Below, piece by piece: positions 1-35,002 of a stretch of DNA of 35,002 nucleotides. Every line of letters starts with the position of its first letter. Positions within the stretch are counted from its first letter, which is position 1. The notes below the pieces were generated by a model, which had not been told where the DNA came from, searched no databases, and was given only the letters and a program-made list of their open reading frames with translations. The DNA is from a virus (lineage: Duplodnaviria > Heunggongvirae > Uroviricota > Caudoviricetes), in the IMG/VR virus record IMGVR_UViG_2534681936_000014, positions 1-35,002 of that record. One strand, 5' to 3'. The position numbers and the translations under genes were made by a program.

Positions 1-780
1 TTACTCTGCGTCTACCATGTCACATGCAAATTGAGTGTGTTTATATTCAGAATCAAATTTTGGTTCAATTACTTCAAGACGCATGTCACCTTTTTTGCTT
101 ACCCAGATGTTATAAGTGTTAACACGTCCAATAGTATCCTGTTTGGATTTACCTTCCATTGCGTTTGGATTCTCTTTAGATGGCTTGAGACTTGATTTAT
201 AAACATCATACTTGTCGGAATACACAAAAGATACCGGAACATCGTCTACCATTTTGATCTTAAGTTTACCGCCGTTATTATCAAAAGTTTTGTTTCCGTA
301 GAGTTTATCTTTTACAGCTTCTGTTTCCTCACCATCGATAACTTTCCATGTAAATTTTGTAGTACATGCGTAAATCGCGGTAACATTCAGTTTCTTTACT
401 TCTTCCTGTTTCGGTTGTTCTTCTTCAACCTTCGCAGAAGTCTCTGAATCGCTCTCTGACGCGGTTTCTTCTTTAGATAATACATTCATCAAGTTTTGGA
501 TTTGAGCGTTGTATACAGCCTCCAGTGGCTGAATCTGCCCGATATTGATCATTGTATCACGAACAGTTTTATTCCAGTTGCGTTGCTCTTGTTTCAGAGA
601 TGGATCAATCTTAACAGCTTTAACATATACTTCATGAAGTTTCGAATCCAGTGCGGAGATAGACTCGTTAGCACAAATAAACTTCTCTGATTTGGTAGTA
701 GCCTTAGTGCAATCAAAGGACGCAGCATCAGCACCGAAAGCAGTAGCAGAAAGCACGATAGCAGCGATAATGTTTTTCAT
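1..780 (-). CDS. Secreted/periplasmic protein, N-terminal domain resembling DUF1311 (LprI-like lysozyme-inhibitor fold)
   Basis: 259-aa ORF with ATG at 778-780 and AGAGG RBS; N-terminal signal peptide MKNIIAAIVLSATAFGADA; motif FDCTKA..E..IC...L..LD..L...Y...QR.W recalled as typical of DUF1311; C-terminal half unassigned. Confidence 0.55.
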   Translation of the reverse strand: MKNIIAAIVLSATAFGADAASFDCTKATTKSEKFICANESISALDSKLHEVYVKAVKIDPSLKQEQRNWNKTVRDTMINIGQIQPLEAVYNAQIQNLMNVLSKEETASESDSETSAKVEEEQPKQEEVKKLNVTAIYACTTKFTWKVIDGEETEAVKDKLYGNKTFDNNGGKLKIKMVDDVPVSFVYSDKYDVYKSSLKPSKENPNAMEGKSKQDTIGRVNTYNIWVSKKGDMRLEVIEPKFDSEYKHTQFACDMVDAE

Positions 781-1138
781 TTTATACCTCTTTTGGTATG
801 GACTGACTTTTAGATGCTTACTTTATTGATTTTTGATATTTTTTCAATTATTGGGATGAGATTTAGTAATTAAATTAAGAAATTAATGCTTGACAAATTA
901 AAAAGGTACTGTTCCACGGATGAAATAAAGGGAGTTTTCGGCACCCCGGTATTTGATGTGCGTGTGAGATTTTAAAACGTGATCACTTCACTCATGGCGC
1001 GGTCGCTACGCGACTATTAACCCACTTCCTAGCCCTTACCATTACTGGATCTTTCCCTTCGTTAGAATGCGATTTAGGCGCTTAGATTGTGCGTAAAACC
1101 AATAAATAAAATTACGCAAATTTAATGGAGGATAACCA

Positions 1139-1693
1139 ATGAAAGAAGAATTAACCCTTACAGAAATTTCCCGTTTATACGGCTATTCATTGAATGGTGG
1201 CGCTAAGCGATGGATAGAAAGGGGATTGCCATTTAACACCAATACCCGCCGCGTGCCAGCCAAAGAAGGAACAGAATGGGTCTTGAAAAATATTATCAAC
1301 CCGCTTAAACAAACTTCTATCAAAGAACAAATCGATGTAGAGAAATTACGCCGTGAACGTGCTTTAGCAGATGCAGCCGAACGAGAGAACCAGGAAGCGA
1401 TGAACCTCCTGATTCCGGTCGGTTATGTAGAACAGGAGCTAGCTGAATATTGTGGGAAGGTGAAGCAGACTATCTTGCAGATTTGTACGATCGATGCTTT
1501 AGAAATTCTCGAATCTGCTACCGATCAGAAAACATTGAAGAATAAGCTAAGGGAGATCATCGAGCGTCGTTTAAATGAAGTAGGGGACTTGTTCGAAAAT
1601 GCTGATTTGGGAGAAGACGAGGAAGAAGAATTACCATTAATGGATGAACCGGAACAAGAACCAGAAGAAGACGATGAATTTGATGTGTCTTAA
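1139..1693 (+). CDS. HTH DNA-binding protein with acidic C-terminal tail; Nu1-like, possible terminase small subunit or early regulator
   Basis: 184 aa; N-terminal winged-HTH-like segment LTLTEISRLYGYSLNGGAKRWIERGLPF followed by ERALADAAERENQE, similar in architecture to lambda Nu1; own terminator at 1741-1773; lies 6 kb from the large terminase gene. Confidence 0.45.
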   Translation: MKEELTLTEISRLYGYSLNGGAKRWIERGLPFNTNTRRVPAKEGTEWVLKNIINPLKQTSIKEQIDVEKLRRERALADAAERENQEAMNLLIPVGYVEQELAEYCGKVKQTILQICTIDALEILESATDQKTLKNKLREIIERRLNEVGDLFENADLGEDEEEELPLMDEPEQEPEEDDEFDVS

Positions 1694-1740
1694 AACGCGT
1701 TATAAATAAATGTATGAAAGATGTTGATGGTCAACGTCTA

Positions 1741-1773
1741 CGGGGGAGAACATCCCCCGCTAACCTTTTTCTT
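1741..1773 (+). terminator. Rho-independent terminator (hairpin CGGGGGA-GAACA-TCCCCCG then T-rich tract)
   Basis: 7-bp GC stem, 5-nt loop, followed by CTAACCTTTTTCTT; immediately downstream of the 1139-1693 CDS. Confidence 0.55.
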
Positions 1774-1789
1774 ATTTGAGGATTTACCT

Positions 1790-1891
1790 ATGGTTGAATT
1801 TTTGATTTATCTGGCTGTAGGATTAACTATCGTATATTCATTTGCTCACATTGGCATTTCTGCTGTGTGTAATGCTTTCAAGTATCATTAA
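1790..1891 (+). CDS. Small hydrophobic peptide (33 aa, single predicted TM helix)
   Basis: ATG at 1790 preceded by GAGGA RBS; translation MVEFLIYLAVGLTIVYSFAHIGISAVCNAFKYH; below ORF-track size cutoff. Confidence 0.35.
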   Translation: MVEFLIYLAVGLTIVYSFAHIGISAVCNAFKYH

Positions 1892-1944
1892 TTAAATCGA
1901 TGAATTGAACTATAGATGATGGTCGTTTTCAAAGAGGATTATCT

Positions 1945-2118
1945 ATGGATCTTTTTGTCTACTTTGCTACTCTGCTGTTTTTGACTATCGTCGCTGGCAT
2001 TAAATTGATTTTTATATCGCTGGTGGTGTTTTTCAAATTTCTAATCGGTACGCCTTACGGCTTGGTATGTTTAATCCTGTTTATTCTTTTTAGTTGCTGT
2101 AAATCAGACACTAAATAA
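1945..2118 (+). CDS. Small membrane protein (57 aa, two hydrophobic segments)
   Basis: ATG at 1945 with AAGAGGA RBS 6 nt upstream; translation MDLFVYFATLLFLTIVAGIKLIFISLVVFFKFLIGTPYGLVCLILFILFSCCKSDTK. Confidence 0.4.
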   Translation: MDLFVYFATLLFLTIVAGIKLIFISLVVFFKFLIGTPYGLVCLILFILFSCCKSDTK

Positions 2119-2265
2119 TATTGTAATCTGCCTTTTCTCCTTATGTGGTTTTAACAGGGAATTTTCGAAAGAGAGTTCCCGATTAAAAGCCATAAAAACA
2201 GTGTTTTCATAGTCAGTGATCCATACAACACAAAAACATAACAAGTATAGATTGAGTATTAATCC

Positions 2266-2294
2266 TCCCGCCCCTTCGGGGCGGTTATTTTTCT
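2266..2294 (+). terminator. Rho-independent terminator (CCGCCCC-TTCG-GGGCGG then TTATTTTTCT)
   Basis: GC-rich stem with TTCG tetraloop followed by T-run. Confidence 0.7.
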
Positions 2295-2369
2295 GGCTTT
2301 AAAGAATAATGTAGCATTATGTTCATTATAACCTCATCTTTGTTGTGCAAACCTAACCTAAACTTACTA

Positions 2370-2395
2370 GGGACTCTTCGGAGTCCCTTTTTTTT
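2370..2395 (+). terminator. Rho-independent terminator (GGGACTC-TTCG-GAGTCCC then T8)
   Basis: Perfect 7-bp stem, TTCG loop, eight consecutive T; second of two tandem terminators 80 bp apart. Confidence 0.75.
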
Positions 2396-2636
2396 ATGCA
2401 ACAATTCGAAGTGTAAGTTTCTTATGTTGTGTAGGTTTAGTTTCATTTCGCCACTCAGGGAATACATGACCCATCATAACCGCATTAGTCTCATCAATCA
2501 GCTTTAAGGACTTTCTCAACGCCTTATTATCAGCTTTAAGAGTTTTAATCTCTGATTCCATCGCTACCATTCTTTCTTTCATTTTGGTAATTTCTAACAT
2601 CAGATTACCCAGAAATTCTTTGTTTTGATTCATCAT
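2394..2636 (-). CDS. Small coiled-coil protein (80 aa), unknown function
   Basis: ATG ATG start at 2636-2631 with GAGGGGTGA RBS; heptad-like sequence LEITKMKERMVAMESEIKTLKADNKALRKSLKL. Confidence 0.45.
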   Translation of the reverse strand: MMNQNKEFLGNLMLEITKMKERMVAMESEIKTLKADNKALRKSLKLIDETNAVMMGHVFPEWRNETKPTQHKKLTLRIVA

Positions 2637-2651
2637 AGATTCACCCCTCTA

Positions 2652-3653
2652 TTAAGCTGCGTATGCGTAGGCGCTGTAGTTGGTGTCGTAGATAGCGTCA
2701 TGCAGTGCCATCTGTGCTTCGCGGATCTCGTCTTCGTTTACTTCAATCTCTTCTTGTTCTTCTTCGGTATCTTCCCAAGTGGTTTTGAATTTAGCCATAA
2801 AGTTATTGCGCAGGGATTCAAAGTTAGTAACAGGTGCGGATTTTTCTTCAACCGGAACTACTACCGGATCAGCTTCTTTCTGTTCTTCCTGTTCTACTTT
2901 TTCACCGTTACCCCAGCGATAGTTAAGGAGTTCTTCCAGTTCTTCATCAATGGATTTTTCTTCAACTGCTTCAACTTCAACCGCTGCTACTTCGAAAGTG
3001 GTTTCCTGCGCTGCCAGTTCAGCTTTCAGAGATGCGTTTTCAGCTTCCAGTTCAGCAATGCGTGCTTTCAGTGCTTCAACTTCGGAAGATTCAACCACTG
3101 CAACTTCTTCTTTAACTTCTTCAACTACTACCGGAGCAACTTCTTTCTGTGCTTCTTTTTTGCAGAAGAAGGAGGAAGTAACCTGTAATGCGTGGTTGTA
3201 GAAGGAACCGCCTTTAGCGGTGTTAACAGTACCAGAAACATCCTTTACAGTGGATTCAGTAGCAACAGTACGGAAGCGTTTTGCGACTTCCTGGGTCTCT
3301 ACGCCGTATTCGTTACGCTTGCTCTTGTGATGCATTACAGCACGGAAGCCGGAAGCAGTTTTAACAACAGCGAGATAGTAAGTTTCATCGGCTTTAACAG
3401 CACGAGCGAAGCAATAAACGGATTCACCTTCTACCAGTGTAGGTTTAACGTGACGTTTGTCGAAACGGTTAGTGATCTGCCATTCAGCACCGTCTTTGAT
3501 GCCAGCATTCTGACGCATTTCGGTCAGAGTCTTACCGGATACTACTTCAAAGGATTTGTCTTGTTTGCTTGCTTTACCTTCCATGACGGTAATGTTCAGT
3601 TTGCCGTTGGATTTAATAAACAGGTTGAAGGTGATGCGCTTAGAATTTTTCAT
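2652..3653 (-). CDS. Hypothetical early protein, 333 aa, globular N-terminal domain plus strongly acidic coiled-coil C-terminal half
   Basis: ATG at 3653-3651 with AGGAG RBS; codon usage typical of highly expressed genes (CGT, CTG, GGT); C-terminal half rich in E/V/A with coiled-coil segment ALKARIAELEAENASLKAEL; no family recognised. Confidence 0.65.
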   Translation of the reverse strand: MKNSKRITFNLFIKSNGKLNITVMEGKASKQDKSFEVVSGKTLTEMRQNAGIKDGAEWQITNRFDKRHVKPTLVEGESVYCFARAVKADETYYLAVVKTASGFRAVMHHKSKRNEYGVETQEVAKRFRTVATESTVKDVSGTVNTAKGGSFYNHALQVTSSFFCKKEAQKEVAPVVVEEVKEEVAVVESSEVEALKARIAELEAENASLKAELAAQETTFEVAAVEVEAVEEKSIDEELEELLNYRWGNGEKVEQEEQKEADPVVVPVEEKSAPVTNFESLRNNFMAKFKTTWEDTEEEQEEIEVNEDEIREAQMALHDAIYDTNYSAYAYAA

Positions 3654-3769
3654 TTATAAATACTCCTGAATGCTGTGTTAGTTTTAATTGTTCATTTCAA
3701 GCCTCCTTTGCTGCAACAAGGGAGGCTTTTTATTTTTAAAGCCATCATATAATTCTCAGTGAAAGTGGA

Positions 3770-3949
3770 TTAACAAACTTGAACGTTAATCTTTATCTGA
3801 ATTTCGTATTTCTTCATTAGCTTATAGAATCCGCTTCTATCAATTCCTTCCTTCTTAAAGAAATTCTCGCCGCCTCGTTCAGTATCGCCATAAAAGCGTT
3901 TAGCAATATCAACAATCATTTCACGAGTAAACTTAACAGGTCTAGCCAT
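3770..3949 (-). CDS. Small HTH DNA-binding protein (Hin/resolvase-type HTH fold), member of a three-gene paralog family
   Basis: ATG at 3949-3947 with GAGGAA RBS (the ORF-track start at 3964 is a TTG); motif RPVKFTREMIVDIAKRFY...GIDRSGFYKLMKKY aligns with the 7015-7245 and 7275-7877 products. Confidence 0.5.
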   Translation of the reverse strand: MARPVKFTREMIVDIAKRFYGDTERGGENFFKKEGIDRSGFYKLMKKYEIQIKINVQVC

Positions 3950-4138
3950 AAGTAGATTCCTCAAATGTGGATTAATAAGGACAATAAAAAGAGCTTTTCG
4001 CCCTCGATACTTCTATTTATAAAAGTCATTTCAGAAAACCCTGTAAAACCACTGTATATCTGATCAGTGGGAGCACGAATTGCTAAAGAGAAGATTAATA
4101 ATTAATCAATTCGTACATTATTCAATCGAAAAGGCACT

Positions 4139-4172
4139 GTATGTTTAACCAGTGCCGTATGTGTTAACAGTG
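4139..4172. repeat. Imperfect tandem direct repeat, 2 x 16 bp (GTATGTTTAACCAGTG / GTATGTGTTAACAGTG), each containing a GTTAAC-like palindrome
   Basis: Read directly at 4139-4154 and 4157-4172 in the ORF-free region. Confidence 0.6.
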
Positions 4173-4306
4173 AATCAGGGGATTTTCAGAAGTGAACAAT
4201 CATTTCATGCATGTATTTATACACGAAAAAATCTTGCTTATCATCAATATGGGGATTGTTTCGAAAATTTCAACCCCTACCAACGAGAAAAAGTATAAAA
4301 TAATCC

Positions 4307-4320
4307 TTGACAGTTGTCAA
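4307..4320. promoter_or_regulatory. Perfect 14-bp palindrome TTGACAGTTGTCAA (operator-like; contains a TTGACA -35-like hexamer on both strands)
   Basis: Read directly; a related inverted repeat TTGTCAA-N6-TTGACAA occurs at 5702-5721. Confidence 0.45.
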
Positions 4321-4345
4321 TACACTTGACCTAAGCGAGAAATGA

Positions 4346-4517
4346 CTATCAAAATTTTTGTGTGAAAATGGCGGATAACGATTATCAACCTTTATAACCT
4401 ATTATAGCACGGCGACCTTTTGATAATTCTTTTTAAATCATGCATTTACAGCGATTTTTGGTGATTTTCCGGTTAAATAATATACAAGAATTTTCTATCA
4501 AAATTTTTGATGAAAAA
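4346..4517. repeat. Pair of 23-bp direct repeats (CTATCAAAATTTTTG[T/A]TGAAAA) 149 bp apart flanking an AT-rich segment with TTATCAA DnaA-box-like motifs
   Basis: Copies at 4346-4368 and 4495-4517 differ at 1-2 positions; GATTATCAAC (4380-4389) and TTGATAATTC (4421-4430) in inverted orientation between them. Confidence 0.55.
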
Positions 4518-4638
4518 CCTACACTACAAACCTACGCTTTAAAGGGATTGGCCTACACTACACTAGCCAGTAAACCTACACTATAACACCCTCAAACCTA
4601 CACTATGAAACCTACACACCTACACTAACCCTACACTT
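4518..4638 (+). repeat. Iteron-like array: 7 or more copies of CCTACACTA (variants CCTACGC, CCTACACACC, CCTACACTT) with irregular 10-30 bp spacing
   Basis: Copies read at 4518, 4531, 4552, 4575, 4597, 4611/4618 and 4629; all in one orientation; no ORF. Confidence 0.7.
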
Positions 4639-5211
4639 CAATCTCATAATTGTATGATCTTGAAAGACATTTCACCCCACAGACCATAGAATATAAAATT
4701 CGAACTAACGTTCTCCTTTTTGCTCGTTTTCTCTCACTACGTTCAAGAAAGATCTCGCAAAAAGAATACGGCGTAGCCGTGCGCGAAGCGCCCATCAACA
4801 CCTTCTAAGACCTGCAAGCAGGATTCGAAAGGGATTGGATAGTTCGCTTCGCTCACGTTCACGCCTACGGCGTTCACTCGCTTTTGAAAGGATTTTCTTA
4901 GAAAGGGATTTAATACTAGTTACTAACTGATTCTAGTAAACGAACGAAGTGAGTAACAATCACTTTCTAGAAAGGTATTGGTATCCCTTCGGGATTGCAA
5001 CCTTCGGTTGCTAAATTGCTTCCTGATTATTATTTCTCCAAAAGAAAGATTCTTATATTCTAAAGATACTTCTTCGTTTTGATGATGATTTAATCAAATC
5101 ATGAAGGAGGGCTTTGCCCGACTGAATACAATCACTCTTTTCATAATAACAAGAATTTTCTCTTTATAAATAATATTAGATTGATTCACTTTCTTTTAGA
5201 GGATTTCCACT

Positions 5212-5559
5212 ATGAACCATAAAATGACTACCACTACTCCTTTCATCCTGTTAGGTTTTGATGCTGATAGCTTCCACAATGACAAGTTAATGAAGATGTT
5301 CCGTGAACGTGGTTACAACATTCTTTTCAACTCTGATGAATCTCATTTCTCTAGTGCATGGTATGCGTTTTGCCGTAATAAGAAGCCGACCATTGTTGTT
5401 AACGTCTTCACCGATGAAGAACGCTTAAAGTACCAGAATCTACCAGCAATTATTGTTCGTGATGATCTGCCGTTTCAAGTCCGTTCCGGTGACATTGATC
5501 TGGGTAGCTTCGTTACTGTCTATGAACTGGATGAAGCAATGTTTAACTACGGCAAATAA
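5212..5559 (+). CDS. Hypothetical protein (115 aa)
   Basis: ATG at 5212 with AGAGGA RBS; the TAA stop is followed in frame by a 39-codon acidic extension (see findings). Confidence 0.5.
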   Translation: MNHKMTTTTPFILLGFDADSFHNDKLMKMFRERGYNILFNSDESHFSSAWYAFCRNKKPTIVVNVFTDEERLKYQNLPAIIVRDDLPFQVRSGDIDLGSFVTVYELDEAMFNYGK

Positions 5560-5701
5560 CCCGCTCAGGAAGCCCCAGAACAAGATGAACAAGACGAAGA
5601 TGACGACGACTACGCACCAATCTGTTTCTCTTCTCAGAATGGCTTCTACGGTTACGATGAAGGCTTAGATATGCTGTAAGTTAGGTCAACCCTTTGGCGT
5701 C

Positions 5702-5743
5702 TTGTCAAGGGGTATTGACAAAATTTTATGACTTTTTATGATT
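5702..5743 (+). promoter_or_regulatory. Candidate sigma70-type promoter (TTGACA-16bp-TATGAT) overlapped by inverted repeat TTGTCAA-N6-TTGACAA
   Basis: -35 TTGACA at 5715-5720, -10 TATGAT at 5737-5742; inverted repeat 5702-5721; about 60 bp upstream of the 5801 ORF. Confidence 0.45.
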
Positions 5744-5800
5744 GTTGCACTTGACAACTTTGAACCTATTTGACCTAGATTTGTAAAAAGGATGTTAATT

Positions 5801-5947
5801 ATGAACACTACTAAGAAAATTGATGGACGTAAAAACCCGAACCGCAAACCGTGGACCCCAAACCTGAATTTCTCAATGGTTGACTTCCATGAACGCCAGC
5901 GTCGCATTCAAGAAGAAATTGATCGCGCGATTGCTGAATCTAAATGA
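5801..5947 (+). CDS. Small basic protein (48 aa), unknown function
   Basis: ATG at 5801 with AAAAAGGA RBS 7 nt upstream; translation MNTTKKIDGRKNPNRKPWTPNLNFSMVDFHERQRRIQEEIDRAIAESK; below ORF-track cutoff. Confidence 0.4.
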   Translation: MNTTKKIDGRKNPNRKPWTPNLNFSMVDFHERQRRIQEEIDRAIAESK

Positions 5948-6045
5948 GATAAAAACTTCTTATAAATAAAATTGTTCCGGTGATGCTGCCGGAACTAGGA
6001 GGATCAATATCATTATCGCAAAACCGTTTAAGGGGAATTACTACT

Positions 6046-6879
6046 ATGAATACTGTTACTACTATGAATACTGCTGTTAAAACTGCTTCCGTGTCTCTGG
6101 TTGTTGATAACGAAGTTGCAAAAATGACTCTTCGTGAAATTGCCGACCTTATTGGAGTTCGTTTTTCAAACCTTGAAACTTCTATGAACCGACTGGTTGA
6201 ACGCCAAGTTATCCGAAAACCTGCAACGCAGAATTTCGAGAAAATCAATAACTTAGGGTTTGCTGTTACTGTTAAAGATTATGTGTTTGAGGGTGAGCAA
6301 GGTCGCTTAGATTCGATTGTCTTGATTGCTCAAAACGTACCGGAATTTACTCGCCAACTGGTTGACCGTTGGAATTATCTGGAAGAGAAACTGAAAACCG
6401 CCAATAATACTCCTGTTAACCCGTATGCAGACTTTGAAGAAACCGATTGGATCGAACTGGCATTAGATGAAAAACGCAAAAATAAAAAACTGATTGAGCT
6501 ACACATTCGCAAATCCGTAGATAGCCATTCTATGACACGTCTGTTAGGCGCTAAAAAGGGCGCTACGAAGGTTAAAGAAGCACTGACGGCCTTACGTACT
6601 GCTGGATACATTGAGCGCGTCTATGATGAAAATAACAAGCCGTGTGGGTATGTTGCTAATGACTCTTCTCTGTCTTTCTGCCGCATGAATGCTCACTACC
6701 AACTTGAGTTTACTGTTGATGTTCTTCCGGTGCTGGTTGAATTGGGCGTTTTGGAAGAAGAACAGAAAGCAACTCTTAAACTACCGCAGCCAAATAACAC
6801 TATTCTGATTCAAAACAAAGCTGCTAAACAGATTCGTGAATCAGGTAACGTAATTTCCCTTGTTGATTTTGGGATCTGA
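6046..6879 (+). CDS. Putative phage regulatory protein (Rha/antirepressor-like N-terminal HTH segment); function uncertain
   Basis: Internal ATG at 6046 with AAGGGGA RBS (ORF-track start 5980 is a GTG); segment MTLREIADLIGVRFSNLETSMNRLVERQ resembles Rha-type DNA-binding domains from memory. Confidence 0.45.
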   Translation: MNTVTTMNTAVKTASVSLVVDNEVAKMTLREIADLIGVRFSNLETSMNRLVERQVIRKPATQNFEKINNLGFAVTVKDYVFEGEQGRLDSIVLIAQNVPEFTRQLVDRWNYLEEKLKTANNTPVNPYADFEETDWIELALDEKRKNKKLIELHIRKSVDSHSMTRLLGAKKGATKVKEALTALRTAGYIERVYDENNKPCGYVANDSSLSFCRMNAHYQLEFTVDVLPVLVELGVLEEEQKATLKLPQPNNTILIQNKAAKQIRESGNVISLVDFGI

Positions 6880-6885
6880 TTAATC

Positions 6886-6917
6886 GCCCGGCGCATAATT
6901 GCGCTGGGCTTTTTGTA
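6886..6917 (+). terminator. Rho-independent terminator (GCCCGGCGC-ATAATT-GCGCTGGGC then TTTTTGTATTT)
   Basis: 9-bp stem with one mismatch followed by T-run, directly after the 6046-6879 CDS. Confidence 0.7.
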
Positions 6918-6978
6918 TTTGGTGCATCCAGATTTGTCGGAAGAATATAGATGCGCTGAACTTTAAGCGCATGTGCAT

Positions 6979-7008
6979 AAAAAAAGGCCAACCCCGAAGG
7001 ATTGGCCT
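6979..7008 (-). terminator. Rho-independent terminator for the minus-strand gene ending at 7015
   Basis: Hairpin GGCCAACC/GGATTGGCC preceded on the plus strand by A7, which is a T7 run after the stem on the minus strand. Confidence 0.65.
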
Positions 7009-7014
7009 AGAGAA

Positions 7015-7245
7015 TCAAATTCCTGTTGCTTCTACCATTTCACCGTCAACCTGAACAAAGAATTTCAAATCAACTTTATGGAGTGATTTGTAGAATTGAG
7101 CGATTGAAATACCGTGTTCACTCAATACTTGTTCTTTTTCGGCTTTACCTTTCGGCGCTTGATAGTACGCTTTTACAATCGCTGCCAGTTGTTCACGATT
7201 AAAACGGGCAGGGCGACCGCGAGTAGCTTTAGTAGTCATAGTCAT
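7015..7245 (-). CDS. Small DNA-binding protein: AT-hook-like RGRPAR arm plus Hin/resolvase-type HTH
   Basis: Likely ATG at 7245 or 7239 (ORF-track start at 7272 is a GTG); TRGRPARFNREQLAAIVKAYY...GISIAQFYKSLHK matches the pattern of the Hin DNA-binding domain (GRPRAI...GVSTLYRY) from memory. Confidence 0.55.
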   Translation of the reverse strand: MTMTTKATRGRPARFNREQLAAIVKAYYQAPKGKAEKEQVLSEHGISIAQFYKSLHKVDLKFFVQVDGEMVEATGI

Positions 7246-7274
7246 TTTCTCCAAATTAAAGTGAATGTTCACCT

Positions 7275-7877
7275 TTATTTAGAGGACTTACATTTTATCG
7301 GAAAAAGTTCTCCATCGTCAACCGACATAAAGAACTCTGCCTTAATCCCGTACTTCTTCAACCGTGAATAATATGTACCCCGACTAATATCAACCTTGCG
7401 CAGCACTTCGAAGAACTCTTTAGGATTCCTGTAATAGTGGCTATATCGCACGTTAGCGAGTTCTACAAACAATTCCCTTGTATCACCATAGCCTTTCTTG
7501 AAAGCCACGTTACGATAGCGTGTAATGGCATGATTCAATCTCTTCTGTTTAAGCACTTCCCTGATCGGTGTCCACTGCAACCGATAGATCGGACCGTCAT
7601 CCACTCGATAATAACGCTTGATATCAAAATCAAACCATTCACGGACTCGCTGAAACTCTGTCTGTGATGTTCGGTGCTTCTTAAAGAAGTTGTGAATATC
7701 TGTATATCCCTGATCGCGATACAACTCTATTAAAATTTGCTTCGCTTCCTCGCGACTAAAGCCGGATGTTGTGTAATCAGTCTTCTTGTGATGGTGCTTA
7801 ACTGGCAAACGATATTCATGATCGGTACAAGACAAGGCTAATTCTAATTCATCTCTTTCTTGCTGATTAATTAGCAT
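7275..7877 (-). CDS. Protein with two tandem copies of the same Hin-like HTH module (200 aa)
   Basis: ATG at 7877 with AAAGGGGG RBS; contains [29 protein letters not shown] and [20 protein letters not shown]...[13 protein letters not shown], both similar to the 3770 and 7015 products. Confidence 0.55.
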
Positions 7878-7962
7878 ACAACCCCCTTTGATTAATACCC
7901 GTATTTATCAAAATATCAACAATTTAATAAATACCTTCCTATTTCGTAATGAGGGTAATTAC

Positions 7963-9870
7963 ATGAAACTGATTTCTAATAAGGCAAAATTAAAAAAGAT
8001 TCTCAGAAATGCAGCCAAATATATTACGCCACCGCCTAAACTCCTTCCGTCTGAATGGTGCGAAGCTAATATGGTGCTGGTAGATGGTCCTCAAGCTGGG
8101 GATAAAGTTAAATTGTTGTCATTCCAGAAAGGTATGATTGATGCTCCTTTCCTTGAGAACAAGAAAAAGTATGTCCTGATGACCAGTGCGCAGATCGGAA
8201 AAACTACCATCCTAAACGGTATCCTGTTTAACCAGATGGCTAACGATCCATGCAATATGATTATCGGACAATCAACCGCTAAAGAAATGTCTCAATATCT
8301 CGCTGGTAAGATCCGACCGTCTATCGAAGCATGTGATGCATTAAAAGACGTGGTTACAGACAAGAATGATCGCAATGCAGTTAACAACAATAACCAACTC
8401 CAGCTAAAAACGAATCACTTCCTGTACATGGTATCGCTTACCAGTCCATCAACCCTACGCGGTAAGACCGCAAAGGTTGGATTACTTGACGAAATCGATG
8501 CTGCCACAGCCTCAGAAGAAGGTGATCCGGTGGCACTGGCTGCTAACCGTTTAACTACCTTTGGCGATGAAGGTCGATTAGTCGTATCCAGTACCCCGAC
8601 CAGTAAGCTGGGAAGCATTAACCAGCAATGGTTATCAAGCGATATGCGTATGTTTTTTGTTCCGTGTCCTCATTGCGGGGAACACCAGGTGATCGAGTGG
8701 GAAAACGTACAGTTTGAATGGCGTAACATCGATGGTAAGAACTTACCCGATCCTGATACCGCTCGTTATATTTGCCCCCACTGTAAGAACGCATGGACCG
8801 AAGGGGAACGAATCAGGGCAGTAGCACAAGGCGAGTGGAGAGCAACCCGTGAAAGTGAAGTAGCCGGATTCTGGATCAGTCGTCTGTATTCACCTTTCAG
8901 CACGATCCGCGCTTGTGTGGTTGATTTTAGTCATGCGTGGCAATCCTTTGATTTACAATCATTTTATAACACCGTATTAGGCAAGGTATACGACGATCAG
9001 GACACGGCAGTAGAAGCAAATGAACTGGAACAACTCAAAACAGATGTTTCTATCGAGAATATCCCTGATGACGTGATTTTCTTGTGCTCAGGAATTGACC
9101 AGCAATTAGACCGCGCAGAGTCTACCATCTTAGGTGTAGCGAAAGATAAGGTTTACATTCTGGATCACCGCAGCTTTTACGATCATAACTGTGAACGATA
9201 TGAATCACCTGTTTGGGATCGTCTGGTTAACTTCAAGAAAACCAAATTCTATAACGTTAATGGTGAACGTGTGCCAATGCTCGCCAGCTTCCTTGATACA
9301 TCGAACGGTCGATTCACTCAAGCCGGATACCGTATTTGCGGCAAGTGGAAGAACCTACACGCTATCAAGGGTAGTTCATCTGGTAATGCTCCAGTAATTC
9401 CGGTTAAACCTACCCGCACAGGTGGTCATGAATTGCTTATGTTGGGTGTTAACGTTGGTAAATCCGCTGTTCGTGAAATGCTGGTTAGAAACCTGAAAGA
9501 CAATCCTCACATCGGCTTAGAAATATCAGAAACCGTTCCTGATGATTATCTCGATCAGCTTTTGAGTGAATCCATCAAGCGTACTACTACAGGTGTGCGT
9601 TGGGTGAAAAATCCAGGTAGTACCCGAAACGAGGCTCTCGACTGTCTGGTTTATAGCTATGCTGCTTCTCGCTACGTCCTTTCAAAAATGTCATGGGATA
9701 AACTCATTGCAATGAAAGACAGCTTAAACCGTGTTGTCGAAGAATCCGTAGAAGCTCCTAAATCGCAATCTGACGAGCAAATCGAAGAAACTAAGCCAAT
9801 CACACGACCGCAACGTCAAAACATCGCCAGACGCCCAAATAGAGGCCGTAGCTGGGTAACATCGTTCTAA
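7963..9870 (+). CDS. Terminase large subunit (GpA-like)
   Basis: 635 aa from ATG 7963 with GAGGGTAA RBS (ORF-track start 7888 is a TTG); Walker [12 protein letters not shown]; Cys-rich zinc-ribbon-like segments CPHCGEH...CPHCKNAW; size and gene order match a lambda-type large terminase. Confidence 0.88.
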
Positions 9871-9942
9871 TAACTCGCCGTCCTTCGGGGCGGCCTCCCC
9901 CTAAATATTGTTAATCCAATAACAATTAAATAAGGGGTAATT

Positions 9943-10437
9943 ATGAGTTTAGAACTAATTCCCTTAGTAATTCGTAAAGGCGAAAAAATCACGCTGGCGA
10001 ATGAAGAGGGTGTAACAATTCAGGTAGGAAATGGTAAAGGTATCATTTATCAGGTTGATGATACTCCGGCTAATCACGAGATTAAAACCTTAGATTTTGC
10101 CGAAGGTAAATATACCATCGTAATAACTTTGGAAGAAGAACTGGTATCAATGCAGGAATTAACTGTTTTGCCAGTATTCGCCAAACAATCCAAAAAAGAA
10201 TATCTGCGCGAAACGATTTCTGTAATCGAGCAAGTTATTTTCGCCAGGCTATCGGGGGACGAGGCCGCATTATCTCAAATGACAGTGAAAGGGAATACTT
10301 TCGCTTATGAGTCATTAGGTGTTCTCCAGCAATTAAAGACTGATTATGAACGTCAGTTATCAAAATTAATTCAAGCCGAACGACGTAAACAGGGAATTAG
10401 CCCGATTAAAAATATCAAATTACGTCTTACGCGATAA
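9943..10437 (+). CDS. Hypothetical head-associated protein (164 aa) between terminase and portal
   Basis: AAGGGGTAA RBS; position corresponds to the head-tail joining slot of lambda-like phages; no motif recognised. Confidence 0.5.
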   Translation: MSLELIPLVIRKGEKITLANEEGVTIQVGNGKGIIYQVDDTPANHEIKTLDFAEGKYTIVITLEEELVSMQELTVLPVFAKQSKKEYLRETISVIEQVIFARLSGDEAALSQMTVKGNTFAYESLGVLQQLKTDYERQLSKLIQAERRKQGISPIKNIKLRLTR

Positions 10438-10447
10438 GGGGTAAATC

Positions 10448-11959
10448 ATGTTTAATCTTTTTCGACGCAAAAAGGCGGTAGAAACTCCAGTTAAAACTAA
10501 TCACCGCCAGCAACAACCAAAAATTTTCATCGACAAACAAGTAGAAAAATTCCAGAAAGATTTGTCTAAGCGTTCTTTGGGCTTAGTAGGTGATCGCATT
10601 GATGGATCGCTTCAACAAGATACTATCACAGGAACCTTCAATAAGGCTCTCAAATCGAATGGTAAGCGCCTTTATGATCAGGGTCGTACTCTGGCCTTAA
10701 ACACTTCCGTAGGCAGTCGCTACACGCAATACATCACCGATATGGTGGTAGGTACTGGCCTAGATCCGAAGCCGTCAATCGTTAAATCAAATGGCACACT
10801 TGATAGCGCACTGAATAAGCAGATCGAGAATGCTTTCTGGAAGTGGGCGCAGAATGCTAAACGCTTCTCTCGTAACGGTCGCTTTAACTTCCGTGAACTG
10901 CTGGTAATGGCTGAACGTGAGCGCGTTATGGGTGGTGAGTGCTTCATCGTTTTAACCAAAGAAAACAATGAGTTAAATGTTTCTATCCTGTCTGCTGATA
11001 AATGCGACTGGTCGCTAAACCGTGAAGTAAGCAAAGAGCGTGCTATCTATCAGGGGATCGAGTATGACGTGGAAACGATGAAGCCCGTAGCATTCTGGTT
11101 TCGTAAAGTCAACCTACTGACTCAGACTTACACAGGTGATAACTATCGCGTAGATGCTTCGCAAGTATGCCATTATTATCAACCACTTGCGGCTGAATCT
11201 CTGCGTGGTGTGACTGACTTCCTACCAGTGATTAAGGATATCGCACATCAAGACGCATTCCGCGAAACTGCGATCATCCAGAAACGTATTGCAGCTAGCT
11301 CTATGGGCTTTATCGAACGTCCGAAAGATTCTGGTGACGATTTTGATACTGGTGAAGAGGATGAACAATATCAAGCGCCGGAAGTAGTACAGGATTTTGC
11401 ACCGGGTACTATTCAGGAATTGCCGGAAGGGGCAACGATCAGGAGCATCCAGGCGACGCAAAACGGTGATGACTTTAACAGCTTCAATGATGCGATGTTT
11501 ACTAGCGTATCAATGGGCTTAGGCGTGTTTAAACAGGGCTTAACGGGAGATTGTTCACAGATCAACTACTCAGCCGCACGTTTTGGTGAACTACTTCAAC
11601 GTAACCGCGTTAAAGCACTTCAAAACAAATTGATTGAAACAGTGGTGTTGCCAATTTTCGAAGCGTATCTGCGTCATTATTCCGCGCGTGGTGTTGTTCC
11701 GATTCGTATTACTGCAATTCCACATATTATCGATAACACTACTATTATCAGGCCACGTTTCGAGTCTGTCGATGTTATTAAAGACGTAAACGCTGATATT
11801 GCTTTAATTGATAAAGGACTTAAATCACGTACTGCCGTTATTCTTGAACGTGGTGATGATCCTGAAAAAGTATTCTCAGAGATTCAAGCCGAAAAGAGCG
11901 CACTAAATATTATCGTTGATGGTGAGGGTGAAGAAAAAAATTCCCCAGCCGATCCCTAA
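10448..11959 (+). CDS. Portal protein
   Basis: 503 aa directly downstream of the terminase block, AAGGGGTAA RBS, acidic C-terminus; size and position typical of lambda-family portal proteins. Confidence 0.8.
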   Translation: MFNLFRRKKAVETPVKTNHRQQQPKIFIDKQVEKFQKDLSKRSLGLVGDRIDGSLQQDTITGTFNKALKSNGKRLYDQGRTLALNTSVGSRYTQYITDMVVGTGLDPKPSIVKSNGTLDSALNKQIENAFWKWAQNAKRFSRNGRFNFRELLVMAERERVMGGECFIVLTKENNELNVSILSADKCDWSLNREVSKERAIYQGIEYDVETMKPVAFWFRKVNLLTQTYTGDNYRVDASQVCHYYQPLAAESLRGVTDFLPVIKDIAHQDAFRETAIIQKRIAASSMGFIERPKDSGDDFDTGEEDEQYQAPEVVQDFAPGTIQELPEGATIRSIQATQNGDDFNSFNDAMFTSVSMGLGVFKQGLTGDCSQINYSAARFGELLQRNRVKALQNKLIETVVLPIFEAYLRHYSARGVVPIRITAIPHIIDNTTIIRPRFESVDVIKDVNADIALIDKGLKSRTAVILERGDDPEKVFSEIQAEKSALNIIVDGEGEEKNSPADP

Positions 11960-12004
11960 TAACCAACGGGGGCGCAATGCCCCCAATTAATTAAAGGTGA
12001 TTAA

Positions 12005-14011
12005 ATGCTTAAATTTCGCCGCGATCTTAACGGTTACGGTGGGGTTATTAACGAAGGGCAGAATGATCAATACGAATTTGAAATTGCTTTCTCCAGTGAA
12101 CAGCCTTATCAGCGCCGATTCTGGGATGAGCAAAATCAAGAAATGGTGGTATTAGATGAAATTCTGGTACATACACCGGAAGCGGTTGATCTGTCTCGTC
12201 TGAATAATAACGCTCCGTTGCTGTTCAATCATATTTTCGATAATCACATTGGTGTCGTTTGTAACGCTCGAATCGATGCGGATAAAGTAGGCCGTGCGAC
12301 CGTTAGATTCTCTAAGCATGGCACTTTGGCTAATGATATTCGTAATAAAGTCATTGAAGGTACGATGGAAAAAATATCGGTCGGCTATGACATTAAAGAG
12401 TATCACATCGACTACGCTAAATCGCAACTCATTGTTTCTAAATGGATTCCTCACGAGGTTTCATGGGTGTCTGTTCCCGCAGACGACACCGTGGGTCTGA
12501 ATCGCTCTCTAAATACTATCACAGTTAATTTGGAGGCTAAACGCGATATGACTAAAGAACAAATCGAAGAAATCAAAGAAGAACAAGAAGCCGCTCAGGT
12601 TGAAGAAACTCCGGTAGAAGAAATTAAAGAACCGGAAGTAGAAGAAACTCAAGAGCGCCAAGTTGAAGAGAATAAAGAAGATGAAAATCTCGAAGACGGA
12701 AAAGACGCTGAACATCCTGAAAGTGTTGATGATGATAGTTCAACTGTTCGGGAAACAGAAGAAGTAAAAGAAGAACGTGAAGCCGCTCCGGTTGAAGAAG
12801 AAAAAATCGAAGAAGTGGCTGAACGTTCCGAAGAAGACGAAGAAGAAATCCGAGCAATCGCTCGTGAGTTAAATATTAACGACGAAGAATTAGAACGCGC
12901 ATTGGCAGTTAAAGATATGACGCCGGAAGCATTCCGCACTAAGGCACTAAATAACATTACCAATGCTCAACGTAATAACGAACAAATTAATAAGGAACAA
13001 ATCATGGAAAAAACTTTCGATCTTAATAACGTAATCCGCTCCCTGGTAGATGGCGACGTGCTCGGCGCTAACGAAGCTGAATATTCCGCTATGGCTGCTA
13101 CTGCAACTATGCAGCGTGGTCGTGCTGCTCGTGGTGGCTCTGTATTCGTTCCGGCTGCTGCTATGCGTGCTGCTGCTGCTGGTAACACCAAAGCTACTCT
13201 GGAAGCTATCACTGACGAAAAACTGATGACTGAATCCTACATCGAAATGCTGATGCCGGAATCTGTTCTGGGTCGTCTGGGTGTGACTGTTTACAGTGGC
13301 TTGAACTCCCCGACCGCTATTCCAAAAATGACTAAATCCAGCGTTGACGCTTTCGGCTTCGTTGATGAAAACGGCGCTGCACCGGAAAGCAAAGCTGAAT
13401 TTGCGAACGTGAAACTGTCTCCGAAAACTTTTGCTGGTGGCAACCCGATCAGCCGTCAGTCGCTGAAAACCGTTCCGGGTATCGCTTCCCTGATCACTGA
13501 TCACATTAACAAAGCTGTTCGTATCAAACTGGAACAACTGATTCTGTCTGACAAAGACAACGAGCGCGGTCCGGCTGGTCTGGTTAAGCAACTGGTTGAT
13601 GCAAGCCGTGTTACTAAGAAAGCCGCTTTCTCTTATAAAGACTTCCTGAAAGAAATTGCAGCACTGACCGACGCTGGCGTTCCTGCTCAGGCGATCAAGT
13701 TTGCAATGAGCGGTGCAACTGCTGCTGAACTGGAATCTACCCTGAAAGATAACGGCGTTTCCGGTTATATCATCGAAAACGGCAAACTGGCTGGTTACGA
13801 AGTAATTACTTCTGGCGTTATTCCGGCAGACCACATCGTTCTGGGTGACTTCTCCGGTATTACTATCGGTGAGTGGGGCGGTCTGGAACTGGATATGGAT
13901 CTAACTACATACCGTGACCGTGGTGCGGTAGTGCCTCGTATCTTTGTAGATTTGGACTACGTTGTAGCACAGCCGGAAGCTCTGAAAGTTCTTCACATCT
14001 CCGCTGAATGA
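12005..14011 (+). CDS. Prohead protease fused to major capsid protein (protease - acidic linker - capsid) in one ORF
   Basis: 668-aa uninterrupted frame; N-terminal about 170 aa with HK97-type prohead protease features (ISVGY...EVSWVSVPADDTVG); E-rich linker 12540-12900; C-terminal about 300 aa with strongly biased highly-expressed codon usage and capsid-like sequence; strong terminator downstream. Confidence 0.75.
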   Translation: MLKFRRDLNGYGGVINEGQNDQYEFEIAFSSEQPYQRRFWDEQNQEMVVLDEILVHTPEAVDLSRLNNNAPLLFNHIFDNHIGVVCNARIDADKVGRATVRFSKHGTLANDIRNKVIEGTMEKISVGYDIKEYHIDYAKSQLIVSKWIPHEVSWVSVPADDTVGLNRSLNTITVNLEAKRDMTKEQIEEIKEEQEAAQVEETPVEEIKEPEVEETQERQVEENKEDENLEDGKDAEHPESVDDDSSTVRETEEVKEEREAAPVEEEKIEEVAERSEEDEEEIRAIARELNINDEELERALAVKDMTPEAFRTKALNNITNAQRNNEQINKEQIMEKTFDLNNVIRSLVDGDVLGANEAEYSAMAATATMQRGRAARGGSVFVPAAAMRAAAAGNTKATLEAITDEKLMTESYIEMLMPESVLGRLGVTVYSGLNSPTAIPKMTKSSVDAFGFVDENGAAPESKAEFANVKLSPKTFAGGNPISRQSLKTVPGIASLITDHINKAVRIKLEQLILSDKDNERGPAGLVKQLVDASRVTKKAAFSYKDFLKEIAALTDAGVPAQAIKFAMSGATAAELESTLKDNGVSGYIIENGKLAGYEVITSGVIPADHIVLGDFSGITIGEWGGLELDMDLTTYRDRGAVVPRIFVDLDYVVAQPEALKVLHISAE

Positions 14012-14103
14012 AATAACGAAGAATTGCCGGAAGAAATTCCGGTAGTTACGGCGAAAGCCACAGCTAAAAAGGTGGGACGTCCACCGAAAGCAAAATAATA
14101 ATT

Positions 14104-14131
14104 AGCCCTGCCTAACGGTGGGGCTTTTTTG
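14104..14131 (+). terminator. Rho-independent terminator downstream of the capsid gene
   Basis: Hairpin AGCCC...GGGCT followed by TTTTTTG. Confidence 0.65.
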
Positions 14132-14160
14132 TATGTAAATACTCCATAAAGGGGGTAACT

Positions 14161-14451
14161 ATGTTCAAATTATCAGAATCACAATTAAATCGAATGTTTA
14201 AAAGTGCTCCTGTATTTTCGGTGGAAGGTGGTAAATCAATTCGTGCTTACCATGAAATTACTACTACCGACGAACAAGGGGTAATTACAGAATCAGAATT
14301 TCTATTTTGTCGTGAGGGAGACTTAAATCAGGGTGATGTTGTCATTGTAGACGGTGAACGCTTCAAAGTTCAATACGTTAAGCGCAATGGTGATAATACT
14401 TCTGATTGCTTTATTGCTCGTGCAGGGGGTACACATGCTCGCTACCGTTAA
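14161..14451 (+). CDS. Putative head completion / head-tail connector protein (96 aa)
   Basis: AAAGGGGGTAA RBS; position immediately after the capsid gene; assignment positional only. Confidence 0.5.
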   Translation: MFKLSESQLNRMFKSAPVFSVEGGKSIRAYHEITTTDEQGVITESEFLFCREGDLNQGDVVIVDGERFKVQYVKRNGDNTSDCFIARAGGTHARYR

Positions 14452-14857
14452 TAATATGCCTAGACTGAAAATCAAACGCGCCTTGCAGGATATTATCGAA
14501 CAAGATTTAGGTCTGGCTTTAAACGTAGAACAAACTCAGCAAGGCTTTAGTGATGACGTGGTTTGTTGGATTACCGGAATGAATGAGACTTATACGCGTG
14601 TTCGTGGTGGTAATGCAATGCAAGCTGAATGCGTTATCGAAATGCAGTTATATTCTCAGATTCATGAAACGAAAATTCATGAGGGTATTTGCCAGATAAT
14701 CCAGATTCAGCCGGATAACCCACGTTTTAAAGATTTGGGCTTCGCTATTTCAGATATCACTCCAGTAGCTTCTAATACCGATTATGACGATGATTCTAGT
14801 GATGGGGGTATCGTTGGGACACTTAGCCTTAAATTTTCTTATGTAGCGCGTTTTTAA
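14435..14857 (+). CDS. Putative head-tail joining / tail completion protein (140 aa)
   Basis: ATG at 14435 with AGGGGG RBS, overlapping the upstream gene by 17 nt (the ORF-track start at 14354 lacks an RBS); positional assignment. Confidence 0.5.
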   Translation: MLATVNNMPRLKIKRALQDIIEQDLGLALNVEQTQQGFSDDVVCWITGMNETYTRVRGGNAMQAECVIEMQLYSQIHETKIHEGICQIIQIQPDNPRFKDLGFAISDITPVASNTDYDDDSSDGGIVGTLSLKFSYVARF

Positions 14858-14866
14858 GGGGTAATA

Positions 14867-15700
14867 ATGAATATTACACAAGATAACTTAGACATTTTCA
14901 CGGGGTCGCATGTTGAAGTCTCCGTGTCTACTATGGTGGATAACCAGCCGGACTTTTTCGATCCTGCATTTAGTCCTATCGAGAACATCGCAGCATTCCC
15001 GACGATAACCGAATCTACAGAGATCCAGACGTTAGAAGAGTATGATCAGGACGCTACGGGGAAACTTGCTGGTTATCGTAAACTTGAATCAACTACGTTA
15101 GTAGTAAACCGTGTTCTGGATGACGAACATCAAGACATGTTGATGAAAGCGGTAGAGGATAAAACACCTTTACGCTTCCGAATGTTCTATGTTGTGAACT
15201 CTGGCTATAGTGCTGCTAACACTGGTTACTATGTCATCTATGATGCTTACGTCACATCACATAAAACCCGTGGTAGCGATAACAAAGCGGTAACACTGGA
15301 ATTTAAACTTGAACCAGATGGCGGGATTCTTGCAAGGGGTATCGCGACCGAGGGAAAAATTCTGCGACAAGGGGATTATGGCGTAGGCTCAGGCGTTAGC
15401 CCATTCATAGGTCCGATTGATAGCGAAGCATTAGCCGGAAACCGTTTCGTAACTTATCAGGGATCGAGCGCATCTAATCCATTTAGTGCTGATACTTCAC
15501 TAATTCACGTTCAACCTAATGACGATGGTGGATGGCAATTAACTTGCACCGCTTCCGGCGCACCACGTTTACGAGTTCGCACAGTCCAGAAAGACGGTAA
15601 TTCTGGATGGGTGAAAGTGTATTCCACGGAAGAAAAACCGACACCAGCCGAGATTGAAGCCGTTTCTATCCATGACCGGATCGACTTCGGGGAATACTGA
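14867..15700 (+). CDS. Virion structural protein (277 aa) with C-terminal Ig-like region carrying a KPTPAEI motif shared with the tail fiber
   Basis: AAGGGGTAA RBS; C-terminal EEKPTPAEIEAVSIH resembles GDKPTPAEIGAYSKAEID in the 15774 fiber; could be a tail-tube-with-Ig protein or a decoration protein. Confidence 0.5.
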   Translation: MNITQDNLDIFTGSHVEVSVSTMVDNQPDFFDPAFSPIENIAAFPTITESTEIQTLEEYDQDATGKLAGYRKLESTTLVVNRVLDDEHQDMLMKAVEDKTPLRFRMFYVVNSGYSAANTGYYVIYDAYVTSHKTRGSDNKAVTLEFKLEPDGGILARGIATEGKILRQGDYGVGSGVSPFIGPIDSEALAGNRFVTYQGSSASNPFSADTSLIHVQPNDDGGWQLTCTASGAPRLRVRTVQKDGNSGWVKVYSTEEKPTPAEIEAVSIHDRIDFGEY

Positions 15701-15723
15701 TTGCTTCTCTAAATAAAACATGA

Positions 15724-15760
15724 CGCGGGGAGGTTAACGCCTCCCTTATTCCTGTTTTAT
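15724..15760 (+). terminator. Hairpin (GGGAGG-TTAACG-CCTCCC) followed by T-rich tract; terminator or attenuator upstream of the fiber gene
   Basis: Read directly; followed by TTATTCCTGTTTT. Confidence 0.45.
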
Positions 15761-15773
15761 GTGAGGTGATTAG

Positions 15774-18700
15774 ATGCAATCAATCCAATTTAAACGAACT
15801 AATGTTTCTGGCAAAAAACCAACGCCGGAACAATTACAGGTCGGTGAGGTAGCAATCAACCTTAAAGACCATGTTATTTTTACCAAAGACCGAGATCATG
15901 AAGTAGTTCAAATCTCTGTTTCTCCTGAAACTCACGCGGCACTAGAATCTAAAGTTGATGCTAACAAACAAGAATTGGATAGCACAATTGCAGTAAATGA
16001 CCGCAATATTCACGCTAAAGTAGATGAAATTAAACAAACTACTGATTCTACTATCGCAGCAAATCATGCAGAAATTAACAATAAAGTTGATGTAATTAAA
16101 CGCGAAACCGACGCGACAATCGAAGCTAATAAAAATAAAGCTGCTTCCGATCTTGCTGGTGTTAAAGCTGAATTGTCGGATACCATCAACGCTAATAAAA
16201 ATGCGGCTGCTGTAGCAACTCAGGAACTGGACACCCGCATCAATAAAAAAGTTGATGATATTAAATCCCGTACTGATGCAACCATCGCAAGCAATCACAA
16301 AGCAATCAATGACAAAGTTGATTTGATTAAGGCAGAAACTGACCGCACTATCGCAGCAAATCAAGCCTATGCGGAAAATCAGTTAACTGACACCTACAAT
16401 AACCTTACTGGTGTGATTGCAGCTAATAAGCAAGAGGCAGCGGATAGCGTCGCAGCATTAACCCGTGATGTTGAAGCCAAAAATACAGCAATTCATAGCA
16501 AAATTGACAACAACAAGGTTTACACTGATTCTGAATTGGCACGCTTAGAAAGCCGTATTGATGCAGCCGATGGATCTGCTGATGGCAAGTACATCAAAAA
16601 ACACGTAAACACTTATACTGATGGTTATTTGCTGTCTAAGACCGCAAACTATTTTGATGATCCAAATGCGCGTAATCTTGATTACTTTGGTGCATTCCGC
16701 ATGAATGACCTGGCGGGTCATATTGCAATGATCTTGCATGTTCCGCATCCATCTGGTGTTAATCATGCTCGTGGCTTTGAGTTCACTTATGGGTCTAATC
16801 CACATGCTACTGTAAGAACATACGGCTATGATGAATTAGGTAATTTGTCATATTCTCACCGCATGTATCATGAAGGCGATAAACCTACTCCGGCTGAAAT
16901 TGGCGCATATTCGAAAGCAGAAATTGACCGACTGTTCCAGAAGACGCTTAATTTTGGGATCGAGGGTGGTTGGTTTAAACTCGGTAGTTTAACACTGCCA
17001 CAGCAACACGGTCGTAGTGCTAAGATCCGCTTAGTTGGTGGTAACGGTTATAACGTCGGGATGAATGGACAAGCCAATATTATCGAATTGGTGATTCGAT
17101 GCGGCAACAATAGCCCGAAAGGTGTTGTATTCAATGCTTATTATAGCATCTGGTATCACGAACAACATTTTTGTGCAATTCCTACCGATGGTGATAATTA
17201 CGATCTTTACGCTTACTACGGTGCACATACAGGATTTGTTTTAGCAGAATATCAAGTTTCTTCCGGTGGTGTTTCTTTAAACCTGTTGGATACTCCTGAA
17301 TATCTGGGTGGTGAAAAACCTGTTGCAGATGAAATTTTTGATGCTCTTAACATTTCATCGTTCAATAACTTTAGCAACCGTGGGACGTTAAATTTTGCTG
17401 GAAACCATCAAGGCCAATATGACATTGAGCATATGAACGAACAACAAACTAACAGCAAAAAGATGTTGCGTCGCTTCCGTAGTTCTGCTCCTGCCACTAT
17501 CTGGCACGAAAGTGTTGATGACCAAAATTATCGTCTTGCTACTGGTTATGACGATGTAAACCAACAATTATTGCTTTCGGCTGCAACCGGGTTACATGTC
17601 AAGAGATTAACATTGGATGGCGGTGTTGGTAATGCCGGTATTGACATTCGTCGAGGACCAAACGAATCAAGCCATTTTAATTTTATGGATTATCGCACTG
17701 GTCAAGATGTTCGTAATGGCTGGTTTGGTTTTGGTGATTTGACGACCAAAGATTTTATTTGGTGGAACGATAACGGCCAAAACTCGATAAACCTGATTGA
17801 AGATGGCGAGTTGCATATTACTGGTGGTAAAGGCCAGAAAATTGTAATGAATAGCGAAGTTGCATTATCCGAAAATGCTCGTTTGGCTGTCAAAGGCGGT
17901 AACTATGGTTTGATATTACGCAATGATGGTTCTAGCTTCCATATTCTTACTACCGATTTAAAAGATTCTTTTGGTAATTGGAATAATCGCAGACCATTCA
18001 GTTATGATTTTGCGGACGGTGGATTATATTTAGGTGGTACTGAAACTGCTCGTTGTTTGCATCTTGGAATTGATGGTAGCACTCGTCTCGAAGACAACCT
18101 GTTCTTTAAAGCTGGTTCTCGTCAATCTATGGACTATATGGAACTCGTCCATTGGGGTGCAAGCAATACAGGTCGAAATAACGTTTTAAGTCTTCGTGAC
18201 TCAAAAGGATTTTTAGCCGAATTTGAACGTCTATGGGATAATACTACCAAAAACACCTTCTTCGGGAAAATGAAAATTAATCGTGGATCTGATGCAATTA
18301 TCATGAATGCCGAAAGTGGTGATTCGTCTGTATATTTGTTGGGTACGTGTGCTGACAACAACAACTGGTATATTGGTAAAGGCGGTGGTGATAATGGATT
18401 AGCGTTCTATAGCTATGCTACTAATGCCGCGATAAATCTTACGAACGCTGGGGATATTGCATTAAGTCCAAAAGGCGTCGAAATGGTTCATGTTAATAAC
18501 GCTCGATTATATGTTCATGGTGAACGTTGGACCGCTAGTCAACCAGGTGATTGGGGTAATCAGTGGCGAGTGGAAGCGCCAATATTCGTCGATCATGGCT
18601 ATGTTGGACAAGACTGTTATTATCCGATTGTTAAAGCAAGAAGTTTAATCACCAATCAAGGGTATACAACTGCCGTCGATTTTGGTATGCGTCGTATCCC

Positions 18701-19199
18701 TAACAATTGGGGACAAGCAATTATTCGTGTTGGATCTGCGGAAAACTCACCTGATAACGGACACCCTCAAGCTGTATTTGAGTTCCATCACGATGGGTTC
18801 TTTTACACGCCGGGTAACGGTAGCTTTAACGATGTGCATATTCGATCTGATGAACGTCTTAAGATCAACAAGGAAGAATTGGAAGAAGGTGCGCTGGATA
18901 AATTAAACAGCTTAACCGTATATTCCTACGATAAAGTTAAATCACTTTCTGATGATACAGTGGTTGGACGCGAATTAGGTGTCATTGCTCAAGATGTGGA
19001 AAAAGTTATGCCGGAAGCTGTGCACGTTTGCAGCGATGGAGATACCGAAAATCCAGGAGAAATTAAAACTATTTCTGTTTCTAGTATCAATGCTCTTTTC
19101 GTGAAAGCCTTTCAGGAATTAACGACTAAGTATGATGCGATGAACGAAGAGTTGAAAGCTGTTAAAGCTGAACTTGCGGCTATTAAATCCTGTAAATGA
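15774..19199 (+). CDS. Tail fiber protein with C-terminal S74-type intramolecular chaperone (self-cleaving) domain
   Basis: 1141 aa; N-terminal shaft built from about 22-aa repeats (KVDxIKxxTDxTIAAN); C-terminal region ...SDERLKINKEELEEGALDKLNSLTVYSYDKV...GVIAQDVEKVMPEAVH... matches the signature of endosialidase / T5 L-shaped-fiber chaperone domains from memory. Confidence 0.85.
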   Translation: MQSIQFKRTNVSGKKPTPEQLQVGEVAINLKDHVIFTKDRDHEVVQISVSPETHAALESKVDANKQELDSTIAVNDRNIHAKVDEIKQTTDSTIAANHAEINNKVDVIKRETDATIEANKNKAASDLAGVKAELSDTINANKNAAAVATQELDTRINKKVDDIKSRTDATIASNHKAINDKVDLIKAETDRTIAANQAYAENQLTDTYNNLTGVIAANKQEAADSVAALTRDVEAKNTAIHSKIDNNKVYTDSELARLESRIDAADGSADGKYIKKHVNTYTDGYLLSKTANYFDDPNARNLDYFGAFRMNDLAGHIAMILHVPHPSGVNHARGFEFTYGSNPHATVRTYGYDELGNLSYSHRMYHEGDKPTPAEIGAYSKAEIDRLFQKTLNFGIEGGWFKLGSLTLPQQHGRSAKIRLVGGNGYNVGMNGQANIIELVIRCGNNSPKGVVFNAYYSIWYHEQHFCAIPTDGDNYDLYAYYGAHTGFVLAEYQVSSGGVSLNLLDTPEYLGGEKPVADEIFDALNISSFNNFSNRGTLNFAGNHQGQYDIEHMNEQQTNSKKMLRRFRSSAPATIWHESVDDQNYRLATGYDDVNQQLLLSAATGLHVKRLTLDGGVGNAGIDIRRGPNESSHFNFMDYRTGQDVRNGWFGFGDLTTKDFIWWNDNGQNSINLIEDGELHITGGKGQKIVMNSEVALSENARLAVKGGNYGLILRNDGSSFHILTTDLKDSFGNWNNRRPFSYDFADGGLYLGGTETARCLHLGIDGSTRLEDNLFFKAGSRQSMDYMELVHWGASNTGRNNVLSLRDSKGFLAEFERLWDNTTKNTFFGKMKINRGSDAIIMNAESGDSSVYLLGTCADNNNWYIGKGGGDNGLAFYSYATNAAINLTNAGDIALSPKGVEMVHVNNARLYVHGERWTASQPGDWGNQWRVEAPIFVDHGYVGQDCYYPIVKARSLITNQGYTTAVDFGMRRIPNNWGQAIIRVGSAENSPDNGHPQAVFEFHHDGFFYTPGNGSFNDVHIRSDERLKINKEELEEGALDKLNSLTVYSYDKVKSLSDDTVVGRELGVIAQDVEKVMPEAVHVCSDGDTENPGEIKTISVSSINALFVKAFQELTTKYDAMNEELKAVKAELAAIKSCK
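15952..16380 (+). repeat. Intragenic tandem repeats, about 66-bp period, encoding the fiber shaft
   Basis: Successive units starting near 15952, 16018, 16084, 16249 and 16315 all begin AAAGTxGATG...ATTAAA...ACxGA. Confidence 0.6.
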
Positions 19200-19287
19200 T
19201 ATAAATGGGGGGAACACCCCCATTTAACTAAATAAATAGAATTACGGGCATGTACCCTATTGTTTAAAAAATAGAAGGAAAAGAATA

Positions 19288-19758
19288 ATGACTACTAAAT
19301 TTGATATTTTCTCTGGTGGCCTCGTTGGTCTGTTTCTGCAAGAAGATGTAGCTAACGTTGATCTTGACGCTGAAACTTATCTGGAAATTCCAGAATGCGC
19401 AGCGTTCCCGGAAACTGGTGTAGAACGTTCTACTATCGATGTTCCTAACTTCTCTGGTGCTTATAACCGTAAGCTGGTTGGTCGTATGTCTGTACCGGAT
19501 ATCGAACTTTCGATCAACTACATGCCGGGTAACGAAGTACACGAAAAACTGATTAAAGCAACCGAAGACGGTAAGCGCGTACAGCTTAAAATTGCTTACT
19601 ACATCGATGCTACGAAAAAATCTGGTGTACATATCGCTTATAACGGCTTCCTGTCTAAAACTACCATGACTGGTGGTGAGGATGCTGTAGTAGGCCGTAC
19701 CTTCACCTTTGTAGTAGATGGTGCTCCGGTTAAACAAGCTGTTTTCCAGAAAGTCTAA
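19288..19758 (+). CDS. Major tail (tube) protein
   Basis: 156 aa; highly biased highly-expressed codon usage; immediately upstream of the chaperone pair and tape measure gene; strong terminator directly after. Confidence 0.65.
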   Translation: MTTKFDIFSGGLVGLFLQEDVANVDLDAETYLEIPECAAFPETGVERSTIDVPNFSGAYNRKLVGRMSVPDIELSINYMPGNEVHEKLIKATEDGKRVQLKIAYYIDATKKSGVHIAYNGFLSKTTMTGGEDAVVGRTFTFVVDGAPVKQAVFQKV

Positions 19759-19767
19759 TATTATCTA

Positions 19768-19795
19768 GCCATCCTTCGGGGTGGCTTTTTTGTTT
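19768..19795 (+). terminator. Rho-independent terminator (AGCCATCC-TTCG-GGGTGGCT then T7)
   Basis: Read directly after the tail tube gene. Confidence 0.75.
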
Positions 19796-19840
19796 CCAAT
19801 TCTAAATAAACATATCTAATTAACTTAAGAGGAAACAATA

Positions 19841-20149
19841 ATGAATATTAATGAAATGTTAGCCGCACTCTCTCCGAAACGCGAATCTCTGACCATCGGT
19901 GGATTTACTTTCTATGCTCGCCCTATGTCAGTAAAAGAATTTAATGAACATGTTTTCAATACCGATAAAGAAGACCGTGATGAACGTTCTATTCTTCGTT
20001 GTATTGAAGATGAAGATGGTAAGCCAGTATTTGAATCTATGGAACAAGTTAAAGCACTGTATACTAACGTCCGCAGTGAATTAATCGGTTTAGTTGCTCA
20101 AGCGTCATTGATGCAAGATCCGGCAGTAATTGAAAACGAGGTAAAGTAA
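19841..20149 (+). CDS. Tail assembly chaperone (lambda G-like)
   Basis: 102 aa; AGAGGAAA RBS; located between the tail tube and tape measure genes. Confidence 0.6.
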   Translation: MNINEMLAALSPKRESLTIGGFTFYARPMSVKEFNEHVFNTDKEDRDERSILRCIEDEDGKPVFESMEQVKALYTNVRSELIGLVAQASLMQDPAVIENEVK

Positions 20150-20178
20150 ACCCGCTTCTGAATTTCTATTTCCGGCAA

Positions 20179-20520
20179 ATGATGAGATCGGGGCTTAGTA
20201 AAGATGAAATGGATAATATGCCAATCACTCTGTTTTGGAAATTATACATTTTCGACACCTACTTAGAACCACAAAGCCCCGCGTTTCATGATATGCAGAA
20301 TGCGATGTTGCAATATTCCATGTATATGACTTCGCAAGGAATGACACGCGAAACTGCACGCAAACTCAAGCCTAGCCAATTCCAATTAATTAGAGAAGAA
20401 AAACTCTTTAAAACTAAAGAAGAACTGGAAGAAATTGCACGCAAGAAAGAAGAAGAACGTAAAGCGGCAATGCTGAACATGTTTGATCCATCTTTGCTTG
20501 AGAAACTCAGAAGCGGTTAA
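20179..20520 (+). CDS. Tail assembly chaperone extension (lambda T-like), probably made as a frameshift fusion with the upstream ORF
   Basis: 113 aa in the -1 frame relative to 19841-20149; this frame is open from 20134, overlapping the upstream stop; no RBS before ATG 20179. Confidence 0.5.
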   Translation: MMRSGLSKDEMDNMPITLFWKLYIFDTYLEPQSPAFHDMQNAMLQYSMYMTSQGMTRETARKLKPSQFQLIREEKLFKTKEELEEIARKKEEERKAAMLNMFDPSLLEKLRSG

Positions 20521-20531
20521 AGGGGTAATTT

Positions 20532-22961
20532 ATGACAAAACATATAGTAACAATAGAAGGGGATAATAAAGGTCTAAGGAGAAGTACCAATGAAGCCGCT
20601 AACCTTCTAGATAGTTTGTCTGAAAAGGCAAGTAATATTGATTTTGGCGGTGGTTTATCTGGTTTGACTGGATCTCTTCGTGGGATCGCTGGCTCTGCTG
20701 GTTTGGCTGCTGGTGGTATCGGCTTAGTTGCGACCGCAGTTTTTGCAGCCGCTAAAGCTGGCGCGGAATACGTTAAACAGTATTCAGAAGTATCTAAGGC
20801 GACCGGACTATCGATTGAATCCCTTCAAAGACTGGAAAAGGAATTTTCTGGCACTGGCTTAACAGTTGAAAAATTTGGTGATATCAACAAAGACACCTTA
20901 GACAAGATGGGTGATGCATGGGCTAACGGTGGTGGTATTGCCGATGATTTAGAATCGGTTGGCCTTAAGTTAGAAAACTATGCTCACTTCATGACCGATC
21001 CGCAAGGTGGTATGAAAGCGGCGATCCAAGTGTTCTATGACATGAAGAAAGCCGGAAAATCAATGGCTGAAATCAAGTTCATGATGGAATCTTTAGCCAG
21101 TGATTCAAGCCATATGACCAGCCAGCTTGAGAAATATAATAGTGCTCAAGAGGCGATGATCGCTATTCAGAATCAATCTGTTAACGTCACCGAAGAAAAC
21201 GCTAAAAAATATGATAAATTTTCTCAAAATATCAATAAGCTGGAAAATAACCTGAAAGGTGTCGGTATGACCATTACTGGTCCGCTGGTTGATAGTTTAA
21301 ACTGGTTATTCGAATGGTTTAATATTGATTGGGAAAAGAGTTCTCTATTCAGGGCATTAGACCGACTGAATAAAGAAGGCAAGACCGCAACTGGCGGTAT
21401 TCTTAACGCCAACCATAAAGACGCTCAAAAGATTATTGACAAGTACAATAAAGAAAAGCGTTGGAATAATCTGGCAGATTGGGAAAAGGCCGCGATCCGT
21501 GGTGCTGGTGTTGATCCTCGTACTGCTGGCTTTGATGTTGAAGGATTTAAGAAACGTTTTGGTGATTCTTATAAGAAAAATGGCTCTCTGATTGTTGTCG
21601 ATAACGGGGAACATCTAACCCGCAAGGCAGATCCTAACCGTGATTTGACTATCCCGACTACACCAACTCGACCAGCTTCATTGGGTAAGTCTGGCAACGA
21701 GAAGAAAGCCGAGGAAGAAGCCAAAAAGAAAGCGGAAGAGGCAGCTAAAAAGGCTAAGGAAGCCGCAGAAAAAGCACAGAAAGCACGCGAGGATGCAATC
21801 AAGCGACTGAATGCACTTGATGTTAAATTGCAAGGGCAAGTTGCAGCGTCTATCACTTCTCAAAATAGCCAGTTGCAAAACAGCTTAAAAGATGTGAACG
21901 ACGCGTTAGCTCTGGGCTTAATCTCTCAGGAAGACGCAGCCGCGAAACGCCAGGCGCTAATCGATCAGAATACTGAAAACGTTTATAAAATGATGTTGGG
22001 TGCTGATCCGATTGATGCTCTGAATGCTTTAACACAATTGCAACAAATCAGGGACAACGAGCTAGAAAGCCATAAACGGTTACTTGATGGTAAAGCTATC
22101 TCCTACGAAGAATATATGCGTCGTGTGAACGATACCGAGCAAAACTATTCTCAGATTGAAAATTCTTTACAGGGAATGGATGGTTATAAAACCAATCAAT
22201 TAACTAGTGGTTATGATTATCAAGACTCAAATAATCCGTTTGCTAAATTTAATGCAATCGATAAAGAGAAATCGGAAGCGGAACAAGATTATAAGACCGA
22301 TAAACTCAAGATTGATGGGATCACCGATCCGGCTAAACGGATGGTAGCATTAGAAAAACTCAATGAAAACCATCAAAAACGAATGGCTGCAATTGAGAAG
22401 AAATATGCTGATGCTCGCCAGTCAATAGCTGATGATATGTACGGCGGTTTTGCTGCTGCAATGACTCTCTTCGGGCAGGAAAACACTAAAGCAATGCAGA
22501 TGGCTTTCAATGCTCATAAAGCATTCTCCATTGGACAAGCGACGGTGAACATGTGGACGGCTGCTACCGATGCATGGAACGATCCGACCAACGTAACCAC
22601 AGGACAAAAAATCGCTGCTGCTGCATTGGCTGTTTCTCAGAACATGGGAAACATCGCAAACATCAAGTCTACTAACGTTAGCGGTATGGCTCATGATGGT
22701 ATCGATAACATCCCGCGTGAGGGTACATGGTTACTTGACAAGGGCGAGAGGGTTATAGATCAACGCACCAACGGTGATTTAAAAGATTTCCTTGCTAATA
22801 ATAAAGCAGGAAACTATAACTCTCAGCCGATTGAAGTTAATGCGCCTTTGAACATTAACGGCAACGTTAATAGCTCAGACAAGATGGTCATGGATGCTAT
22901 CAAACGTCACGCTAAGTTAGTTGCGCAGCATGTAGAAGACGTTCAGCGTCGTAAGATGTAA
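20532..22961 (+). CDS. Tail tape measure protein
   Basis: 809 aa; AAAGGGGTAA RBS; Gly/Ala-rich N-terminal hydrophobic segment; long helical, charged middle region (KKAEEEAKKKAEEAAKKAKEAAEKAQKARE); position after the G/T pair. Confidence 0.85.
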   Translation: MTKHIVTIEGDNKGLRRSTNEAANLLDSLSEKASNIDFGGGLSGLTGSLRGIAGSAGLAAGGIGLVATAVFAAAKAGAEYVKQYSEVSKATGLSIESLQRLEKEFSGTGLTVEKFGDINKDTLDKMGDAWANGGGIADDLESVGLKLENYAHFMTDPQGGMKAAIQVFYDMKKAGKSMAEIKFMMESLASDSSHMTSQLEKYNSAQEAMIAIQNQSVNVTEENAKKYDKFSQNINKLENNLKGVGMTITGPLVDSLNWLFEWFNIDWEKSSLFRALDRLNKEGKTATGGILNANHKDAQKIIDKYNKEKRWNNLADWEKAAIRGAGVDPRTAGFDVEGFKKRFGDSYKKNGSLIVVDNGEHLTRKADPNRDLTIPTTPTRPASLGKSGNEKKAEEEAKKKAEEAAKKAKEAAEKAQKAREDAIKRLNALDVKLQGQVAASITSQNSQLQNSLKDVNDALALGLISQEDAAAKRQALIDQNTENVYKMMLGADPIDALNALTQLQQIRDNELESHKRLLDGKAISYEEYMRRVNDTEQNYSQIENSLQGMDGYKTNQLTSGYDYQDSNNPFAKFNAIDKEKSEAEQDYKTDKLKIDGITDPAKRMVALEKLNENHQKRMAAIEKKYADARQSIADDMYGGFAAAMTLFGQENTKAMQMAFNAHKAFSIGQATVNMWTAATDAWNDPTNVTTGQKIAAAALAVSQNMGNIANIKSTNVSGMAHDGIDNIPREGTWLLDKGERVIDQRTNGDLKDFLANNKAGNYNSQPIEVNAPLNINGNVNSSDKMVMDAIKRHAKLVAQHVEDVQRRKM

Positions 22962-22966
22962 TTAAA

Positions 22967-23010
22967 AGCCCCCATAGTCATAAATAATCATAAAACTATG
23001 GGGGCTTTTC
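22967..23010 (+). other. Long hairpin (11-bp stem AGCCCCCATAG / CTATGGGGGCT, 18-nt loop) between tape measure and the next gene, overlapping that gene's RBS
   Basis: Read directly; followed by TTTTC and ATG at 23012. Confidence 0.6.
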
Positions 23011-23011
23011 T

Positions 23012-23572
23012 ATGTTCAAATCCAAGAATATTAAAATCACAGATTTTACTCTTAAATCAAAACAGCCTTTCTTCAAGGCGCAATCTATCTCCGGTAAGTT
23101 CCAGCGTCGCTTTACTGGCATTCATTTTTATGAAGCAGAATTTACAGCTAATTTCATGGCTCAGGATATTAACGAAGTAAAAGAATTTGTAGCACGTCAC
23201 CTTTTTGGTCGTCCTTTCAATGTGCCACTGTCTTACTTTTCAAAATATACAGGTGATGTACGCCAGATGGTTACGGCTGCTGCTGGTACTGCTCGCGGTG
23301 GGCGTAAGGTGAGAATCTCCAACTTCACCGGAACACTGAAAGCAGGAACTATCATCCAGTTTGAGAACCACAAGAAAATCTACACGATCACCGAAGACGT
23401 GAAATCAGGTGGCGAAATGAAACTCTTCCCTAACTTGCGTCAGAACGTCTTGGCGGGTGAGGTGATCAAGTATCAGAACGTAGAAGGTGAATTTGTTCTC
23501 AAAACTGAAAACATCGATTGGAAGATCGCCCAGATCGGCAAGATGAAATTTGAATTAGTGGAGAATGTATAA
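23012..23572 (+). CDS. Minor tail protein (tail-tip component, lambda M/L region equivalent)
   Basis: 186 aa, first gene after the tape measure gene; positional assignment. Confidence 0.5.
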   Translation: MFKSKNIKITDFTLKSKQPFFKAQSISGKFQRRFTGIHFYEAEFTANFMAQDINEVKEFVARHLFGRPFNVPLSYFSKYTGDVRQMVTAAAGTARGGRKVRISNFTGTLKAGTIIQFENHKKIYTITEDVKSGGEMKLFPNLRQNVLAGEVIKYQNVEGEFVLKTENIDWKIAQIGKMKFELVENV

Positions 23573-24225
23573 TGGCAACTATTCAGGAATCATTCAGCAA
23601 ACTATGCACTAATCTGGACTTCATCGAGGTATACAACGACCAGACAGGTCAGAATGTGTCTAGATTGACTCTACCGCAGCTTTTCTCCACTGGATCGATG
23701 TTTCACATTATCGAAGTAGTAACCGCGTCAGGGGACGTTCTACGGCTTACAGATGGGTACTTCGATTTGGACTATAACGGTTTTACGTATCTTGCAACGG
23801 GTGACTTTCTTCAAATCTCATCGAATACCGAAGAGAAGGAGATCAACAACAACGGGATCAACGTAACTGTTTCTAACGTCCGCGAAGAATACATTACCTT
23901 GATTCGAAACAAGCAATTCGATAAATCAGATGTGAAAATCGAGATGGTTTTCCTTAACCCTAACACGGGCAAGGTTGAAACTACTTACCCTGTTTTCCGT
24001 GGGGTAGTCGATTCCATCGGGATTAACATCGAACATGAAGATGATGAGTGTAAAAACGAATCAGAATTTCAGCTTAATAGTATCTGGGAAGTTCTAGATA
24101 AAAACGCTCGTAGTCATGCCTCTGATGGTATCCACCGATCATATGCTGGAAACGAGAACGATCTATTCTTCTCAAGGGCGGGTCGCTGGTTATCGGAAAG
24201 CAAGTGGCATTCGTCTAAAAAATAA
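23572..24225 (+). CDS. Minor tail protein (tail-tip component)
   Basis: 217 aa; start overlaps the upstream stop (TAATG); positional assignment. Confidence 0.5.
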   Translation: MATIQESFSKLCTNLDFIEVYNDQTGQNVSRLTLPQLFSTGSMFHIIEVVTASGDVLRLTDGYFDLDYNGFTYLATGDFLQISSNTEEKEINNNGINVTVSNVREEYITLIRNKQFDKSDVKIEMVFLNPNTGKVETTYPVFRGVVDSIGINIEHEDDECKNESEFQLNSIWEVLDKNARSHASDGIHRSYAGNENDLFFSRAGRWLSESKWHSSKK

Positions 24226-24299
24226 TACTGAAACTAAATGGCACACCAAAGCCCTCAATAAATATAGGAGAGATTCTTTATTTTTGAGGGCTTTCCTAT

Positions 24300-25073
24300 A
24301 TGCGAAAATTCCATTACGTTTATCACACCACTATTAAATCTAATCGCTCTGGTAAAATCTATCATTACGTCGGAAAAAGAACAACTACAAATCTAGACGA
24401 TGGATATGTGGGGTCGGGTAAAGTTATTAAAATGATGAAGCGTAAAAATAAAGAATCAGAAACCCCGATATATGAATTTGAAGTTGTTCGCTCAAAATTG
24501 TTTGATACTGCCGAGGAAGCGTTTGAATGTGAAATTCTGTTAGTGGAGGCAGCACGCGAAAAATGGGGGCGTGGTGTATGTCTTAATATTGCTCCTGGTG
24601 GTGTCGGTGGTTTTGATGGTGGTGAACATCACCCACTGTACGGAAAGAAACATAAGCCAGAAACAATCGAGAAATTTAGAAAGAACAACGCAGGTGAAGG
24701 AAACCCGATGTTTGGACGGGTAAGCCCAAAACGAGGAAGGAAGATAACTAATCCAGAAACGTTAGCTAAAATGTCCGCTGCAATGAAAGGCGCTAATAAT
24801 CCTCGATACGGCGCAATAGTCACCGAAGAAACACGCGCAAGAATTAGTAAGGCTTTATCTGGTCGAAAGATTACCGATCCTGTAGAAAAGGCTAACAGAA
24901 CTAAAGCAATTAGGGAATCGAAAGGTCAAGCATGTTGGCAACATTACGATGAAATTCGTCGTGTGTGGATCGAAAACGGTAAGCCCGGCGCGGCAAGATT
25001 ACGAACAATCATGATTGGCTTAGGCCATCCAAAATATGATCTTCGTAGAATGTGCGAAGACTTCAAGAAATAA
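24300..25073 (+). CDS. GIY-YIG homing endonuclease with NUMOD3-like repeats
   Basis: 257 aa; N-terminal HYVYHT...GKIYHYVGKRTT...GYVGSGK and FECEIL align with the I-TevI catalytic-domain pattern (GIYQIKN...VYVGSA...FECSIL) from memory; three G-x-x-H/NP-x-[YF]G-x-x-x-x-x-E-T-x-x-K-[IM]S repeats (HPLYGKKHKPETIEKF, NPMFGRVSPKRG...PETLAKMSAAM, NPRYGAIVTEETRARISKAL). Confidence 0.8.
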   Translation: MRKFHYVYHTTIKSNRSGKIYHYVGKRTTTNLDDGYVGSGKVIKMMKRKNKESETPIYEFEVVRSKLFDTAEEAFECEILLVEAAREKWGRGVCLNIAPGGVGGFDGGEHHPLYGKKHKPETIEKFRKNNAGEGNPMFGRVSPKRGRKITNPETLAKMSAAMKGANNPRYGAIVTEETRARISKALSGRKITDPVEKANRTKAIRESKGQACWQHYDEIRRVWIENGKPGAARLRTIMIGLGHPKYDLRRMCEDFKK

Positions 25074-25119
25074 TCCCTTCTCCCTAAGCCTAGTAAATAA
25101 CAGCATGGAGGTATTCAAC

Positions 25120-25539
25120 ATGCTAAAAACTAGGCTTATCACCGATTACATCAATTCTTTAATAGGTCAGGAGTTCGTTCAAGGCGAGAATGATTGCAAT
25201 ATAATTGCATGTAAGATAATCGATATTCTCGCTGGTACTGACCTATATAATTCTCTTTATAAAAAATATTCAACTAAAGAAGAAGGCTTGAAAATCTGCA
25301 AAGAATTAAGCGGATACACAAATATCCTTCAACCAATTAAGAAACATTTCAAATTAGTCACTGATGATTTACAGGACGGCGACTTACTGGTCACAGCCCA
25401 CAAATTAGGAAACCGCAAATATTATTCCGTAGTTCCTCATTATTCCGGTTATGGCCTCGTTGAAGAAGATGGTATCTGGATGACCATTCCTGTTTCAGAC
25501 ATTGACTATGAACAAGTTTATAGATTCGGGGGTGAATAA
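25120..25539 (+). CDS. Minor tail protein, possibly lambda K-like (Cys/His peptidase-like)
   Basis: 139 aa from ATG 25120 with GGAGG RBS; candidate catalytic Cys (ENDCNIIACK) and His residues (HYSGYG); weak. Confidence 0.4.
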   Translation: MLKTRLITDYINSLIGQEFVQGENDCNIIACKIIDILAGTDLYNSLYKKYSTKEEGLKICKELSGYTNILQPIKKHFKLVTDDLQDGDLLVTAHKLGNRKYYSVVPHYSGYGLVEEDGIWMTIPVSDIDYEQVYRFGGE

Positions 25540-28500
25540 TGGGATTTGAAATATTGGTAGGCGCGGTGATCGCTGGTGCTTCGGCGGGGATGGCGGCAGC
25601 CGCAACATTTTCTGTTATGACCGCAGTCGCTATCGGTATGGCTGCTGGTGCAATGACCTTGATCGCTTCCACTGTAGGCGCACCAAAAACACCGAAAGTA
25701 CAAAGCCCAGATAATGCGGTGACACTAGGAACATCAAACGATCCTAAGACAGTATTACCCGTTCTTTTCGGTACTACCCGCACGGGTGCAATCTGCGTTT
25801 ACAAAGCAATTTCACAGCGTGAAAACAACAAACTGGTACAAATTTTTGCTATTGCCGAAGGTGAGATCGATCACTTTAAAGCACTGCACATCGATAATAA
25901 AAACGTTCTCATTAGCCAGAATATGACAATTCGTGATGGCATTCTCGATAAAGGAAACATTAAAGACGAGTATCGCAAAGTTTTAGAAGTCGAGTTTCGC
26001 ACTGGTAAAAATCCTAACACTGCATTAGATCTGGCTAAACATCATTTGGGCGCAGATTGGGATGATCGGTATCAGGGTAACGGCATTGCGACCATGTGTA
26101 TTGTTTTACGTCGTGATGACAAATCTTTGGCTGCTGGTGTTGATATCCTTCAACCAAATAGCCAGGTAGCGGTCGATGTTATGGGCTTAAAGATTCGTAA
26201 CCTTGAAACTAATGCTATTGAGGCTAGCACTAACGGCGTGGACCAGATTTTCCACTACCTAACAAATGAAAAATATGGCTTATCCGTACCAATTGAAAAC
26301 ATCAACGTTGATTCATTCCTGAAAGTACGTAAACAAGTACGCCAGATGGATTTGCATTCAAACGGTGCATGTGATCCGAACGCCAGCTTTAAAGAGAACT
26401 TAACTAATCTCATGCAGACTTTCGGCGGGGTGATGTTCGAATCCTTCGGAAGAATTACCCTGAAACTGGATGCTCCTGATATTGTTAAGCATACCTTCAA
26501 TGAAGACAATATCATGATGGGTAAGGTATCACTGAAAACAGGTGGCACTAACGGTTATTTCAATACCATTAACGCGATGTATCAAGAACCATCAATCGAC
26601 TATTCCGAGCAAATGCTACGTTATCCGGCTGATGCTGAAAACGATGCTACTATTCGTCAAGATGGTCGAATTATCGCTAAAGATATTGAATATCGTTTTG
26701 TTAAGTCTAAAGCCCAGATTGATAAACTCGCGAGTGTAGAACGAAATAAATCTCGTATCACTCAGGTTATCAGCTTTATGACTACTGACGCATTCACTGC
26801 CGAAGTTTGGGATGTTATTAGCGTAACCTATGATGAATTAAAACTGAATAATTCACTTTGGCGTATTACTGCAATTGATCGCTCTATTGATTCTGGTATT
26901 GCTGGGATGATGACTATCACCGCCACAGAATATAATTCTCAGGTTTATACTGACCTGAACTATGCGGCGAATCCAGACAATAGACCTACTGGTTTACCGG
27001 ATTCAATGACAGTACAGAAACCGACTAATTTCAGAATTAAGGCAACTGGTGAGACAATCCACGGTAAAAACGTAACTTTGACATGGGATGCACCGGAAGA
27101 TTTCAACCGCTACGGTTTCCAGATTGATTACAAAGTGAGTGGATCACCTAACTGGATTAAGCTGGGACAGACTTCACAGCAAATTTTCAATATCAATGCA
27201 CTGGCTAAAGATCGTTCCTACGATTACCGCGTTTGTGCTTTCGGTATTATTGCTCGTTCCGAATGGGTGGAATTGGTTAACCAGAATCCAGAAGTTACCT
27301 ATGAACTGCCTACGCCAGCGATCCGCATCAAAAATCAGGGTAGTTCACCTGGTACTTTCGAAGGCAACGATCTGATTATTGAATGGGACAATCAGCAAGC
27401 CTTAGATGTGGTTATCAACGGTGAAACTAACAAGTTTAGTGACCTGTTTGAAGCCTACATTATCAAGGTAACTAACAAGGCTGGTAAGTCTATTCAGTAC
27501 CGTACCCGCGATCCTGAATCATGGACCTATACGCTCGATATGAACCAGTTTAACGGCCTTTCCCGTGAATTGACGGTAGAAGTATCCGCTAAGGGTTATA
27601 ACAACTCTGTAAGCGCCCCAGCGCGTTTAGTGGCTATTAACCCACAGCATAAGCCAATGAAAGGTTTTAGTGCGCGTGGTGGCTTTAATACTGCGTTTGT
27701 TAGCTGGGCGGATGACGTAGAACATGACTATGCAGGGTCAATCATCCAGTATGCAACCGATAACACTTTCTCAGATGCAAGGGCAGTAAGCACGAATAGT
27801 GTTAGCCATACTTCCTTTGATATTGCTGACGGTGATTATTATATCCGTGGTGCTCACTACGATATTTTCGGTATGGATGATGCTGTTTGGTCCGAACCGT
27901 ATTTCATGCAAATGAAATCTACCATTAGTTGGGACGATCAGGACAAAGAAGCACTGGAAGACCTGATCGGTTTACAAGATCGCTTAGATGAAACCATCGC
28001 GGATGCTATTGCTCAAGCTGGCGCTAATGCCGATGCTAAGATTGATGCAATGCATAAACAGATTACTACCGAGACAGGGCAGACGGTCCAAGCCTCAGCC
28101 GATACTCTCAAGAGTCTGATTGCTACCAGTGAGCAAGCCAGCGCAACTAAGATTGATCAGGTTAAAGCTGAACTGAAAGGCGATATCACCAAAGAAGTTA
28201 GCGCATCCGCTACTACCCTGAAACAAGCAATTGCTACCAGTGAGGCAGCAAGCGCAAGCAAGATTGATCAAGTTCGGGTAGAAATGGATGGTAAGATTGC
28301 TGGTGTGAATCAGGAAGCAGATGTAAAAATCGATGCTTTGAAGGGAACCATTAACAGCAAATATAATCTGGCAGTTAATGCAGATGGTCGCGTGGCTGGT
28401 ATTCATATGAGCGCAACCAACGATCCAGCACAACCGACGAGAATCATCTTTACGGCTGATAAAATCGCGGTAGCTCCACAAGACGGATCAGAAGTTTGTC

Positions 28501-29285
28501 CGTTTGGTATCGAAGATAACAAGGTTTATCTCGATAATGCAATGATTCGTAATGCAGCGATCGGAACCGCCCAGATTAGTGATGCTAGTATCACTACGGC
28601 TAAGATCGGCACAGCCCAGATTAACGGTGCTCACATCCAGCACGCACAGATCGGAACAGGTCATATTATTGATGGCTCTATCGATAATGCTAAAATTGGT
28701 AACTATATCCAGTCTTATAACTGGAATGGTAACGATGGATGGTATATTGGCAAAGATGGCACTTGCCATTTTAGACACGCTAATATTCGTGGTCATTTGG
28801 TGGCTGATTCCGGCGAAATGAACAACGTAACGATTAATTCAAGTTGCCGCATTTTGGGTATGCTTGATGCTAATCAGGTGCGTGGTGACTTCGTGAAAGT
28901 GGTTGGTAGGAGTTTCCCGCATCGCCAACCAAACTGGCCTGATGGTGCAATCACTGTAAGGGTCGAAGATGATCATCCATTCGATCGCCAAATAGTGATT
29001 CCAGCGATTCATCATAACGGGTCTGTTCGTCGTGGCGAAAGTAGCGATCATTGGGATACTTGCCGACTAATCGTTAAGAAAAATGGTGGTGTTCTATATG
29101 ATCGCACTGCAACTTCTGGCTGTATGTACAGTGGAGTTATTGACATGCCAGCCGGACACGGGGCAGTAACAATGACTTTTGAAGTTTACTGTAAGGGCGT
29201 TAACAACTATACCCCAAGTGCATATATCAGCGATCTAACGGTAATGGTAACTAAGAAAGCCGCTACTGGTATTTCTGTTTCTTAA
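25539..29285 (+). CDS. Central tail fiber / tip attachment protein (lambda J-like) with gpI-like hydrophobic N-terminal extension
   Basis: 1248 aa; N-terminal Ala/Gly-rich hydrophobic segment; a central region with fibronectin-type-III-like beta-strand character (by eye); C-terminal region with tandem repeats (TLKxxIATSExASAxKIDQV x2) and AxIGTAQIxxAxI repeats reminiscent of lambda J. Confidence 0.8.
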   Translation: MGFEILVGAVIAGASAGMAAAATFSVMTAVAIGMAAGAMTLIASTVGAPKTPKVQSPDNAVTLGTSNDPKTVLPVLFGTTRTGAICVYKAISQRENNKLVQIFAIAEGEIDHFKALHIDNKNVLISQNMTIRDGILDKGNIKDEYRKVLEVEFRTGKNPNTALDLAKHHLGADWDDRYQGNGIATMCIVLRRDDKSLAAGVDILQPNSQVAVDVMGLKIRNLETNAIEASTNGVDQIFHYLTNEKYGLSVPIENINVDSFLKVRKQVRQMDLHSNGACDPNASFKENLTNLMQTFGGVMFESFGRITLKLDAPDIVKHTFNEDNIMMGKVSLKTGGTNGYFNTINAMYQEPSIDYSEQMLRYPADAENDATIRQDGRIIAKDIEYRFVKSKAQIDKLASVERNKSRITQVISFMTTDAFTAEVWDVISVTYDELKLNNSLWRITAIDRSIDSGIAGMMTITATEYNSQVYTDLNYAANPDNRPTGLPDSMTVQKPTNFRIKATGETIHGKNVTLTWDAPEDFNRYGFQIDYKVSGSPNWIKLGQTSQQIFNINALAKDRSYDYRVCAFGIIARSEWVELVNQNPEVTYELPTPAIRIKNQGSSPGTFEGNDLIIEWDNQQALDVVINGETNKFSDLFEAYIIKVTNKAGKSIQYRTRDPESWTYTLDMNQFNGLSRELTVEVSAKGYNNSVSAPARLVAINPQHKPMKGFSARGGFNTAFVSWADDVEHDYAGSIIQYATDNTFSDARAVSTNSVSHTSFDIADGDYYIRGAHYDIFGMDDAVWSEPYFMQMKSTISWDDQDKEALEDLIGLQDRLDETIADAIAQAGANADAKIDAMHKQITTETGQTVQASADTLKSLIATSEQASATKIDQVKAELKGDITKEVSASATTLKQAIATSEAASASKIDQVRVEMDGKIAGVNQEADVKIDALKGTINSKYNLAVNADGRVAGIHMSATNDPAQPTRIIFTADKIAVAPQDGSEVCPFGIEDNKVYLDNAMIRNAAIGTAQISDASITTAKIGTAQINGAHIQHAQIGTGHIIDGSIDNAKIGNYIQSYNWNGNDGWYIGKDGTCHFRHANIRGHLVADSGEMNNVTINSSCRILGMLDANQVRGDFVKVVGRSFPHRQPNWPDGAITVRVEDDHPFDRQIVIPAIHHNGSVRRGESSDHWDTCRLIVKKNGGVLYDRTATSGCMYSGVIDMPAGHGAVTMTFEVYCKGVNNYTPSAYISDLTVMVTKKAATGISVS

Positions 29286-29303
29286 AATTTAATTCTAATA
29301 ATT

Positions 29304-29346
29304 AATCCCGCTTAATTCTTTTGAGTTAGGCGGGATTATTTTTATC
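29304..29346 (+). terminator. Hairpin (AATCCCGC...GCGGGATT, long loop) followed by ATTTTTATC
   Basis: Read directly after the J-like gene. Confidence 0.5.
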
Positions 29347-29390
29347 TAAATAATTTTGCCATTAAACTATATAAAAATATCGGGGGCGTA

Positions 29391-29669
29391 ATGACTGAAA
29401 TTATATATGGCGGTATCGGTGTTATCGCCTTAATTTGCGGTGGGCTTTGGAGACTCCACCGAAATCAATTAGCAACAGAAAATAGGTTATCTAAATTGGA
29501 ATCCAGCGACGCATTGTTAAACCAGAAGTTTGAGACGATGCAGAATAACCATACTCAGATTGCTGAACGTGTTTACCAAATGGAACAAACACTACACGGT
29601 ATAGAGAAGAAAGTGGTTGCGATGGACGCTAAATTTGACCAAGTTATCGATTTACTCAGACAAAAATAA
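29391..29669 (+). CDS. Membrane protein with N-terminal TM helix and C-terminal coiled coil (holin or spanin-like candidate)
   Basis: 92 aa; TM segment IIYGGIGVIALICGGLW; remainder predicted helical. Confidence 0.45.
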   Translation: MTEIIYGGIGVIALICGGLWRLHRNQLATENRLSKLESSDALLNQKFETMQNNHTQIAERVYQMEQTLHGIEKKVVAMDAKFDQVIDLLRQK

Positions 29670-29688
29670 TAATAAAAGGGGTGAATAT

Positions 29689-29859
29689 ATGAAGAATAAA
29701 CTTAAGAAATATTTTGGTTATCTCTTGATTGTCGCCCTCACTTATAACGTAGCTATTAGACCTCTGCTAACGTCCTTTGGGCTTGAACTCCCGGCTATGA
29801 CCGTGGATGAACAATTGCTAAGGACACTGGCGGGGGTCTTTTCGTTATTAGGGGGCTAA
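29689..29859 (+). CDS. Small membrane protein (56 aa), holin-like candidate
   Basis: ATG at 29689 with AAAAGGGGTGA RBS; hydrophobic segments FGYLLIVALTYNVAI and LAGVFSLLGG. Confidence 0.4.
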   Translation: MKNKLKKYFGYLLIVALTYNVAIRPLLTSFGLELPAMTVDEQLLRTLAGVFSLLGG

Positions 29860-29860
29860 C

Positions 29861-30544
29861 ATGGCAATCAGTACCAATAAACGAAACGCTCTAAGGACTA
29901 AGAAAGCGTTGCGGCAATGGTCTGAAAAGGCAACTGATACATTCGAAAGGGCGATAGGGGAAGGGGCGATCTTTGCTTCCAGAGCACTCCAGAAGAAGAT
30001 TAACAAGAATGTTGATAGACCTACTCGCTGGACTCAGCAAGCTGTAGGTAATACCAACTACAAGAACCGATCAGGGACGAGACACCAAATCTTCATTAAG
30101 GGCGCAAGGGATAAGGACAAGAAGATCGGCAGTCAGGACGACTATCTGAAACACTATTTCGATGGTGGCAAAATCAATAAGCTAGTGCCAATTGCCAACG
30201 GTAAGGTCTTAGACGCCCACGGGAACATTAAGGCCATCAAAGGCGGGAGGATGATGCGTAACCTCGAAAACGGCAACTTCATCAAGGTAGAGAACAAGGA
30301 AGGGACTTTTATCATGAAGAAGTACAAGCCTAAGAAATCCCGAACCAAACGCGCTAGGAATGGATCGGCGGTGGCAAAACGTCGCTTAGAGAAACGCATC
30401 CAGAAACAGAGTAAGCGAATTGTTGCCGTTAAGTCGGATAAAATTTCTACTCGTTATTCGACGCTAGGATCGTGGGAAAGCAACGAGGAAATGATGCTTA
30501 AGAACATTAATAAGCACATTAAATCGCGCATGAGATATGTTTAA
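29861..30544 (+). CDS. Highly basic protein (227 aa), unknown function; atypical codon usage
   Basis: Lys/Arg-rich throughout; uses AGG/AGA/GGG/AAG codons far more than the structural genes. Confidence 0.5.
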   Translation: MAISTNKRNALRTKKALRQWSEKATDTFERAIGEGAIFASRALQKKINKNVDRPTRWTQQAVGNTNYKNRSGTRHQIFIKGARDKDKKIGSQDDYLKHYFDGGKINKLVPIANGKVLDAHGNIKAIKGGRMMRNLENGNFIKVENKEGTFIMKKYKPKKSRTKRARNGSAVAKRRLEKRIQKQSKRIVAVKSDKISTRYSTLGSWESNEEMMLKNINKHIKSRMRYV

Positions 30545-30582
30545 TCCATAAATACCCTCATAGAATCTTATGGGGGTATAAC

Positions 30583-30930
30583 ATGGCTAAAAATATTTTC
30601 ACTGAATTTCCTACTTATCCGGTCGATCAGCTTTCCGGTATTTTTATTAATGGCATTAGCCCAGAATCAATGACCTATGATTTTGAGGCGAAGAGAGTTA
30701 AACATAAACAATATAAAGAATGTATCCGCGATCATGAAAAAGGGACCGTGTTTTGTGTCGCTACATTGGCTAAACGTCCTAAGTATCGTTTTCGTGTCGG
30801 GCAAGAAGTCGATGTAGTTAATCCTTATAGCTTTAATTGTCTGGGCGATGCACGCGCGGTGTGTGTAGGCACTGCTCCTTATTATATCAAGGGTATGCGC
30901 TTTATTGGTTATATCTTCGAAATGATCTAA
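30583..30930 (+). CDS. Hypothetical protein (115 aa)
   Basis: GGGGGTATAA RBS; no motif recognised. Confidence 0.45.
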   Translation: MAKNIFTEFPTYPVDQLSGIFINGISPESMTYDFEAKRVKHKQYKECIRDHEKGTVFCVATLAKRPKYRFRVGQEVDVVNPYSFNCLGDARAVCVGTAPYYIKGMRFIGYIFEMI

Positions 30931-30939
30931 GGGGGTAAT

Positions 30940-31293
30940 ATGTTAAGCAAACATTTTTCTCGCAAGGAATTTAAATGTAAATGCGGAAAATGTGATTATG
31001 ATACAATCGACGCTGAATTACTGGTAATTCTTGAGGATGTACGAGAGCACTTCGGTAAACCAGTGATTATTAACAGTGGCAACCGTTGCCCGACTCATAA
31101 CAAGAATGTAGGCGGGGCAGCCAATAGCTATCACGTTCGAGGCCGCGCGGCTGACATTGTTATCAAGGGTGTCTCACCTGATATTGTTCATGCTTATCTT
31201 GATGGGAAATATCCTACTCAATACGGCTTAGGAAAATATAAAACATTTACGCATATCGATTCCAGATCAAAAAAATCACGGTGGAATGGATAA
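30940..31293 (+). CDS. Endolysin, zinc metallopeptidase of the M15 family (L-alanyl-D-glutamate peptidase type)
   Basis: 117 aa; AAGGGGGTAA RBS; motif SGNRCPTHN...SYHVRGRAADI...H.D matches the His/Asp zinc-binding pattern of M15 peptidases such as the T5 endolysin, from memory. Confidence 0.7.
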   Translation: MLSKHFSRKEFKCKCGKCDYDTIDAELLVILEDVREHFGKPVIINSGNRCPTHNKNVGGAANSYHVRGRAADIVIKGVSPDIVHAYLDGKYPTQYGLGKYKTFTHIDSRSKKSRWNG

Positions 31294-31295
31294 AA

Positions 31296-31326
31296 CAAAA
31301 GCGCCTCTGGTGGGCGCTTTTTTGTT
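31296..31326 (+). terminator. Rho-independent terminator at the end of the plus-strand late operon
   Basis: AGCGCC-TCTGGTG-GGCGCT followed by TTTTTGTT. Confidence 0.75.
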
Positions 31327-31502
31327 AGAATATGCTGGCGACGTTAGCTATATTTCTGACCATTTTTTCATTATAGACAAATATACCGCAGACGATAAAG
31401 TCGTTTTTGACGAAGTAGATCCGTCTCTGGTTGAAGTAATGAAAGAACCGGAAGACCTAGAGCTTGATTTAAGCCAATTATAGACTCTCTAACGCAATTA
31501 AA

Positions 31503-31528
31503 TTAAAAAGGGGTACAAATGTACCCCT
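31503..31528 (-). terminator. Rho-independent terminator for the minus-strand cassette (convergent with the plus-strand terminator)
   Basis: GGGGTAC-AAAT-GTACCCC preceded on the plus strand by A5, which is a T5 run after the stem on the minus strand. Confidence 0.65.
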
Positions 31529-31565
31529 TAAAGCGTTTGGTTCGTTATACGGCGATTTAGGCCGC

Positions 31566-31823
31566 CTATGATTTATTTTCTTGTTCTATGAAAATCTTTC
31601 TCACCTCATCAGAATAAATGTCTAGTGATTCCTCATAACATTTTCTGTATTCATCGTAATTACTGGTGGTCTTTTGACATAGCAATTTCAATGTCTTATG
31701 TGCTCCATCAATGAAAGCATCTTCTCTATAGGTTAGCGGTCTACGCATTTCTTGGTCTACGGTTGCCAATGCCAGGCAAGAATTCATAGATAAAATCAAA
31801 CCTAAAATCTTAATCATCTTCAT
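31566..31823 (-). CDS. Small secreted (possibly lipo-) protein, translationally coupled to the serine recombinase
   Basis: ATG at 31823 lies 4 nt after the recombinase TAA stop (ORF-track start 31838 is a TTG); signal peptide MKMIKILGLILSMNSCLALA; about 85 aa. Confidence 0.5.
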   Translation of the reverse strand: MKMIKILGLILSMNSCLALATVDQEMRRPLTYREDAFIDGAHKTLKLLCQKTTSNYDEYRKCYEESLDIYSDEVRKIFIEQENKS

Positions 31824-31827
31824 TAGC

Positions 31828-33507
31828 TTAAATTCCAAATTCCTGTAATGGACCTGGTATTTCTTCTTCTGGTTTCCAGTTCTTATCTGTCAGCATGTCT
31901 AAACATGGATGCAGAACAAGCCCGTTACTCTCCAGAATCTGCCTATCATTGATAGTCTTCAAATCAACGAAGATCCGGCCTTTCCTCGGTCCTCTTGAAT
32001 TTTCTATTACAACTCTCTGGGTCTTGCCATCGATGTATTCCAGTACAAACAAGTTTTTGTACTTGTCAATCCTGCTACACCCGATCCGTTTTAGAGCTTG
32101 CTTAATCTTAAACCGGACCTTAATGCGATCCTCGTTGTAAACATCTTCTAAATCAAATTCTGCGAGCTTCTCCCAGCCTTGAGAGTCAACAGAATACATT
32201 TCCTCTTCTGCCATCTTAATTTGATTGTAGAGTGTTTCACGCTCGCTATTGAGGGTAGTAATCTGATCGGCTAGCTCCTTCGTTGCTCCTGTCATAGCAG
32301 AAAGGGTAATCAGGTTATCAATCTTGCGTGATATTTCATCAATCTGTACTTTCAAAGCCGGAACCGGATTAGCCTTATCTTCAGCAATCCAGATTTTATC
32401 AGCCAGCAATTGCAATACAGCTTTCTCTAATTGGTCGCCGCGAAAACTCCAGTTTGTATGCACACATTCAATACGACTAGAGCGCATTGCATCGCATGAA
32501 TAACGATATTGGTTAGGCCGTCTGTTTGTTCCTTTCACCTTAACCATAGCGGAACCGCAATGTTCACATTTCAATAGACCAACACCACTAAGCAAGGGAA
32601 TAGGTTTAACTTCTTCTTTGTCTCCAAAGTTACATGCTCTAACACCAATGCTTTTCTTAAGGTGATAAAACTCAGCGTCATCTAGCACACGAGGATAATA
32701 ATCCTTTAACTCATACTTAACGCCATCTACAGAGATTTCCTTGATACCAATCAAAGCGCGGGTATGGAACAACCTTTCAATCATTGCCCGTGACCAGTTT
32801 GAATGCCTCTTGTGACTTGCGGCTGGTGGTGGTGTGTATGTCGCGTTAAGGTGATCCAGTATCTCGGCGGTTGACCGTCCATTCCTGCGTAATTCCACAA
32901 CTTCCTGAACAATAGGGAAGAAGACCGGATGAGGAAGCACATAACCAGATGTGGTATCAGTCCACCACATATTCTTTCCAATTTCCTCGATTGCAACAGC
33001 CGGATTTTGTGGATTTTCTTGATGAGCTTTAATCTTAATCAGTGCGCTTGAGTTAGTACGATTGCGCTTAGTCTGGCTTTCCTCATTACCACGGATGAAT
33101 AAAAGGATGGAGAACATCAGGTCCATCGGGTTAGCGGTAACAGTATCCAGCGAGTAGATCTTGTTATCCATGCCAGTAACAATGGTTATCCCCCTACGGA
33201 TGATTGAAAGGAATAACTCCTGCGCACTGACAATATCGGCACGGGATAAACGGTCCAAGTTTTCGATGAATAGCCAGCTACCAACAGGAACGGATCTACC
33301 TATTGCATCAAGGAAACGAGATAGCGCCCCTGTTTTGGAGTTAGCACCCTTAAACGCAGATACACCCAGATCCTGATAATCATTTACCAGTTCAAGGTCA
33401 TACTTTACCGCAATCTCTCTAGCCATCCTGATTTGTCGTTCATAACTCGAACCATCATTCTGACGCATAGACGAGAAACGAATATACGAATACAGTTTAG
33501 TTTTCAT
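31828..33507 (-). CDS. Large serine recombinase (resolvase-type catalytic domain, recombinase domain, zinc ribbon and coiled-coil C-terminal region)
   Basis: About 559 aa from ATG 33507; N-terminal YSYIRFSSMRQNDGSSYERQ with the catalytic Ser in the position typical of serine recombinases; Cys pairs (CEHCGS...CDAMRSSRIEC) and coiled-coil region downstream. Confidence 0.85.
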   Translation of the reverse strand: MKTKLYSYIRFSSMRQNDGSSYERQIRMAREIAVKYDLELVNDYQDLGVSAFKGANSKTGALSRFLDAIGRSVPVGSWLFIENLDRLSRADIVSAQELFLSIIRRGITIVTGMDNKIYSLDTVTANPMDLMFSILLFIRGNEESQTKRNRTNSSALIKIKAHQENPQNPAVAIEEIGKNMWWTDTTSGYVLPHPVFFPIVQEVVELRRNGRSTAEILDHLNATYTPPPAASHKRHSNWSRAMIERLFHTRALIGIKEISVDGVKYELKDYYPRVLDDAEFYHLKKSIGVRACNFGDKEEVKPIPLLSGVGLLKCEHCGSAMVKVKGTNRRPNQYRYSCDAMRSSRIECVHTNWSFRGDQLEKAVLQLLADKIWIAEDKANPVPALKVQIDEISRKIDNLITLSAMTGATKELADQITTLNSERETLYNQIKMAEEEMYSVDSQGWEKLAEFDLEDVYNEDRIKVRFKIKQALKRIGCSRIDKYKNLFVLEYIDGKTQRVVIENSRGPRKGRIFVDLKTINDRQILESNGLVLHPCLDMLTDKNWKPEEEIPGPLQEFGI

Positions 33508-33526
33508 ACCATTTCCAAACAAAAAC

Positions 33527-33556
33527 GCCCCTACCGCGTATTATAACGATAGGGGC
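33527..33556 (-). other. 30-bp imperfect palindrome (GCCCCTACCG-CGTATTATAA-CGATAGGGGC) just upstream of the recombinase start; terminator of the upstream gene and/or recombination-site candidate
   Basis: Read directly; on the minus strand the hairpin is followed by GTTTTTGTTTGG. Confidence 0.5.
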
Positions 33557-33570
33557 TAGGTGATTAAAGA

Positions 33571-33984
33571 TTAAAGAATTTCACGGCAGCTAATCAGGGA
33601 ATAAGACGTATCACCTTTTTTAACATCAAATATAGGCGCGCCATCAACAGAATGCAGATACTTGATGTAGGATTTACCATCTTCGGAACCATAATATTCT
33701 TCTTTCTCGTTCTTATCTTCTTTCAATTTAGGGCTTTTGATTGTCTTATCATATACCGGATCGTTGAAAGCAAATTGACTATTATCATCATTCACGCGAA
33801 CTTTCACACCGATAAAACCACGATATTTTCCAGACGGTGCATGATAATAACGGTCGCCATCACGAAGATATTGTGTATCATCTCCTTTATGTTCGAAGTA
33901 GGAATTACACACATAATAGGTATTAGCATTTGCAGCACCAACCAAACCCAGAGCAAGAACAACACCAGCGATAATCTTTTTCAT
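33571..33984 (-). CDS. Secreted/periplasmic protein (137 aa), unknown function
   Basis: ATG at 33984 with AAGAGGAA RBS; signal peptide MKKIIAGVVLALGLVGAANA. Confidence 0.6.
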   Translation of the reverse strand: MKKIIAGVVLALGLVGAANANTYYVCNSYFEHKGDDTQYLRDGDRYYHAPSGKYRGFIGVKVRVNDDNSQFAFNDPVYDKTIKSPKLKEDKNEKEEYYGSEDGKSYIKYLHSVDGAPIFDVKKGDTSYSLISCREIL

Positions 33985-34029
33985 AGTAGAATTTCCTCTT
34001 GTTGTTTGAATTACGATATATTTATATCA

Positions 34030-34152
34030 TTAAAAGTTAATGCTAATAATCAGACCAAACACAACCGCACCAATCAAATCAATCCAGTTAATACACAGCG
34101 AATATTCTTTCTTGAATGTCTTAGATGAAATGCCATCATGAAATTGTTTCAT
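34030..34152 (-). CDS. Small membrane peptide (40 aa)
   Basis: ATG at 34152 with GGGGTGAG RBS; translation MKQFHDGISSKTFKKEYSLCINWIDLIGAVVFGLIISINF; below ORF-track cutoff. Confidence 0.3.
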   Translation of the reverse strand: MKQFHDGISSKTFKKEYSLCINWIDLIGAVVFGLIISINF

Positions 34153-34252
34153 TGCTCACCCCATACTAACGACAATATAAGAAAGACTAATCATGGTTGT
34201 GAGACTACCTCCCACGAATGAGATAAAAGCTAACATGTTTGATTCTCCATTT

Positions 34253-34278
34253 AAAAAGCGGTGGGAATTACACCCACC
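34253..34278 (-). terminator. Rho-independent terminator on the minus strand after the 34293-34730 gene
   Basis: GGTGGG-AATTACA-CCCACC preceded on the plus strand by A5, which is a T-run after the stem on the minus strand. Confidence 0.6.
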
Positions 34279-34292
34279 AAATTAGAAATTAA

Positions 34293-34730
34293 TTAAGCGC
34301 GAACGATGGTCAGAGTATCCAGCAAACCTTTTTCGTATAATTCGAAACATGTTTTATATTGCTCAATCTTCCAACCGTAGCGGGTGATCTTATTCAGTAG
34401 AATAATCACGGTATTCTCATCTAGGTATTGTCCTTGCTTACCAATTACATATGACTCGCGGGATAGTCTCAGCTTACGGAAACCTTTAACACCTAATTCC
34501 TTAGCCACCGCTTTAATCTCGTTAATCTCACCTTCTGCGGCTACATATTCAGCGTCGATAATCTCAGTTGATGATCTCAGTGCTACCAGAACTAAGGCCA
34601 TTGCTTCTTCTTCGGTACGAGCAACACCAGCTTTCTCGAAAGTCATCTCACCAAATTTACGAGTCATAATATTGAACATTGTCTGTATTCCGTTTAAATC
34701 GGCGGGAATAGTACCAGCCAAATTAGACAT
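34293..34730 (-). CDS. Hypothetical protein (145 aa)
   Basis: ATG at 34730 overlapping the upstream TAA (TAATG coupling); no motif recognised. Confidence 0.5.
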   Translation of the reverse strand: MSNLAGTIPADLNGIQTMFNIMTRKFGEMTFEKAGVARTEEEAMALVLVALRSSTEIIDAEYVAAEGEINEIKAVAKELGVKGFRKLRLSRESYVIGKQGQYLDENTVIILLNKITRYGWKIEQYKTCFELYEKGLLDTLTIVRA

Positions 34731-35002
34731 TACTTCTTGCTGATAAACTCTTTAGCGATAAAGTTGATTACTTCTTTCAGCTTCTTGTCTGTATCGATGC
34801 ACGCTGGTAATTCTTCTTTAATATCCTGCGGCAGATACACATTGCCTTTAAAGTGGAGGAAACCATCATTACCAATCATGTAGGAGAACATCCATTCACA
34901 ATCGTTATCCGCTTCCCAGAACGCCACGGTCTCATCCCCAATCAAGGTAATGTCCATGTTGCGACGCGCTGCGTAGTTGATGATTGCTTTACCGATGTTC
35001 AT
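34730..35002 (-). CDS. Hypothetical protein (90 aa)
   Basis: ATG exactly at the window edge (35002-35000); apparently complete, but an upstream start outside the window cannot be excluded. Confidence 0.45.
   Translation of the reverse strand: MNIGKAIINYAARRNMDITLIGDETVAFWEADNDCEWMFSYMIGNDGFLHFKGNVYLPQDIKEELPACIDTDKKLKEVINFIAKEFISKK

Follow-up and report, generated by a model that had tools for sequence, protein, structure and literature searches.

A codon-usage outlier in the lysis cassette of an Escherichia coli prophage: a candidate displaced tail completion protein of the PHROG 1924 branch

What is a strongly basic protein doing between the tail-tip gene and the endolysin gene of a siphovirus prophage, and why is its gene written in codons that the neighboring genes largely avoid? 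The question is raised by a stretch of DNA of 35,002 nucleotides, analyzed here in full and referred to as the window, which is 100% identical to a prophage of ~35 kb in the E. coli O55:H7 strain DEC5A. A sequence-only reading of the window had described two adjacent genes, one for a 56-aa small membrane protein (29689–29859) and one for a 227-aa, Lys/Arg-rich protein (29861–30544), as a codon-usage island. It had taken the island for a horizontally acquired moron, whose basic product might bind nucleic acid or serve in anti-defense or exclusion. The coordinates and open reading frames are as described there, and the larger product is indeed highly basic, with Lys and Arg making up 25% of its residues and a pI of 10.8. 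The explanation offered for the island fares less well, as the evidence from relatives of the prophage makes clear.

Of 5426 complete E. coli genomes, 60 carry prophages related to the one in the window, and FDAARGOS_946 is, besides DEC5A, a further strain with the prophage. The element itself is a siphovirus of ~41% GC whose insertion has split hicB, with both prophage ends lying within that gene. Its head module is of the lambda type and comprises a gpA-type large terminase, a lambda-family portal, a protease-capsid fusion, and a lambda FII-like head-closure protein of 96 aa (14161–14451; plus strand, as are terS, the 140-aa gene, and the features in and around the cassette described below, unless stated otherwise), the last recognized by Pfam as Phage_attach (2.4e-5) and by phrog_161 (Hc1). 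The small terminase subunit gene, terS, is located at 1139–1693 (phrog_57, 1.2e-11). Other genes encode a tail fiber, tube, chaperones, tape measure (20532–22961), and large serine recombinase, while the tail tip resembles those of phiJL001 and the GTAs in possessing DTP, DUF2163, and DUF6950 proteins and a J-like protein of 1248 aa. The FII-like gene marks the canonical neck module, in which it would ordinarily be followed by a gpZ-like gene. The slot after FII holds a gene for a 140-aa protein (14435–14857), a candidate tail terminator with a weak likeness to lambda gpU (E = 0.028 over 75 columns in hhalign). No Pfam or PHROG match was found for this 140-aa protein, and it showed no similarity to the alignment of the basic-protein family.

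The basic gene is part of a cassette of six genes downstream of J, with hairpins on both sides. Directly 3′ of the J gene is a terminator-like hairpin (29303–29338) with a 16-bp stem followed by a T-run, and none was detected at the equivalent place in L001, a related prophage locus of Salmonella enterica. The first gene of the cassette (29391–29669) encodes a 92-aa membrane protein that combines a transmembrane helix at the N-terminus with a coiled coil. It is followed by the gene for the 56-aa protein, which has a basic N-terminus and a hydrophobic segment and, from its sequence, is possibly a holin-like lysis protein. The 56-aa protein is 77–96% conserved among relatives and weakly matches phrog_2024, a family of unknown function. 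Next comes the 227-aa basic gene, and then a gene for a conserved 115-aa protein (30583–30930), which always follows the basic gene and has normal codon usage. The cassette continues with a Peptidase_M15_3 endolysin of 117 aa (30940–31293; Pfam, 8.8e-28; phrog_894, 1.7e-45) and ends with a 65-aa acidic protein (31286–31483). Beyond it, a palindromic, terminator-like hairpin on the minus strand (31508–31529) lies between the cassette and a convergent recombinase operon. Vibrio phage D478 was considered as a relative of the prophage and set aside, as it is an unrelated podovirus with similarity in the endolysin alone.

Within the cassette, the stop codon of the 56-aa gene and the start codon of the 227-aa gene are only 1 nt apart (AGGGGGcTAAcATG). 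An AGGGGG ribosome-binding site lies inside the 3′ end of the 56-aa gene, ahead of the TAA-c-ATG junction (29850–29863). The 1-nt spacing suggests that the two genes are translationally coupled. No promoter-like or terminator-like site was found at the borders of the 227-aa gene. Both coding sequences are present in RefSeq, where they are labelled hypothetical proteins, the 227-aa product under the accession WP_001018459.

How unusual is the coding style of this gene? With synonymous codons resampled from the remaining genes of the window, the 227-aa gene proved to be the strongest synonymous-codon outlier of 32 genes (log-likelihood z = −6.55), and restricting the comparison to the non-structural genes left it an outlier (z = −6.2). 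Its GC3 of 0.555 compares with 0.24–0.48 in every other gene of the window, and synonymous resampling gives 0.55 versus an expected 0.39 (z = +5.38). The contrast is equally apparent in sliding windows of 40 codons, where GC3 climbs to 0.75 in the middle of the 227-aa gene and has a maximum of 0.55 in the J gene. Most of the codon preferences first noticed in the sequence are confirmed by these counts: AAG encodes 23 of the 35 Lys residues (versus 29% AAG in the structural genes), AGA or AGG encodes 9 of the 22 Arg residues (versus 12%), and GGG encodes 6 of the 16 Gly residues (versus 10%). The supposed preference for CTC, by contrast, amounts to 2 of 10 Leu codons versus 8% in the structural genes and is not significant.

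The notion of an island spanning both genes holds well for the 227-aa gene and weakly for its upstream neighbor, the 56-aa gene deviating only modestly (z = −3.6 over its 55 codons; GC3 z = +1.2). Moreover, the two genes do not form one unit, and a recombination boundary in relatives falls between them. Genes elsewhere in the window, for example the recombinase gene and those at 7275–7877 and 23572–24225, also deviate at z = −3 to −5, and therefore the resampling null understates the normal variation between genes.

A moron would be expected to be missing from some relatives of its carrier, and the conservation of the locus bears directly on this point. Homologs of the basic protein are rare, with six 90% clusters among 5.8 billion proteins and, for the enterobacterial subfamily, 12 cluster representatives at E ≤ 0.001 among 1.84 billion. 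The close homologs all belong to prophages of E. coli or Salmonella with a GC content of ~41%, and a search for loci with the narrow alignment recovered only near-identical prophages. Among 5426 complete E. coli genomes, 55 (~1%) carry the gene, 53 of them as the allele of the window and two as an allele of 199 aa; an allele of 239 aa occurs as well. The basic gene was never absent among the relatives found, which comprise these 55 genomes and further loci, including L001, which adjoins csg genes in S. enterica, L014, which adjoins the same csg-region genes, and L002/L003 of E. coli. In all recovered loci the gene order is J, 92 aa, 56/57 aa, basic gene, 115–117 aa, and M15 endolysin, and the 1-nt TAAcATG spacing of stop and start codons is also found in L001, L002, L014, and L048. 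At a dN/dS of 0.05–0.07, the basic gene is under strong purifying selection. The constant slot, the 1-nt junction, the low dN/dS, and the lack of a promoter or terminator of its own together are what one sees in a core gene and not in cargo.

Horizontal exchange at the slot is nonetheless real, although it takes a form other than the one first proposed. Between the window and L002, the tail genes and those through the 56-aa gene differ at a dS of 0.4–0.9, while the basic gene is saturated at synonymous sites and its product is 57–60% identical. In two complete genomes, the match to the query ends at nucleotide ~181, which is the gene boundary. One of the two, STEC1575, carries the 199-aa allele, whose product is 31% identical to the window protein, between flanks that are 78–96% identical. 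Across prophages, alleles at the slot are 31–57% identical while the flanking genes are 77–96% identical, and because such divergent alleles sit between highly similar flanks, the slot is a hot spot at which one divergent member of the family replaces another. What is exchanged horizontally is therefore an orthologous allele, and no new gene has been inserted.

Where, then, does the codon bias come from? A recent import is hard to square with the L014 allele, which stands at a dS of ~2 from the window allele and yet has a GC3 of 0.558 that is likewise confined to the basic gene, the flanks in the window and in L014 having values of 0.36–0.48. Because the high GC3 has been kept in both alleles at this distance and is limited to the gene, it argues for a maintained property rather than an unameliorated import. 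It is a property of the window/L014 allele clade only, with GC3 values of 0.45 in L001, 0.41 in L002, and 0.44 in STEC1575, and the excess is spread over many amino acids and not Lys alone. Raised use of AGR, AAG, and GGG, on the other hand, is common to all alleles, and homologs of the basic gene deviate from the tail genes in every lineage tested (z = −4.3, −5.1, and −5.9). The non-structural genes of these prophages share the AGR/AAG/GGG usage. The same lean toward AGR or AAG is seen in lambda Z, LESphi3 gp35, phiNP_029, and P0014 (p = 0.02–0.08 each, uncorrected).

Another aspect of the coding style is the scarcity of A-runs. Runs of at least five A number 0 in the basic gene of the window versus 7.4 expected and 2 in that of L014 versus 6.5 expected, and the longest A-run in any allele is at most 6, where 7–9 would be expected. 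Poly-A runs are known slippage sites, and their avoidance here fits selection against slippage in a message rich in Lys and Asn codons. An overlapping or antisense gene was rejected as the source of the third-position bias, since antisense open reading frames (e.g., 30154–30399) did not exceed in length the synonymous-shuffle expectation in any of four lineages. No RNA element belonging to an Rfam family was found in the basic gene at threshold. Overall, the codon bias looks intrinsic to the basic gene. The style could be understood as use of purine-rich Lys, Arg, and Gly codons (AAG, AGR, and GGG) of the kind seen in low-expression genes of this phage, combined with avoidance of A-runs and, in one clade of alleles, raised GC3. 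It is conceivable that a low need for the product, at one to few copies per particle, tolerates or even favors rare codons.

The identity of the product can be approached through sequence profiles. The sequence-only reading had seen no recognizable motif in the basic protein, and this holds for Pfam and NCBIfam, where no match was found, including to Minor_tail_Z and HK97-gp10. It does not hold for PHROGs, where the window protein matches phrog_1924, "minor tail protein", at E = 3.6e-4, with residues 30–199 aligned to positions 31–207 of the 237 in the profile. The same profile is matched by 9 of 15 members of the wider family, the best at 2.4e-33, and an alignment of 21 family sequences compared in hhalign with LESphi3 gp35, phiNP_029, and RcCronus gp44 gave 99.6% and E = 8.3e-25 over 177 columns. 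Such profile matches place the 227-aa protein in the PHROG 1924 branch. The PHROG label "minor tail protein" is itself inferred. The phage homologs were reached only through distant members of the family, and a direct tblastn search of 50,697 phage records with the window protein gave no match. A profile search against PDB sequences returned chance matches only, and no helix-turn-helix or other DNA-binding domain was detected in the basic protein. Members of PHROG 1924, including LESphi3 gp35, phiNP_029, RcCronus gp44, and R4C gp049, resemble the window protein in having a length of 180–250 aa and a pI of ~11 (10.7–11.4 among the members). They also have the motifs DRPTxFT, YL..GG, P, and GNI in common with it, although overall identity is only 15–30%.

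Genomic position provides a further likeness. PHROG 1924 genes, like the gene in the window, are found beside lysis genes or terminase and outside the neck module. For example, the gene of LESphi3 lies between Rz and terS, whereas in phiNP the lysis genes and two more genes come before it and terS follows directly. In the metagenomic contig L039, it is preceded by a divergent lysozyme gene and followed by a gpA-type terminase, and in RcCronus, R4C, S-CBS3, and BZS1 it is the last gene before the cos end (for the cos ends used in this placement, see PMC8601537). The window gene differs from these in lying inside the lysis cassette, after the small membrane-protein gene, and in having an integration module ahead of terS. 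Once the prophage is excised and circularized, nothing but the integration module intervenes between the cassette and terS, and the usual order of lysis genes, PHROG 1924 gene, and terS is thereby restored. That the gene is seen between J and the endolysin in the linear prophage is a result of the placing of the integration module between the cassette and terS. The small terminase was itself considered as an identity for the basic protein and rejected, as the window has a separate terS at 1139–1693 and terS genes also adjoin members of the family.

Relative to the neck genes, the basic gene lies ~15 kb downstream of the FII-like gene and after the tail-tip gene J, away from the interval that separates head-closure and tail-terminator genes. 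The neck modules of LESphi3 and phiNP yielded no phrog_27 match, and that of the window no other recognizable tail completion protein.

The phrog_27 family, "tail completion or Neck1", is the point at which PHROG 1924 connects with well-known virion proteins. It is matched by LESphi3 gp35 (4.2e-8) and by phiNP_029 (0.003), the latter aligned over residues 2–147, while lambda gpZ matches phrog_27 at 3.2e-69 and, reciprocally, phrog_1924 at 1.9e-4. The cross-matches between PHROG 1924 and PHROG 27 involve mainly the N-terminal ~80 residues. Within the basic-protein family, a single member matches phrog_27 directly (0.0055). The match of LESphi3 gp35 to Pfam Minor_tail_Z is weak (0.075), and hhalign comparisons of the family with lambda gpZ, as a single sequence or an alignment of seven, were not significant (for the alignment, E = 0.05–0.1, in short fragments).

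Structure prediction adds to this picture. With the deeper alignment, an AF2 model of the 227-aa protein reached a pLDDT of 77 and a pTM of 0.64; with only seven close homologs, the pLDDT was 43 and the model unusable. The best, if tentative, structural match of the model is a tail completion protein, with 92 of its 109 residues covered, and the weak matches in BFVD include several "HK97-gp10 putative tail-component" proteins. Foldseek against the PDB, on the other hand, found nothing, and the match to 80alpha gp51 was not recovered. Lambda gpZ is, like the window protein, very basic (pI 12.0 versus 10.8) and has an internal Lys/Arg-rich loop; both may be composed of N-terminal helices, a small β-domain, and a C-terminal helix. 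Lambda also shares with the window phage a gpA terminase, a lambda-family portal, and an FII-like protein, and lambda Z, like the window gene, makes raised use of AGA/AGG relative to its neighbors. The two proteins nevertheless have no significant direct sequence or profile match, and lambda Z sits between FII and U, whereas the window gene does not. As for 80alpha gp51, a member of the HK97 gp10 family (PDB 9mu2, chain P), its identity to the window protein is 12%, and the window protein is twice its size, with an inserted β-domain and a basic loop. Membership of the basic protein in the tail-completion superfamily, being transitive through PHROG 1924 without a direct profile match, is probable but not proven, because the gpZ profile comparison is non-significant, the Foldseek search is empty, and the cross-matches are N-terminal.

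The tail completion protein of 80alpha is a monomer located inside the tail at the neck, where it forms a β-sheet with the tape measure protein and touches the end of the DNA (PMC11661146). Loss of gp16.1 from SPP1 or of gpZ from lambda lowers infectivity 100- to 500-fold (PMC11661146; background in PMC11784142). We consider it the most probable reading, with the balance tilting modestly in its favor, that the 227-aa protein is a displaced and divergent tail completion protein, distantly related to lambda gpZ, HK97 gp10, SPP1 gp16.1, and 80alpha gp51. If 80alpha gp51 is a guide, each virion would contain one or a few copies, lodged in the tail lumen at its upper end, where the protein could contact both the DNA and the tape measure. 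Nucleic-acid binding, one of the activities first imagined for the basic protein, is plausible as one element of such a virion role, given this contact of the 80alpha protein with the end of the DNA (PMC11661146). The position of the gene outside the neck module speaks against a tail completion role, which might instead fall to the 140-aa protein encoded in the canonical slot. In addition, the 12 structural proteins listed in a cryo-EM study of the roseophage R4C do not include the product of vBDshSR4C_049, its PHROG 1924 gene (PMC10276861). The omission counts only weakly against the assignment, since other symmetric reconstructions have missed tail completion proteins as well (PMC11661146).

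The most serious alternative, though an unlikely one, is that the protein is a basic, DNA-binding accessory of packaging or of the lysis/late program and not a component of the virion neck. It might, for example, bind cos or the DNA end or assist the terminase, and have only an N-terminal helical module in common with gpZ-type proteins. A pI of 10.8 would suit such a factor, as would the association of the family with lysis genes and with terS/terL or the cos end rather than with neck genes, the mostly N-terminal similarity to phrog_27 coupled with a non-significant gpZ profile comparison, and the missing R4C homolog. The structural model nonetheless finds its best match in a tail completion protein (92 of that protein's 109 residues), the alignment of phiNP_029 to phrog_27 spans residues 2–147, and a separate terS is present both beside family members and in the window. 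Moreover, the basic protein has no detected DNA-binding domain, and symmetric reconstructions routinely fail to show tail completion proteins (PMC11661146), which blunts the argument from R4C. As to the coding style, it is conceivable, but improbable, that the window/L014 allele clade was recombined in as a gene-sized tract from a phage of a higher-GC host and has not yet ameliorated. The slot is, after all, a hot spot for allelic replacement with breakpoints at the gene start, high GC3 is found only in the window (0.555) and L014 (0.558) alleles, and the excess extends across many amino acids rather than Lys only. Such an import would nevertheless need a pair of tracts whose ends coincide exactly with the borders of the gene, and a dS of ~2 between the alleles would have allowed time enough for amelioration, yet the same GC3 is kept. 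No high-GC donor was found, the close homologs come from prophages of ~41% GC, and raised AGR, GGG, and AAG are features of all the alleles.

The moron interpretation, by which the gene would be horizontally acquired cargo with an anti-defense, superinfection-exclusion, or other host-directed function, is now very improbable. Its appeal lies in the atypical codon usage, the lack of Pfam or NCBIfam annotation, and the high variability of alleles between related prophages, as is often seen in arms-race genes. The gene is never absent from the relatives found, though, lacks a promoter or terminator of its own, and is joined to the upstream gene by the TAAcATG junction. A dN/dS of 0.05–0.07 and the presence of the homologous family in many lytic and temperate phages, at a fixed position in the late operon, are equally out of keeping with cargo, and the modeled fold appears closest to that of a virion protein. 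A further possibility, less likely than the import yet not as remote as the moron, is that PHROG 1924-type proteins, those of the enterobacterial subfamily among them, are not ordinary tail completion proteins of the neck lumen but distinct basic factors associated with the DNA end or cos, traveling with the lysis/terminase junction of lambda-like late operons. Were this so, the coding style (rare AGR and GGG codons, AAG instead of AAA, and a lack of A-runs) would be a selected translational throttle or anti-slippage device that fixes the stoichiometry at one per particle. The frequent swaps of highly divergent alleles between nearly identical prophages would then mean that the protein adapts jointly with the tape measure or DNA end, or that it evades a host defense by which it is sensed.

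Returning to the favored reading of a displaced tail completion protein, the analysis offers a probable function for a protein that is annotated only as hypothetical in E. coli and Salmonella prophages. Tail completion proteins are among the least understood components of the virion, and the first in-place structure dates from 2024–2025. Moreover, the gene in the window may exemplify a broader pattern, in which a whole gpZ-like branch would be encoded away from the neck genes and beside the lysis genes and terminase. Finally, the locus carries a caution for the scanning of genomes, as a codon anomaly limited to one gene can be intrinsic to a low-copy, Lys/Arg-rich core gene and need not be the mark of foreign cargo.

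The gene encoding the 227-aa basic protein (29861-30544), a candidate tail completion protein, occupies a slot that is an allelic-replacement hot spot. In E. coli STEC1575 (locus L048), the slot is filled by a 199-aa allele (3673-4272) with 31% identity to the window protein, and the genes flanking it are 78-96% identical between the two loci. A further allele, of 239 aa and 57% identical to the window protein, occupies the slot in two other E. coli relatives (L002 and L003). The breakpoint is the TAAcATG junction, at which the stop codon of the upstream 56-aa gene meets the start of the basic gene. From sequence comparison with L002 and the Salmonella enterica relative L001, the tape measure protein (20532-22961) is a further mosaic segment; identity between the window and L002 is only 47%, and the adjoining distal tail protein is 94% identical between the same two loci. 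Possibly, the tape measure co-varies with the tail-completion-like gene.

A homolog of the basic protein also occurs in Escherichia phage DCP80 (PQ671644, locus L006 at 15617-32129), whose 141-kb record is assigned to the T4-like Gaprivervirus group. There, a siphovirus-type block encodes a 1252-aa protein, an endonuclease VII, the basic-protein homolog, and an endolysin; either a chimera created in assembly or a genome of unusual mosaicism may account for this record. The window itself shares unexpected DNA, as a temperate siphovirus, with lytic myoviruses. Within a 65-aa ORF (31286-31483), a 70-nt stretch (31383-31453) is ~90% identical to part of the prohead protease inhibitor gene, inh, of RB49-like Krischvirus T4-type phages.

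Immediately 3′ of J lies a terminator-like hairpin with a 16-bp stem and a T-run (29303-29338). Its position directly before the lysis/basic-gene cassette suggests that the cassette would be transcribed by read-through past this structure. No terminator-like hairpin was detected at the equivalent site of the Salmonella relative L001.

The genuine mobile insertion of the tail module is a NUMOD3 homing-endonuclease gene (24300-25073), which separates the DUF2163 hub gene from the DUF6950 gene and is missing at the corresponding site in L001, L002, and L014, another csg-region relative. Elsewhere in the tail genes, a 1141-aa tail-fibre gene (15774-19199), whose product combines a C-terminal S74 chaperone with trimerisation domains resembling those of T4 gp34/gp37, has the tail tube gene on one side and a tube-like gene of 277 aa on the other, an unusual location for a fibre gene. 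The terminase genes are also separated, with the small-subunit gene (1139-1693) ~6 kb away from the large (7888-9870); the interval holds a gene for an Ant-like regulator as well as two genes on the opposite strand.

At the prophage ends (L008 2655-2774 and 38066-38374), the hicB antitoxin gene is split, and the adjoining hicA is intact. One end carries a minus-strand LprI-family lysozyme-inhibitor gene (1-780), a better candidate for a moron than the basic gene, to which the sequence-only reading had applied that label on the basis of codon usage. AGA/AGG and/or AAG codons are likewise commoner than in neighboring genes in the tail-completion-type genes of four unrelated phages, namely lambda Z (L007), LESphi3 gp35 (L010), phiNP_029 (L011), and P0014 of a metagenomic contig (L039), with odds ratios of 3-9 and p = 0.02-0.08 each. 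This recurrence hints that the coding peculiarity is family-wide among tail-completion-type genes.

Follow-up and report, generated by a model that had tools for sequence, protein, structure and literature searches.

A large serine recombinase as the predicted integrase of an Escherichia coli prophage inserted in the antitoxin gene hicB

This study analysed a 35,002-nucleotide stretch of DNA (the window), which holds nearly the whole of a 35,303-bp E. coli prophage at the host locus hicB and is trimmed at the first and last prophage genes. Judged from its sequence and position, the large serine recombinase (LSR, gene int) encoded in the window is the integrase of this prophage, the boundaries of which coincide exactly with the attachment sites. 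A prophage integrase is in itself of a routine kind; the present one, an enterobacterial enzyme only remotely related to the large serine integrases in use, adds a new attP/attB pair. Taken jointly, the explanation that the LSR is the integrase of a siphovirus-like hicB prophage, with the att sites, target domain, and hairpin and cargo roles given below, is considered very probable. The features referred to are as follows.

31508..31529, minus strand: terminator hairpin ending the minus-strand unit (fold -14.5 kcal/mol, z = -3.8)
31566..31823, minus strand: 85-aa ORF with a signal-peptide-like N-terminus, located after the int stop and before the terminator (within a 257-bp insertion, 31569-31825)
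31828..33507, minus strand: large serine recombinase of 559 aa, predicted prophage integrase, hicB-specific 'H' allele (Pfam, PHROG, conserved residues)
33517..33556, minus strand: intrinsic-terminator hairpin with TATAAT in the loop, plus T-tract (fold and conservation)
33571..33984, minus strand: 137-aa secreted beta-barrel protein, exchangeable cargo upstream of int (signal peptide, AlphaFold2)
34259-34279: terminator hairpin after the 145-aa gene
34293..34730, minus strand: 145-aa gene between int and attP (phrog_14908)
34730..35002, minus strand: 90-aa gene, the last phage gene before attR (phrog_6147)

A preliminary description of this DNA had reported a 559-aa serine recombinase on the minus strand; all of its structural statements were reproduced, and the ORF was recovered with its ATG at 33507 and its stop codon TAA at 31828-31830; an alternative TTG at 33522 falls within the terminator T-tract, and the LSR homologues begin MKTKLY. 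Pfam assigns Resolvase (PF00239) to residues 6-153 (E 2e-14), Recombinase (PF07508) to residues 198-286 (E 1e-7), and Zn_ribbon_recom (PF13408) to residues 310-368 (E 7e-10), the same succession of resolvase catalytic, recombinase and zinc-ribbon domains that is found in PhiC31, Bxb1, TP901-1, A118/LI and SPbeta SprA. The PHROG search returned phrog_95 'integrase' (E 3e-58) and, more weakly, 'DNA invertase' (E 7e-11). The catalytic motifs Y8-x-R10-x-S12...Q16 and D85-R86-L-S88-R89 are present; R10, Q16, D85, R86, S88 and R89 are invariant across 15 LSR homologues, as are the zinc cysteines C314, C317, C338 and C348, and S12 is found in at least 90%. Residues ~370-460 are a candidate region for a putative coiled-coil. 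In the LSR class, a coiled-coil motif within the zinc-ribbon domain governs directionality, recombination of attP with attB is unidirectional, and a recombination directionality factor (RDF) is required for excision. As read from its sequence variation, the gene is under purifying selection, with a dN/dS of ~0.18.

With members of the class whose structures are solved, the LSR has hardly any detectable similarity, and what there is lies within the catalytic domain (family profile; PhiC31 E 2e-6, TP901-1 1e-4). The nearest relatives among the collected phage genomes, with alignments spanning 80-85% of the protein, are the recombinases of the Burkholderia phages Bcep176 (gp53), JC1 and Bcep22 together with YbcK-like proteins of lambdoid E. 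coli phages (4A7, Perceval), but the identity is only 28-30%; matches to other phage LSRs leave the last ~85 residues of the present LSR uncovered. In contrast to the characterised phage serine integrases, the host here is a Gram-negative enterobacterium and the att sites are unrelated. A literature search found no paper describing an E. coli prophage at hicB or dealing with accession WP_000850652, and the LSR sequence and att site are absent from the supplementary text of Durrant et al. 2022.

Chromosomal DNA of FDAARGOS_946 and of O55:H7 DEC5A matches the region at 100% identity. Among 5426 complete E. coli genomes, 57 carry the prophage, in all cases on the chromosome and never on a plasmid. 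In the annotation the element is flanked on the left by a hicB gene without its C-terminus and on the right by one without its N-terminus, with only phage genes between them. The attL and attR junctions were read directly from integrated copies, with the attL core ~260 nt ahead of window position 1 and the attR core GGCAA 40-44 nt past the right end of the window. The preliminary description had pointed to Enterobacteriaceae genomes as the place to look for attB; the joined host flanks yield an attB within E. coli hicB with 100% identity to the hicB gene of O157:H7 PV15-279, and this rebuilt site is intact in 5281 of the 5426 complete genomes. The insertion is precise: joining the flanks reproduces the empty site without any base duplicated or lost.

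An attP of ~54 bp, GTTATTGTGGGTACATGATATTAGGC-AA-CCCGAATGTAGTCAACCCAAAATAAC, was rebuilt from both prophage ends; in the circular form it lies ~1.54 kb upstream of the ATG of int, just outside the window. Its dyad symmetry is 18/26 around the central AA, compared to at most 11/26 around any other centre, and the pattern repeats in two other lineages, whereas attB scores 8/26, with no symmetry above background; the two sites have only GGCAA in common. The attP sites of characterised phage serine integrases likewise span ~50 bp, form an imperfect dyad around a non-palindromic central dinucleotide, share few core bases with attB, and lie near int, as here. Strand exchange would take place at the central AA dinucleotide. 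That the recombinase could be a temperate-phage integrase with attP nearby had been suggested previously; the integrase part of this proposal is upheld, whereas the two places suggested for attP (31480-31570 and 33510-33570) were rejected as both being intrinsic terminators, the true junctions lying at the element ends, which together form attP.

In hicB the crossover falls at codon 102, which belongs to the DNA-binding domain HTH_3 (residues 88-134); the integrated state retains hicA and a truncated hicB' that encodes residues 1-101 plus 8 phage-encoded residues. Because the DNA-binding domain of HicB is interrupted while the toxin-neutralising domain is spared, lysogeny may deregulate the host toxin-antitoxin system, and precise excision would rebuild hicB and thereby repair it. 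Listeria A118-like phage (in comK) and B. subtilis SPbeta (in spsM) likewise pair a serine integrase with an intragenic attB such that excision would restore the frame; SPbeta splits B. subtilis spsM, and the gene is restored on excision (PMC5499854). In the present case, unlike these, the interrupted gene encodes the antitoxin of a toxin-antitoxin system with its neutralising domain intact.

Sister prophages (e.g., UTME-9, ETEC4090 and KSC64) that have the same backbone and hairpin are inserted in a different gene, ycdX, at the codons for HPGNPKYEI, with an attB of AGCCATCCCGGCAATCCCAAATATGAAATAG; these Y phages, the integrase of which is exemplified by WP_103743701, share identical P and P' arms with the H phages of hicB. 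Target and RD-ZD (recombinase and zinc-ribbon domain) allele went together throughout, the allele being H in 11/11 hicB loci and Y in 10/10 ycdX loci, an association that is correlative and includes some near-duplicate loci. The H and Y LSRs share 92% of residues over their full length and 99% within the catalytic domain, compared to 83% over residues 190-370, with ~30 substitutions located between residues 196 and 351 (from F196Y to T351P). The N-terminal LSR alleles assort independently, and at one locus (L106) a Y RD-ZD joined to an H-like C-terminus is located in ycdX. From these sequence comparisons, target choice appears to be set by the RD-ZD (~residues 150-370). Segmental dS differs sharply across the LSR gene (0.06 vs. 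0.44, and 1.42 vs. 0.08), which indicates that the gene is a mosaic. Additionally, the Salmonella and Edwardsiella outgroups and a separate clade (31-33% identical) are all found at the ycdX site, suggesting that hicB targeting was acquired recently through retargeting.

Combined, these observations can tentatively be read as a natural specificity switch, in which the H and Y integrases act on a common attP and different attB sites through ~30 residues in the RD-ZD, catalytic, DNA-binding and C-terminal modules of the gene are shuffled among phages, and hicB is a recent retargeting; the chance that this reading holds is put at a little below even. If the substitutions are causal, the H/Y pair would map the determinants of attB recognition, with recognition of attP unchanged. 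Integrases that are 92% identical, together with natural domain chimeras, provide material for identifying the residues that read attB, a central issue in efforts to retarget such enzymes for genome engineering.

The assignment as an integrase was weighed against the view that the LSR stems from a separate inserted mobile element, or that it works as an invertase or resolvase, for which the weaker PHROG match to 'DNA invertase' and the presence of YbcK-like proteins among the nearest phage-database homologues (~30% identity) could be cited, since the latter lie inside lambdoid genomes and are not integrases there. YbcK-like genes are, however, internal to genomes that have their own integrase, whereas the LSR adjoins an att site and is the sole recombinase annotated in the element, with no second integrase and no transposase. 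In addition, the homologous prophages examined carry int near one end, a point that the preliminary description had proposed to check, and its position relative to the prophage end is conserved in all of the relatives (E. coli, Salmonella, E. fergusonii-type and E. tarda). Small serine invertases and resolvases (Hin, Gin, Tn3) have ~180-200 aa, a catalytic domain with a C-terminal helix-turn-helix, and intrareplicon sites; a 559-aa protein with three-domain LSR architecture is not of this ~190-aa type, and a search for repeats in 31300-35002 found nothing att-like and no long inverted repeats around an invertible segment. With the position of int fixed and the prophage boundaries identical to the att sites, the scenario of an unrelated mobile element, which the preliminary description had named as one that would overturn its account, is excluded, and a role other than integrase is exceedingly improbable.

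It is somewhat less improbable, though still unlikely, that the prophage is defective and that the LSR is an inactive relic inherited vertically. The excised attP junction ATATTWGGSAACCCGAATGTAG had no match in IMG/VR or JGI metagenome contigs. The IMG/VR copies are all prophage excerpts, and the ~35 kb contigs with the gene that were checked as candidate circles are integrated copies or excerpts trimmed at gene ends. A deletion scar is present in the hotspot adjoining int, and one copy of the LSR gene (H83) is disrupted by IS5/IS1. Because at least one LSR copy is broken in this way and no RDF, repressor or replication gene was recognised within the element by homology or annotation, some prophage copies may be decaying. 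Against a relic stand the intact LSR ORF with all catalytic and zinc residues, the purifying selection read from its sequences, and a full complement of genes for packaging, head, tail and lysis. Moreover, the same exact junction recurs in varied E. coli backgrounds (human, pig, cattle, chicken and water) with differing cargo and N-terminal alleles, which implies that integration has happened repeatedly and that live phages are still recombining with one another.

Turning to the gene downstream of the integrase, the preliminary description had placed the recombinase stop 4 nt from the ATG of a small protein (31566-31823) and had remarked that tight coupling to an exported product is not standard for an integrase. 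The spacing was reproduced, with the int TAA followed by GCTA and the ATG of the 85-aa ORF at 31823. A translationally coupled unit, for instance of an integrase and a superinfection-exclusion factor, would be consistent with the 4-nt gap and with the lack of a good Shine-Dalgarno sequence of the ORF's own, as a result of which its translation would rely on ribosomes finishing int. It would also be consistent with the signal-peptide-like N-terminus, the two cysteines, and a helical single-sequence AlphaFold2 model (pLDDT 75, core >90), and with the fact that four of the six substitutions among copies are synonymous. Such a unit is nevertheless very unlikely, because the 257-bp insertion that carries the ORF is a clean indel relative to CP062211 and CP041628 and is confined to one sublineage (18/57 prophage-bearing complete genomes, constant location), in which the LSR has only 0-2 aa changes. 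PGAP annotates the ORF in 0/18 carrier genomes, and the other two substitutions are one nonsynonymous and one nonsense change, the latter a stop at codon 33. No homologue was found in 1.8 billion representative proteins, two protein searches returned only the ORF's own cluster, and there was no match in Pfam, PHROG or NCBIfam and no PDB fold match. None of the relatives with an LSR 60-98% identical has the ORF, not even hicB prophages whose DNA-binding region is 98% identical; its absence from relatives with an LSR 87-98% identical indicates that the recombinase does not have it as a partner. A possible spanin, prompted by an E. tarda relative, was rejected, as the ORF has no lipobox, C-terminal membrane helix or partner. 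Both secreted-protein genes, of 85 and 137 aa, are accessory cargo outside the recombination machinery.

The palindrome at 33527-33556, previously taken as a terminator ~20 bp from the recombinase start, proved real and conserved. On the minus strand (33556-33527) it folds into 11 pairs with an 8-nt loop, followed by GTTTTTGTTT (-20.5 kcal/mol, z = -3.5), and its 3' end lies 19 nt ahead of the int ATG. The terminator would stop transcription that arrives from the cargo genes upstream. Its loop hexamer TATAAT may serve as the -10 element of an int promoter that is weak and possibly dependent on an activator; transcripts initiated there would begin within the 3' arm of the hairpin, and it is proposed that they thereby escape termination. 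Gating of int expression by a -10 element within a terminator loop is a second reading, suggested by sequence conservation and weaker than the specificity switch. The chances are roughly even that the hairpin is a terminator alone, with TATAAT playing no promoter part and int expressed by read-through or antitermination: the stem and T-tract match the intrinsic-terminator pattern, the hairpin lies downstream of cargo genes needing a terminator, and a promoter scan did not call a site at the loop TATAAT, the best -35 candidates matching 2-4 of 6 positions. A terminator alone fits less well with the invariance of the hexamer across four hairpin versions, including that of E. tarda, where the stem sequence is changed with pairing kept and the loop has shrunk to exactly TATAAT, or with retention of the hairpin even where the prophage has no phage gene ahead of it. 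The hairpin is near-invariant in E. coli and Salmonella relatives although their LSR genes are synonymously saturated. It is absent from more distant LSR loci (31-40% identity), making it specific to the clade at ≥60% identity, and no further copies of the motif beyond chance were found in the window.

Terminator-like sites are enriched in this stretch, with 6 found compared to 2.7 expected. An end of the unit at a terminator convergent with the late operon, as described previously, was confirmed in the hairpin at 31529-31508 (minus strand), which faces the plus-strand late/lysis operon ending at 31483 and is conserved right after the int stop in relatives without the 85-aa ORF. The cassette DNA had no similarity to known phages and plasmids, and an Rfam scan of the entire window gave no match. 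Between int and attP, the 145-aa gene varies among relatives, with 128-aa versions in some and absence in others; versions ~65-70% identical to the 90-aa gene are found in other E. coli relatives and in Salmonella, and some relatives lack it.

The upstream secreted-protein gene noted in the preliminary description corresponds to the 137-aa ORF at 33571-33984, the product of which begins with a classical signal peptide (MKKIIAGVVLALGLVGAANA). In many relatives its place is taken by an unrelated protein of 81 aa whose signal peptide is the same, or by no gene at all. The family of the 137-aa protein is small, comprising 6 clusters from E. coli and Salmonella, with a dN/dS of 0.05-0.18. A function search returned only a generic small beta-barrel, and AlphaFold2 predicts an 8-stranded barrel (pLDDT 87.5). 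Periplasmic lysozyme inhibitors of the PliC/MliC type are small secreted 8-stranded beta-barrels in which conserved loop motifs plug the lysozyme active site.

The int cassette is essentially that of an ordinary prophage integrase. Its elements (the ORF, the hairpin, the 4-nt gap and the convergent terminator) all lie where the preliminary description had placed them:

31828-33507, minus strand: large serine recombinase (LSR) gene, int; 559 aa counted from the ATG
LSR residues 6-153, 198-286 and 310-368: Pfam domains Resolvase, Recombinase and Zn_ribbon_recom, the trio defining LSRs
33556-33527, minus strand: hairpin before int; 11 pairs and an 8-nt loop, then GTTTTTGTTT; 3' end 19 nt from the ATG
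31566-31823, minus strand: 85-aa ORF; ATG 4 nt after the int stop; signal-peptide-like N-terminus
31529-31508, minus strand: second hairpin terminator, ending the int unit and facing the plus-strand late/lysis operon end at 31483

In architecture and att-site logic, the LSR is a typical large serine integrase, and it matched a PHROG integrase family (E 3e-58). It is very distant from PhiC31 (E 2e-6) and TP901-1, which were matched only in the catalytic domain (family profile), and the nearest proteins of sequenced phages (Bcep176 gp53, JC1 and the YbcK-like proteins of lambdoid phages) are ~30% identical. No LSR homologue down to 33% identity departs from R10, Q16, D85, R86, S88, R89 or the four zinc cysteines, and at least 90% of them retain S12; dN/dS against relatives is 0.18. 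Additionally, the identical junction occurs in strains of human, pig, cattle, chicken and water origin that differ in cargo genes. From these sequence patterns we infer that the LSR is active in recombination. One carrier, NZ_CM149869.1 (hit H83), has its LSR gene copy broken by IS5 and IS1, and the excised attP junction was not found in IMG/VR or JGI metagenomes.

The cassette DNA had no match in 50,697 phage records or 72,556 plasmids, was 100% identical to chromosomal DNA of E. coli FDAARGOS_946 and O55:H7 DEC5A, and was carried by 57 of 5426 complete E. coli genomes, chromosomally in every case. The annotated gene order in FDAARGOS_946 is hicA, hicB "missing C-terminus", phage genes only (small and large terminase, portal, fused protease/capsid, tail tube, tape measure, tail tip, M15 endolysin and LSR), hicB "missing N-terminus" and ydcR. 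Since phage genes fill the space between the hicB halves, the window is the prophage itself, trimmed at its first and last genes, as are other IMG/VR excerpts from this prophage family. The LSR is the sole recombinase of the 35.3-kb element, and no RDF, repressor, replication or excisionase gene was recognisable in the whole of it. The early region (window 1-7900) encodes an LprI-family secreted protein adjoining attL (1-780, minus strand), an Ant-like protein (5980-6879) and small proteins of no recognised function (3770-3964, 7015-7272 and 7275-7877).

The attL junction reads ...GCCAGGCGAATT-GGCAA-CCCGAATGTAGTCAACCCAAAATAAC... and the attR junction ...GTTATTGTGGGTACATGATATTA-GGCAA-ACCTAAACAAGAG..., with GGCAA alone in common. 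The joined host flanks (attB) are 100% identical to hicB of O157:H7 PV15-279, and this match to an intact gene indicates that the insertion was precise; the rebuilt attB is uninterrupted in 5281 of the 5426 complete E. coli genomes, answering the earlier suggestion to look for matching attB sites. The att sites of the hicB prophage are thus now defined, and the reading of the LSR as a temperate-phage integrase was borne out by a precise hicB insertion in which it is the only recombinase. The joined phage flanks (attP) have 18 of 26 symmetric positions about the core AA (other centres, 5-11), a symmetry centre found again in the attP of two other lineages; attB has no dyad symmetry over background. 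The distance from AA to AA is 35,303 bp, by arithmetic on annotation and junction coordinates, and the cores lie outside the window:

~260 nt before window position 1: attL core
40-44 nt beyond the right end of the window: attR core

These positions put attP ~1.54 kb upstream of int in the circular phage. The two places earlier proposed for attP proved to be the two terminators; the junctions place it at the prophage ends.

Within the 138-aa HicB, the crossover falls at codon 102, inside HTH_3 (residues 88-134) and past the HicB antitoxin domain (residues 3-67), such that the lysogen encodes residues 1-101 followed by NPNVVNPK. A118-like phages in comK are inserted within a gene in a manner reversible on excision, which the hicB case resembles. 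It is similarly like SPbeta in spsM, an intragenic prophage whose excision reverses the insertion (PMC5499854). No description of the hicB prophage, its accession or its att sites was found in the searchable literature, the coverage of which is incomplete.

Searching with the left junction revealed another target: in strain UTME-9 the same left arm of the phage adjoins ycdX, beginning precisely at the AA. The UTME-9 LSR is 92% identical to that of the window, differing mostly at residues 196-351, within the recombinase and zinc-ribbon domains (RD-ZD).

Insertion site and RD-ZD allele (residues 190-370), for loci with a visible host flank; some of the 11 hicB loci are near-duplicates
hicB, 11 loci: allele H, 96-100% identical to the window
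ycdX, 10 loci: allele Y, 98-100% identical to UTME-9 and 82-84% to the window

Two N-terminal LSR alleles (A and B, 79% identical) sort independently of the RD-ZD allele: A+H, B+H and A+Y occur at confirmed sites; B+Y was seen in L093, an IMG/VR excerpt that carries no host flanks. Across these loci, target choice tracks one LSR module, the RD-ZD. Locus L106, a ycdX phage with an H-like LSR C-terminus, narrows the determinant to approximately residues 150-370. Synonymous divergence between H and Y is 0.06 in the catalytic domain and 0.44 in residues 151-370, whereas two hicB phages with different N-termini have 1.42 and 0.08, respectively; these contrasting segments indicate that the LSR gene is a mosaic of exchanged modules. 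The attP arms are common to H and Y phages, P being identical between ETEC4090 and the window (one mismatch in UTME-9) and P' between UTME-9 and the window. The hicB and ycdX attB sequences have in common GG(C)AA and 11 of the first 15 right-arm positions.

Relatives in Salmonella and Edwardsiella tarda are inserted at the same ycdX codons. A separate LSR clade, 31-33% identical (L025, L029, L030, L031 and L036; hosts Escherichia sp. ESNIH1, Pseudescherichia, Phytobacter and Leclercia), borders ycdX as well, at codons ...SHPGNP, in reversed orientation relative to the gene. ycdX thus appears to be a recurrent serine-integrase target, and its use by all of these groups suggests that it is probably the older target and hicB the derived one. 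The added value of this system is a natural H/Y pair with a common attP and different attB sites, plus a conserved terminator whose loop contains TATAAT.

Tight coupling of the recombinase to an exported protein, which had seemed unusual for an integrase, is incidental: the 85-aa ORF is a recent passenger and no partner of the recombinase. Alignment with the CP062211 and CP041628 prophages reveals window 31569-31825, approximately the ORF, as a clean 257-bp indel; in both, the int stop directly precedes GCGGCCTAAATCG..., then the terminator. Among 40 loci, the ORF occurs only with an LSR essentially identical to that of the window (0-2 aa changes); 18 of the 57 carrier genomes have it, each in a single copy and none with an annotation. 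Neither a word-indexed search nor a full HMMER scan covering 1.8 billion representatives returned anything beyond its own cluster, and its predicted helical fold had no PDB match. Variation among 7 copies comprised 4 synonymous changes, one D57G and one nonsense change (R33*). The ORF could encode a genuine small periplasmic protein, whose synthesis would then depend on translational coupling to int. In the E. tarda relative, a same-strand i-spanin/o-spanin-like pair lies 3' of the LSR (L010:6812-7386), the second protein having the lipobox ISGC. The slot of the 85-aa ORF can thus also accommodate lysis genes.

The hairpin before int (folding energy -20.5 kcal/mol, z = -3.5) belongs to a 40-nt element that is near-invariant between E. 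coli and Salmonella relatives with synonymous-site saturation in their LSR genes, and that is retained regardless of the upstream gene. The E. tarda hairpin (LSR 60% identical) has an altered stem with pairing kept (GCCCTGCT/AGCGGGGC) and a loop consisting of TATAAT alone, a hexamer within the loop of all four hairpin versions; the element is missing from LSR loci that are more distant. The near-invariance, the re-paired stem and the constant hexamer suggest that structure and hexamer are both selected. The hairpin could act as an insulating terminator whose loop TATAAT serves as the -10 hexamer of a weak promoter for int; transcripts would then begin within the 3' arm and so bypass the terminator. 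Candidate -35 elements match 2-4 of 6 positions, and a promoter scan made no call at this site.

Upstream of int, the 137-aa secreted protein (33571-33984, minus strand; signal peptide 33925-33984) is replaced in many relatives by an 81-aa protein (L064:750-995 and others) with the common signal peptide MKKIIAGVVLALGLVGAANA and an unrelated mature part, and the slot is empty in others, a pattern suggestive of cassettes being swapped behind a constant export signal. The interval between endolysin and int is a cargo hotspot, holding a GIY-YIG nuclease and DEAD-box helicase in some relatives, a UvsW-like helicase and UvsY in others, the spanin pair in E. tarda and a deletion scar in the window. 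There, a 65-aa ORF (31286-31483, plus strand) that follows the endolysin gene is an in-frame deletion fusion: it opens with the beginning of a 147-aa gene and closes with the final residues of a 332-aa gene, CP041628 retains both genes intact, and ~1.27 kb of the hotspot is missing. A 40-nt direct repeat (34255-34294 and 34696-34735, 78% identical) copies the start of a 145-aa gene to just past its stop, overlapping the terminator at 34259-34279, and is probably a module-exchange scar.

Elsewhere, window 3965-5211 is a 1.25-kb, ORF-poor stretch containing iteron-like direct repeats, namely 4 copies of AAACCTACACTAYAA (4515-4641) and 3 of TAGAAAGGGATT ~70 nt apart (4825-4979); it had no Rfam match and could be an origin or operator region. 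A NUMOD3 homing-endonuclease-like gene (24300-25073, plus strand) lies amid the tail genes. In the tail-fibre gene (15774-19199, plus strand), segment 16637-19022 has 79-86% DNA identity to the gp37-like long-tail-fibre distal subunit of virulent T-even phages (MIZ4, KFS-EC, fPS-90 and others). This is the only DNA match of the temperate, siphovirus-like prophage to any sequenced phage, and it suggests that a receptor-binding module was exchanged between the prophage and T-even phages.
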